Below the pieces are notes generated by a model, which was not told the origin of the DNA, made no database searches, and saw only the letters and a program-made list of their open reading frames with translations. A DNA stretch of 52,641 nt from an uncultured Bacilli bacterium. Its GTDB lineage: Bacteria > Bacillota_I > Bacilli_A > RFN20 > CAG-449. The DNA lies in the NCBI GenBank assembly GCA_947627505.1, contig CANQWG010000005.1, positions 1 through 52,641 on the forward strand, given 5' to 3'. The number at the start of each line of letters is the position of its first letter. Position 1 is the stretch's first letter. Shown in pieces: positions 1 to 52,641 of this stretch. The position numbers and the translations under genes are program-made.

Positions 1-20
1 TAGTAAAATTATATCATATT

Positions 21-49
21 AAAAAAACAAGGATGAAGTCCTTGTTCTT
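21..49 (-). terminator. Intrinsic terminator downstream of 93..1226
   Basis: AACAAGGA-tgaag-TCCTTGTT hairpin with an A-run on + (U-run on -). Confidence 0.6.
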
Positions 50-92
50 ATCGATTGTTAAATCGATTTTGTTCTTTACATCATCTCATATT

Positions 93-1226
93 TTAAGATT
101 TTTTTAGTTGTTTAATTTTTATAATTAGAGTTACGATACCATAGACAATCATCAATATCGGAAGCAAGAAAACTATAATTGAACATTGCTTGATTTCAAG
201 AAGCGCTTGAATTAAGAAATAAAGCAATACTGTGATTGAAAAGATAAAAGGCAAGGCCATTGTGACGATGTTAATAACGCTGCGTCGCCTGGAATTCTTT
301 ATAAATACTAAAGAAAATTCTAAAATTAAGTCAATCAAAGGAATCAATAAAAAGAACACTTCCGGGCCACTAAAATATGAATAGTTGATATTGTTTGAAT
401 TATAATCTTTTACTACTGTAAATGGTATTATGGCTAGAATAAAAGTCAAAATGCATGTAATAAAGGATAGTAAAAAATTAATGGGTTTGGCGGCTTTGAG
501 TCGATTGAAAAAGTTAATTAAATGTTCATGGATCATTTTGTTTTGTATAAAGCAACTAGCTACAAGTGAAACAAAATAAAGAATCGCATAAATCCAAGAA
601 CCAGACAAGAGATAGGGTATTAAAGGAATATAAAATAATATGATAAATAAGAAAGCGAATAAAAAGCGAATTGATTGTTTGATAAGGAATAAAGTCAATA
701 AGGCTTTATCACTTTTAATCAAAAAACTTAATCCATCGAAACAGACAAATATCAAAGGAATTAAAAACAGTTGAATATTAATTGAAAGAATATTATTGGC
801 AAAAATAAAATCCCACCCATCGATTAGAAGGTAAACTCTATTGCCGTCATCAAGTCTTTCAGGAATTTTAATAAAATCGATAAAGAAAATCGCAATGCAC
901 AGCAATAAAAATGTTCCGTCTATAATTAAGTGAGACAAATTAAATTTTAAAGTTTCTGATTTTTTAGAATCCTTATTAGCATTTGAGGAATCTGTTGTTT
1001 TTATTGATTTGCTTTTGTTTTTTTCACCTTTCAATATTTCATCTATAGAGACATTAAAAATAATGGATAAATTTTCTAAAGATTGAACATCCGGCAAATT
1101 TTCTCCGTTTTCCCATTTGGAGATTGCTTGAAATGATATATTAAGCAAATCACCTAATTCTGCTTGTGTAAGACCTTTTTCCTTTCGCAGTTCTTGAATA
1201 ATGGAAGCTATTTTTGTTCTGTCCAT
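93..1226 (-). CDS. XRE-family HTH regulator fused to a multi-pass membrane domain
   Basis: N-terminal LRKEKGLTQAELGDLLNISFQAISKWENGENLPD (HTH_3) followed by several hydrophobic helices; SD AGGAGG upstream. Confidence 0.85.
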   Translation of the reverse strand: MDRTKIASIIQELRKEKGLTQAELGDLLNISFQAISKWENGENLPDVQSLENLSIIFNVSIDEILKGEKNKSKSIKTTDSSNANKDSKKSETLKFNLSHLIIDGTFLLLCIAIFFIDFIKIPERLDDGNRVYLLIDGWDFIFANNILSINIQLFLIPLIFVCFDGLSFLIKSDKALLTLFLIKQSIRFLFAFLFIILFYIPLIPYLLSGSWIYAILYFVSLVASCFIQNKMIHEHLINFFNRLKAAKPINFLLSFITCILTFILAIIPFTVVKDYNSNNINYSYFSGPEVFFLLIPLIDLILEFSLVFIKNSRRRSVINIVTMALPFIFSITVLLYFLIQALLEIKQCSIIVFLLPILMIVYGIVTLIIKIKQLKKS

Positions 1227-1313
1227 AATGTTGACCTCCTAGTAATATGTTAATAGTATGAATGGAAAAAGGCGATAACTAGGTTCTTGAGATAATTCTA
1301 GTATAAATAGAAT

Positions 1314-2090
1314 TTAAGATTTTTTTGAAAATTTCTGCCCTTTATTTATTGCTTCTTGTTCCCATTTTGCAATTTCATCGGTTTCTAATTCTTTCAATAA
1401 GGTCAAATCACTTTTTGAAAGAATATAATTTGAAAAGAGATCAGGTCGCAAGCTTTTTGTCAATCGTAAAGATTGTTTCTTTCTCCATTTATTTATAGCT
1501 TTGTGATTTCCACAAAATAAAATATCAGGAATAGTCTTTCCTTCGAAATCGTAAGGGAAAGTATATTGAGGATATTCCAATAAACCTTCTGTAAATGATT
1601 CATCCTCTATTGATTCTTTAGCGATCGCACCATCTAAAAGTCTAATTATTGCGTCGCACATTGCCATTGTTGGAATCTCACCACCGGTCATAATAAAATC
1701 ACCTAAAGAGTAAAAATCAGTCACATAATCATTAACCCGTTCATCGATTCCTTCATAATGACCTGCGAGAAAGATTAAGTGTGCTTCATGGGATAAGTTT
1801 ATGGCATCTTGCTGTTTAAAAAGTTTTCCCCGTGGAGTTGTAAGAATTACTTTTGACTTTTCGTTTCGACACGATTTTAAAGCATCGACAATCGGTTGAC
1901 ATTGCATGATTAATCCGGCACCTCCACCGGTTGGATAATTGTCAACACGATGATGAGGATCTTTAGTATAATCACGAATATTAATCAGTTCGATTTCAAA
2001 TATTTCTTTGCTTAAGGCACGTTTAATAATAGAAGTATTTAAAAAAGATTCAAAAAATTCGGGGAAAAGAGTAAGTATTGTGATTTTCAT
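1314..2090 (-). CDS. trmD: tRNA (guanine-N1)-methyltransferase
   Basis: ITILTLFPE, GHYEGIDERV, SLGDFIMTGGE, LLEYPQYT motifs. Confidence 0.97.
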   Translation of the reverse strand: MKITILTLFPEFFESFLNTSIIKRALSKEIFEIELINIRDYTKDPHHRVDNYPTGGGAGLIMQCQPIVDALKSCRNEKSKVILTTPRGKLFKQQDAINLSHEAHLIFLAGHYEGIDERVNDYVTDFYSLGDFIMTGGEIPTMAMCDAIIRLLDGAIAKESIEDESFTEGLLEYPQYTFPYDFEGKTIPDILFCGNHKAINKWRKKQSLRLTKSLRPDLFSNYILSKSDLTLLKELETDEIAKWEQEAINKGQKFSKKS

Positions 2091-2599
2091 TCTATCATCC
2101 CTTTAATTAAGTGAACACTGAGTCTTTTATTTTCAAGATCGACATTTTCAATAAATGCTTCTACGAATGGCAAAAGTAAATCTTTACCATTACTAAGCTC
2201 GATTCTTAATGTTTTTGACGCACTATATTCTTCAATGTCTTTTACATGCCCAATCAGTTTATCTTTTTCGTATACATTTAAACCGATGAGATCTTGATAG
2301 TAAAAATAGCCCTCTTCCAATGGTGGCAATTTATCGCGATCTGCTTGAATTAACCAACCTATAAAAGGAGTGATAGCTTCAAGAGTCGAAAATTCTTTAA
2401 ATGATACATAATCGAAGCCTTTATTTGAAGAATATTGGTTCACGGTAACTTCAATTCTTTGATTGGTCTTTTCGTTATACAAACTTAAAACATTTCCTTT
2501 TTTATAACGGATAGAAGCAAATTCGGTAGTTGAGTATACTTTGATCGTTCCGTCTAATCCACGAGGTTTTAATATTTTTCCTAAGGTTAAATAAGTCAT
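2087..2599 (-). CDS. rimM: 16S rRNA processing protein RimM
   Basis: LGKILKPRGLDGTIKV, EGYFYYQDLIGL, LLLPFVEAFI motifs; adjacent to trmD. Confidence 0.95.
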   Translation of the reverse strand: MTYLTLGKILKPRGLDGTIKVYSTTEFASIRYKKGNVLSLYNEKTNQRIEVTVNQYSSNKGFDYVSFKEFSTLEAITPFIGWLIQADRDKLPPLEEGYFYYQDLIGLNVYEKDKLIGHVKDIEEYSASKTLRIELSNGKDLLLPFVEAFIENVDLENKRLSVHLIKGMIE

Positions 2600-2621
2600 T
2601 ATCTTTCACCGCTTTTATTAT

Positions 2622-2652
2622 AAAAAAAAGATGTAGTTGTTTGCTACATCTT
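2622..2652 (-). terminator. Intrinsic terminator between khpA and rimM
   Basis: AAAGATGTAG-ttgtttg-CTACATCTTT hairpin with an A8 run on + (U-tail on -). Confidence 0.6.
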
Positions 2653-2750
2653 TAATTTAAATAAGTTAAGTCGTCTTTGCCAAATATTCATTACCGGATA
2701 TCTTTCAGTAATAGAATATTGTGTTTCCATTATCGCGAATTTGATCTTAA

Positions 2751-3017
2751 TTATATCGAATCGGTTTCTTCGCCAAAAGATTCAAATTTAAGATGAACAC
2801 GTTGATGATTATCTTTTGCGGCGATTGAAATCACTTCGCGCAAAGCGTCGGCAGTGATACCATGACGTCCGATTAAACGACCGGTATCTTCTGCTTCACA
2901 ACAAATGACAAAAGTTAAATCTTTGTCGGATTCACTCGGCATCTGACGGATCATAACCGCTTCGGAGTTACTGACTATAGGGTCAATAAACTTACGGATG
3001 ATGCTGATATAATCCAT
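2751..3017 (-). CDS. khpA: KH-domain RNA-binding protein (YlqC/KhpA)
   Basis: DTGRLIGRHG GxxG KH loop; position between rpsP and rimM. Confidence 0.85.
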   Translation of the reverse strand: MDYISIIRKFIDPIVSNSEAVMIRQMPSESDKDLTFVICCEAEDTGRLIGRHGITADALREVISIAAKDNHQRVHLKFESFGEETDSI

Positions 3018-3021
3018 TAAT

Positions 3022-3306
3022 TTATTCTCCTTTTTTGGACTTTACTTTGCTACTTGCAAATTCAGCGATAATGCCTTGTTTTGAAAGTAGGGATTTAACA
3101 GTTTCCGAAGGAAGAGCGCCATTGTTTAACCATTTTAAGATTTTTTCTCGGTCTAAAACACAAGCCTTTTCTCCTTCAAGATTTGGATCATAAAAACCAA
3201 CTTGCTCAATAATTCTTCCATCACGAGCAAAGCGGGAATCGCTGACTACGATACGATAAGTTGGATCCTTATGACGTCCGGTTCTTGTTAATCTAATTTT
3301 AACCAT
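3022..3306 (-). CDS. rpsP: 30S ribosomal protein S16
   Basis: MVKIRLTRTGRHKDPTYRIVVSDSRFARDGRIIEQVGFYDP. Confidence 0.98.
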   Translation of the reverse strand: MVKIRLTRTGRHKDPTYRIVVSDSRFARDGRIIEQVGFYDPNLEGEKACVLDREKILKWLNNGALPSETVKSLLSKQGIIAEFASSKVKSKKGE

Positions 3307-3332
3307 AATATTTTTCTCCTTTGAACAAGGTT

Positions 3333-3361
3333 ATATTACAGACAAAAAAAGGTGATGTCAA
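3333..3361 (-). promoter_or_regulatory. SigA-type promoter of the rpsP operon
   Basis: TTGACA-17 bp-TAATAT on the minus strand. Confidence 0.7.
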
Positions 3362-3436
3362 GTCTTTTAACTTAACATATTAAAATACTAGATAAATGTT
3401 ATTAAGTGATAAAAAGTTATAAATTTTAAACTATAC

Positions 3437-3465
3437 TTGAATTAAGAATGATTATTTGATATGCT
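3437..3465 (+). promoter_or_regulatory. SigA-type promoter of rplS
   Basis: TTGAAT-17 bp-TATGCT with TG extension. Confidence 0.6.
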
Positions 3466-3492
3466 AATTTAGCGTTTCAAATGAAATAGCCT

Positions 3493-3529
3493 CGATGGTC
3501 CGCTGTCAAGTCACGTGATAAGAACATCG
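3493..3529 (+). ncRNA. L19 ribosomal protein leader (cis-regulatory RNA)
   Basis: CGATGGTC-CGCTGT...TAA-GAACATCG stem with the CCGCUG core typical of Firmicutes L19 leaders, immediately 5' of the rplS SD. Confidence 0.8.
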
Positions 3530-3551
3530 CGAACAAAAGGAGTGTGTTAAA

Positions 3552-3899
3552 ATGAACAACAATTTAGTTGCGGAGATCACAAAGTCTCAAATCAGAAACG
3601 ATTTACCGAAATTTAACACCGGAGATACTATTAAAGTATCCGTCAAAATTATTGAAGGAGATAAATCTAGAATCCAAGTTTTCCAAGGTATTTGTGTCGC
3701 TCATCGTGGCTCAGGTGTTGGGGAAACTTTCATTGTTAGAAAATTTTCTTCAGGTGTTGGAGTAGAAAGAACGTTCCCACTTAATTCACCGTCAATTGCA
3801 AGCATTGAAGTTGTTAAACGCGGTAAAGTAAGACGTAAAAAGATCTTCTACATTCGTGAAAGATCAGGTAAATCTGCTAGAATTAAAGAAGTTTTGTAA
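3552..3899 (+). CDS. rplS: 50S ribosomal protein L19
   Basis: FNTGDTIKVSVKIIEGDKSRIQVFQG, GVGVERTFP, RGKVRRKKIFYIRERSGKSARIKE. Confidence 0.98.
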   Translation: MNNNLVAEITKSQIRNDLPKFNTGDTIKVSVKIIEGDKSRIQVFQGICVAHRGSGVGETFIVRKFSSGVGVERTFPLNSPSIASIEVVKRGKVRRKKIFYIRERSGKSARIKEVL

Positions 3900-3905
3900 A
3901 GTGAC

Positions 3906-3934
3906 AAAAGGTATTCCCACGGAATACCTTTTTT
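3906..3934 (+). terminator. Intrinsic terminator after rplS
   Basis: AAGGTATTCC-cac-GGAATACCTT followed by a T-run. Confidence 0.85.
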
Positions 3935-4224
3935 ATATGCAATAAGCATTTCATTTACCTACAGGAAAAAAATTAATTTTTTTGAATGTAGCGAGCAATC
4001 TAAGCCGAAAATTAATTTTGTAAAGAGCTTATATCTATCTTGTTAAATACCTTTTTAAAATATCAACAAATATTTTATAAATATAGTTAGTTTTAAATTT
4101 CTCATTTCTATTAAAAAAGGCACTTTTATTATAAATTGTAATTTTATTTTTGTTTGAAATAGTTTTTTTATTTGCTGCACTTACTTTTATAATTAACATT
4201 ATTTATTTCTATCTTTTTATCCAA

Positions 4225-4252
4225 TGTTCCTAAAATGTTAGTTATGTTGCTT
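4225..4252 (+). other. Bacillus-type dif-like site
   Basis: TGTTCCTAAAA-TGTTAG-TTATGTTGCTT resembles B. subtilis dif ACTTCCTAGAA-TATATA-TTATGTAAACT (11-6-11). Confidence 0.4.
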
Positions 4253-4259
4253 AAGTTTT

Positions 4260-4287
4260 ATATCCGATAATACTCGTTATCGGAGAC
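4260..4287 (+). repeat. dif-like palindromic site, copy 1
   Basis: ATATCCGATAA-TACTCG-TTATCGGAGAC. Confidence 0.7.
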
Positions 4288-4532
4288 AGATTGTAAAAAG
4301 TATATGAAATTTCATAATTATACTTTTGGAAAGAAAGGTGAAAACTTAAAGTAGTTTAATGAAATTTTAAATCAACTTTTTACTGATTTTGTCGACGAAA
4401 ATTAATAGTTTATTTAACTAAATATAAACTACATAATGGCAAGAAAGTATTTTGTAATAAAAAAAACATTCTAAAAAAACTATGAATTTGTGATATAAAT
4501 TTTGTAAAAAAGCGAATAAAAGTTTTATTAAA

Positions 4533-4557
4533 GAACAATTGTTCGCACAAAAGAACA
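4533..4557. promoter_or_regulatory. Overlapping operator-like palindromes upstream of the XRE gene
   Basis: GAAC-AATT-GTTC (Firmicutes LexA-box shape) overlapping TGTTC-N8-GAACA. Confidence 0.4.
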
Positions 4558-4612
4558 CTAAATTTTATGTATTATAAATTATAATATAAACAACAAAGAG
4601 AGGGTTGGCATA

Positions 4613-5212
4613 ATGGAATTTTCTGATAAATTAAAAGAATTAAGAAAAAATAAAGCTATCACACAAGAAGAATTAGCTAATAATGTTTTTGTATCACGTT
4701 CTGTTATTGCTAAATATGAAAGTGGGAATGCATTTCCGACAAAAGAAAATGCAGAAAAATTAGCTGTTTTTTTCAATGTAAAACTTAGTTATTTGATTGA
4801 TGAAGAAGAACATGTCAAAATGACATTAGCAGAGATAAAAACAAGAAAAACAATATCATATATCATTTCGATTATAGGAATATTAATAAATTCATTTTAT
4901 TTAATTATATGTTGGATTCCTATATTTTCTAAATTAGTTTATATTTATCCAATTCCTGAAGGCGCAAATAGGCCAATGACCCAATATGATTATAATAGTA
5001 TTATTAGTGCAACATTGAGTAATAATAACCCATTAGGAATTATTGTACTTATATTATGCATAATTGATTTGATATTATTTATTATTTTTTTGATTACAAC
5101 TAAGCATAAAAGAATTTCTTTAATTTTAGAATTTTTATCGATTGTTATATTGATTATTAATATTTTTCTAATCATTTTAACTTTTATTTTTTCTGCATCA
5201 TATGCACTATAA
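4613..5212 (+). CDS. XRE-family HTH regulator with three C-terminal TM helices
   Basis: LKELRKNKAITQEELANNVFVSRSVIAKYESGNAFP followed by hydrophobic segments. Confidence 0.85.
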   Translation: MEFSDKLKELRKNKAITQEELANNVFVSRSVIAKYESGNAFPTKENAEKLAVFFNVKLSYLIDEEEHVKMTLAEIKTRKTISYIISIIGILINSFYLIICWIPIFSKLVYIYPIPEGANRPMTQYDYNSIISATLSNNNPLGIIVLILCIIDLILFIIFLITTKHKRISLILEFLSIVILIINIFLIILTFIFSASYAL

Positions 5213-5249
5213 TTTATGATTATACATAAAGAAAGGTATGATATTTAAA

Positions 5250-5711
5250 ATGAGTAAAAAATTACTATTATTCTCTTTATTACTTCTGTGTTCTTGTAGT
5301 ATCAATAGTAGAAATGGCAATAGTATAATTGGCACAAATGATGCAAAAATAATGGGTATTAATTGTGAATTGTCATCAAAAGAAATGGATATGGAATTTC
5401 TTGTACATGATATTATTGAGCCAACAAATGCAAATATATATACTTTAAACATAAATACGCATTATACTATTTACATACACTTTGAAATTGGAGGTGGTAG
5501 TATACCACCTTCAATCCCAGTAGATAATTTACACATAGATTATAACGAAGAAGCGTTAAATATTGAAAGAATTAAAACTGATTACGAGGATGATAAATTT
5601 TTAAATTACATTACTTTCTATGATTTACTTATATGTGATCAGATAGAGTTGAGTCCAATTGTTTTTTCAATTAATGATGTTTCCTCATCCATAATATTAA
5701 GTACTTACTAG
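5250..5711 (+). CDS. Hypothetical lipoprotein (alternative start 5238)
   Basis: MSKKLLLFSLLLLCSC lipoprotein signal. Confidence 0.65.
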   Translation: MSKKLLLFSLLLLCSCSINSRNGNSIIGTNDAKIMGINCELSSKEMDMEFLVHDIIEPTNANIYTLNINTHYTIYIHFEIGGGSIPPSIPVDNLHIDYNEEALNIERIKTDYEDDKFLNYITFYDLLICDQIELSPIVFSINDVSSSIILSTY

Positions 5712-5725
5712 CTATTTATTTTTCT

Positions 5726-5753
5726 GTGTCTGATAAGACTAGTTATCGGAGTT
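5726..5753 (+). repeat. dif-like palindromic site, copy 2
   Basis: GTGTCTGATAA-GACTAG-TTATCGGAGTT, 14 bp after the upstream stop codon. Confidence 0.75.
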
Positions 5754-5958
5754 CAAATTATAACACTATAAAAAAAGTTAATACAATTTTTTATTTGATA
5801 ATTGGGGGGGAGGGGGGGAGGAGATACCAATGTATTAAATTAAAATTGAAGACTACACACTTATTTTAGTAATCATATAATTAGTGACATTTCTTTATTA
5901 AAAATAAAATACATGTTTTAAAATTTAGTTTTATTTCAATATACAAGGAGGAATTATC

Positions 5959-6429
5959 TTGAAAAAAACACTCGCTTTCTTGTTGTTCATACTGCTTCTT
6001 TGTAGTTGTAATATTGAAAAATATCCACTTAAGCCCGGAATATATGAATCTAAAGAAGTAACTGTAAATGATTATTTTTCCAAAGCCAAATACATGATAA
6101 GCGAAATAGATGAGCAAACATTTATTTCTGCAAATTTAATAAATGTTATTAAGGATGGAGGAACTTCTGGAAAAAAGCAAAAATATTATAGTTTTAATTT
6201 GTTTTTTTTCATAGATAGTATAGATGATTATCTTAACATTGAGACAAGAAATTTTGATTTCAAAAAAGATAGTTCATCTGTATATACAGCAACAATCGAA
6301 TATTATTCTGATGAGTTTTCAATATCCAAATCAGTCGTATTCGATAGTCATCTGAATACGATGTTTTGGCAAGAAGAGAAAAACAACACTACATTTGAAA
6401 TGCATTTAGTTTTTGAAATTATGCGTTAA
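5959..6429 (+). CDS. Hypothetical lipoprotein
   Basis: SD AAGGAGG, TTG start, MKKTLAFLLFILLLCSC lipobox. Confidence 0.75.
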   Translation: MKKTLAFLLFILLLCSCNIEKYPLKPGIYESKEVTVNDYFSKAKYMISEIDEQTFISANLINVIKDGGTSGKKQKYYSFNLFFFIDSIDDYLNIETRNFDFKKDSSSVYTATIEYYSDEFSISKSVVFDSHLNTMFWQEEKNNTTFEMHLVFEIMR

Positions 6430-6444
6430 GTAAGGAGAAAAGCA

Positions 6445-6558
6445 ATGAAAAAATAACTATATTTCTATTGAAATTAAATTTATCTGTTGTATCAAATTTA
6501 GAAATTAAAAATACGAATAAAAGTATAAATAGAGAAATATCCATGAAAATTATTTAGT
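6445..6558 (+). pseudogene. Possible decayed exported-protein gene
   Basis: SD AAGGAG + ATG AAA AAA TAA; one extra A in the A-run would give MKKITIFLL..., but that frame also stops early. Confidence 0.3.
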
Positions 6559-6750
6559 TTTTAACACTCAACACACTAATCCAAAAAGACTAAAAAATTA
6601 TATCAATATGAAAGTTGTATGGGTTTAGTGGATAAATAGTTGTTAATTCTTATATAAGAACTGCTAATATGAATTAAATGCCGAAACCAATTAAGACATA
6701 AGATTTTTTATCAGAATAAAAAGAATATTCAAAATAAAGAGGAGATTATA

Positions 6751-7356
6751 GTGAAAATAGGTAGGCTATTAATAATTGGAATCGTTTCATGCTTACTTTT
6801 TTCTTATGCTTATAATGGAGAAAAATCTGAGAACATCGAAATTGGAATTAATGGAAGAGATGATGAATTCTTTCATATGATTAGAACTTCCTGTCTAGCA
6901 GAAAAAAAGCAAAATAAAAATAATATTGAAATTAATGTAAGAGTAGGGCATTATGAATATTTTGCTAATGATTGGAATTCTAATAAATTTGGAACAAATT
7001 TAGGGTACGGATCATTTTCAGTCTTAAGAGACATACGCAATATCGATGGAACAGTGATTAATCGTTCGTACTATATTATTGAAGACTTTTTATCCAGTAA
7101 TTATGACTTCAAAAGATTTGATGATTCAGATGTAAATAAATATAGTGTTAATTTTAATTATTCTTTTGTCGATAAAGTCGATAAAATGGATATTGCCACA
7201 ATGGAAATTGGCGCTATTGTCTATTCTATAGGCATAGTTGACAATAATGAAGTAATTATTGAAAATATTGGATGTGTAGTGTACAAGTCTACTTTATATT
7301 TTAAAATCCAACAAGAGGCTTGTAACTTTTATATATATGAAAGAGAAATCTTTTAA
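6751..7356 (+). CDS. Hypothetical exported protein
   Basis: SD GAGGAG, GTG start, N-terminal signal; LLFSY may be a mutated LLFSC lipobox. Confidence 0.7.
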   Translation: MKIGRLLIIGIVSCLLFSYAYNGEKSENIEIGINGRDDEFFHMIRTSCLAEKKQNKNNIEINVRVGHYEYFANDWNSNKFGTNLGYGSFSVLRDIRNIDGTVINRSYYIIEDFLSSNYDFKRFDDSDVNKYSVNFNYSFVDKVDKMDIATMEIGAIVYSIGIVDNNEVIIENIGCVVYKSTLYFKIQQEACNFYIYEREIF

Positions 7357-7583
7357 TAATGTTATTTCGTTTCAGTTTGTTAGTATTAAAAAAATTAAAA
7401 ATGTTTTTGCAAATGGTTTAGCTCTATTGATTAGTTCTAATATTGAAAATGAGTTGACTAAAATATAATTAAGGAAATATTGTTGTGAAATTCAAAGTTG
7501 GAGATATCGTTTATCATGTTCCATTTACGAAAACATTATATGACTAATTGAAAGAATATTAGTGCAATCACAATGCTTATTTA

Positions 7584-7611
7584 ATGTCCGATAAGACTAG
7601 TTATCGGAGTT
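7584..7611 (+). repeat. dif-like palindromic site, copy 3
   Basis: ATGTCCGATAA-GACTAG-TTATCGGAGTT; spacer and right arm identical to copy 2. Confidence 0.75.
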
Positions 7612-7821
7612 CTAATGATTACCTAAAGTATACTTTTGATAAACTATTTATAATATTTTGTGGCAATAAAAAAAGCACTTTTGATAGGCGATAATTTACT
7701 TATTGAAGTGCTTTTTCGATTGAGATTAACATAAATTTTAAAATTGTAAAAATTTATGTTTACAATCATGCTCCATTTACATATAATATGAACAAAAAAT
7801 TTTTCAAAGGAGGAAAAAAAC

Positions 7822-9792
7822 ATGAAGAAAAAGGCTATTTTTACTTTACTCGCACTTTTGAGCTTAGGTGCCTGTACTAATCCGGAAGTTAATTCTTCTG
7901 GGGAAACCTCTTTGGGACAGTCGTCCGATACGTCTCAAAGCAATCTTGATTCATCTCAAGAAACTTCTGATTTAAGCTCAAGTTTTGATAGTGATTCAAC
8001 TTTCACTAGTAGTTCTTCAAGTGAAACTTCTGAAGCACCGATCAAAACATGGGGTGAAGAAGAACAACAAACCATGAAAGAGCATTTATATGGTGAAGTT
8101 TTACCATATATTGATCTTGAAGAAGTATTAGTGGAGTACGATGAAGAATATGAAGAATTAGACATTCTCGGTTTCGATCAAGTGACGCAAGAGGATTTAC
8201 AAGCATATGCTTCCTTATTTATCGAAAATGATTGGGAAGATGCTTCTGATTTATATGAATCGTTACCGGATAATATTTATGTCTTTGAAAAAATTGTTCA
8301 AACTGATGAAGGGAAGCGGTTTATTGATGTACAATTTTACGCTATGGATGATTACTATGAACCCGCTGACACCGGTTATTTTGTTTTAATTGCATGGGAT
8401 CCTTATGAATATGAATTCCCTACAGACGAATTTGATATTGGTATTTTAGAGAATACTGGTTCTGAGTACCATGTCCCAGCATTTGAGGCTGAATATTACA
8501 TCCTTTCGACAGATTACTATGAAGTTTTATGTGTCACTTCGGATGCTGATGCAGAAACAAAATATACGGAAATCCTTCAAGAAGCTGAGTTTACTATCTT
8601 AGAAGAAAGAGATGAATATGGCTATCTAAATGCGATTTCTCCCGACGGAAAGTTCGCAGTTGCTTACGCATATGATTCTTATTTAGGCGGATTAGATATT
8701 TTACTAATAGAAGTTCCAGCCATGCCGACGCAACAATGGCCTAGTGAGGAGTTAGCGGAGGCTTTTCAAACCTATAATCAACCGGCTTTTACAATCCCTG
8801 AAATGACTTTCGAAGGAGCAATGTATCTCGGATATGAAAGTGATTCGAATTTACTTTATTATCTTAGAGATCAAAAGGATAAAATTAATTTTGTTATTGA
8901 AGTTAGTGGCGCTACCGTAGAAAATTTGAATTCTTATGTTGATCTATTGAAAACATCAGGATGGGTACTTGATGAAAGCAGTATGGCCGAATTAGGTGAT
9001 GGAACCAAAATATTGACAAAAGAAATAGATGATAAGATTGCCAAAATCGATTTATCTTTAGCTACTGATATGGCCATCATCCACGTTTATTTATTCTTAC
9101 AAGAAAAACCTGTAGAAGCTTGGCCACTTGATGAAATCAAAGCCTGCCTTGGTGATGAATACATCACTGATGTAGTTCCTGCTTACGATGGCAAAAAAGC
9201 TACAGGATATCAAGTTCATGAAGCCGGATTTTTTAACGAAGCTTACGTAGAAATTTTAGTTGCCGAAGGTGATGAAGATGAGGTGTTGCAAGCTTATCAA
9301 TCAGTGCTTACTACTAGTGGATTTACTCCTTATGATAAAGGAGAAGAAAATGAATACCTTTCGCCTAATAAACAGTTAGTCATTCAATTGGCAAAACAAA
9401 ATGGGGCCGTTTACGTTTATTTCTACGCAGCAACCATTGAAGCGTGGCCGACAAACGTAGTAGATGGAGAATTTGCTAAGCACGCGTATACTGATTCATT
9501 ACCGGGATTATCGGATGTTACAGCTTCTTTCATTTATAAAATATCTCCATTCGGTTCCCCAGATGGATTTCAAATCGAAGTTACACCTGATAGTGATCCG
9601 GAAACCGCTGTTCAAGAATTAATTGACTCATATAAACAAATTTTAGAAACTGCCAACTTTACTTTATCAGAAAAAGATGATCCAGATCTTTCGGATGAAG
9701 TAATTTATGAATCTCCTAATAAGCAATACGAAGTGGAATTTTGGATTCAAGCACGTAGAACACTGGTTATTCTCATTAATCCGTTAAATTAA
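7822..9792 (+). CDS. Large acidic surface lipoprotein with Ser-rich linker and internal repeats
   Basis: LLSLGAC lipobox, Ser/Thr-rich stretch, about five W/F-P-initiated repeats; SD AAGGAGG. Confidence 0.85.
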   Translation: MKKKAIFTLLALLSLGACTNPEVNSSGETSLGQSSDTSQSNLDSSQETSDLSSSFDSDSTFTSSSSSETSEAPIKTWGEEEQQTMKEHLYGEVLPYIDLEEVLVEYDEEYEELDILGFDQVTQEDLQAYASLFIENDWEDASDLYESLPDNIYVFEKIVQTDEGKRFIDVQFYAMDDYYEPADTGYFVLIAWDPYEYEFPTDEFDIGILENTGSEYHVPAFEAEYYILSTDYYEVLCVTSDADAETKYTEILQEAEFTILEERDEYGYLNAISPDGKFAVAYAYDSYLGGLDILLIEVPAMPTQQWPSEELAEAFQTYNQPAFTIPEMTFEGAMYLGYESDSNLLYYLRDQKDKINFVIEVSGATVENLNSYVDLLKTSGWVLDESSMAELGDGTKILTKEIDDKIAKIDLSLATDMAIIHVYLFLQEKPVEAWPLDEIKACLGDEYITDVVPAYDGKKATGYQVHEAGFFNEAYVEILVAEGDEDEVLQAYQSVLTTSGFTPYDKGEENEYLSPNKQLVIQLAKQNGAVYVYFYAATIEAWPTNVVDGEFAKHAYTDSLPGLSDVTASFIYKISPFGSPDGFQIEVTPDSDPETAVQELIDSYKQILETANFTLSEKDDPDLSDEVIYESPNKQYEVEFWIQARRTLVILINPLN

Positions 9793-9815
9793 TTTGATCC
9801 ATAATAGCAAGTTTT

Positions 9816-9845
9816 AAGGACTAATATTCGTGTTAGTCCTTTTTG
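9816..9845 (+). terminator. Intrinsic terminator
   Basis: AAGGACTAA-tattcgtg-TTAGTCCTT plus T-run. Confidence 0.8.
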
Positions 9846-9878
9846 TTTTACAAATATAAGATAAAAAATTTTCAAAAT

Positions 9879-9900
9879 AAAAAAGGACTCATAGAGTCCT
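9879..9900 (-). terminator. Intrinsic terminator for the HIT gene
   Basis: AGGACTC-ata-GAGTCCT preceded by an A-run on +. Confidence 0.7.
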
Positions 9901-9930
9901 CTAATAGTTAATAGTTTTGTTTTTTAAATT

Positions 9931-10344
9931 TTATAAATTTTCGTTAATTTTATTGGCTATTGCCGGTAAGTTAATCTTTTCAATTGCCGCCGGTGTGAAT
10001 TCAACCTTCAAATTATCGTTAGAAGAGTAACGTGGAATTACATGAATGTGAAAATGCATCACAGTTTGCCCAGCTATTTCATTAGTATTGATAATAATAT
10101 TATTACCGGTCGCATGTAATGAAGTAATTTGTGATTGAGCAATTTTTTGTGCAACACTGATTGCTTTTGATAACAAGTCTTTTGGAACATATAAGAAATT
10201 TGCAAAATGCTCTTTGGTAATTACTAAAGTATGTCCTAGAGTAGTTTGACTGATATCTAAAAAAGCAAGTATTTCGTCATCTTCATAGACCTTATAACAA
10301 GGAATCTCACCTTTAACGATTTTACAAAAAATACAGTTATCCAT
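9931..10344 (-). CDS. hit: HIT-family nucleotide hydrolase
   Basis: CIFCKIVKGEIP, GHTLVI, AGQTVMHFHIHVIPR histidine triad. Confidence 0.95.
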   Translation of the reverse strand: MDNCIFCKIVKGEIPCYKVYEDDEILAFLDISQTTLGHTLVITKEHFANFLYVPKDLLSKAISVAQKIAQSQITSLHATGNNIIINTNEIAGQTVMHFHIHVIPRYSSNDNLKVEFTPAAIEKINLPAIANKINENL

Positions 10345-10364
10345 AAGTTTTCTCCCATAATAAT

Positions 10365-10386
10365 AAAAGGAGGAAATCCTCCTTTT
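10365..10386. terminator. Hairpin, terminator-like in both directions
   Basis: AAAAGGAGGA-aa-TCCTCCTTTT. Confidence 0.55.
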
Positions 10387-10397
10387 ATAAATTTTAA

Positions 10398-11870
10398 TTA
10401 TTCTTCTTCATCGAAGACTTCGCCATAAGTGCTATCAATGTAATCATAGAATGCTTGATCATGAATCTCAATGTTAAATTCTTTGAGATAGTGAATGATT
10501 GCATCTCTTTTATTTGTTGAATTGTCAGCAAGGATTTCAGCGATTTCAACAGCATTGGCTAACATAGCTTTATCGTCATTTTTCACGGCATCGTCGAATA
10601 CTGTTGAATTGTATACATCTTCGATAATGACTACATATCGAGTGCCAGTACTTGAATCATAATGAACGATTTTACTAGCGAGGTTACCATTGTTTTCAGT
10701 TTTTGCCGGAGTCAAGAATTTGATTCCGTTAACTTCTTTAATAAAGCCACTTGATTCTCTATCGACACGGCTTGAGAAGATTCGATCAGTGATGGAACTT
10801 GGAAGATCGTTTATACCATTGTTTCTAATATAGAGATCATCTTGAACGAATTCTTTCTTCGCTAAATCTCTCTTGGCTAATTCATAACCATATTCAACAG
10901 AGTAGCTATAACTATTAGTATATTTTGCTTCGAGACTATCGTCAGTAGCTTTAACATCTTTCATTTTCCATTCGCCATCATCATCGCGTACTGGATTTCC
11001 TTCAACATCAGTTTCGACAATCTTAGCGATTTCTTCTTCGATTTGATCGGCTAAAGTATAAAGATTGTTATTTTTGATAAAAGCTTTTTCTTCATCGCTA
11101 GTATTCACACCGCGCCAAATGTTTGATAAAGCGTTTAAATCAAATTTAGCATTTTTATCTTCTTTAGCTTTGTTTTCAAAGTCATTTATAAAAGCATTGA
11201 TAGTTCTAGCAGCTTCACCATTATGAGTGTCGATTTCTTGCAAAGCGATGTATTTAACGCGACGAGCGTTTGATTTTCCAAGGTTTGAGAAATCTTCATC
11301 GTAAAGATATTTGGCGGTCAATTCAGAAATCAATACTTCTTGTTTGATGCTTCTTTCAATATAATCATTATAATCATAATGGAAAATAGCATTGTATTCT
11401 TCTTCAACAGTTTCATATTCATCGGAAGGGAGAAGCAAGTAGTTATCATTGGCTTCTTTTTCTCCAACTTTCTTTATATCATATAAGGAAGATTTTAATT
11501 CGTTGATCAATTTTGTCTCTTGAAACAAACCATCGACGTCGTAACTTCCGGATTTGACTTTATCAATCATCTTTTGTTGACAAAGTTCTTTAATATGAGC
11601 TTCAGTAGTGAACGAATTGCTATAGATTCCTTTTTCTTCATCTTTAGCAATCATTTCAAGAAGAGCATTGAGAATTGTAGAATTGCTAGTTCCAGCATCT
11701 ACTAATTGATCGTAAATTGTTTGATAGTCGTTGCGGAAGTAATCGCCTGAGGCGCCCGAAAAATTAACAAGCGGATCATCGACATTTCCGGGTTTAGCTT
11801 CAACAGTTGCTGAACAGCCGACCAATAATAAGGAAGCGGCTAACGCGAATAAGATATTTTTCTTTTTCAT
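10398..11870 (-). CDS. Lipoprotein, possible degenerate PrsA-like paralogue
   Basis: Start moved to MKKKNILF (SD AAGGAG); LLVGC lipobox; lies directly downstream of the PrsA-like gene. Confidence 0.75.
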   Translation of the reverse strand: MKKKNILFALAASLLLVGCSATVEAKPGNVDDPLVNFSGASGDYFRNDYQTIYDQLVDAGTSNSTILNALLEMIAKDEEKGIYSNSFTTEAHIKELCQQKMIDKVKSGSYDVDGLFQETKLINELKSSLYDIKKVGEKEANDNYLLLPSDEYETVEEEYNAIFHYDYNDYIERSIKQEVLISELTAKYLYDEDFSNLGKSNARRVKYIALQEIDTHNGEAARTINAFINDFENKAKEDKNAKFDLNALSNIWRGVNTSDEEKAFIKNNNLYTLADQIEEEIAKIVETDVEGNPVRDDDGEWKMKDVKATDDSLEAKYTNSYSYSVEYGYELAKRDLAKKEFVQDDLYIRNNGINDLPSSITDRIFSSRVDRESSGFIKEVNGIKFLTPAKTENNGNLASKIVHYDSSTGTRYVVIIEDVYNSTVFDDAVKNDDKAMLANAVEIAEILADNSTNKRDAIIHYLKEFNIEIHDQAFYDYIDSTYGEVFDEEE

Positions 11871-11877
11871 AATTCCA

Positions 11878-13575
11878 TTACTCCTTATTGTCGTAGAACA
11901 AATGAATCTTGTCTTCACCGATTACTTTTGCATCCTTCATTGATTTTTGAAGAACTAATTTTCTAAGGTAAGCGGCCCAAGATGATAAATTGGATTGTTC
12001 TAAAGAATATTTGTTACTAAGAATCGCTTCTTCTTTATAATCAAGAATCAATTTTTTGATTTTGTCGTTAATCACGACATCGGATTTTTCGATTTCTTCT
12101 TTAAACATACGATATTCGATGCTTGAATCAAAACCTTTGACACTATTTTCGATGCTTTCGGCAGCTTCTTGATAAGTAGTTCTATCAGAGGCGATGAAAG
12201 TAACGAAACGTCTTTTGCCTTCGACATTTTCTCCAGTCGCCGGAATATCAGTTGAATAATAATCGAGAAGTTCGCCATCAGTTGCGGTTAACGGTGATTG
12301 TTCAATGACGATAAAATGGATACCTTCATATCCTGAATCACCAGGAGTTCCGGCACGAGTAACAAGGATCGGATTACCATTTTCATCGCATAAAACTTCG
12401 TTATCTAATCCGTCAAATGTTTTGAAACGGGAATCAGATACAGTATATTGAGGATCAGTTGGTTTTACGATGAAACTAAGACCATGGTAGTTGAACCAAT
12501 TGTTAAAAACGATATTACGCGGATAGTAATCAGCATTACCATCTTCGATTTTTTCGTAAGTGTTAACGTTAGTTTCAACTTCGGCATACTTTTCTAAATC
12601 CATCGCTTTTTCATATGGGATGTAATTAATGTTGTCTTTGTTAAGAATGGAAGAAACTTTCAAATATTTGTCACCTTCGGTTTCATCGTTTGAAACAAAG
12701 ATATCTTGATCTCCAGGAATTCCCAATAAAGCTTTCTTTTCTGCAGAAACAGCATTGTTGAAAAGACCATCATATTGATAGACAGCATATTTAAATTCGC
12801 TTACAAATGATGTATCGCGATCCATGATGCCTAAGCTACCAAAGTTGTTAGCGGAACTTTTGTCTCCTGAATTATCATCGCTTTCGGTTTTGGCAACATT
12901 ACCGAAAGTGACTAGGTCACTCGATAAAAGTTTAATGACACGAGCGATTTTTTTAGCGTCATCCTTAGAAATCTTTCCATTGTAGAAACTAGAATCAGCA
13001 CTGACTTTGACAAGAATGTGCTTGATGTGATACGGAGTTTTTGTGTTGAAATATTCGAGCGATAATTTTTCAAACATCGATATCGCTTCGGCTTCTTTAC
13101 CTTCGGTTTTGACAACTTTAGTATCGGTCATTTTGTCATAATAATTTTCTTCGAATTTTTTCTTTTGCTCTTTTAAAATGTAAAGTTCGCGTAATTGATC
13201 GAGATCTTCGACACCTTCACCGATTAGAGCATTTGAAAGTTCAGTTCTATAACTAGTTCCGTTGTTGTTAGCTGCGACAGTGGCTAATCTTGTAAAATCA
13301 TCGATTTGTGTATTTACAGTATTTTCGATTGTGGCAGTAACAGGAACAGCGTGGCGAACCAAAACGTCATAGATTGCGTTATAATACGCTGCAGCACCGG
13401 TTGTTGTTTCACTGTAGTTGTCAAACAACTCTTCTGCAGTGTAATTTTTATTACCAATCGATACGATTACATCACGACCGGCATCATCTTTTTTTCCTGT
13501 GAGAGAATCACAAGAAACAAGAGCTCCGAGCGTTAGACAACCAGTCATGGATAACATCAGTAAACGTTTGTTCAT
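11878..13575 (-). CDS. PrsA-like parvulin-type foldase lipoprotein (extended)
   Basis: LVSC lipobox; YHIKHILVK...FGNVAKTESDD...SSANNFGSLG...FVSEFKYAVY parvulin motifs. Confidence 0.75.
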   Translation of the reverse strand: MNKRLLMLSMTGCLTLGALVSCDSLTGKKDDAGRDVIVSIGNKNYTAEELFDNYSETTTGAAAYYNAIYDVLVRHAVPVTATIENTVNTQIDDFTRLATVAANNNGTSYRTELSNALIGEGVEDLDQLRELYILKEQKKKFEENYYDKMTDTKVVKTEGKEAEAISMFEKLSLEYFNTKTPYHIKHILVKVSADSSFYNGKISKDDAKKIARVIKLLSSDLVTFGNVAKTESDDNSGDKSSANNFGSLGIMDRDTSFVSEFKYAVYQYDGLFNNAVSAEKKALLGIPGDQDIFVSNDETEGDKYLKVSSILNKDNINYIPYEKAMDLEKYAEVETNVNTYEKIEDGNADYYPRNIVFNNWFNYHGLSFIVKPTDPQYTVSDSRFKTFDGLDNEVLCDENGNPILVTRAGTPGDSGYEGIHFIVIEQSPLTATDGELLDYYSTDIPATGENVEGKRRFVTFIASDRTTYQEAAESIENSVKGFDSSIEYRMFKEEIEKSDVVINDKIKKLILDYKEEAILSNKYSLEQSNLSSWAAYLRKLVLQKSMKDAKVIGEDKIHLFYDNKE

Positions 13576-13771
13576 GGTTGTTTTTTCCTCCTTCTATAAA
13601 AATATAGCATAAGTATTTTACAATACGGCACTTTTCATTTCAATATAAAAAAATCAAATGCAAAAAAAATTAAAACCGATATTTTTGGGCATCTGAGATA
13701 CTTTTTTTTAACGACTGAGAACATGTTTTTTGAAGTTGCATAATATATCGTGAAAACAAAGGAGGTCGACT

Positions 13772-13879
13772 ATGAATCAAAGCATGGGATACCAACCCGC
13801 ATCGACGACTAATTTCTTTGCGTTTATACTCATTTTGTTTATCTTAATAGCCATCATTGGTTGTATGTGCCAAGGCTAA
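13772..13879 (+). CDS. YjcZ/SscA-family small sporulation membrane protein (35 aa)
   Basis: SD AAGGAGG; MNQSMGYQPASTTNFFAFILILFILIAIIGCMCQG matches the FAxIxVLFILLxIxG pattern. Confidence 0.8.
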   Translation: MNQSMGYQPASTTNFFAFILILFILIAIIGCMCQG

Positions 13880-13896
13880 AAAGGAGGTGCGTTTAA

Positions 13897-13992
13897 ATGA
13901 ATGGTAATAACACTTTTGCGATTATTTTAGTTTTATTCATCCTACTCGTCATTGTCGGTTGCGGCGGCTGGTTTGGAAGTTGCGGTTTTTAG
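13897..13992 (+). CDS. YjcZ/SscA-family small sporulation membrane protein (31 aa)
   Basis: SD AAGGAGGTG; MNGNNTFAIILVLFILLVIVGCGGWFGSCGF. Confidence 0.85.
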   Translation: MNGNNTFAIILVLFILLVIVGCGGWFGSCGF

Positions 13993-13997
13993 TTCTT

Positions 13998-14030
13998 AGG
14001 GGCAAAGTTTAAGCTTTGCTCTTTTTTTTT
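13998..14030 (+). terminator. Intrinsic terminator after the YjcZ pair
   Basis: GGGCAAAG...CTTTGCTC hairpin plus T9. Confidence 0.8.
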
Positions 14031-14160
14031 GTTTTTTATCATCCTAGTTGCATTTTTGACCAAAATATTTAAAGATATTCGCGAGCAGTTAATTTTTCCA
14101 AAAAATTGTACTGCGTCAGTTAATAGTGTAAAATAATAGCAATAAGGAGACAAAAAACTT

Positions 14161-14988
14161 ATGAAATCGCTGATTGTTGAAAATCTCCACGTGAGTGTTG
14201 ACGATAAAGAAATTCTTAAAGGAGTAAACTTAGAGATCAAAGAAAATGAGGTGGTGGCTTTACTTGGCCCTAATGGACATGGTAAATCAACTTTATTAGC
14301 CGCGATTATGGGTAATCCTCGTTATCGTGTTACCGAAGGAAAAATTCTTTTAAACGACGAAGATGTTTTAAAAATGTCGGTTGATGAAAGAGCTAAGCAT
14401 GGCTTGTTTTTAGGAATGCAATATCCAAGTGAAGTGCCTGGAGTAGTCAATTCGGATTTTTTAAAGTCGGCGATTAATAGTCGCCGCGAAAAACCGATTG
14501 GTATATACGAGTTTTATCGACAATTGGAAGCCGCCTCTAAGAAAATGAACATTTCGATGAGTATGGCTAGCCGTTTTCTTAATGAAGGTTTTTCTGGTGG
14601 TGAAAAGAAAAGAAATGAAATTTTGCAAATGCTCCTTTTAAAACCGGATTTTGCAATGCTCGATGAAATCGACTCCGGACTTGATGTGGATGCTTTAAAT
14701 TGTGTCTCCGATGCGATAAATGATTTAAAAAAGGAATCGCTTATTTCATTTTTGGTGGTGTCGCACTATGCGCGTTTATACCAATTAATTAAGCCGACAC
14801 GAGTAGCGATTATGGTTAATGGGAAAATTGCTTTAGAAGGTGGTCCGGAAATTATTTCAAGAATCGATAAAGACGGATATGAATGGCTTAAATATGAAAA
14901 AGGCATTGAAATTCAAAAAGAAGATCAAGTTGCAATGCGCAGTACTTCAATTGGTTCATGTGCCGTAAAAGAAGCAATCAAGAAATAG
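14161..14988 (+). CDS. sufC: Fe-S cluster assembly ATPase
   Basis: GPNGHGKST, NEGFSGGEKKRNEILQ, LDEIDSGLDVDAL. Confidence 0.96.
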   Translation: MKSLIVENLHVSVDDKEILKGVNLEIKENEVVALLGPNGHGKSTLLAAIMGNPRYRVTEGKILLNDEDVLKMSVDERAKHGLFLGMQYPSEVPGVVNSDFLKSAINSRREKPIGIYEFYRQLEAASKKMNISMSMASRFLNEGFSGGEKKRNEILQMLLLKPDFAMLDEIDSGLDVDALNCVSDAINDLKKESLISFLVVSHYARLYQLIKPTRVAIMVNGKIALEGGPEIISRIDKDGYEWLKYEKGIEIQKEDQVAMRSTSIGSCAVKEAIKK

Positions 14989-14996
14989 GTGAACCT

Positions 14997-15842
14997 ATGA
15001 TAGACATTTTAAATGAAAACTGGGATTCTAAAACAATTAAAAAGAGCGTTAATAACGATAAATTAACCCTTTCTTTTAGTAGGAATTCAACTGTTGACGG
15101 ATACTTGAATGTAGATGATTGCGCTCAATCTCAAATAGAGATAATTTGCGATGAAGAAGCAAATATAAAAATCGTTCAAATCGGTTCCAAAGATGCAAAT
15201 TTCAATGTTATTCTTAAAGAAAAAAGTTGCTTAAAATTAGAAATTTGTTCTTTAGATTCTAGCAATAAAAGAGGTTACAAATTCGAATTATTAGATAGTG
15301 CAAACTTATTGTGTGCCTATGCAGATTTTTGCACCGGTATCGAAGATATCGATGTTTTGATTTCTCTTAAAGAACCTAATGCTAGAGCTTTATGGCACCT
15401 TGCTACTTTAGCCGGTAAAAATGATCAAAAAACTATGAAAGTTTCTTTCGATCATTGTGCAGTAAACACTTATTCAGAAATGAATAATTACGGAGTGTGC
15501 AAAGATGCATCGAAAATTTCGTTTTTGGGAACTTCGAAAATTGAAAATAAAGCCAGTAAATCTGCCGCTCATCAAAATGCGCGAATTATGGTTTTTGATG
15601 AAAAATGCCGTGCTGAAGCGGATCCGATTTTGTGCATTGACGAAAACGATGTCGAAGCTAGTCACGCCGCAGTAGTCGGAAAAATAAATGAAGATCATCT
15701 ATTTTATCTTTGTTCTCGTGGACTAAGTGAAGAAGATGCTAAAAGATTGATTACTCTTGGATATTTGAATCCGATTATTGAATATTTTGATGATCAAAGA
15801 ATAAAAGAAGACATCGCTAATGCGATCATAAAGAAGGTGTAA
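14997..15842 (+). CDS. sufD: Fe-S cluster assembly protein SufD
   Basis: ADPILCIDENDVEASHAAVVG, LFYLCSRGLSEEDA; operon position. Confidence 0.9.
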   Translation: MIDILNENWDSKTIKKSVNNDKLTLSFSRNSTVDGYLNVDDCAQSQIEIICDEEANIKIVQIGSKDANFNVILKEKSCLKLEICSLDSSNKRGYKFELLDSANLLCAYADFCTGIEDIDVLISLKEPNARALWHLATLAGKNDQKTMKVSFDHCAVNTYSEMNNYGVCKDASKISFLGTSKIENKASKSAAHQNARIMVFDEKCRAEADPILCIDENDVEASHAAVVGKINEDHLFYLCSRGLSEEDAKRLITLGYLNPIIEYFDDQRIKEDIANAIIKKV

Positions 15843-15845
15843 TTT

Positions 15846-17078
15846 ATGTTTGATGTACAACAAATAAGAAAAGACTTTCCGATGCTACGAGGCCTTACGA
15901 TGCAGGGACATCCATTAGTCTATCTGGATAATGCTGCGACTTCTTTTAAACCTTATTGTGTTTTAAAGGCCATTGAAAATTATTATTATAACTGCACATC
16001 TAATTCGCATCGTGCCGATTACGATTTGTCACAGCAAGTTGATGAACTTTATGAAGGAGCGAGGAGTAAAGTTGCAAAATTTATCGGAGCAAAAAAATCG
16101 GAAATCGTTTTTACTTCAGGAGCTTCAATGTCACTTAATCTTGTTGCTTATGGTTGGGGAATAAAATATTTAAAACCGGAAGATGAAATTTTATTGACTG
16201 AAGCCGAACACGCTTCAAATATTTTACCTTGGTTTAAGGTAGCGGAAGTTACCGGATGTAAAATAAAATATATTCCTCTTGATGAAAAAGGTAAATTAAC
16301 CCCTGAAAATGTCAGTAAAACGATTACTAAAAATACCAAAGTTATCTCCGTCGCTCAAGTGACTAACGTTATGGGATATGTAATTGATATTAAAGCGATT
16401 GCAAAAATCGCTCATCAATTTGGCGCTATTATTGTGGTGGATGGAGCACAAAGTGTTCCCCATATGAAAATTGATGTAAAAGATTTGGATTGTGATTTTC
16501 TTTGTTTTAGCGGACATAAGATGTGTGGCCCTACCGGAATTGGAGTTCTATATGGCAAATATCAATTGTTAGATTGTATGGATCCTTTGTTAACGGGTGG
16601 TGGAATGAACACGCGTTTTGACATGTGTGGCGATGTCGGGCTACAAATTCCGCCTTTAAAATTTGAAGCCGGAACTCAAAATATCGAAGGGGCGCTCGGC
16701 TTGGCGGCTGCTATTGAATATCTTGAAAAAATCGGTATGGATGAAATTGCAAAATATGAGTTTGAATTGCGACAATATATGATTGATAAAATGAAAGAAA
16801 TTGAGGGTATAACAATATACAATCCAACAGCCGATTCGGGAATTGTGACCTTTAACTTAAAGGGTGTTTTTGCTCAAGATGCAGCCTCATTATTAAATTC
16901 TAAAGGTGTCTGTGTTCGTTCAGGACAACACTGTGCTAAAATCTTAATGGAATTTTTAAAGACGACGGCTACTTTAAGAGCTAGTCTTTATTTCTACAAC
17001 ACTAAAGAAGAAATAGATATCTTTGTTGAAGCATGTAAGAAAGGCGGTGATTTTCTCGATGCATTTTTCAATGACTAA
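15846..17078 (+). CDS. sufS: Cysteine desulfurase
   Basis: YLDNAATS, DGAQS, FSGHKMCGPTGIG, RSGQHCA. Confidence 0.96.
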   Translation: MFDVQQIRKDFPMLRGLTMQGHPLVYLDNAATSFKPYCVLKAIENYYYNCTSNSHRADYDLSQQVDELYEGARSKVAKFIGAKKSEIVFTSGASMSLNLVAYGWGIKYLKPEDEILLTEAEHASNILPWFKVAEVTGCKIKYIPLDEKGKLTPENVSKTITKNTKVISVAQVTNVMGYVIDIKAIAKIAHQFGAIIVVDGAQSVPHMKIDVKDLDCDFLCFSGHKMCGPTGIGVLYGKYQLLDCMDPLLTGGGMNTRFDMCGDVGLQIPPLKFEAGTQNIEGALGLAAAIEYLEKIGMDEIAKYEFELRQYMIDKMKEIEGITIYNPTADSGIVTFNLKGVFAQDAASLLNSKGVCVRSGQHCAKILMEFLKTTATLRASLYFYNTKEEIDIFVEACKKGGDFLDAFFND

Positions 17079-17499
17079 TGAGATGATGCGGGAAATCATC
17101 ATGGATCATTATCAAAATCCAAGAAATAAAAGAGAAGCAACAAGTGAAGATTATCAAACAATTTATATGGACTCCACTTCGTGTATTGATAAAATTTATA
17201 TCCAAGTGAAAATTGAAAACGATCGACTTGTAGATGTTTGTTGGCATGGAATCGGTTGTGCGATTTCAACGGCGTCTACCTCAATTATGACGGAACTTTT
17301 AAAAGGTAAAATGGTTAACGAAGCTAAAAATATTATCGCTAATTATAAGAAGATGATTCACGAAGAAGAATATGATCCGGAAATTCTTGATGAGGCGATA
17401 GTTTTTATGAATACTTCTAAGCAAGCAGCGAGAATCAAATGCGCGACGATTGGATGGAATGGAGTCAATAAAATCTTAGGAGCTGATGACGATGAGTGA
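17071..17499 (+). CDS. sufU: SufU sulfurtransferase/scaffold
   Basis: [31 protein letters not shown]. Confidence 0.93.
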
Positions 17500-18871
17500 A
17501 GAATATAAATATGGTTTTAAAGATAAGGATGTATCTATTGCCAAAACGGCGGTGGGGTTAAACGAAGATATTATAAGACAGATTTCCGAATATAAAAATG
17601 AGCCTGAATGGATGCTTGAATTTAGATTAAAAAGTTATAAAAAATTTTTGGAAATGAGTCTTCCTAATTATGGACCGAATTTAAAAAATCTTGATTTTAA
17701 TTCATACACTTATTTTACAAGACCGAGCAAAAAAGAAGAAAATAATTGGGACGATGTGCCAGAAACGATTAAAGAAACTTTTTCACGTCTAGGGATTCCC
17801 GAAGCTGAACAAAAATATTTGGCTGGAGTTTCTACGCAGTATGAATCTGAAGTCGTCTATCACAATATGCTTAAAGAAGTAGAAGAAAAAGGAATAATCT
17901 TTCTTTCTACTGACATGGCATTAAAAACATGTCCTGATTTATTTAAAAGATATTTTGGCTCTGTAGTTAATTATGACGACAATAAATTTGCGGCTTTGAA
18001 TGGAGCGGTATGGTCTGGTGGATCGTTTATTTATGTTCCTAAAGGAGTAAAACTCGAAAAACCTCTTCAATCTTACTTTAGAATTAATAATGAAAAAACG
18101 GGTCAATTTGAAAGAACGCTGATTATTGTCGATGAGGGTGCGGATGTGCACTATGTTGAAGGCTGTACGGCACCGATTTATTCAAAAGAATCATTACACG
18201 CTGCGGTAGTGGAAATTGTCATTTTAAAAGGAGGCAAATGTCGTTATTCCACTATTCAAAATTGGTCGAACAACATTGTCAATTTAGTTACCAAAAGAGC
18301 TTTGGTCCACGAAGATGCGATGATGGAATGGATCGATGGCAATATCGGCAGTCAATTGAATATGAAATATCCATGTTGCGTTTTAGCGGGTCCTCGGGCG
18401 AAAGGAACATGTATTTCTATCGCCGTTGCTGATCATTTGCAAGAGCAAGATGCAGGCGCTAAAATGATTCATTTAGCTGATGAAACAACTTCATCTATTA
18501 TTTCAAAATCTGTAGTGAAACGTGGAGGGATCGCTAATTATCGCGGAAAAGTATTCATCGCAGAAAAAGCTAAAAACTGTAAAGCCCATGTCGAATGTGA
18601 CACCTTGATTCTTGATAATATTTCTCGCTCTGATACGATACCGACGAATATTATCTCAAATAATACTTCTTTCCTTGAACATGAAGCAACCGTAAGTAAA
18701 ATCAGTGAAGATCAAATGTTCTATTTGATGAGTCGTGGCATCTCAGAAAAAGATGCTACTCAAATGATTATCATGGGATTTATTGAACCTTTTTCGCGGG
18801 AATTACCGATGGAATATGCTGTTGAATTGAATCAATTGATCAAAATGGATATGGAAGGTAGTATCGGATGA
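17486..18871 (+). CDS. sufB: Fe-S cluster assembly protein SufB
   Basis: [42 protein letters not shown]. Confidence 0.97.
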
Positions 18872-20745
18872 AAGAGTACGATGTCATTGTTGTAGGCGGA
18901 GGTCATGCTGGAATGGAAGCAGCTTTTGCTGCTGCCCACATGGGATTAAATACTCTTCTTTTAACCTTGAATAAAAAAATGATGGCCAATATGCCTTGTA
19001 ATCCATCTATTGGTGGCTCCGCTAAAGGGATTGTCGTGCGTGAAATCGATGCTTTGGGTGGCATGATGGGAAAAGCTGCAGACCATGAGTATTTGCAGAT
19101 GAAAATGTTAAATACCGGAAAAGGGCCTGGAGTTCAATGTCTTCGTTGCCAAGCTGATAAAATCGATTATCCCGCTTATATGCAATATTTGGCTATGAAC
19201 ACAGAAAATTTAACGATTGCGGAAGAGATGGTTGTCGATTTGTTGCATGATGATTCGAAAGTCTACGGCGTTATCACGACAAACGGACAATACGAAAGTC
19301 AAGCCGTGATTTTAACGACCGGAACTTATATGGAAAGTGAAATTTTGGTCGGACATGAAGCAACCGTAGGTGGTCCTGATGGAGAAAAGTCAGCCCGCGG
19401 TCTTTCTTTGAATCTTCAAAAGATGGGAATTGAAATTTTTAGATTGAAAACCGGTACCCCTCAAAGAATTAAAGCTGAATCGATAGATTTTTCAATTTTA
19501 GAACCTCAATATGGTACTCAAGGAAACTTAGCTTTTTCTTATGAAACTGATAAATTTATTCCCCTTGAAGATCAAATCGTTTGCTATTTGACATACACTA
19601 ATGAAAAAACACATCAAATAATTCGTGATAATTTACATAAATCTGCCATGTATGGGGGCATTGTGAAAGGTGTTGGACCACGATATTGTCCAAGCATCGA
19701 AGACAAAATTGTGCGGTTTGCCGATAAACCACGTCATCAATTATTTTTAGAACCGGAGTCGCGAAAGACAAATTCCATTTATTTACAAGGATTTTCAACT
19801 TCGATGCCAAAAGAAGTGCAAGAAAAGATGGTGCATTCTTTGAAAGGATTGGAACACGCCGAGATTTTAAAATACGCTTATGCAATCGAATACGATGCAA
19901 TCGTTCCCCTTCAGTTTGATCACACTTTGCAAATAAAAAAATGGCCGGGACTATATTGTGCGGGACAAATATGTGGAACTTCAGGTTATGAAGAGGCGGC
20001 CGGATTAGGATTGATGGCGGGTATCAATGCTTCTTTGAAAATCCTAGGTAAAGATCCGCTTATTTTAAGACGAGATGAAGCTTACATCGGTGTGATGATT
20101 GATGATTTGGTGTTGAAAGGAACAAATGAACCATATCGACTTTTATCATCAAGAGCTGAGTATCGACTTTTAATACGTCACGATAATGCCGATTTAAGAT
20201 TGACGGAATATGGACATCAAATCGGATTGATTAGTGAACAAAGATATGCTAAATTCTGTGATAAAAAAGCAAAATTAGAAGAGAACGAAAAGATCTTAAG
20301 AACCACTTTTTTAACGGATTCTAAAGCTCTTTTAGAATATCTTCAAACGCTTGGTTATAGTGATTTCAAGGCTGGTACTTCAGCTGCGAACCTTTTGAAA
20401 AGGCCATTAGTTAAATATAGTGACATAAAACAATTTGTTCAAGGTTTAAATGAACTTGATGAAATCGGCATGATGCAACTTGAAGTAATCATCAAATATG
20501 AAGGTTATATTGAAAAGCAAAAACGGGAAGCAGAGCGTTTGATTAAAATGGAAAATATTGAAATTCCGGATGGTTTGGATTTTGATAATCTTGACGGGCT
20601 AGCATTAGAAGCAAGGCAAAAACTTAGTAAATTTCATCCTAAAAATATTGCGGAAGCTTCAAGAATCAGCGGAATTAATCCAAGCGATATAGCGATGTTA
20701 TTGATATATGTAAGGAGGTTTCGTGATGAACGAAATAGAATTTAA
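18868..20745 (+). CDS. mnmG: tRNA uridine 5-carboxymethylaminomethyl modification enzyme
   Basis: [43 protein letters not shown]. Confidence 0.98.
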
Positions 20746-21433
20746 AAAGGCCTTACAAATAATCGGTTTAGAATTAAGCGAGAATATGCTTTTCCAATTG
20801 AAACAATATCTAGAGTTGCTACAATCTTACAATAAAGTGATGAATTTAACCGCTATTGATAGCGAAGAAGATATCTACGAAAAACATTTTTACGATTGCT
20901 TGCTAGTTGCTCCGTTTCTTGCTTCTAAACCTTGTTTAAATATTGCTGATATTGGAAGTGGCGCGGGTTTTCCAGGGATTCCGTTAGCAATCTATTTTAA
21001 AGATAAAAATTTTACTTTAATTGAACCTTTAATTAAACGAGCAAATTTTTTAAAAGTCGTGATTGAAACTCTGAATCTTCAAAACGTTAAAATAATAGCT
21101 AAAAGAAGCGAAGACTTGTGTAAAGATCATAAGGAGAGTTTTGATATTGTGACGGCCCGCGCAGTGGCTAAACTTCCCATATTATTAGAATTGGCGATAC
21201 CATTAGTCAAAGTCGGTGGCTATTTTATCGCTTTAAAAGGTAAAAATGCTTTAGAAGAACTAGAGGCATCTAATAACGCTTTAAAAATTTTAAATGCAAA
21301 AATTGTTGACCGGCAACAATCGTTTTTACCGACTAATGGTGATGAAAGAAATAATTTAATTATTTTAAAAAATTCCAAAACCGATGATAAATATCCAAGA
21401 AATTATTCCAAAATAAAGAAAATGCCGCTTTAA
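20726..21433 (+). CDS. rsmG: 16S rRNA m7G527 methyltransferase
   Basis: MNLTAI, KHFYDCL, DIGSGAGFPGIPLAI, TARAVA. Confidence 0.96.
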   Translation: MNEIEFKKALQIIGLELSENMLFQLKQYLELLQSYNKVMNLTAIDSEEDIYEKHFYDCLLVAPFLASKPCLNIADIGSGAGFPGIPLAIYFKDKNFTLIEPLIKRANFLKVVIETLNLQNVKIIAKRSEDLCKDHKESFDIVTARAVAKLPILLELAIPLVKVGGYFIALKGKNALEELEASNNALKILNAKIVDRQQSFLPTNGDERNNLIILKNSKTDDKYPRNYSKIKKMPL

Positions 21434-21467
21434 TGTGAGATAATAAAAAAGAAGTAGGAGAGAGAGT

Positions 21468-22226
21468 ATGGCAACGATAATCGCAATTAGCAATCAAAAA
21501 GGAGGCGTAGGAAAAACTACGACTTCAATCTCTTTAGCTTCCTCTCTAGTTCAATTAGGTAAAAAAGTTCTTTTAATTGATTTCGACCCTCAAGGTAACT
21601 GCTCTAGGGGTGTCGGTGTTGATCCCACTAGTTTAAATCGCACGATTTATGATGTTTTGGTTTCAAACTATGATATAAATAAAATTATTAAAAAGACTGA
21701 AATGAACAACCTTGATTTGATTCCGGCCAACTTAAAATTATCAACTACCGAATCGGCAATGGTGAATGCTTCAAATCCGTTTTTAATTTTAAAAAATAAT
21801 TTAGAAAAAATAATTGGAAAATATGATTTTATGTTCATCGATTGCCCGCCTTCGCTTGGCTTTTTAACAATTAACGCATTATGTGCGGCAAATAAAGTCA
21901 TTATACCTGTACAGTGTGAATATTTTGCTTTAGAGGGAATTGCTCAAGTTCTTTCATCGATTTCCAAAGTTCAAAGTAAGTACAATTCATCGCTTGAAAT
22001 TATGGGATTCCTTTTAACTATGTATGATCCTCGGACTCGGTTAGGAACGGAAGTTACAACCGAAATTCGCGGGTTGTTTAGAGAAAAGACTTTTGTAACT
22101 CAAATCCCACGAAATATTTCTTTGGCTGAAGCGGCAGCGCGAGGAAAACCGATTAATATCTTTAAACCGACAGCGTCAGGAAGCCTTGCTTATTTGTCTT
22201 TAGCAAAGGAGATATTGAATGGTTAA
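21468..22226 (+). CDS. parA: ParA/Soj ATPase
   Basis: NQKGGVGKTT, IDFDPQGN, IDCPPSLG, IPVQCEYFALEG. Confidence 0.95.
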   Translation: MATIIAISNQKGGVGKTTTSISLASSLVQLGKKVLLIDFDPQGNCSRGVGVDPTSLNRTIYDVLVSNYDINKIIKKTEMNNLDLIPANLKLSTTESAMVNASNPFLILKNNLEKIIGKYDFMFIDCPPSLGFLTINALCAANKVIIPVQCEYFALEGIAQVLSSISKVQSKYNSSLEIMGFLLTMYDPRTRLGTEVTTEIRGLFREKTFVTQIPRNISLAEAAARGKPINIFKPTASGSLAYLSLAKEILNG

Positions 22227-23046
22227 AAAAGAAAAGAATTTGCAAAATCCTTCTCTTGCAGTTCTTATTGATCGCTACAGTGATAATGACATTATTTCAC
22301 TTATAGAAAACGATTTTAAAAAAGAAACAATTATAAATGTTCCTTTGGAAGATGTCACTTTTAATCCATTATGTAAACATTTTTTGGTTATGGATGAAGA
22401 TGTCATAGATATGACTCAATCAATTAAAGAAAATGGTATATTATTACCATTATTAGCACGAAAAGTTGGCGATAAATATGAAGTAATATCCGGATATAAA
22501 CGTTTTTTTGTCGCTAGAAAACTTAAACTAAAAGAAGTACCTTTGATGGTAAGACCAATATCTGATGATTTAATGATTTATATGGTTTTAAAACATCACG
22601 CCAATGATAGCAGAATTTCTATTTTAAATAAAGCCTACGCTTATCGAGCAGCAGTAAAGAAGTTCGGCATCAGCCGAAATGATATTGCGATTATGACTCA
22701 TCAATCTTTGAGCCATATCGTCAATTCTTTAAGAATTTTAAAATTGTCAAAGCCGGTCTTGGATGCCCTCCGTCGAAATGAAATTTCGTTTGGTCATGCT
22801 CGTGTTTTAGTTGGTTTAAAAGAAGAGGAACAAGAAAAAATTCTTGCAATAGTTATCGAAAAAAAATTATCAGTCAGAGCTGTAGAAGATTTAGTATCTT
22901 GTTTAAACGGAAGTAATTTAAAATATGAAACACAGCAAAAACTTGAAGAAAAATATGATATAAAAGTGCGAATTACGAAAAATAGAGTCACGTTAGAATT
23001 TCCCTCTGAAGAGGAATTAGATAATTTCATAAAAAAATTGTTGTAA
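22219..23046 (+). CDS. parB: ParB/Spo0J-family protein, divergent
   Basis: SIKENGILLPL, YEVISGYKR, HTH, ISFGHARVL, LSVRAVE; follows parA. Confidence 0.8.
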   Translation: MVKKEKNLQNPSLAVLIDRYSDNDIISLIENDFKKETIINVPLEDVTFNPLCKHFLVMDEDVIDMTQSIKENGILLPLLARKVGDKYEVISGYKRFFVARKLKLKEVPLMVRPISDDLMIYMVLKHHANDSRISILNKAYAYRAAVKKFGISRNDIAIMTHQSLSHIVNSLRILKLSKPVLDALRRNEISFGHARVLVGLKEEEQEKILAIVIEKKLSVRAVEDLVSCLNGSNLKYETQQKLEEKYDIKVRITKNRVTLEFPSEEELDNFIKKLL

Positions 23047-23125
23047 CAGCTTTTATCTTATTTATATATGACTACTTTTCAAATTTTATTTATGCTATAT
23101 TTAATTTGAAGAAAGGAGTCGAAAA

Positions 23126-24226
23126 ATGAAGAAAAATGTATTTTATTTTTTAAAGCATTACGGAAACGTTGCTTTTGAAGATTTTTCATTCAATGAAGTT
23201 GATAGCTTGATTATGGCGCAACTTTCTTATTTAAACTTTCACGATTTTGCTCCTTCTTTAAGTGATAATATGACACTTTCTTTGTCGGAAATAGTATGCG
23301 ATGACTTTGTTAAATATAAAATCTGTGAAAATACTTTAGACGAAAGATTAAATCGAAAATTGATAGATCACATCAAAGTTTCTAAACGTTATCAAGATAT
23401 GAAAATAGGTTATGTTTCTGATCAATTTAGCGTTAGAAAAGATAAACAATTTTTTTCATTGACTTTTGTTTTTAAAAATTTTATTTATATAGCGTTTAGA
23501 GGTACTGATCCGACTTTAATTGGCTGGAAGGAAGATTGTCAAATGTCTTTTATGGACATTGTTCCAGCTCAAGAAGAAGCGAAGAAATATCTAGAAATCA
23601 TTTCAGAGATCTTAAAACCATTGCCGATAATTATTGGTGGTCATTCTAAAGGTGGTAATTTAGCATATTATGCTTCAGTAATGGCGGATATTAAAATTCA
23701 TGAACGAATAATTCAAATTTACAATCATGATGGGCCGGGATTTAAATCTGAGAAGTTTTTTGAATCTGAAAGTTTTAAAAGCTTAGAAAATAAAATGATT
23801 AAAATGATTCCCGATGATCCGATGGTGGGAATCTTGATGCACAACGGATTTAATTTTCGCATTATAAAGTGTTATAAGTTTAGTGTTCTAAAACATGATT
23901 TATATAATTGGCAAGTAAATAAAGACGGAAATTTGAAAATGGTTAAACAAATCGCTAAACGAGCTGAATTATTTAATAGAGTCGTAAATGAATGGATCAA
24001 TTCGATTTGCGAAGAAGACAGAAAGGAATTCGTTGACATTTTATTTGACTTAATCGGCGCTAAAAGTTCAATCGGTATTTTTGATATCAAAAAGCATCCG
24101 TTCATTTTTATAAGAATGTTTCATCGTAATTTAAAACAGTTACCAGAACAAAAAAGGAAATTTTTAAAGGAAACTTTATTTAAGTATCGATTAATCGAAA
24201 AACGTTTGAAAAAGGAAATGGTATAG
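23126..24226 (+). CDS. DUF2974/Mbeg1-like alpha/beta hydrolase
   Basis: FNEVDSLI, IAFRGTDPTLIGWKED, GGHSKGGNLA nucleophile elbow, DGPGF. Confidence 0.85.
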   Translation: MKKNVFYFLKHYGNVAFEDFSFNEVDSLIMAQLSYLNFHDFAPSLSDNMTLSLSEIVCDDFVKYKICENTLDERLNRKLIDHIKVSKRYQDMKIGYVSDQFSVRKDKQFFSLTFVFKNFIYIAFRGTDPTLIGWKEDCQMSFMDIVPAQEEAKKYLEIISEILKPLPIIIGGHSKGGNLAYYASVMADIKIHERIIQIYNHDGPGFKSEKFFESESFKSLENKMIKMIPDDPMVGILMHNGFNFRIIKCYKFSVLKHDLYNWQVNKDGNLKMVKQIAKRAELFNRVVNEWINSICEEDRKEFVDILFDLIGAKSSIGIFDIKKHPFIFIRMFHRNLKQLPEQKRKFLKETLFKYRLIEKRLKKEMV

Positions 24227-24286
24227 TTTATCTAAAAACTAATAATCAAATGTTCTTAAATTTTTTTAGCAAAATATAATTTTAAT

Positions 24287-25306
24287 ATGAAAAAAATTAT
24301 ACTATTTTTTGTTTGTCTATTAACTTTTTTTAGCAATTCTAAACCAAACATCATCAATGCGGAAACTTCGTATTATGCTAGAAATTACATTGTTATGGAT
24401 AGTTATTCACACGAAGTTTTGGAAGGCAAAGATATCAATTCGGCATATTCAGTAGCATCGATATCTAAAATTATGACAGCGATTATTGCTTTGGAAAGTG
24501 ACAAATTATTTAATGTTATCGAGGTCGACGAAATAATCAAGACAATCGAAGGATCTTCAGTTTATTTATCGATAGGAGATAAAATTACAATTCTTGATTT
24601 AGTATATGGATTGTTATTAAGAAGCGGAAATGATGCCGCAGTTTTAATAGCGGATAATGTGGCTAAAGATATTCCTTCTTTTGTAATAAAAATGAATCAA
24701 AAAGCTCATGAAATCGGAATGAAAAATACGACATTCCACAATCCTTCCGGTTTAGATATTTTTGATGAAGGTAATATTTCTTCTTGTTATGACATGGCTT
24801 TATTAATGGCATATTGTATGGAAAATGAATTGTTTCAACAAATTGTAAGTACGACTACATATACCAACCCTATTAAGGGAGTGTGGATCAATAAAAACAA
24901 ATTGTTAAGACAATATCAATATTGCATCGGAGGTAAAACCGGATATACGACTAAGGCCAAAAGAACCTTAGTTACCGCTGCACAGAAATATGACCAAAGA
25001 CTAATTGTCGTTACGTTAAACTGTGGTAGTGATTTTGCTTTTCATCGTGCGCTCTATGAAAAATATTTTAATCAAAGCATTTATATTGTTTATCTAAATA
25101 AAGGTAAAAATTATATCGATGATTATTTAATTGAAAGCGATCGAGTGATCGGTATGCGAATTTGTTATGAAGATCTTGAAGGAGGAATAAAGCTTTATAA
25201 GATTAATATATCCGAAGGGACGATAACCATCTTTTTTGCAACGAAAACCAAACTTTTAAATGGTGGCGTCTATCAAGGGGTGAAATTAATAAGTCAAGAT
25301 AATTGA
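24287..25306 (+). CDS. dacB: D-alanyl-D-alanine carboxypeptidase (peptidase S11, DacB-like)
   Basis: ASISK, SGNDAA and GGKTG motifs; signal peptide; upstream of spmA/spmB. Confidence 0.8.
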   Translation: MKKIILFFVCLLTFFSNSKPNIINAETSYYARNYIVMDSYSHEVLEGKDINSAYSVASISKIMTAIIALESDKLFNVIEVDEIIKTIEGSSVYLSIGDKITILDLVYGLLLRSGNDAAVLIADNVAKDIPSFVIKMNQKAHEIGMKNTTFHNPSGLDIFDEGNISSCYDMALLMAYCMENELFQQIVSTTTYTNPIKGVWINKNKLLRQYQYCIGGKTGYTTKAKRTLVTAAQKYDQRLIVVTLNCGSDFAFHRALYEKYFNQSIYIVYLNKGKNYIDDYLIESDRVIGMRICYEDLEGGIKLYKINISEGTITIFFATKTKLLNGGVYQGVKLISQDN

Positions 25307-25360
25307 TAAATATCAAAAAGTGTCATATAATATTAATACCCCCACAGGGAGGGGGGATAC
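25303..25360 (+). promoter_or_regulatory. SigA promoter plus CsoR operator
   Basis: TTGATA-17-TATAAT, then ATACCCCCACAGGGAGGGGGGATAC C/G-tract pseudo-palindrome typical of CsoR operators, overlapping the SD. Confidence 0.7.
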
Positions 25361-25361
25361 A

Positions 25362-25622
25362 ATGACAAAATACAAAGAAGCAGCAATTACACAGATTAAA
25401 ACAGCCCGAGGACAAATAGACGGAATTTTAAAAATGATTGACGAAGAAAGATACTGCATCGATATTTGTGTGCAACTTCAATCCGCTATGGCAATTTTAA
25501 AAAAGGCGGAACTTTTGATTTTGGAAGGTCACATTAAAGGATGTGTAAGAGCAGCCTTAAAGCAAGGCGATGCCGAAGAAAAAGTTGAAGAAATCGTAAA
25601 ATTATTAGGAAAAGCACTATGA
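25362..25622 (+). CDS. csoR: Copper-sensing repressor CsoR
   Basis: GQIDGILKMIDEERYCIDI...HIKGCV (Cys-His-Cys ligands). Confidence 0.9.
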   Translation: MTKYKEAAITQIKTARGQIDGILKMIDEERYCIDICVQLQSAMAILKKAELLILEGHIKGCVRAALKQGDAEEKVEEIVKLLGKAL

Positions 25623-28087
25623 CGGAAGTAAAACTAGAAATTACAGGGATGACTTGTTCCGCCTGTTCAAGCACCGTTGAAAAATCTTTAAAAAAGGTTG
25701 AAGGAGTTATAAGCGCAGAAGTTAATCTTTTAACTAATAGTGCAAAAGTATCTTTTGACGAGCAAAAATGTGATATCGATAATTTAATCAATGCTGTTTC
25801 TAAAGCAGGATATGGAGTTGCTCAAAAAAAACACCGGGAATCAAGTGAATTAAAAAAATACGATGAAAGTGCCAAAAAAACCAAGGAACGTCTTTTGGTT
25901 TCGATTTGCTTTTTAATTTTATTAATGTATGTGTCGATGGGGCATATGATCGGATTACCATTGCCACCATTTATTGCTGGAGAAGAAAACATTATTACGT
26001 TTGCTTTTGTTCAATTTCTCTTAGTGCTTCCGATTGTTTTCTATAACCGAGAATATTATATTTCCGGCTTTAAAAAATTATTTCATCTATCTCCGAATAT
26101 GGACACTTTAGTGGCTATTGGCTCTACCGCGGCTTTAATATATGGAATATTTGCGATATGCAGGATCGGAAATGCTTTAGCGGTTCAAGATTTAGCAACA
26201 GTTCAAGCATATCATATGGATCTTTATTTTGAATCGGCGGGAACAATTTTAACTTTGGTCACCGTAGGCAAATATCTTGAGAGTCGCTCGAAAAAAAAGA
26301 CGAGCGAAACTTTAGATAAATTAATGAACCTTTCACCGAAAACCGCTTTAAAAATTCAAAATAATCTCGAAATTGAAACTCCCGTTGAAAATATCATGAT
26401 CGGTGATATCCTACTTTGTAAACCCGGAATGGTTATCGCTTGCGATGGAGTGGTTGTCGAAGGAGAATCGACTATCGATGAATCGATGATAAGCGGTGAG
26501 AGTATGCCGGTATATAAATCTAAGGGTAATAATGTCTTTTCAGGATCGATAAATACTGTAGGTACTATCAAATATGAAGTTACAAAAAGAAATGAAGATT
26601 CAACTGTAGCGACGATTGTAAAACTTGTCGAGGAAGCTTCGGCATCAAAAGCTCCGATTTCTCGATTTGCAGATAAAATCAGCGGAATTTTTGTTCCATG
26701 TGTGATTGGAATAAGTATATTAGCCACGATTATTTGGTTAATATGTGGTGCAACTGTAGAATTTAGTCTTTCCATTGGAATTTCTGTTTTGGTCATCTCA
26801 TGCCCATGTGCCCTTGGCTTAGCGACACCTTTAGCAATTATGGTAGGTACCGGAGTAGGCGCTACCGATCATATATTAATAAAATCAGCAACAGCTTTAG
26901 AAAATCTTCATAATGTATCGTATGTTGTATTTGATAAAACCGGAACGATAACTGAAGGAAAACCGAAAGTTCAAACTGTTCTATTTAAAGAAGATAATAA
27001 ACAAGAAATTCTTTCAATTATTATGGGGTTGGAACAATTGTCTTCACATCCTTTGGCAAATGCAGTAGTATCCTATTGCAAAGAAAATAATATTGAAATT
27101 GCCACGATTTCAGATTTCGAAACGATAGTCGGCAAAGGAATAAAAGGAGTTTATCAAGGTGAAGAATATTATTGTGCTAGTTATTCTTATGCAATAGAAA
27201 AGGGCCTATCTTTTGATGAAAAAGACCTTGCCGCTATACAAAAAGAGGGCATGACTTTATTGGTTTTCTTTTCTGAAACTAAAATTTATGCTTTACTTGG
27301 TGTCAGTGATACGATCAAACCATCAAGTGCTGAAGCGATACGAAAGCTAAAAGATTTGGGAATCAAAACATTGATGCTTACAGGCGACAATGCTGCAAGC
27401 GCGAATTATATTGCTAAGCAACTTGAATTAGATGAAGTTAAATATGAAGTGCTGCCGGAAGAAAAAGAAAAAGTTATCGCAGATTTACAAAAAAAAGGAT
27501 TTAAGGTTGCGATGGTTGGCGATGGAATAAATGATTCAATCGCATTGACTAAAGCGGATATCGGCATAGCAATCGGTGCCGGCTCAGATATTGCTATTGA
27601 TTCGGCTGATGTTATTCTAATGAGAAGTGACTTAATGGATGTCATTGATGCGATTAGATTAAGCAAAAAAACGATTAATAATATTAAGATGAATCTTTTT
27701 TGGGCTTTCTTCTACAACGCGATTGGAATTCCGCTTGCAGCAGGAGTGTTATATCAGCCATTAGGCTTAAAACTAAATCCGATGATTGCCGCGGCGGCGA
27801 TGAGTTTATCAAGTGTTTGTGTTTGCTTAAACGCTTTGAGAATAAAAAGTTTCAAACCATCAATAAGAAAGGAGGAAGAATTTATGGAAAAAAACTTTAT
27901 TGTTGAAGGGATGATGTGTGAGCATTGTGTTAAACACGTTAAAGATGCTTTATTGTCATTGCCTAATGTTACGGAAGTAGAAGTCAATTTGAAAACTAAA
28001 GAAGTCAAATTGAAAAGCAAAAACCCTTTAGATAACGAAGTGATCAAACAAAAAATTCAAGAAGCTGGTTACGAAGCGATTTTTTAA
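25619..28087 (+). CDS. copA: Cu(I)-exporting P1B-ATPase with N- and C-terminal HMA domains
   Basis: GMTCSAC, CPC, DKTGT, GDGIND, YN and MSLSS motifs, C-terminal GMMCEHC. Confidence 0.95.
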   Translation: MTEVKLEITGMTCSACSSTVEKSLKKVEGVISAEVNLLTNSAKVSFDEQKCDIDNLINAVSKAGYGVAQKKHRESSELKKYDESAKKTKERLLVSICFLILLMYVSMGHMIGLPLPPFIAGEENIITFAFVQFLLVLPIVFYNREYYISGFKKLFHLSPNMDTLVAIGSTAALIYGIFAICRIGNALAVQDLATVQAYHMDLYFESAGTILTLVTVGKYLESRSKKKTSETLDKLMNLSPKTALKIQNNLEIETPVENIMIGDILLCKPGMVIACDGVVVEGESTIDESMISGESMPVYKSKGNNVFSGSINTVGTIKYEVTKRNEDSTVATIVKLVEEASASKAPISRFADKISGIFVPCVIGISILATIIWLICGATVEFSLSIGISVLVISCPCALGLATPLAIMVGTGVGATDHILIKSATALENLHNVSYVVFDKTGTITEGKPKVQTVLFKEDNKQEILSIIMGLEQLSSHPLANAVVSYCKENNIEIATISDFETIVGKGIKGVYQGEEYYCASYSYAIEKGLSFDEKDLAAIQKEGMTLLVFFSETKIYALLGVSDTIKPSSAEAIRKLKDLGIKTLMLTGDNAASANYIAKQLELDEVKYEVLPEEKEKVIADLQKKGFKVAMVGDGINDSIALTKADIGIAIGAGSDIAIDSADVILMRSDLMDVIDAIRLSKKTINNIKMNLFWAFFYNAIGIPLAAGVLYQPLGLKLNPMIAAAAMSLSSVCVCLNALRIKSFKPSIRKEEEFMEKNFIVEGMMCEHCVKHVKDALLSLPNVTEVEVNLKTKEVKLKSKNPLDNEVIKQKIQEAGYEAIF

Positions 28088-28157
28088 AAATTAAGTAAAA
28101 TAAAAATAGTTTTATCGATTAGAAAAATCTTTTATAATTAATAAAGGAGTATCCTCG

Positions 28158-29000
28158 ATGAACTATTTTTTATTTGAAATTTTTGGAATTGAATTTGAAT
28201 TAAATATTTCATTAGTAATTACCCTTTTAACTGGCATTGCTTTAGGGATTGTAATCACTTTTTTATTATACCTTTATAGCGCTTTGCTGTCGTTAAGAAA
28301 ATCTCGATATATTATTGATAATTCTTTTGTGGATATCAAAGATGAAGATGTTATCAAACTTATTGAACATTACAAGCATGAATATAAATATCGGATTCAA
28401 GATCCAAATTTAAAAGATACAGCTTTTACTTCATGTGTCAAAGAAGAAGTTCTTCAAATCGCCAAATGGTATCATCCAAAATCCAAACATCCAATGGCAG
28501 AATTGACTTTTGATGAACTTGTGCTATTAAGTAAATATATAACAGATCGAGTTGAAAATATATTTTCCAATCGCATGCTTTCAATTCTTAGAAAGATGAA
28601 GTTATCGACAGTTATTTCGTTAATAGAAGTTAAAAATTCTAAACCGGTTAAAACCATAAACGAACATAAAATTCCTGAAAAAGTCAAAACTATGATGTCG
28701 GCACTTAATTTATTAAATCCTTTTCATTGGTTAAAAAAAGCAATTGTAGATAATTCTATTTCGATAATTATAAAAAAAATATGTTTACTTATCATCCAAA
28801 TCAGCGGTGAAGAAGCATATAAGGTTTTCTCACGAAAAGTATTAATCGATGAGAATGAAACTTATCGAAAAATGTTTGAAGAAATAGAAGAAGAGATCAA
28901 ACGCGAGCAGAAAGAAGAAAAACGACAAATTAAGTTACAACAAAAAAATAATAAAAAGAACAATAAAGAAAATAAGCAAAAAGAAAAAGTTAGTAACTAG
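28158..29000 (+). CDS. Hypothetical membrane-anchored protein with charged coiled-coil tail
   Basis: SD AAGGAG; N-terminal TM helix; K/E-rich C-terminus. Confidence 0.75.
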   Translation: MNYFLFEIFGIEFELNISLVITLLTGIALGIVITFLLYLYSALLSLRKSRYIIDNSFVDIKDEDVIKLIEHYKHEYKYRIQDPNLKDTAFTSCVKEEVLQIAKWYHPKSKHPMAELTFDELVLLSKYITDRVENIFSNRMLSILRKMKLSTVISLIEVKNSKPVKTINEHKIPEKVKTMMSALNLLNPFHWLKKAIVDNSISIIIKKICLLIIQISGEEAYKVFSRKVLIDENETYRKMFEEIEEEIKREQKEEKRQIKLQQKNNKKNNKENKQKEKVSN

Positions 29001-29062
29001 ATAGTTCTTACATTATCGTTTTATTCATCTATTTATATAAGTGATATTGATGAATAAGATTT
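28978..29062 (+). repeat. Left direct repeat of the island (degenerate spmA promoter/start)
   Basis: ~85 bp nearly identical to 42497..42582. Confidence 0.9.
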
Positions 29063-29349
29063 TTAATGAAATCATATTGATGAATTGATTTTTATAAAGA
29101 ACTACTAAGAATTATAATTAATAATAAAATTAATCAGATTAAAGTCAAAATTGAAAGAAGCAATTTCAAGAACAAAAAGTCATTTTAGTTATAAGGATTG
29201 AATTCAAATTAATTTATAATATCGTACTATTAGTCTAAAAATAATATGAAGTTGCAAATTTTGACAATAATTATTACAATTTAATAAATTTTACATTTTT
29301 TAAAGGGTGGGTTCTTATTATCACATTTTTTATATAGCAAATATAGGGG

Positions 29350-29865
29350 TTGGGGAATATGGTACGATTTATTAAAGGACTAATGACTTTAGATAAAAGA
29401 GCATACGAAGAATTTTATAGAAAATATTATGTGAAACTCTTTAATATTTTAAATAATATGTTTAGAAGTAAAGAGGATGTGGAAGATATAATTCAATCGT
29501 TGGTTATAGAATTACCCAAAAAATTACAAAGTTATTCTGGAGACTACTTTGACTCTTGGATAATAAAAGTAGCTAAGAATCATGCGATATCTTATTACAG
29601 AAAGTATAAGGGTAAAACTATTGCACTTGATGAAAGCAAGATTCAAACTGATGAATCAAATAAGACTAATGCTATTATTGAGTTTGAAGATTTGCGAGAT
29701 TACCTCACTACAGAAGAATTTCTGTTAGTTTATTTGTATTATTGTGAAGGTCATACCTATCAACAAATTCAGAAAATTATGGATATTTCTGATTATGGTT
29801 GCAGAAATTTAAAAAATAAAGCAATGGTAAAAATTGAAGAATATGTAAGGAGGAATAATCAATGA
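29350..29865 (+). CDS. ECF-type RNA polymerase sigma factor (start uncertain, 29350 or 29359)
   Basis: AYEEFYRKY...DVEDIIQ...FDSWIIKVAKNHAISYYRK (region 2); LYYCEGHTYQQI (region 4). Confidence 0.8.
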   Translation: MGNMVRFIKGLMTLDKRAYEEFYRKYYVKLFNILNNMFRSKEDVEDIIQSLVIELPKKLQSYSGDYFDSWIIKVAKNHAISYYRKYKGKTIALDESKIQTDESNKTNAIIEFEDLRDYLTTEEFLLVYLYYCEGHTYQQIQKIMDISDYGCRNLKNKAMVKIEEYVRRNNQ

Positions 29866-30491
29866 AAAAAAGTGAAATCAAAAAACTTCTTAGCCAATAT
29901 GATTGTAGCGATATTGATCCTAAAGAAGCGTTTAATAAGCTTGAAGGGAAAATAGAATTTAAAGAGGAGAAAAAGATTAGTTTTAAAAAAAGACCATTTA
30001 TCGCTTTTGCTTCTATAATTTGTTTAATGTTAATTGGTTCAATTGGTTTTAATGTGGTTCAGTATTTATTTCTTAATAGACCAGTTGAAAACATTCAGCA
30101 CAATACTGTAATGGTTGACACAAATGAATATATAGAGGCTGCAAAAGTTTATTTGAATGAAGTATGTGATTCTTATGAAATCTTACCAGATCAAACTTCT
30201 TTTATAGATTCTATTTATGTTATAAATCTGTATAAAGGCTATTCATTTAATGATGATGGTGAATTCACTTTAAACTATTATTATCAAATATATTCGTTTT
30301 TAGATGGTACATCGAATTTGGAATTTCATTTTTTTCAAGAAGATAATTTGATATATAGCTTATTTGGCAGTGAAGAAAAGCAAATTATGGGAAATTTGAA
30401 TAATGCAATTCCGCTATTAAAGGAAGGACTTTTATTAATAAAAGTTTATGAATATGATTATCTTATAAAACAAATTTCATTTATTTTATAA
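29862..30491 (+). CDS. Putative anti-sigma factor (single TM)
   Basis: ATGA overlap with the ECF sigma; short cytoplasmic N-terminus, one TM helix, extracellular domain. Confidence 0.6.
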   Translation: MKKSEIKKLLSQYDCSDIDPKEAFNKLEGKIEFKEEKKISFKKRPFIAFASIICLMLIGSIGFNVVQYLFLNRPVENIQHNTVMVDTNEYIEAAKVYLNEVCDSYEILPDQTSFIDSIYVINLYKGYSFNDDGEFTLNYYYQIYSFLDGTSNLEFHFFQEDNLIYSLFGSEEKQIMGNLNNAIPLLKEGLLLIKVYEYDYLIKQISFIL

Positions 30492-30544
30492 ATTTCAACA
30501 AATTTCGCCTCCTAAAATCGTTATAAAAGTATAGGAGGTTTTTT

Positions 30545-32149
30545 ATGAAAATTATATTTATTATTCCGCTAATTATTGGAGCATTCACTACTATTCAAAG
30601 TGATGGAAAAGTACAAGAATCTAGACTTAATAAAATAGTCTTTGAGGATTTTAACAAATCGAATCTTACTGAGGGTAACTTTGAGATTACTAATTCATCA
30701 ATAATGATAAAATTAAATTATGAAATGAAAAACAATGTTTTATTAAATGAAGATGAATCATTTGAAAATTATCATGCACGTTTATTACAAGTAGGAAGAG
30801 AATTTCACGAACAAAAAAATAAAGATATCGTTGAGTCTTCTTTACTAGGTAAAATTCCAAACTTGTATGTGTCTGCATACGCACCCTATGTTTCTTTTAA
30901 AAGTGATGAAACAACTGATTTAAATATGCTTTTAGATTTAACTAGTGATAATAATATAGAAAAAATAATTGTAACGGATTCTCAATCAACTAAACCAGAA
31001 CTAGAATTGGCAAAAGAATTTGTTGGCGTTCGATCGACTATTACATCAGGAGAGCTAACAGGAAAAGGTATCACAGTGGGTATTCTTGAACCTAATATTC
31101 TAGATAAATCCCATGAAAATTTTGGAGATACTGATGTACTTGTAAGAGATGAATGGCTATATAATGAAACCATATCAGATCACACAACTATAATGGGTTC
31201 CATAATAGCTGGGAAAAATGGTATTGCACCAAAGGCAAAATTATTAAGTGTCGAATTAAATGGGGATGCTTTAAGTGAAATAGATTGGTTACTAGATAAT
31301 GGCGTAAATATTATTAATTGTAGCTATGGGGATGCATCGCCAACAGGAGTTTATTCATCAAAATCTGCCTATATGGATTATATTTCTAACATATATCGAA
31401 TTACATTTGTTGCTTCATCTGGAAATACTGGTACTACAGATAAATATGTTGCAAATCCAGGATTGGGTTATAATGTTATTACGGTTGGCGCAAGTTCTAG
31501 TACTACTGCGCATCGCCGTACTTTTTCATCTTATGTTGTAAAAGATGGTCCAAGCAAACCAAATATTCTTGCACCAGGTCATAGTATTAATGTGAAACCA
31601 TTTGGAGCACAAGAAGGGACAAGTCTATCTGCTGCAATAACAACAGGATGCATCGCTCTTATGATGGAAAAGGTAACGGCTTTTCAAACTAATCCTGCGC
31701 TATTAAGAGCGATTTTAATGGCGAATGCAAAAGTTCCATCGGATGCTTATAGACAAACATACGGATTGCATGATCAAATAGGTGCTGGGTGCATAGATTT
31801 CAAAGAAACTATAAATAATATAGGCGGATTAACACAATTTCACAACACTCAAAATAAATCAAATTTAGGTGGCAAAGGCGAGTTGGTTCAAAGCGGACAA
31901 AGTATTAGAGCTGCGCTTTCTTGGATGGCTTATTCAAATGGTAATGCTGATAGTATCGCATTTACTGATTATGATATTGTAATAAAAAATTCTAGTGATG
32001 ATATTCTATTGAGTAGCAGTGGAAACGAAGAAAATCTAGAATTTTTAGATTACACAGTCACAAAAACAGATGTGTATATGATTGAAGTATTACAAAATGG
32101 AAACATTGTACAAAATGATTTCATAGGACTAGCATATCGAATATTCTAA
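30545..32149 (+). CDS. Secreted subtilisin-like S8 serine peptidase
   Basis: GKGITVGILE, DHTTIMGSIIAG, SSGN, GTSLSAA; signal peptide and prodomain. Confidence 0.88.
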   Translation: MKIIFIIPLIIGAFTTIQSDGKVQESRLNKIVFEDFNKSNLTEGNFEITNSSIMIKLNYEMKNNVLLNEDESFENYHARLLQVGREFHEQKNKDIVESSLLGKIPNLYVSAYAPYVSFKSDETTDLNMLLDLTSDNNIEKIIVTDSQSTKPELELAKEFVGVRSTITSGELTGKGITVGILEPNILDKSHENFGDTDVLVRDEWLYNETISDHTTIMGSIIAGKNGIAPKAKLLSVELNGDALSEIDWLLDNGVNIINCSYGDASPTGVYSSKSAYMDYISNIYRITFVASSGNTGTTDKYVANPGLGYNVITVGASSSTTAHRRTFSSYVVKDGPSKPNILAPGHSINVKPFGAQEGTSLSAAITTGCIALMMEKVTAFQTNPALLRAILMANAKVPSDAYRQTYGLHDQIGAGCIDFKETINNIGGLTQFHNTQNKSNLGGKGELVQSGQSIRAALSWMAYSNGNADSIAFTDYDIVIKNSSDDILLSSSGNEENLEFLDYTVTKTDVYMIEVLQNGNIVQNDFIGLAYRIF

Positions 32150-32152
32150 TAA

Positions 32153-32416
32153 ATGCTTAAGGGTAAAAATGTTAATATCCGAGATTGCCCTAAAAATCTA
32201 AAGACATATTTATTTGAAGTACTTTCTCTGTATGATAGTGTGCATAGCACTATTTATAGTAAAGAATTTTATTATATTTATATTGATTGTCAATTATATT
32301 CTTTAAAAGAACTTGGCGAAATTTTAAATATCTCTAATACTGCATTGCACGTCCATATGCATAAAATTAATAAGTACATAGATATTGCAACTGAAAGAAT
32401 TAAAGTAAGACAATAA
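32153..32416 (+). CDS. Small sigma-region-4-like HTH protein
   Basis: YSLKELGEILNISNTALHVHMHKI helix-turn-helix pattern. Confidence 0.5.
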   Translation: MLKGKNVNIRDCPKNLKTYLFEVLSLYDSVHSTIYSKEFYYIYIDCQLYSLKELGEILNISNTALHVHMHKINKYIDIATERIKVRQ

Positions 32417-32420
32417 ACTT

Positions 32421-32454
32421 AAACGTTCGACTAAGCAAGTTGGACGTTTTTTTT
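32421..32454 (+). terminator. Intrinsic terminator
   Basis: AAACGTTCGACT-aagca-AGTTGGACGTTT plus T-run. Confidence 0.75.
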
Positions 32455-32560
32455 CAAAATTTCTCGCGCGTAATTATAACATAAAAAATAGTCAAGTGGG
32501 ATACCGAAAATCGGTATCCATCTTTGACAAAAAACGACATTATAATCGAGGTATAAAGGA

Positions 32561-33085
32561 GTGTTTATTATGGATTTTTCAGGTTTGACGAATTATGAAT
32601 TTTTTGTCCAATTAGGATATGTAACCATCATATCTAGCATCTTAACGATGTTGATCACTTGGATCATCAAAATGATTCTCAAAAAAAGAAAAGTGATTAA
32701 GGAGGGAATGGATCCAACGGAGAAGGATCAAATACTTTCAAAGGTAGGAAGAATAGTAGCCTTAATAATCTATACAGCTTTATATCTCGGAAATGAATTC
32801 TATCTGAAACACACCATTACTTTAGATGGAACATTATTGACCGGTTTATTTAGTGGAGCGACCTTAACTTTAACGTTGGCTAAAGGTTTCTATACGATGA
32901 TTAGGCAATATCAAAAGAAAAAGAATGTTTTTGAGAAACTTAAGTATTGTGAAGAAACGATTCAAAAACTACAAGAGCCACATGTTCCAAATCAACCGGT
33001 AGAGGAATTAATAACTCATGTTGTTACTAGTGAATCGAAAAATAGATGGATATTAAGCAATAACAATAAGGAGGAAACAAAATGA
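32561..33085 (+). CDS. Three-TM membrane protein, holin-like topology
   Basis: Three hydrophobic segments and a charged tail; ATGA overlap with the RHS gene. Confidence 0.7.
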   Translation: MFIMDFSGLTNYEFFVQLGYVTIISSILTMLITWIIKMILKKRKVIKEGMDPTEKDQILSKVGRIVALIIYTALYLGNEFYLKHTITLDGTLLTGLFSGATLTLTLAKGFYTMIRQYQKKKNVFEKLKYCEETIQKLQEPHVPNQPVEELITHVVTSESKNRWILSNNNKEETK

Positions 33086-36000
33086 AAAAAATTGTTGTAT
33101 CGAAAGAAGAGTTAAAAGAAGAAAAAATGAAAGTAAATAAGCAAACTTCCCATGTGTCTAATCAAAAAGAAACATCAAATAATAGTAAAGAAATTAAAAA
33201 GCCAAATTCTACTCTTAAAGTTAAAGTAAAAACAATTACTTTCGGAATTGATAATGGAGATGGTAATTTTGAATTACAAGAAGATGAAAATGGATTCAAA
33301 ACAACAAAAGGGAAATTCACGAGTTATTTTGCTAAATCACTAGATGAAAAAGAACTTGTAAAATTAAGCAAAGATAATCATGAAGTATCTTTAAACTTTT
33401 TGGGAAAGAAATCAAAAATTGGAAAGATCTCTAAAGTAAGAGGAAAAGTAATTTCTAGTAAGAAAGAGAAGTCATCCATTAGTTTTGAAAACTTTGAAAA
33501 AGGATTAGATTTAAACTATGAAGTCCATTCTCATGGAATCAAAGAAAATATTATCGTAAGAGAAAAACAAGATGAATATAGTTTTGACTTTAGTTTAAAT
33601 ATCGGAAGTTTAACACCACGATATAACGAAGAAATAAAATGTATTGAACTTTGTGATAACGACAAGATAATCTATAGAATTTTAAGTCCATATATGAAAG
33701 ATAGTAGTGAAAAGACATCATTTGATTGTTTCTATGATATTGAACAAGATGGAGAAGTACTAAACCTAACCTTAATAGCAGATGCTTCTTGGATTAATGA
33801 TGATAAAAGAGTTTTACCGGTTATTATTGATCCGACTATTGAGGTGATACAAGAAATGATGGAAATGTATTCAGTAAAAAATTCATTTAGGAACGAAAAT
33901 TTTAATGAATTTTATCAAGTTGGATATATAGACATATTGTTTGACTTACTTAAGTATAGTGTTGACTTTGATATTAATCGGGCCATTATTAAAAATGAAG
34001 TAAATACTTTATCTAAAGTTTTTTTAAGATTTGTTGTTAAAGAGATTAGTGAAAAAGAGGATGATTATTATATCTCTGTAGTTAATAAAAATAATATAAT
34101 TCTAAAAATAGATAAAAATAATTTATCAGGAGATCATCTTATAGATATCACAGATCTTTTTAATAATTCAGATGAAGATATTATAACTATAAGTTTAAAA
34201 TATGTAGGAACAAATAAGTATTGTACCATACAAGTATATTCTCCATATGCTGATGAAAATCTAAAACCTCAGCTTTATATTGAATATCTTGATGAAGTGG
34301 ATGAAGGTAATATCGTCACAAATGAGTACTATGTTGGTCAAGCAGGAACTACTTTTGTTAATTTAAAAACAGGAAGTTTTAAACATTATCATAGTGATGC
34401 TAGTATCAATCATAATGCTTTATCAATTAATATAAATCATGTATTTGATTCTCAAATTTTTAATGGAAATAAAGATGAGATTTCACCAAGCTATATTGGA
34501 AAAGGATGGAAAACTAATTTACAACAATACTTAATTAAATCTGATACTTTCAGTCAAGTTTTTGGATGCAAAGATGTGACATATGTTGACGGAGATGGTA
34601 AAAGGCATAACCTAATCGAAAAATGGTATTATATTGATGAAAATAAAGTAAAGCATTTTGTTTCAAAAGATAATATTTTTGTTGATGACGATCAAGAAAT
34701 AAAATATCTAGACTCGGATTCGGTAAAGCATAAGGTAAAACTCGAAGTTACTAATGAAGAAGGATTATCATATATTTCTGGCTCTTCAATGAATGACTTT
34801 TCGAGTAATCAAATTGTAAGAAAAAGATATTTTATTAAATATGGTTTTGGTGAACGCGAAATTAGTGTCGATCCAAATGTAAAACATTATTTGCAATATT
34901 ATTTTTTAACTTCTGATGGTGAGAAAAAGACAATTGGACCATCACGGGTTAATATATCGGATGAAGGAATTTTACAAGTAATAGGTGGAAGACAAGTATT
35001 TTTAGATATCGGTTACGCAATAAATATTTCCAAAAAAGATGATGGTCATTATTATTTTACAGTAGATGATGTAGACCCTTTATTAGTATCATCAAGATCG
35101 AGCAAACCAACCGAATTCAAAGTGATAGAAAAAATTGTTGTTGAAGAAAATTCGCAATTTGAAATATATGTTGATGAAAATTTAGAATCATTAAGAAGTC
35201 AAATTAATAATTTAAATCTTAGTATCGAAGAATTAAAACTATCAAGAGATAGTACAATGCAGTTATTAAATAATTACAATAAACAATTTTATGGACAAAA
35301 TTCAAATTTGAAATTGCAAATAAGCGAATATGAAGGTTTCACATATAATTACAAAGATTTAACATTTGCAAAAACAGAAGAGAACGGATGTACAGAGGAT
35401 AGTAATAAAGCTCTACAATGTATAGATGCTGGAAGATTATATCAAAGACAAACAAGAGATTACGCTGATATAAGTGCAGTTTCGCCAAATGAAATTCAAA
35501 TGAAATCGTTGAGAATGTCTTTAACAATGTCATTGTTCCAAATTTTATGTTGCGAAGAGCAATTAGGCCAAATTGTAAGCCAAATTGAAATATATGAAAC
35601 CAAAAAAAATCAATTAATAGCACAAAGAGATGCATATATTAAAAATTATAGAAAAAACGCTATTGATTATATTTTTGATAATGAAGGAAATACATTAGGT
35701 TTTGATGGATATGGTAGATTAGTTTTGCTGCAAGATACATATGAGAATAAAATAGAAATTGAATATGGTTATGAAGAAGAAAATGAGGGTAAACTGCTTT
35801 CAGTATCTTCGGAAATAGAAACAGTTAAATTTAATTATGATAATAAAACAGGTTTTTTAAAATCTATTATTGATAATAGTGGAAGAAAAACAAGATATGA
35901 ATATGATGAAAATAATGAACTAATTACAATTAAATATAACGATGGTAAAAAAACAAACTTTGATTATAGTGAAGGTTTTTCAGTTACATCTCCACGTTTA

Positions 36001-39000
36001 GAAATCAATAAAATAATTAATGATGAGGATGAATCTATTCATGTTAGAACGTACTGCTTAAAAAGTACTTTTGATCGTGACAGTAAAATTTTTCAAAATA
36101 TAATTGATAAAAATACAAAAATAGTTGGAAATGAAAATATTGAAAATGTGTTAGATCATCATTACACATTTGATAAAGATTTAAAATTAACAATAATTAC
36201 AGATGATAATAAAAAAGAAAACGTTAAATACTTTTTTGATTCAATTGGAAATGTTCTAAAATTAGACGAAATTAAAACTACAAAAGTCTCATTTTTTGAA
36301 GGTAAAATGTTAAAATCGGAAGTCGAATATAAAACTTATGATATAGATAATTTAGATAATAGTCCGGTTTTAGAATCGCTAACTATTTATCCTTCTTCAC
36401 ATACTTATAAATATGATTTAACTAGTTTTGATAATTTGCCATTATCAAATATGTTAGGTCTTAAAATCGATGTTGTAACTGGTAATGTAGATGAAGAGTC
36501 TATTTTGGTTTTTAAAGTAAAAGCTACGGTTCAGACCACTAATCAGGATGGAACGATAAAACAAGAAGTCTTTGAACAAGAATATCAAGAAATTAAGTTA
36601 CAGACTATTGTACTTCCTATTTGTATTGATAGGAATTTATCTTCCGATTTAACCATTGAAATAACTGCTGAATCATCTGAATTTAATGAAACTTATTTTG
36701 ATTCTATCGATTTAATTAAACTTGAAAGTGGCGCAATTTACACCTATGATATAGAAAATCATTTAATTAAAAAACAAGATGGCATTAATACTATAATTTA
36801 TGAAGATTATAATGATAATAATATTCCTTTGAAGGTTATAAAAACAGATATTTATGGAGATGAACTAGTTATATCATGTAGTTATAACAATCAAAACAAA
36901 ATTTCGAATATCGAAGATAGTAAAGGAAACGTTAAAGAATACTATTATAACGATAAAGGACAATGTATTGAAAGGAGAACCTATAATAAAAAAGATGCAT
37001 CTTTGATGAAAGTGAGGAAAGCTGAATACGATGAACAAGGAAGAGTGTTATCTATTAAAGGACAAATCAAAGATAGAAAAGGTAATTATCCTACCGAAGA
37101 AGTAACTTATTTACCAAACACAAATATTCAAAGTAAAATTAAAGAAGTAAATGGAGAAACTACATGTTATACTTATGATTTTAACACAGGAGATCTACTT
37201 AGTATTTCTTCAAGTGCTGAAGGAATCAATAATTCCAAATCGTTTACTTATAACTATGGTTTACTAACCTCATTAGCACATCATGGAATGAAAGTTGATT
37301 ACATTTATGATGGAAAGGGAAGAAAAGTTCAAATTAGTTTAAATGGTAGTAATTATTTACGTAATATTTACGATGATAATTATAAAAATAATGATCTAAA
37401 AATCAAGCATGGTAGTTTTGTCGAAACCGAATTTGAAGCTGACTATAAAACTAGTTATATAACTGATGATGAGAATAGATTAAAATTATTAAGTTTTAAT
37501 AGTGATATACATCAGGGTGAAAGCATATATGACTATGAAGATGAAAACTTAACAAGAGTCATTTCTAATAAGACGAATCTAGATACTCAGGAAGTTTTTA
37601 CAGAAGTTTTAGAAAAATCATATGATGATTATAATAATGTTACAGATTTTACCAAGACTGTAAATGATGATGCACATTTCTACCGCGCATTTACGTATGA
37701 TAGTAAGAATCGGTTAAGTAAAGAAGAAATCAGCATCCAAGATGGTGATGTTTTACAAACTGAGTATCAATATGATGAAGATAATAGAATAACGAAATTA
37801 GATATTAAAGGACTATTTACAATTAATTACGATTATGATGTTCTAAATAGAGTAAAGCATCAAAATATTGAAATAGATAAAAGTAGTAGCTATTCTTCAC
37901 AAAAAATAGAGTTGTGCCACGAATATAGTTATTTGCAACAAGATGAAAATAGTTTGGATTTAGTTGCTGAGAATCGAACCAAAGTCATTGTAAGAAAAGA
38001 GTCTATATCTGAAGAGAACAAACTAATACCTATTAAAATTTATATGACTGAGACAAGCAAATATAATTATGATGAAAGTGGTAATATCATTGAAATCGAT
38101 GCTGATGATAGTTTAACAAGATATCAATACGATAAATTAAATCGCCTTGTAAGAGAGGATAATCCAAAATTAAATAAGACCATTACCTATAAGTACGATA
38201 GTGCAGGAAATATTCTTTTAAAGAAAACTTATGAATATACTCTAGAAGATAAATTGTATTCACCAAAAGTAGATGAATATACTTATGAATGTGATGGATG
38301 GAATGACCAATTACTATTCTTTAATGGCAAACAGTTTGAATATGATAAAATGGGACGTCCAATTACTTATATGGATAATTTGTTAGAATGGGAAAGTAAT
38401 GGAAATTTATTAAGTTTCATGAGTGAAGAAGTGGAGGCTTATTATTCCTATGATGCAAATGGTATAAGAAGAAATAAGATTGTTAATGATGTTGAAACTT
38501 CATTCATCGTCGATGGAACAAGAATACTAAGGGCAATTACCAAAAATGGGATATTAACATACAAATATGCTCTTAACAAATTGATTGGTTTCAATTATAA
38601 TGATGGTAGTAATAGCAAAGAATATATCTACTTAAGAAATATACAAGGTGATATTATTGCTATATACGATGATGAAGGAAATGAAGTAGGGGGATATGCA
38701 TATGATGCTTATGGTAATCACATAATTACTAATGATGTAGATGGAATTGCAACTCTTAATCCATTTAGATATCGTGGATACTATTATGATGAGGAAACAG
38801 GACTATATTATCTAAATAGTAGATATTATGATCCGAAGACAGGAAGATTCATTTCACCTGATATTATTTCAATCTTAGATGAAACAACGGCACAGATTAA
38901 CGGACTAAATCTCTACATGTATTGTGGGGATAATCCAGTGATGAATGTGGATCCAAGCGGAAGATTTTTCTTCTCCTTCTTGGCTGCAATTTTAATAGCA

Positions 39001-39555
39001 GCGGTCGCAGGAGGAGTAATAGGAGGAGCAATAGGAGGAGTTGCAGCTGCGGTTAATGGACAAGATTTTTGGAGTGGTGCGTTAGCTGGTATGGCAGCGG
39101 GTGCCCTAGTTGGATTAGGAATAGGCATTGGAATTGTCGTGATAGAAGGAATGTCTGTATTACTAGGGCTAGGTATTATAGGAACGAGTCTTTATGCTGT
39201 AGGATCGAATATAGCTAAAGTTATACATAGTTATAACATAGTGGCACAATATGATAATTTAGACTATTCTGATATCATTATTAATTCAAAAGATCCTAGA
39301 TTGATTGTTACGAAACTTTTAACTGATGATGAAACTATTATGAAATATGTTAATTACTTGTATGAAAAAGTTGATGGAGTTAAAGAAAATTGGACAAAAG
39401 AACAATTATATCGAGAGTTAAAGTATCATAGGCTAGGATCGAGTAATAATTTTGTAAATCTAATTTTTGAGAGTCATCTTAGAACTGCTGATGTTGAAGA
39501 AACTCAAACGTTTAGATCGTATTTCTTAAGATTCTTTGGAAATATGTTATGGTAA
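33082..39555 (+). CDS. RHS/YD-repeat polymorphic toxin
   Basis: YD repeats; core [35 protein letters not shown]...[14 protein letters not shown]; 197-aa C-terminal domain. Confidence 0.93.
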   Translation: [2157 protein letters not shown]

Positions 39556-39580
39556 AATAAAATTAAAGGGGGAAACTAAT

Positions 39581-40237
39581 TTGAAAAAAAGAACATGGAT
39601 GTTATCATTACTTTCATCAGTACTTTTATTAACTTCTTGTACTAATAAGTGGGTACAGCAGGATTGGCATATAAACACTTTAGAACTTGCTGATGAGTAT
39701 TTTCCTAAATATTTTGACGAGATTGAAAAAACATTGCAAAAGAATGATGTTATGTATAAAAAAGAATATACAGAGAAAGTAGATGACCAATATACTAAAT
39801 TTTATATGGCAAAATACTATGTTACTGAGTCACTTTTCTATGAGGTAACATTATTCTACGATTATAGTTTTAATTATAGATTCACTTCTTCTACTATCAT
39901 TCTTTTTGGCTTAATTTATAAATTAGCAACTGAAGAAAAAGCTTTCAATATTCCACAGAATTATATGAATATCATTATTGATGTAACTGATTTTTGCTGT
40001 AATAATTTGCTAGGTACAGGAGAAAAATTTAATACACTTTATGATGAAGCAAAAGAAAAATATATAAATGGAGAGCATTTAAATGGCAAAGATGATAAAT
40101 ATGTTTTTGTAGATGAAAAGATGTGGGAGGAAACACCGCCGCATAGATGGATTGAAGTGCGATTCAAAGATAATGAATACAATGTAGTGATTGGATTACT
40201 AGACTATCTAACCGATGTAAACATTTGGGATAAATAG
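39581..40237 (+). CDS. Putative immunity lipoprotein, copy 1
   Basis: SD AAGGGGG, TTG start, LLLTSC lipobox; immediately after the RHS gene. Confidence 0.8.
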   Translation: MKKRTWMLSLLSSVLLLTSCTNKWVQQDWHINTLELADEYFPKYFDEIEKTLQKNDVMYKKEYTEKVDDQYTKFYMAKYYVTESLFYEVTLFYDYSFNYRFTSSTIILFGLIYKLATEEKAFNIPQNYMNIIIDVTDFCCNNLLGTGEKFNTLYDEAKEKYINGEHLNGKDDKYVFVDEKMWEETPPHRWIEVRFKDNEYNVVIGLLDYLTDVNIWDK

Positions 40238-40405
40238 TTTTCTCAAAATAAATAAAATAGTTACTAAGAATTTAAACACTGAAAACTGAATAAAAACTTA
40301 GTAGCTTTTTTAACTAAAGATATAAAAGATAATTTATCAAGAGATAATTAAATTTAAGATGGAATCTTTTTTCATGGTAAAATAAAATTAAAGGGGGAAA
40401 CTAAT

Positions 40406-41047
40406 TTGAAAAAAAGAACATGGATGTTGTCATTACTTTCATCAGTACTTTTATTAACTTCTTGCACTAGTAAGTGGGTACAGCAGGATTGGCATATAAA
40501 CACTTTAGAACTTGCTGATGAGTATTTTCCTAAATATTTTGACGAGATTGAAGAAATATTGCAAAAGAATGATGTTATGTATAAAAAAGAATATACAGAG
40601 AAAGTAGACCCATATACTAAATTTTATATGGCAAAATACTATGTTACTGAGTCACTTTTCTATGAGGTAACATTATTCTATGATTGTAGATCTACTGCTT
40701 ATAGTATCATTCTTTTTGGCTTAATTTATACATTAGCGACTGAAGAAGAGGCATTCAATATTTCACAGAATTATATGAATATCATTATTGATGTAACTGA
40801 TTTTTGCTGTAATAATTTGCTAGGTACAGGTGAAAAAATTAATACACTTTATGATGAAGCAAAAGAAAAATATATAAATGGTGAGCATTTAAATGTCAAA
40901 GATGAAAAATATGTTTTTGTAGAGGAAAGGATGTGGGAGGAAACACCGCCAGATAGATGGATTGAAGTGCGATTCAAAGATAATGAATACAATGTAGTGA
41001 TTGGATTACAAGACTATCTAACCGATGTAAACATTTGGGATAAATAG
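40406..41047 (+). CDS. Putative immunity lipoprotein, copy 2
   Basis: Close paralogue of copy 1. Confidence 0.8.
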   Translation: MKKRTWMLSLLSSVLLLTSCTSKWVQQDWHINTLELADEYFPKYFDEIEEILQKNDVMYKKEYTEKVDPYTKFYMAKYYVTESLFYEVTLFYDCRSTAYSIILFGLIYTLATEEEAFNISQNYMNIIIDVTDFCCNNLLGTGEKINTLYDEAKEKYINGEHLNVKDEKYVFVEERMWEETPPDRWIEVRFKDNEYNVVIGLQDYLTDVNIWDK

Positions 41048-41300
41048 TTTCCTCAAAATTAAATAAAATAGTTACTAAGAATTTAAACACTGAAAATTGA
41101 ATAAAAACTTAGTAGCTTTTTTAACTAAAGATATAAAAGATAATTTATCAAAAAATAATTAAATTTAATATTGAATTTTTTCTCGATGCCTTGAATCATA
41201 TCTTGATAAGAACCAGAGAGAAGAAACTATTAATTAGCAAAAGGGAAATCTTTTAAAGTTTTGATAAAATCTATTATTTTTTTAGCATTAAACATATTGT

Positions 41301-41554
41301 GATATTGACATTTAAATATGCTCTTAAAAAATTAATTGTTTTCGACTATAATGAGAGTAACAATAGCAAAGAATATATCTACTTAAGAAATATACAAGGT
41401 GATATTATTGCTATATGATTCATTTCACTTGATATTATTTCAATCTAATTTTGTAAATCTAATTTTTGAGAGTCATCTTAGAACTGCTGATGTTGAAGAA
41501 ACTCAAACGTTTAGATCGTATTTCTTAAGATTCTTTGGAAATATGTTATGGTAA
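41301..41554 (+). pseudogene. Internally deleted RHS 3' remnant
   Basis: Three fused pieces matching 38550-38665, 38846-38875 and 39448-39555. Confidence 0.85.
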
Positions 41555-41579
41555 AATAAAATTAAAGGGGGAAACTAAT

Positions 41580-42233
41580 TTGAAAAAAAGAACATGGATG
41601 TTATCATTACTTTCATCAGTACTTTTATTAACTTCTTGTACTAATAAGTGGGTACAGCAGGATTGGCATATAAACACTTTAGAACTTGCTGATGAGTATT
41701 TTCCTAAATATTTTGACGAGATTGAAGAAATATTGCAAAAGAATGATGTTATGTATAAAAAAGAATATACAGAGAAAGTAGACCCATATACTAAATTTTA
41801 TATGGCAAAATACTATGTTACTGAGTCACTTTTCTATGAGGTAACATTATTCTATGATTGTAGTTTTAATTGTAGATCTACTGCTGATAGTAACATTCTT
41901 TTTGGTTTAATTTATACATTAGCGACTGAAGAAGAGGCTTTCAATATTCCACAGAATTATATGAATATCATTATTGATGTAACTGATTTTTGCTGTAATA
42001 ATTTTCTAGGCACAGGTGAAAAAATTAATACACTTTATGATGAAGCAAAAGCAAAATATACAAATGGAGAGCATTTAAATGTCAAAGATGAAAAATATGT
42101 TTTTGTAGAGGAAAGGATGTGGGAGGAAACACCGCCAGATAGATGGATTGAAGTGCGATTCAAAGATAATGAATACAATGTAATGATTGGAGTAGATGAC
42201 TATCTAACCGATGTAAACATTTGGGATAAATAG
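41580..42233 (+). CDS. Putative immunity lipoprotein, copy 3
   Basis: Close paralogue of copies 1 and 2. Confidence 0.8.
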   Translation: MKKRTWMLSLLSSVLLLTSCTNKWVQQDWHINTLELADEYFPKYFDEIEEILQKNDVMYKKEYTEKVDPYTKFYMAKYYVTESLFYEVTLFYDCSFNCRSTADSNILFGLIYTLATEEEAFNIPQNYMNIIIDVTDFCCNNFLGTGEKINTLYDEAKAKYTNGEHLNVKDEKYVFVEERMWEETPPDRWIEVRFKDNEYNVMIGVDDYLTDVNIWDK

Positions 42234-42496
42234 TTTTCTCAAAATTAAATAAAATAGTTACTAAGAAGTAAAATACTAGAAGGATTTAGACTTGATGTAA
42301 CTAGTGTTACTAAAAAAGGATTAAGAGGTGTTGAAGTTTTTAGTAGTAGTCAAACTTATGTTAGCCAAGTGCTAAAGTTGGCAGAATAATTGGACAATAT
42401 TCTTACATTTTTAATGGACTAACCATAGACACTTTACGATTAATTACAAGTTGGCTTATATTTTAAAAACGTTAACTTTTTTGTTTTTGACCATTT

Positions 42497-42582
42497 AAAA
42501 AGAAAAAGTTAATAACTAGATAGTTCTTACATTATCGTTTTATTCATTTATTTATATAGGTGATATCAAATGAATAAGATTT
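42497..42582 (+). repeat. Right direct repeat of the island (intact spmA promoter/start)
   Basis: Matches 28978..29062. Confidence 0.9.
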
Positions 42583-43157
42583 GGATTGGAATTATTGTTA
42601 TTTCAATTATTTATGGATTAGTTACAGGTAGGTTTGACGCTTTGGCAAACTCGATTTTAGCATTGCCGGAAAAGGGCTTGAATCTTGTTTGTACATTGGT
42701 TTTTTCTGCTTGTTTTTGGAATGGAATTATGATGATCATGTATGATAGTGGTCTTATCGATAAAGTTGCTAAAGCTTTGAATCCGCTATTAAATCTTATC
42801 ATGCCGAATTTAAAAGATGAGGAAGCAAGAAAATATATTTCTTCCAATATTGCCGCAAATATGTTTGGTCTTGGTTTTGCAGCTACTCCAAGCGGTTTAA
42901 AAGCGATGAAAAGATTAAAGATGATTTCACCGGAAGATGAAAAGACAGCTTCCGATGAAATGGTCACATTTTTGATTTTAAACACTGCCGGAGTGACATT
43001 GATTCCTACTACAGTGATGGCGATAAGACATAGTTATGGTGCTTCAAATCCCACGGATTTCATCATATATGGTATTATCGGCACGCTTTTATCTTGTGTA
43101 TCAGGACTTTTATTAGATCGTTATTATCGTAAGAAGGCGCTAAAAAACAAAAGATAA
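42570..43157 (+). CDS. spmA: Spore maturation protein A
   Basis: MNKIW, NIAANMFGLGFAATPSGLKAM, ASDEMVTFLILNTAGVTLIPTTVMAIR. Confidence 0.95.
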   Translation: MNKIWIGIIVISIIYGLVTGRFDALANSILALPEKGLNLVCTLVFSACFWNGIMMIMYDSGLIDKVAKALNPLLNLIMPNLKDEEARKYISSNIAANMFGLGFAATPSGLKAMKRLKMISPEDEKTASDEMVTFLILNTAGVTLIPTTVMAIRHSYGASNPTDFIIYGIIGTLLSCVSGLLLDRYYRKKALKNKR

Positions 43158-43173
43158 AACTACATATAATATT

Positions 43174-46100
43174 TTAATTTTTAGACATTGATTTTTTCTT
43201 TTTGGTTACAAAAATTATCGCTGATAAGATAGAGATTATGCCGATGATAGCAATAACTCCGCTAATTAAAACTATTGTTTCAACATTATTATTTGAATTT
43301 ACAATATTAAATTCTAGAGTTTTTGTACCAGAATAGTTTCCCTTGAATTGGATTGTTATTGTAGCTTTACCGGTTTCGATGTTATTAGAATATGTGATAT
43401 CGTAATCAACACCATTGACTAAATCGGTTTTTTTATCATTTTCTGTTATAGAAATTTCCAACTCGGGATTTATTGCTTCACCGGTATAAGTTTGATCTTC
43501 GATAGACAAAAGGTTGCTATCTAATTGCACTTCTTTTGGAGCAATCGTGAAAGTGGAATTGATTATACCACGATAATTGCCTTTAAAATTGATTGTGAAT
43601 GAAGCTTCGCCGGCAGAAATATTATTTGAAAATACGATATCATAATCAACTCCATTTATAAGGGTAACAGATTGATCGTTAATTTTGACCTCGATGTTTG
43701 GAGTGATTTCTTGACCAGTATAACTGGTTTCATCTAAAACAGAAATGGTTACATCTTTAGAACTTAATTCTTTTTGAGAAATATTGAAGTAGGAAGTTAT
43801 GGTACCTTGGAAGTTACCTTTAAATTGAATAGTGTAAGAAGCTTTGCCCGCGGAGACATTATTGTTAAAGGTTACATCATAATCGATACCATTTTTTAAA
43901 ATTACTTCTTGATTATCAATTTTAGTTGTAATTTCAATATTTGGTGTTAAAGCAGTTCCAGAGAAAACGTTGTTTTCATCGATTGTTAGAGAAACAGTTT
44001 CACTATTTAATTCAAGCGGTAATATTTCAAAGGTTGAATCTAATACTCCTTTATAAAATCCTTTACCTTCAATCGAGAAAGAAGCACTACCGACAGAAAT
44101 ATTATTTTCGCACGATTTTAAAATATAGTCGACTCCTTCTTGTAATATAACTCCATTATAACTAATAACCGGTTTCCATTGTTGTCCGTTATAAACGAAA
44201 TCACTAATCGATAAGTTTAATTCTTGAAGTTCGTCCTGCTCTAAAATTTGTCCAGTAGTTAATGCGGCATCAAAAACTAAGTTTTTAGCGACGATAGTGA
44301 CAGTATGTTGCTTATTTTCAAGCCCAGCGATAAATACGGAAGGAGATGAAGTATTATCTATAGTTATTGAATATTTTTGACCATCGATTAAAACATATGA
44401 TTCATCGTTACTCGCTGATTCTTGAGAAAAATATAACAATAAGTCTTTACCTTCAAGAATAAAGGTTATTTCTCCGGCTTGAGTTTTTTGAGCAAGTCCG
44501 TTTATAAAGTTTCCTTTGACGGGATTCCACTCATTGTAATATTCGAATTCTTCACTAGACGAACCATAGATGTTGACATTTTCGGTATTTAATGATTGAG
44601 AAACCGATATCTCGCGAATACTTGATCGATTATTGGCACTAGGACCGGTTATTTCGATAATCAAATATCTGCCATTAGTCAATTCAAATTGATCGGAAAA
44701 TTTAGTACCATAGGCGGAGTTGTCTCGATTAAAAACATTTGAGGCATTTGCGATACTTTGACTGATATTTGTAGTATCGATATTATCGGCTATATGATAT
44801 TTATATCCGCTTGGAGCATAACTAGAATCGTAAAATTCGATATTTACGTTAGAAATAGAAACTCTTTCACCAAAATCGAAAATATAATAATGCGAATAAT
44901 TATATGATGGATTTGGAGTAAACCAAGTGCCGGTGTTATTGTCGGTTAAATTCTTAATGAAATGATCACTATTTTGACCGGGAATGTTTCTTCCTTGACT
45001 ATCAATGCATTGTACTTCTTGAATTTTTTTGGTTAAATCCAAATTATTTGGATACATCCGCTTCAACAAATTGCTTTCTAAGTCATATTGTGTGTCATAA
45101 AAGAAAGGTTTTGAATTATCTTTTAAGTAGTCATCGATTACTTGTTGGCTGACATTAGGATTTAGACAGTCAGATGAAAGAATCGAGGAGTAATTAACTT
45201 TATCTTCACTATATTGAACGTGAATATATCCGGCTCCTCCGCTATTTAAACAATAGGCTTCGATAAGAATCGGTTCGTTAGGATTTACATCAATTTCAAT
45301 TTTATTTTCTTTTAAAGATATAGCCGTACCATAATCCCAATATGAGTTAATATATTGATTACAATATGCTTCTTGGCCGTTGATTTTGATATATGTGGCA
45401 TCATCGCCATAAACCATAAATGTCAATTTCTTTTTATAATCAAATATTACTTTAGTGGAAAGATAAGTGAGATTAATTCCCTCAGTCACATTAGTTGAAA
45501 GCGAGGTAGTGGTATAAGTTTTAACTTTGTGTTCTTCATTAGCAAATTGTTCAATCGCTTGTTGAACGGTATAACCATTAGAAGCACTATATTCAATCGC
45601 TTGAACTGTTTTATTGACAGCAAATTTTAACTGAACTTTTAATGTTTTTTGATATGTGGTTTCATCACCATCAAACCAGGCATTATATGTCACATCGAAA
45701 GTTATATCATCGTAATTATCATTAGGGGCAAATGTGTAAAGTCCTTCTGAAGTTTTTATCAATGTTCCGTTTTTGATATTTGTGATTGAGGCCACTTCAA
45801 AATGATCAGCGGAAGTCAAAGTTTTATCTTTAAGATCTAAAGTTACTTCACTTTGATTACGATTAAAGATATAAGGTCTTCCGGTTTCAATATTCTTTTC
45901 TCCAAGAGCGTAAACGTTCTGCAAAGAGAAGTATTTTGGATAGTTGAGATCTTTAATTTTTGCAATTGTGGTTTGGTTTAAATTGAAATGCCATAAATCT
46001 TGGAAATAATCAGTCATATCATATTTAAAGAATTGACTTGCAAAAGTTGCAAAACCATCTTCGGTTGTCGTGTAGTTATGACTAGCTCCGCTAGCTGAAA

Positions 46101-47691
46101 CCACTTGATCAGGGGTTAAATATTCGGATTCTTCAGCCCCGCCGATTTGACGAAGGAAGTGAATAAATTTGTCAATTCCAAAACTGTGGATTAAATCTAC
46201 GTAAGCGTAGAGTTTGCTTTCACCGAATTCTTCAAAAGTGCTCTTTTGTTGTGAAATGGATTTAAGATTGGAAAGATTGTAATAAGGATCGACGGCGCTT
46301 CCGCCACCGCTAGCTGATGCAGCATTATCACTACGGCTAGAAGCGATGTCGGTATAAGTTACATATGCCAAAATGTTCATCACATTATTTGTAATTTCCA
46401 TATAATTACTGCCGACTGTCCACGGGTTTCCAAGACCGGCTACACGGGGATATTGGAAATTGTGATTCATTTCGTGAATGACCCCCCAACAATTAGCGGT
46501 TGTAAACGTGGTTTCATAATCGAGAGTCGTAATTGCCCAACTTGAAGGACAAATCACAGCAAAAATACCGGGATATGCTAAAGCACTGCCACTAGGAATA
46601 TAACTATCATACATCATGATGACCGGTCTTATTTTTCCTTTTAATGTATCAAGACCCATCGCATAATTAGAAAGCATTGAAGCTTTATACCAAAATGTCA
46701 AGCTGCTATCTAATTCTTCAATGTTTTTAATGTAAAGTTTCGGCATCAAAAAATAAACATAAGGAGTTTCAATCCAAGCGTAAGGTGATGGTGCTTCCAA
46801 AATTTCTTTCCAATCTTCAGTTGTAGAAATACCATATTGATAACTAGGATTATCGACCCCGCCTGAGATAGTGATGTCAAAGTTGTGATCGATAGTTGCA
46901 GGGATATCTTTTAAGAATACCATGCCGCCTAATGGCGATCCGATTTTCGTAACAGGTTCAGTAATTGTGAATTCTTTGAAAAGGATAGGCATCCGATTTT
47001 GAGCAGATTGTAATTTTTGGAAAAATTTCTTTTCTATTGCGTGAACTGTATTTTCGCGATAAGGAAATCCGACAACGATAATTAATCGATGATCTTTGTC
47101 GGTTTTGTCGATAATGCTTTGATCGATGGTCACGGTAAGAATTTCTCCCGCCGGAGCAAAAACGCTTAAGGAGTGGCGTGAAGAAACCATGTGATTTATA
47201 GTAACTTTTTTAATAATACGTGGAGCGTCGTCATCGATTTTGCCATAAAATTGACCATCGGCAGAACGATGCTTTCCTAAGGTGCCATCTAATATTTTTG
47301 CATCTGTTTCTTCTAATATTTTTTCGTTTTCGATACGAATCTTACCTAAACTGGTCGCATTTAACGCTTCAACGGTATCAGGTGTGTCACCAGTTAAATC
47401 ACTGAAAGTTTGCGGATGATAAATAGAAGGATATTGATCCTCGGGAAATTCTCCAAAAACTTGCGGTGTATGACTTCTTTCTACTTCATCGATTATTATT
47501 TCGCTATCATAATTAGAAAAGAAGTGATTGTTGTTATCACGATTTTTTGTAGTATCTTGAATCTGATTATTGAGTATTTTATTAGATAAAAGGTTAGAAA
47601 AATTATTGCTTTTGAAAATATTAAAACTGACTATCAGTAAACATAGTGAAATAAATCCTACTAAGAATGAAGTTTTTTTGCCTTTTGTCAT
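43174..47691 (-). CDS. Membrane-anchored M60-like metallopeptidase with PA14-like, F5/8-type-C-like and Ig-like repeat domains
   Basis: Start MTKGKK with SD AGAAAGG; GVIHEMNH...EITNN zincin motif; four GVDYD..SNNI.AG.A repeats; C-terminal TM helix with basic tail. Confidence 0.85.
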   Translation of the reverse strand: MTKGKKTSFLVGFISLCLLIVSFNIFKSNNFSNLLSNKILNNQIQDTTKNRDNNNHFFSNYDSEIIIDEVERSHTPQVFGEFPEDQYPSIYHPQTFSDLTGDTPDTVEALNATSLGKIRIENEKILEETDAKILDGTLGKHRSADGQFYGKIDDDAPRIIKKVTINHMVSSRHSLSVFAPAGEILTVTIDQSIIDKTDKDHRLIIVVGFPYRENTVHAIEKKFFQKLQSAQNRMPILFKEFTITEPVTKIGSPLGGMVFLKDIPATIDHNFDITISGGVDNPSYQYGISTTEDWKEILEAPSPYAWIETPYVYFLMPKLYIKNIEELDSSLTFWYKASMLSNYAMGLDTLKGKIRPVIMMYDSYIPSGSALAYPGIFAVICPSSWAITTLDYETTFTTANCWGVIHEMNHNFQYPRVAGLGNPWTVGSNYMEITNNVMNILAYVTYTDIASSRSDNAASASGGGSAVDPYYNLSNLKSISQQKSTFEEFGESKLYAYVDLIHSFGIDKFIHFLRQIGGAEESEYLTPDQVVSASGASHNYTTTEDGFATFASQFFKYDMTDYFQDLWHFNLNQTTIAKIKDLNYPKYFSLQNVYALGEKNIETGRPYIFNRNQSEVTLDLKDKTLTSADHFEVASITNIKNGTLIKTSEGLYTFAPNDNYDDITFDVTYNAWFDGDETTYQKTLKVQLKFAVNKTVQAIEYSASNGYTVQQAIEQFANEEHKVKTYTTTSLSTNVTEGINLTYLSTKVIFDYKKKLTFMVYGDDATYIKINGQEAYCNQYINSYWDYGTAISLKENKIEIDVNPNEPILIEAYCLNSGGAGYIHVQYSEDKVNYSSILSSDCLNPNVSQQVIDDYLKDNSKPFFYDTQYDLESNLLKRMYPNNLDLTKKIQEVQCIDSQGRNIPGQNSDHFIKNLTDNNTGTWFTPNPSYNYSHYYIFDFGERVSISNVNIEFYDSSYAPSGYKYHIADNIDTTNISQSIANASNVFNRDNSAYGTKFSDQFELTNGRYLIIEITGPSANNRSSIREISVSQSLNTENVNIYGSSSEEFEYYNEWNPVKGNFINGLAQKTQAGEITFILEGKDLLLYFSQESASNDESYVLIDGQKYSITIDNTSSPSVFIAGLENKQHTVTIVAKNLVFDAALTTGQILEQDELQELNLSISDFVYNGQQWKPVISYNGVILQEGVDYILKSCENNISVGSASFSIEGKGFYKGVLDSTFEILPLELNSETVSLTIDENNVFSGTALTPNIEITTKIDNQEVILKNGIDYDVTFNNNVSAGKASYTIQFKGNFQGTITSYFNISQKELSSKDVTISVLDETSYTGQEITPNIEVKINDQSVTLINGVDYDIVFSNNISAGEASFTINFKGNYRGIINSTFTIAPKEVQLDSNLLSIEDQTYTGEAINPELEISITENDKKTDLVNGVDYDITYSNNIETGKATITIQFKGNYSGTKTLEFNIVNSNNNVETIVLISGVIAIIGIISILSAIIFVTKKKKSMSKN

Positions 47692-48057
47692 ACAAGTTTT
47701 CCTTTCTAATTTCAAAACAAATAAATTCATTTTGCATGAAATATATATCATATGGATAAAAATAACACAAGCGAAACGATTAGAAATTTTTTTTGCTAAA
47801 AATGTGATGAAATTTATCTGTTTGATAAAAGCTTTTAAACAAGGTAATTAAAGTAGTTTTATACCAAAAAAACGCCTTCAAATATAGATATTCATTTAAT
47901 TAAATAAAGACATTTAATCATGAGTGAATTGTAGTTTTGACCTCATATTTTTTTCTTTTTAAATTTGAAGTAGAACTGATAGAAAATTAATAATCTAAAT
48001 TTATAATATGTTAATCAATTCGTTCATATTATTTAAAGATGAAAGAAATGATCGTAT

Positions 48058-48576
48058 ATGAATAAAGTATCTTTAGTATTTATTCCGTTGCTGGTGATAT
48101 TAACTATCATATATGCAGCAATTAAAAAGAAAAATGCTTATGCTTCATTTTTGAATGGTACCAAAGAAGGATTGGGATTATTTGTGGAAGTTTTTCCGTC
48201 GGTAATGGCAATGTTACTTGCGGTAACGATGTTAGAAGCTTCGGGATTGATTACAGATATAAAAACTAGTTTAAAAACTCTATTCCCCGCGATAAATATG
48301 TTTGCGGATATTACACCGATGGTATTGTTTAGACCGATATCCGGTTCGGCTTCAATCGCCGTTTTAGATAATATATGTGCTGCCGGTGCCGATTCTTTTA
48401 CTTGCAAGATGGCTTCGACGATTCAAGGAAGCACAGACACGACGATTTATGTTCTATCGTTGTATTTTACAAGCGTTGGAATCACCAAATGGAAACATGC
48501 TTTGAAAGTTGGGCTTATGGCAGATGTGGTTGGGATCACTGTTGGTGTTATTTTGTCTTTACTATTCTTAAAATAA
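48058..48576 (+). CDS. spmB: Spore maturation protein B
   Basis: YASFLNGTKEG, RPISGSAS, ASTIQGSTDTTIYVLSLYFTSVGITK. Confidence 0.95.
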   Translation: MNKVSLVFIPLLVILTIIYAAIKKKNAYASFLNGTKEGLGLFVEVFPSVMAMLLAVTMLEASGLITDIKTSLKTLFPAINMFADITPMVLFRPISGSASIAVLDNICAAGADSFTCKMASTIQGSTDTTIYVLSLYFTSVGITKWKHALKVGLMADVVGITVGVILSLLFLK

Positions 48577-48683
48577 TTTTTTTTTATAAAATTTGAAAAA
48601 TAGTTTTGCATGCTGTTGTCTATGTGCTAATCATTTCAAATATTCTATTTATTTTAATTCCTTTTTTTGATAAACTGATTTGC

Positions 48684-49454
48684 ATGGAAGAAAAAATTAG
48701 ATTGCAAAAAAGAATTGCAGCAAGTGGTATTTGCTCAAGAAGAAAAGCGGAACTCTTGATTACCGCTAATAAAGTAAAAGTAAATAATGTCATTTGCAAT
48801 AAACTTGGTACTTTAGTTTCGCCTTTAGATTGCGTTGAAGTTGATGGAACAATCTTAACTAATGAAGAACAAGTTGTGTTTTTGTTCAATAAACCACTTG
48901 GTGTTTTATCAAGTGCAAAAGATGACCGTGGTCGTAAAGTAGTTACGGATTTTTTTAAAGAGTATCCTTATCGATTATTTCCGGTTGGGCGTCTTGATTA
49001 CAATACTTCTGGTGCTATTTTAATAACGAATGATGGTGAACTGGCAAACTTGATTATGCATCCCTCCTCACATTTAGAAAAAACTTATTTAGCGATAGTA
49101 AATGGACATTTTGATCAAGAGATGGCATTAAAAATGGAAAAGGGAATTCTTTTAAGCGATGGGATGACCGCTCCATGCAAAGTGAACATTATAAGAAATG
49201 GTTTAGAATCTAAAGTAGAAATTAGCATACATGAAGGAAGAAATCGTCAGGTGCGGAGAATGTTTGATTATTTTGGGTTAACTGTAAAATCTTTGACTCG
49301 CATTTCTATTGGATTCATCAAGCTTAACGATCTTAAAAGAGGAGCATATCGTAAATTGACAAATTCTGAAATTGAAATGTTAAAAAATTTGTGCTTGATT
49401 AATAAGAAGAAAAATATAATTCCAAAATATAAAGAAAAAAATTGCCAATCATAA
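48684..49454 (+). CDS. rluB: 23S rRNA pseudouridine synthase RluB
   Basis: S4 domain RLQKRIAASGICSRRKAE; FPVGRLDYNTSG; HEGRNRQVRRM; follows spmB as in Bacillus. Confidence 0.9.
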   Translation: MEEKIRLQKRIAASGICSRRKAELLITANKVKVNNVICNKLGTLVSPLDCVEVDGTILTNEEQVVFLFNKPLGVLSSAKDDRGRKVVTDFFKEYPYRLFPVGRLDYNTSGAILITNDGELANLIMHPSSHLEKTYLAIVNGHFDQEMALKMEKGILLSDGMTAPCKVNIIRNGLESKVEISIHEGRNRQVRRMFDYFGLTVKSLTRISIGFIKLNDLKRGAYRKLTNSEIEMLKNLCLINKKKNIIPKYKEKNCQS

Positions 49455-49492
49455 TAGTTGCATTTAAAAATAGGCAGTCATATAATATGGCT

Positions 49493-49600
49493 GTACTTCA
49501 GGGTTAGGTGAAATTCCTTACCGGCGGTAAACCCCGCGAGCAGTAATGCATGAACTAGTGAAATTCTAGTGGCGACAGTAAAGTCTGGATGAAAGAAGTC
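49493..49600 (+). ncRNA. FMN riboswitch (RFN element)
   Basis: CTTCAGGG..AGGTGAAATTCC..ACCGGCGGTAA..CCGCGA...GTGAAATTC....CGACAGTAAAGTCTGGATGAAAGAAG consensus. Confidence 0.95.
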
Positions 49601-49621
49601 ATAGTTTAAGTAACTATCTTA

Positions 49622-49654
49622 CCCTCTAAGTATATTGAGGGCTTTTTTATTTTT
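49622..49654 (+). terminator. Riboswitch attenuator terminator
   Basis: CCCTC...GAGGG hairpin plus T-run before ribU. Confidence 0.65.
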
Positions 49655-49679
49655 AAGCCCATATAGAAAGGAGTTTCGT

Positions 49680-50498
49680 ATGAGAAACAAAAAAGTAGCC
49701 TGGATAGTAAAAACGGCTGTTTTATCTGCAATAAGCGCTATCCTTTACATGTTTGTAAAGTTCCCGCTTCCAATGCTTTTCCCTTCGTTTTTAGATATCC
49801 AAATTTCTAATTTACCTGCCATTATCGCAGGATTCCTTTTAGGACCAACCGGTGGTGTTGCTGTGGTTGTTGTAAGAGCTTTGCTTAAAATTCTTACGAT
49901 TGGAACTTCTACAAGTTACGTAGGAGAATTAGCGGATCTTTTAATAGGCATTGCGGTCGTATTAACTTCTTCTTTGATTTACAAAAAATTCCATTCCAAA
50001 AAAGGGGCAATTGTCGGATTGGCACTTTCCTCACTCGCGTGGGTATTAGTGGCCATCATTACTAATTGGCTGATTTTAATCCCGTTCTATTTAGAATTTT
50101 TCTTTAAAGGTAATGTTCAAGGTTTAATTGCAATGTGTGCGATGATCCCTGGAATCAATGAATCAAATTATTTGATTCTTTACTTGTTGGTCGGGGTACT
50201 ACCATTTAATGCTTTATTATCAATCGTTTGTAACCTTATTACTTTCTTAGTCTATAAACGAACCCATTTTATGTTTAATGAAATAGAAGAAAGAACACTT
50301 GTGGCATCAAAATCTCATAATATGCTAATTGTTGGTCTATCGCTAGTAGCTTTGAACGCTCTTTTAATTATCGGTGTTGCCGTTTCTTCTAAATGGCCAA
50401 AAGAGTGGTATGAATGGGTTGGCCTTTTCATCATTTTGGCATTGGGATTAAGTTTATCTGTCACGGATCTTATCTTGTCCCTTAAGAAAAATAACTGA
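49680..50498 (+). CDS. ribU: ECF transporter S component, riboflavin
   Basis: KFPLP.LFPSFLDIQISNLPAII.GF.LGP, VGELAD, LPFN motifs; FMN riboswitch upstream. Confidence 0.88.
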   Translation: MRNKKVAWIVKTAVLSAISAILYMFVKFPLPMLFPSFLDIQISNLPAIIAGFLLGPTGGVAVVVVRALLKILTIGTSTSYVGELADLLIGIAVVLTSSLIYKKFHSKKGAIVGLALSSLAWVLVAIITNWLILIPFYLEFFFKGNVQGLIAMCAMIPGINESNYLILYLLVGVLPFNALLSIVCNLITFLVYKRTHFMFNEIEERTLVASKSHNMLIVGLSLVALNALLIIGVAVSSKWPKEWYEWVGLFIILALGLSLSVTDLILSLKKNN

Positions 50499-50664
50499 TA
50501 TTAAAAATTTTTAATATTAAAATAAAGATGCGTAAGTATGTAAAGAATAATTATTCTTAAAATAAAATGAAATCATACAAGTGCATCTTTTTTATTGATT
50601 GTTTGTTCTAATCTATAAATCTCTATCATAAATTCATCTTGAGGAACCTCAAGGAGGTAATATT

Positions 50665-52143
50665 ATGGACACATTACAGGTGTTAAGAGATATCGGATTA
50701 CGAAATAATGGAGATGTGTATTTAGGAGTTGTCGGTCCGGTTAGAGTAGGTAAATCAACTTTTATTAAACGCTTTATGGAGACAATAGTCATTGAAAATA
50801 TCACTGATGAAAGCGAAAAAAAGCGTGCTCTTGATGAACTTCCACAGTCAGGAGAAGGACGCACAATTATGACAATGGAACCAAAATTTGTTCCATCAAA
50901 TGCGGTTTCTATTGCAATTGATGAAAGTCTTTCAGTAAAGATTAGACTTATCGATTGTGTTGGTTTTATTATCGATAGTGCCAATGGGTATTTAGAAGAT
51001 GGTAAAATGAGAATGGTTAAAACCCCATGGTTTACAGAAACCATTCCTTTTGATGATGCGGCGCGTATCGGGACTCAAAAAGTAATTAAGGACCATTCGA
51101 CAATCGGTATTGTTGTAATTAGCGATGGAAGCATCAATGATTTTTCTAGAACAGATTATCTTGGAGCAGAACGCAAGGTTATTGAAGAAATGAAAGAAAT
51201 CGACAAGCCTTTCGTGATTGTCATGAACACCAAAACTCCAGGAAAAGAAGAAACTTTAGCATTAGCAAAAGAATTGGAAACTAATTACGGAGCACCAGTT
51301 ATAGCTTTGGATGTAATGTCAATGGGTCAAAAAGACGCAACTGAAATTTTAAAGGCGGCTCTATATCAATACCCGATCAGTGGCATTGAAATGGCCTTAC
51401 CGACTTGGGTAAGTTCTTTAGATGACGAACATTATATTAAAGTATCGATCAAACAATCGATCGATTTAGCGATGCGAGAAGCTAAAATTGTCAAAGACGT
51501 CGAAAAAATCAATGGTGTTTTAAAAGAAAACGAATACTTAACTGAAGTCAATTTACAAAATGTTGATACTGGGACCGGTATTGTCACTGTTCAATTAGAT
51601 GTGGACGAAGGATTGTACGATCAAGTTTTAAAAGAACTTGTCGGATGTGAAATAACTGACAAAGCCCAATTAATTGCGGTTTTAAGCGAGTATGTCAAAG
51701 CTAAAAAGGATTATGATCTTATAGGTTCGGCATTGAAGATGGCGGAAGGTACAGGCTATGGGTTTGCTTCCTCGCCTTTAGATAAGATGGTAATTGAAAA
51801 ACCGGAGATGATTAAGGTTAACGGAAGATATGGAATCAAGGTCAAAGCGACTTCACCTTCATATCACATTATTAAAGTTGATGTATCAACTTCTTTTGAA
51901 CCGGTTTTAGGAGCTAAAGATCAAGCGGAATACTTCTTAAATTATTTATTGGAAGCGTATGAAAAAAATGAAGCGGCTATTTTAGATTGCGAAATTTTTG
52001 GTCGCCAATTCAAAGATATTTTAAACGAAAGTATTTCTTCAAAACTTAATAGTTTACCGGAACCAGTTAAAGTAAAATTACAACAACTGATCAAAACTAT
52101 TTCAAATAAAGGTAAAGGAAATTTAATCGCTTTTGTATTTTGA
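50665..52143 (+). CDS. spoIVA: Stage IV sporulation protein A
   Basis: YLGVVGPVRVGKSTFIKRFM, DELPQSG.GRTIMT.EPKFVP, GTQKVIKDHSTIG. Confidence 0.97.
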   Translation: MDTLQVLRDIGLRNNGDVYLGVVGPVRVGKSTFIKRFMETIVIENITDESEKKRALDELPQSGEGRTIMTMEPKFVPSNAVSIAIDESLSVKIRLIDCVGFIIDSANGYLEDGKMRMVKTPWFTETIPFDDAARIGTQKVIKDHSTIGIVVISDGSINDFSRTDYLGAERKVIEEMKEIDKPFVIVMNTKTPGKEETLALAKELETNYGAPVIALDVMSMGQKDATEILKAALYQYPISGIEMALPTWVSSLDDEHYIKVSIKQSIDLAMREAKIVKDVEKINGVLKENEYLTEVNLQNVDTGTGIVTVQLDVDEGLYDQVLKELVGCEITDKAQLIAVLSEYVKAKKDYDLIGSALKMAEGTGYGFASSPLDKMVIEKPEMIKVNGRYGIKVKATSPSYHIIKVDVSTSFEPVLGAKDQAEYFLNYLLEAYEKNEAAILDCEIFGRQFKDILNESISSKLNSLPEPVKVKLQQLIKTISNKGKGNLIAFVF

Positions 52144-52198
52144 TGATAAGTTATAAGATGTAAGCGCTATCTTAATTTCTATATATTTCAAGAAAAGG

Positions 52199-52227
52199 TT
52201 GCAAAAAGTCCTAATTTATGGTATTAT
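52199..52227 (+). promoter_or_regulatory. SigA promoter of hup
   Basis: TTGCAA-17-TATTAT with TG extension. Confidence 0.65.
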
Positions 52228-52253
52228 TTGTACAATTCATTAGGAGGTTAGAA

Positions 52254-52529
52254 ATGAATAAAGCTGATTTAGTAGAAAAGGTTGCAGCTGAAGCTCGTTT
52301 AACGAAAAAAGATGCCCAATATGCAACCGAAGTTGTTTTCGAAAAAATTCTTGAAGCTCTCGTTGCTGGCGAAGAAGTGAAAATTGCTGGATTTGGTTCC
52401 TTTGTTGTCAAAGAACGTGCGGCAAGAGTCGGAATTAATCCAACTACCAAAGAAAAAATTGAGATTCCTGCGATGAAAGCTGTTGTCTTTAAGGCAGCCA
52501 AACCAGCTAAAGATAAAGTTAATGGCTAA
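52254..52529 (+). CDS. hup: DNA-binding protein HU
   Basis: MNKADLV...GFGSF...RAARVGINPTTKEKIEIPA; SD AGGAGGT. Confidence 0.96.
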   Translation: MNKADLVEKVAAEARLTKKDAQYATEVVFEKILEALVAGEEVKIAGFGSFVVKERAARVGINPTTKEKIEIPAMKAVVFKAAKPAKDKVNG

Positions 52530-52531
52530 TT

Positions 52532-52564
52532 AAAAAAGAACTTCTTTCAAAGAAGTTCTTTTTA
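52532..52564 (+). terminator. Intrinsic terminator after hup
   Basis: AAAAAGAACTTCTTT-c-AAAGAAGTTCTTTTT. Confidence 0.85.
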
Positions 52565-52641
52565 TTTTAACTAGGAAATTGTATTTTAATGAAAAAGACA
52601 AAAAAGGACACAAAGATGAGTTGCAAATATAAAAAATATTA

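Follow-up and report, generated by a model that had tools for sequence, protein, structure and literature searches.

The window, the whole analysed stretch of 52,641 nucleotides, belongs to G000, a metagenome-bin assembly of 60 contigs and 1.38 Mb that is 96.6% complete. It is origin-proximal and carries gidA, gidB, parA and parB. Within it, a toxin island lies between two copies of a duplicated target, and this observation is confirmed as real (Table 1). The island is flanked on the left by a gene for a conserved 280-amino-acid protein and on the right by a gene that we take to be spmA. This name comes from an earlier note on the same DNA and presumably holds, given the order dacB-spmA-spmB in G290, a genome from another family of the same order, and the arrangement in Bacillus subtilis. 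Homologs of the 280-amino-acid protein occur in 32 of 61 related genomes, and the spmA-like gene has homologs in 54 of the 301 genomes of the order. A search of the metagenome_contigs set with the 280-amino-acid protein gave one relative, 30% identical, with no spmA within 10 kb.

Table 1. The island, its flanking genes and the two target copies in the window
Feature	Position	Strand	Description
Left flank, conserved protein, 280 aa	28158-29000	+	ORF; no Pfam or NCBIfam family; last 23 nt inside left repeat copy
Left copy of duplicated target	28978-29062	+	85 nt; end of 280-aa gene, intergenic block and spmA nt 1-13; RBS mutated
Stub ORF, 12 codons	29050-29088	+	MNKIFNEIILMN and stop; spmA nt 1-13 fused to island DNA; sequence read directly
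Inserted DNA	29063-42496	+	13,434 nt; absent from G002
ECF-type sigma factor, 171 aa	29350-29865	+	Sigma70_r2 5e-10; TIGR02937 7e-23, 81 bits (cut-off 42.9)
Putative anti-sigma factor, 209 aa	29862-30491	+	One membrane span; assigned by position; no family
S8 subtilase, 534 aa	30545-32149	+	Peptidase_S8 2e-29
ORF, 87 aa	32153-32416	+	Weak helix-turn-helix hints only; best Pfam E 0.018, under cut-off
Membrane protein, 174 aa	32561-33085	+	No family; conserved partner just upstream of RHS gene
RHS/YD-repeat toxin, 2157 aa	33082-39555	+	RHS_repeat (PF05593) 1e-21; Rhs_assc_core (TIGR03696) 9e-23, residues 1874-1960
Immunity candidate 1, lipoprotein-like	39536-40237	+	Signal ends LLLTSC; no family; role suggested by position after toxin C-terminus
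Candidate immunity paralog 2	40406-41047	+	Repeat families D1/D2; 73-74% nt identity to copy 1
Orphan rhs fragment	41287-41534	+	Pieces of core and end of toxin gene
Candidate immunity paralog 3	41535-42233	+	Families D1/D2; 93-99% to copy 1
Inner right end, 20 nt	42477-42496	+	Retained in G003 and in a run X5 contig despite different cargo to its left
Right copy of duplicated target	42497-42582	+	86 nt; RBS intact; continues into spmA
Right flank, spmA-like, 195 aa	42570-43157	+	Gate domain 2.9e-6, 28.1 bits, below Pfam cut-off of 29.6 bits

The inserted DNA has a GC content of 0.25-0.31 in most 1-kb bins, versus 0.36 in the left flank. The genes for the sigma factor, the putative anti-sigma factor, the S8 protease, the 87- and 174-amino-acid proteins and the RHS toxin form one operon. 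The putative anti-sigma gene overlaps the stop of the sigma gene by 4 nucleotides and has a homolog at the same position on a contig from another genus (G018:C61). The S8 subtilase, with homologs in 17 of the 301 genomes of the order, is directly before the RHS gene in G018:C61, and homologs of the 174-amino-acid protein (54% and 47% identical) are located immediately 5' of RHS in G018:C61 and G226:C38. Because the order of sigma, anti-sigma, S8, 174-amino-acid protein and RHS genes is found again in G018:C61, the cargo constitutes one module.

The core of the RHS toxin ends near residue 1960 and is followed by a C-terminal region of ~197 amino acids that includes a glycine-rich hydrophobic stretch. 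This region has no Pfam match, and its best Atlas score, 0.88, comes without a named family. Its composition suggests that it probably attacks membranes, and the position of the three lipoprotein-like paralogs makes them likely immunity proteins of the toxin. The orphan rhs fragment is assembled from parts of the toxin gene: 41287-41416 matches 38536-38665 (86%), 41417-41446 matches 38846-38875 (97%), and the sequence from 41446 on matches the toxin gene from 39447 on (99%). The cargo is a self-contained competition module. No known RNA family was detected in 27500-44000 at E<=1.

The two target copies align over their first 70 nucleotides (28978-29047 and 42497-42566) with 96% identity and a spacing of 13,519 nucleotides. 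A spacer of 2 nucleotides in the left copy and 3 in the right follows, and then 13 identical nucleotides, ATGAATAAGATTT. The sequence occurs exactly twice in the whole G000 assembly, and the 70-nucleotide pattern has 2 matches in the window versus 0 in 100 dinucleotide-preserving shuffles. The left copy begins 23 nucleotides before the stop of the 280-amino-acid ORF and ends at nucleotide 13 of spmA. The predicted ribosome binding site reads AAGTGA in the left copy versus AGGTGA in the right copy and in G002, the relative with an empty site. BLAST weakly lengthens the match to 29075/42595 (99 nucleotides, 88.9%). Beyond these points, local alignments of the two inner flanks with the matching gene are equalled or exceeded by 241 and 232 of 300 shuffles, so the ends of the repeat are fairly sharp. 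Self-BLAST of G000 gave 14 intra-contig repeat pairs; with the ten pairs of a C2 region set aside, only the pair on contig C5 was found to bound an island. The remaining pairs are rhs fragments (one on C28, one on C5) and one C6 pair that touches a contig end.

The earlier note had described an ~85-bp duplication on both sides of the island, extending from the end of the 280-amino-acid gene through the first spmA codons, with the right copy running into an intact spmA, and the alignments bear out each of these points. Its further statement that the left copy decays holds for the damaged ribosome binding site and the 12-codon stub, but not for the ends, past which similarity is no better than in shuffles.

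The same site was compared among four genomes of the genus (G000, G001, G002 and G003); all share the flanks, three each have their own version of the cargo, and in one the site is empty. The earlier note had proposed seeking an empty site and other cargo in relatives, and both exist. In G002, ~210 bp separate the 280-amino-acid gene from spmA, island DNA is absent, and a single copy of the target is present. This copy comprises the upstream block and the start of spmA; the 23-nucleotide gene-end part is unalignable because the gene tail differs. G002 is a distant congener with about 70-80% nucleotide identity, its 280-amino-acid protein is 64% identical (versus 99-100% in G001 and G003), and its gap of about 210 bp compares with 47. 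From this distant genome we infer the pre-insertion state of the G000 lineage, and the single copy could also result from deletion between repeats. An island-free relative that retained both repeats would have spoken against an insertion, and G002, the sole island-free genome among the four, has a single copy.

Both repeat copies are present at the same site in G001 and G003, with spacings of 15,296 and 12,786 nucleotides. The changes specific to the left copy (A for G in the ribosome binding site and a spacer shorter by 1 nucleotide) are common to G000, G001 and G003. G001 carries a different toxin C-terminus and other small ORFs. G003 lacks the equivalent of 29456-36912 but keeps an RHS remnant, and it carries a Type II restriction-modification (R-M) system, composed of an AlwI-family restriction enzyme and a double D12 methyltransferase, as well as SIR2 and HerA. 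The RHS genes diverge from about 38829 in G001 and about 38809 in G003, i.e., after the core. Between G000 and G001, the left module of the island is 96.3-99.9% identical, compared with 95.0% for copA and 94.4% for spmA. This higher identity of the island than of its flanks points to homologous recombination via the flanks as a means of exchange; alternatively, it could reflect recent spread rather than old age.

The spmA gene is also disturbed in other genera. In G290, it is split by a 6.2-kb element with a large serine recombinase; a literature search returned no report of a serine-recombinase element splitting spmA. Likely remnants or breakpoints occur at the same spmA core in two other genera. 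In G088, an RHS gene precedes spmA and runs off the contig, and no second copy of the spmA-upstream sequence was found. Serine recombinases are present on C54 of G016, and no spmA sequence was seen at the start of that contig. The element in spmA may interest sporulation researchers more than the island does.

The island was previously described as integrase-free, and this description stands. No recombinase or transposase domain was found in island ORFs of at least 80 amino acids, no Pfam recombinase domain was found in the island versions of G000, G001 and G003, and five recombinase queries had no tblastn match to the island at E<=1, which indicates no relic. Four tyrosine recombinases are encoded in G000, all on other contigs, and serine recombinase (PF00239) has no match in the whole genome. 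The attachment site proposed in the earlier note remains putative. The 28-nucleotide core of the repeat occurs in genome_contigs at 4 loci on 2 contigs, all of them this site in two relatives, and has 0 matches in metagenome_contigs; no element with a recombinase was found to use the 85-nucleotide sequence. A dif/Xer-type site was also considered, and no good match was visible by eye; the window is origin-proximal. Neither an excised circle nor an empty-site joint (~29,000 to ~42,500) was found among contigs of four runs over 27500-44000, although contigs miss rare forms. The footprint fits integration of a circle by single crossover, as the earlier note supposed, and it also fits insertion with long target duplication and repair by an intact patch.

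The repeat was also called the spmA promoter. A conserved block (TCATYTATT, 5-6 nucleotides, AGGTGA) does precede spmA in two genera and suggests that the repeat might have such a role, but no sigma-70-type promoter or terminator was found inside either copy, and sporulation-sigma consensus motifs gave no convincing spacing.

These observations are probably best explained by a non-autonomous genomic island that inserted between the 280-amino-acid gene and spmA and duplicated about 85 nucleotides of its target. Insertion into this short gap would have left a left copy that preserves the last codons of the 280-amino-acid gene and a right copy that preserves the upstream block, ribosome binding site and start of spmA. 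Because the whole gap was copied, both flanking genes kept their ends. The spmA stub in the left copy would then have been free to decay. The insertion presumably preceded the split of G000, G001 and G003, after which the site has acted as a variable hotspot whose content was altered by ordinary recombination, with the toxin C-terminus displaced at the RHS core. In G003, a 7.5-kb deletion would have removed the sigma-to-RHS part, and the Type II R-M and SIR2-HerA genes would have been gained; the R-M system, present in one of three versions, looks like a late arrival.

Perhaps the duplication itself arose when a circle carrying the 85 nucleotides recombined with the chromosome by a single crossover. 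This is the simplest route, and we propose it tentatively. Alternatively, it might have arisen by a break-repair route of the kind discussed for R-M units. Insertion with long target duplication of R-M gene units was reportedly described by Nobusato et al. in 2000. No circle, empty-site variant or donor element was found, so the crossover and break-repair origins are indistinguishable.

Two other histories would place a recombinase in the past of the island. It is unlikely that an element entered the start of spmA, with its old left junction at nucleotide 13, and that an intact stretch of gene end, upstream block and spmA later recombined in downstream, restoring spmA and removing the element's right end and recombinase together. 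Such a patch would explain the missing recombinase and the duplication in one step, and it has a parallel in G014, where a defunct 5' spmA copy breaks off within the 15-nucleotide core at which the G290 element splits the gene; 1.9 kb of recombinase-free cargo come next, and after them a complete spmA preceded by an upstream region of its own. However, the history of G014 is itself ambiguous (the 5' copies are 100% identical, the 3' copies 86%), no sign of a site-specific target is evident at spmA nucleotide 13, no terminal inverted repeat is evident by eye at the island ends, and two events are needed where one would do. It is doubtful, to the same degree, that spore-formers generally neutralise elements in spmA in this way, by recombining in an intact patch downstream so that the recombinase end is lost, the cargo is trapped and the duplication remains as a scar; the window (codon 5) and G014 (codon ~110, at the G290 core) would then be two outcomes of one route. 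If this were true, a tie between toxin and sporulation is possible, because no terminator is predicted between the upstream block of the left copy and the ECF-sigma/RHS operon towards which it points. Quite improbable is a decayed site-specific element, in which a tyrosine-integrase element used the 85 nucleotides as its attachment site and lost its integrase; one of the four tyrosine recombinases of G000 may even now mobilise the island in trans. Tyrosine-integrase sites typically have direct repeats that take in the 3' end of a gene, the 20-nucleotide inner right end is conserved despite differing cargo, and CIMEs, which are decayed integrative elements, are defined, in the part of the source available to us, by loss of integration genes with attL and attR kept (PMC5704250). 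Yet none of the three versions has an integrase or relic, the repeat core is confined to this site, no third internal copy suggests accretion, and the contigs of the four runs, a weak test, yielded no circle or empty site.

The remaining alternatives concern the repeat itself. That the gap region was first duplicated locally in tandem, and that foreign DNA only afterwards happened to insert between the two copies, is very doubtful. This order of events is a recognised third class in the available part of PMC2853133, and cargo does turn over here with the repeats untouched, but G002 has a single copy, no genome has two adjacent copies and no insert, and the ends of the repeat coincide exactly with those of the foreign DNA. 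An assembly artefact of the metagenome bin is scarcely credible. The assembly is in 60 contigs, and the repeat interrupts unitigs of the run that is its probable source. However, the same two junctions appear in independent assemblies of two relatives from other samples, the left and right copies differ at fixed positions, and contigs from two further studies span the left junction (run X6, 28942-29180) and the right copy (run X5, 42477-42733).

The preferred reading, an insertion with target duplication, makes the island a non-R-M example (an RHS operon and, later, defence systems) of a poorly understood class. It also presents the broken-up dacB-spmA-spmB region of uncultured Bacilli with small genomes from animal guts as a site where toxin and defence genes have settled while the sporulation gene was retained. 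A recombinase-free scar of this kind is already known from restriction-enzyme genes, and the island is real but fairly ordinary.

The comparisons with known systems that follow refer to the parts of the cited papers available to us. Like the intervening elements skin, SPbeta and gin (PMC5595907), the island is foreign DNA at a mother-cell sporulation gene. Unlike them, it interrupts no reading frame, spmA being intact, it has no serine recombinase of its own, and its repeats far exceed in length the short cores at which serine recombinases act. The element that splits spmA in G290 is a genuine intervening element of this type. With CIMEs (PMC5704250), it shares flanking repeats that include a gene end, a lack of integration and transfer genes, and room for accretion. 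In contrast to CIMEs, there is no functional related element, integrase relic or sign of a recombinase site: the flanking repeats are present, but no element or recombinase using them as attL and attR was found, and no relic of an ancestor with integration and transfer genes occurs in the three versions.

The site resembles the defence and competition hotspots of E. coli (PMC10121019) and the core defence hotspots of P. aeruginosa (PMC10250203) in its fixed position between conserved genes, where the same flanks enclose different cargo or none. However, E. coli hotspot cargo is reportedly found for the most part on recognisable mobile elements (PMC10121019), whereas the island has a long target duplication and no mobility gene. 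The RHS gene, with YD/RHS repeats and a core ahead of a variable C-terminus, is that of a polymorphic toxin and recalls the rhs loci with C-terminal displacement (PMC2935791), which likewise have downstream immunity-like genes and an orphan fragment. It differs from those loci in residing in a small genome of Gram-positive type, in having its own ECF sigma/anti-sigma pair, S8 protease and 174-amino-acid partner, and in a toxin C-terminus that lacks a known family.

The nearest likeness is to insertion with long target duplication. The earlier note had called the site unusual, but recombinase-free inserts of <20 kb flanked by promoter or gene-end duplications of >30 bp, with a published range of 46-423 bp, are described in the available part of PMC2853133. 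The island agrees with these in its target duplication (85/86 nucleotides, unique with 2 copies), in the single alignment of the target in the insert-free genome (G002, the gene-end part excepted), and in being 13.4 kb long and free of other mobile-element genes. A target that overlaps the 3' end of a gene is likewise on record for two published cases (PMC2853133; Furuta, Abe & Kobayashi 2010); the target of the island differs in that it takes in the complete intergenic region together with the ends of the two flanking genes. Most published cases come from naturally competent species; in G000, DprA is present, and ComEC was not found in the 96.6%-complete assembly. The class was defined on R-M cargo, and its authors tie the events to DNA breakage by those enzymes (PMC2853133). 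In contrast, R and M genes are present here only in G003, and two of the three versions share an RHS toxin operon. If toxin cargo shares this route, DNA cutting by the cargo itself cannot fully explain the event. The island thus works like the long-target-duplication class as set out in the available part of that source, outside its original definition.

The RHS toxin/immunity island of this contig is a real recombinase-free insertion at a lineage-specific hotspot, and it bears a scar of a known kind, a long target duplication. The inserted 13,434 nt have an AT content above that of the left flank and lie between two copies, L and R, of the duplicated target (see table). A repeat search of the window recovers these copies as a two-member family of 70 nt with 96% identity (28978-29047 versus 42497-42566, spacing 13,519 nt). 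The 70-nt part is followed by a spacer of 2 nt in L versus 3 nt in R, and then by the 13 nt ATGAATAAGATTT, which are identical in both. BLAST extends the match weakly to 29075/42595, and past that end neither inner flank is more like the matching gene than shuffled sequence is. The repeat pattern has two matches in the window, 0 of 100 shuffles match it, and L and R are the only copies in the whole 1.38-Mb, 60-contig assembly of the source genome (G000), of which the window is the complete contig C5.

The L copy starts 23 nt ahead of the stop of the 280-aa ORF and ends at nucleotide 13 of a 12-codon stub, and an intact 195-aa spmA-like gene continues from the R copy. The ribosome-binding site reads AAGTGA in L versus AGGTGA in R. 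The flanking duplication of about 85 bp and the damaged SD of its left copy, both described in an earlier note, are thus borne out. That note also held that the left copy decays, which is true of its ribosome-binding site and stub, but the copy ends fairly sharply, with no gradual decay beyond the repeat.

The repeat was further proposed to be the spmA promoter. Genera g1 and g3 have in common, 5' of spmA, the block TCATYTATT, 5-6 nt and AGGTGA, and several other genera instead carry CATATATT at 8-9 nt before the spmA start. These blocks resemble the -10 element of mother-cell sporulation sigma factors, but no full consensus could be fitted to them. The conserved block in two genera speaks for the promoter proposal, whereas no sigma-70-type match, and also no terminator, is found inside either repeat copy. 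Judging from sequence, the 85-nt repeat may be the spmA promoter.

Coordinates and composition of the repeat copies, the island operon and two related spmA regions
Feature	Location	Position	Size or detail	Strand
L copy	window	28978-29062	85 nt	
R copy	window	42497-42582	86 nt	
ECF sigma factor	island			+
Single-span protein	island		209 aa; overlaps sigma gene; anti-sigma by position only	+
S8 subtilase	island			+
ORF	island		87 aa	+
Membrane protein	island		174 aa	+
RHS protein	island		2157 aa; RHS-associated core end near residue 1960	+
G290 spmA region	L064 (G290:C1:84000-97000)	3252-10029	insert about 3579-9747	
G014 spmA region	L046 (G014:C21:22000-32000)	2654-7052		minus

Every long ORF of the island is on the plus strand. 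The C-terminal ~197 residues of the RHS protein gave no family match; they include a long hydrophobic glycine-rich stretch, which suggests that the C-terminus might be a membrane-acting toxin. Three lipoprotein-like paralogs (nucleotide identity 73-99%) lie 3' of the RHS gene together with an orphan fragment of rhs core and C-terminus, an arrangement typical of toxin-tip displacement. Because the order of sigma factor, anti-sigma, S8, 174-aa and RHS genes is found again in another genus (G018:C61), and the 174-aa/RHS pair in G226, the cargo is one module. RHS genes are frequent in the order (83 of 301 genomes). The source genome itself carries another full-length RHS gene, of about 2106 aa, on a different contig (G000:C21:1202-6763), and rhs core-end fragments, a repeated pair 1.8 kb apart, on a third (G000:C28:1293-3198).

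No island ORF of the source genome has a recombinase or transposase domain, and the island versions of the congeners G001 and G003 are likewise without one. Five recombinase queries, namely the four tyrosine recombinases of the source genome (all located on contigs other than C5) and one large serine recombinase of G290, had no tblastn hit at E<=1 in any of the three island versions. The absence of such genes that the earlier note reported therefore holds. PF00239 has no match in the source genome, the window has no tRNA genes, and Rfam gives no match in 27500-44000.

The empty site that was to be sought in relatives is found in the congener G002 (65% complete), in which the 280-aa gene and spmA are about 210 bp apart (protein identity 64% and 92%), the conserved block and the start of spmA are present once, and there is no island DNA. 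Among 61 related genomes, 32 have the 280-aa protein and 35 have spmA, and only within the genus of the window do both genes lie on one contig. Both repeat copies are present at the same position in G001 (15,296 nt apart) and G003 (12,786 nt apart), and the L-specific changes are common to these genomes and the source genome. The 28-nt repeat core occurs in genome_contigs only on contigs of G001 and G003, and has no match in metagenome_contigs. Other cargo at the site, another check proposed beforehand, is present in G003 and, in part, in G001. G001 shares the operon but differs in the RHS middle part, the C-terminus and the small ORFs. G003 lacks 29456-36912; what it retains of RHS is a 602-aa remnant ending at the core, after which come 10.4 kb of other DNA with an AlwI-family restriction enzyme, a double D12 methyltransferase, SIR2 and HerA; this cargo rejoins the window sequence just 20 nt ahead of the R copy. 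In G088, which belongs to a different family of the order, spmA-spmB is directly preceded by an RHS gene with two small ORFs downstream of it (L071, G088:C106, 3-4829); that RHS gene runs off the contig start, and its left end is outside the assembly.

spmA matches are found in 54 of the 301 genomes of the order and are split or multiple in four. The order in G290 is dacB, N-terminal part of spmA, a 6.17-kb insert, C-terminal part of spmA, and spmB. The insert encodes AbiH, an HNH endonuclease, an HTH protein, a SymE-like protein, a 565-aa large serine recombinase and an FRG-domain protein, and its junctions have about 15 nt in common, around codon 110 of spmA, a gene that is intact in the congeners G186 and G226. 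The insert has the appearance of a new sporulation-gene intervening element; a literature search, with most subscription-journal papers outside its reach, found no report of spmA as the target of such elements. G014 has an intact spmA and, 2.2 kb upstream of it, a second copy of about 320 nt of the spmA 5' part with 100% identity. This second copy is dead (stop at codon 3), and its end lies within the core of the G290 element. Small ORFs without a Pfam family fill the 1.9 kb between the copies, and past an inserted DUF4143/AAA_14 ATPase gene the final 71 nt of spmA recur (86%). The assembly of G016 breaks in the same spmA core, with contig ends L065 (G016:C43 start) and L066 (G016:C70 end) overlapping by 7 nt; a different contig of this genome carries a tandem pair of large serine recombinases, with 39% and 34% identity to the one of G290 (L078, G016:C54, 372-3468). 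In G083, spmA is split over two contig ends near residue 141-143. Together, these cases mark spmA as a recurrent landing site in the order.

The dacB-spmA-spmB order of G290 is broken up in the window (24287-25306, 25320-28087, 43174-47751, 48058-48576), where a dacB-like S11 peptidase, csoR-copA, the 280-aa gene, the island and spmA follow one another. Beyond spmA, the opposite strand encodes a 1525-aa M60-like peptidase, and next comes a weak Gate-domain protein (E 0.005), which is probably spmB. A second AT-rich stretch of the window (4000-8000, GC 0.22-0.28) codes for an HTH protein; its ORFs of 157, 156 and 201 aa have no Pfam family, and it is followed by a family-less 656-aa ORF (7822-9792). 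On another contig of the source genome, a 94-nt direct repeat (G000:C6:44201-44288 and 48094-48187; 88%, 3.9 kb apart) surrounds ORFs of 302 and 308 aa plus one of 388 aa; the 308-aa ORF has an ATP-binding P-loop motif by eye, and the second repeat copy abuts the contig end.

The left module of the island is 96.3-99.9% identical between G000 and G001, compared with 95.0% for copA and 94.4% for spmA. Exchange between the two lineages via homologous recombination through the flanks is more likely, and an island older than their split and well conserved is a possible alternative; under either reading, nothing suggests that the island moves on its own. Contigs of four runs from three studies include no empty-site or circle joint; contigs cannot show rare forms, so this is no evidence against excision.

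The recurrence of the same junctions in independent assemblies and contigs contradicts an assembly artefact: in one other study a contig reaches across the L junction, and in a further study a contig covers the R copy and diverges at 42477 as G003 does. That the repeat existed before the insert is contradicted by G002, which has one copy only. The recurrent hits on spmA in the order suggest, but do not show, patch repair for the window's island; in this boldest and rather unlikely reading, the element would have landed in the spmA start and an intact stretch of upstream sequence plus spmA would later have recombined in downstream. A decayed site-specific element (a CIME, as defined in PMC5704250) is possible but unlikely. 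With regard to natural competence, DprA is present in the source assembly and ComEC was not found in it.

The earlier note favored single-crossover integration of a circle, and the footprint would fit one crossover of the chromosome with a circle bearing the 85 nt, but it equally fits the published "insertion with long target duplication" (PMC2853133). The observation is confirmed and its interpretation partly supported. This class comprises recombinase-free inserts under 20 kb in which 46-423 bp of unique target are duplicated, the duplication sometimes overlaps the 3' end of a gene, and the authors could only propose DNA breakage as the cause (PMC2853133). The class also calls for R and M genes inside the insert, and the window's island is without them; the other three of the four published features are found in it.
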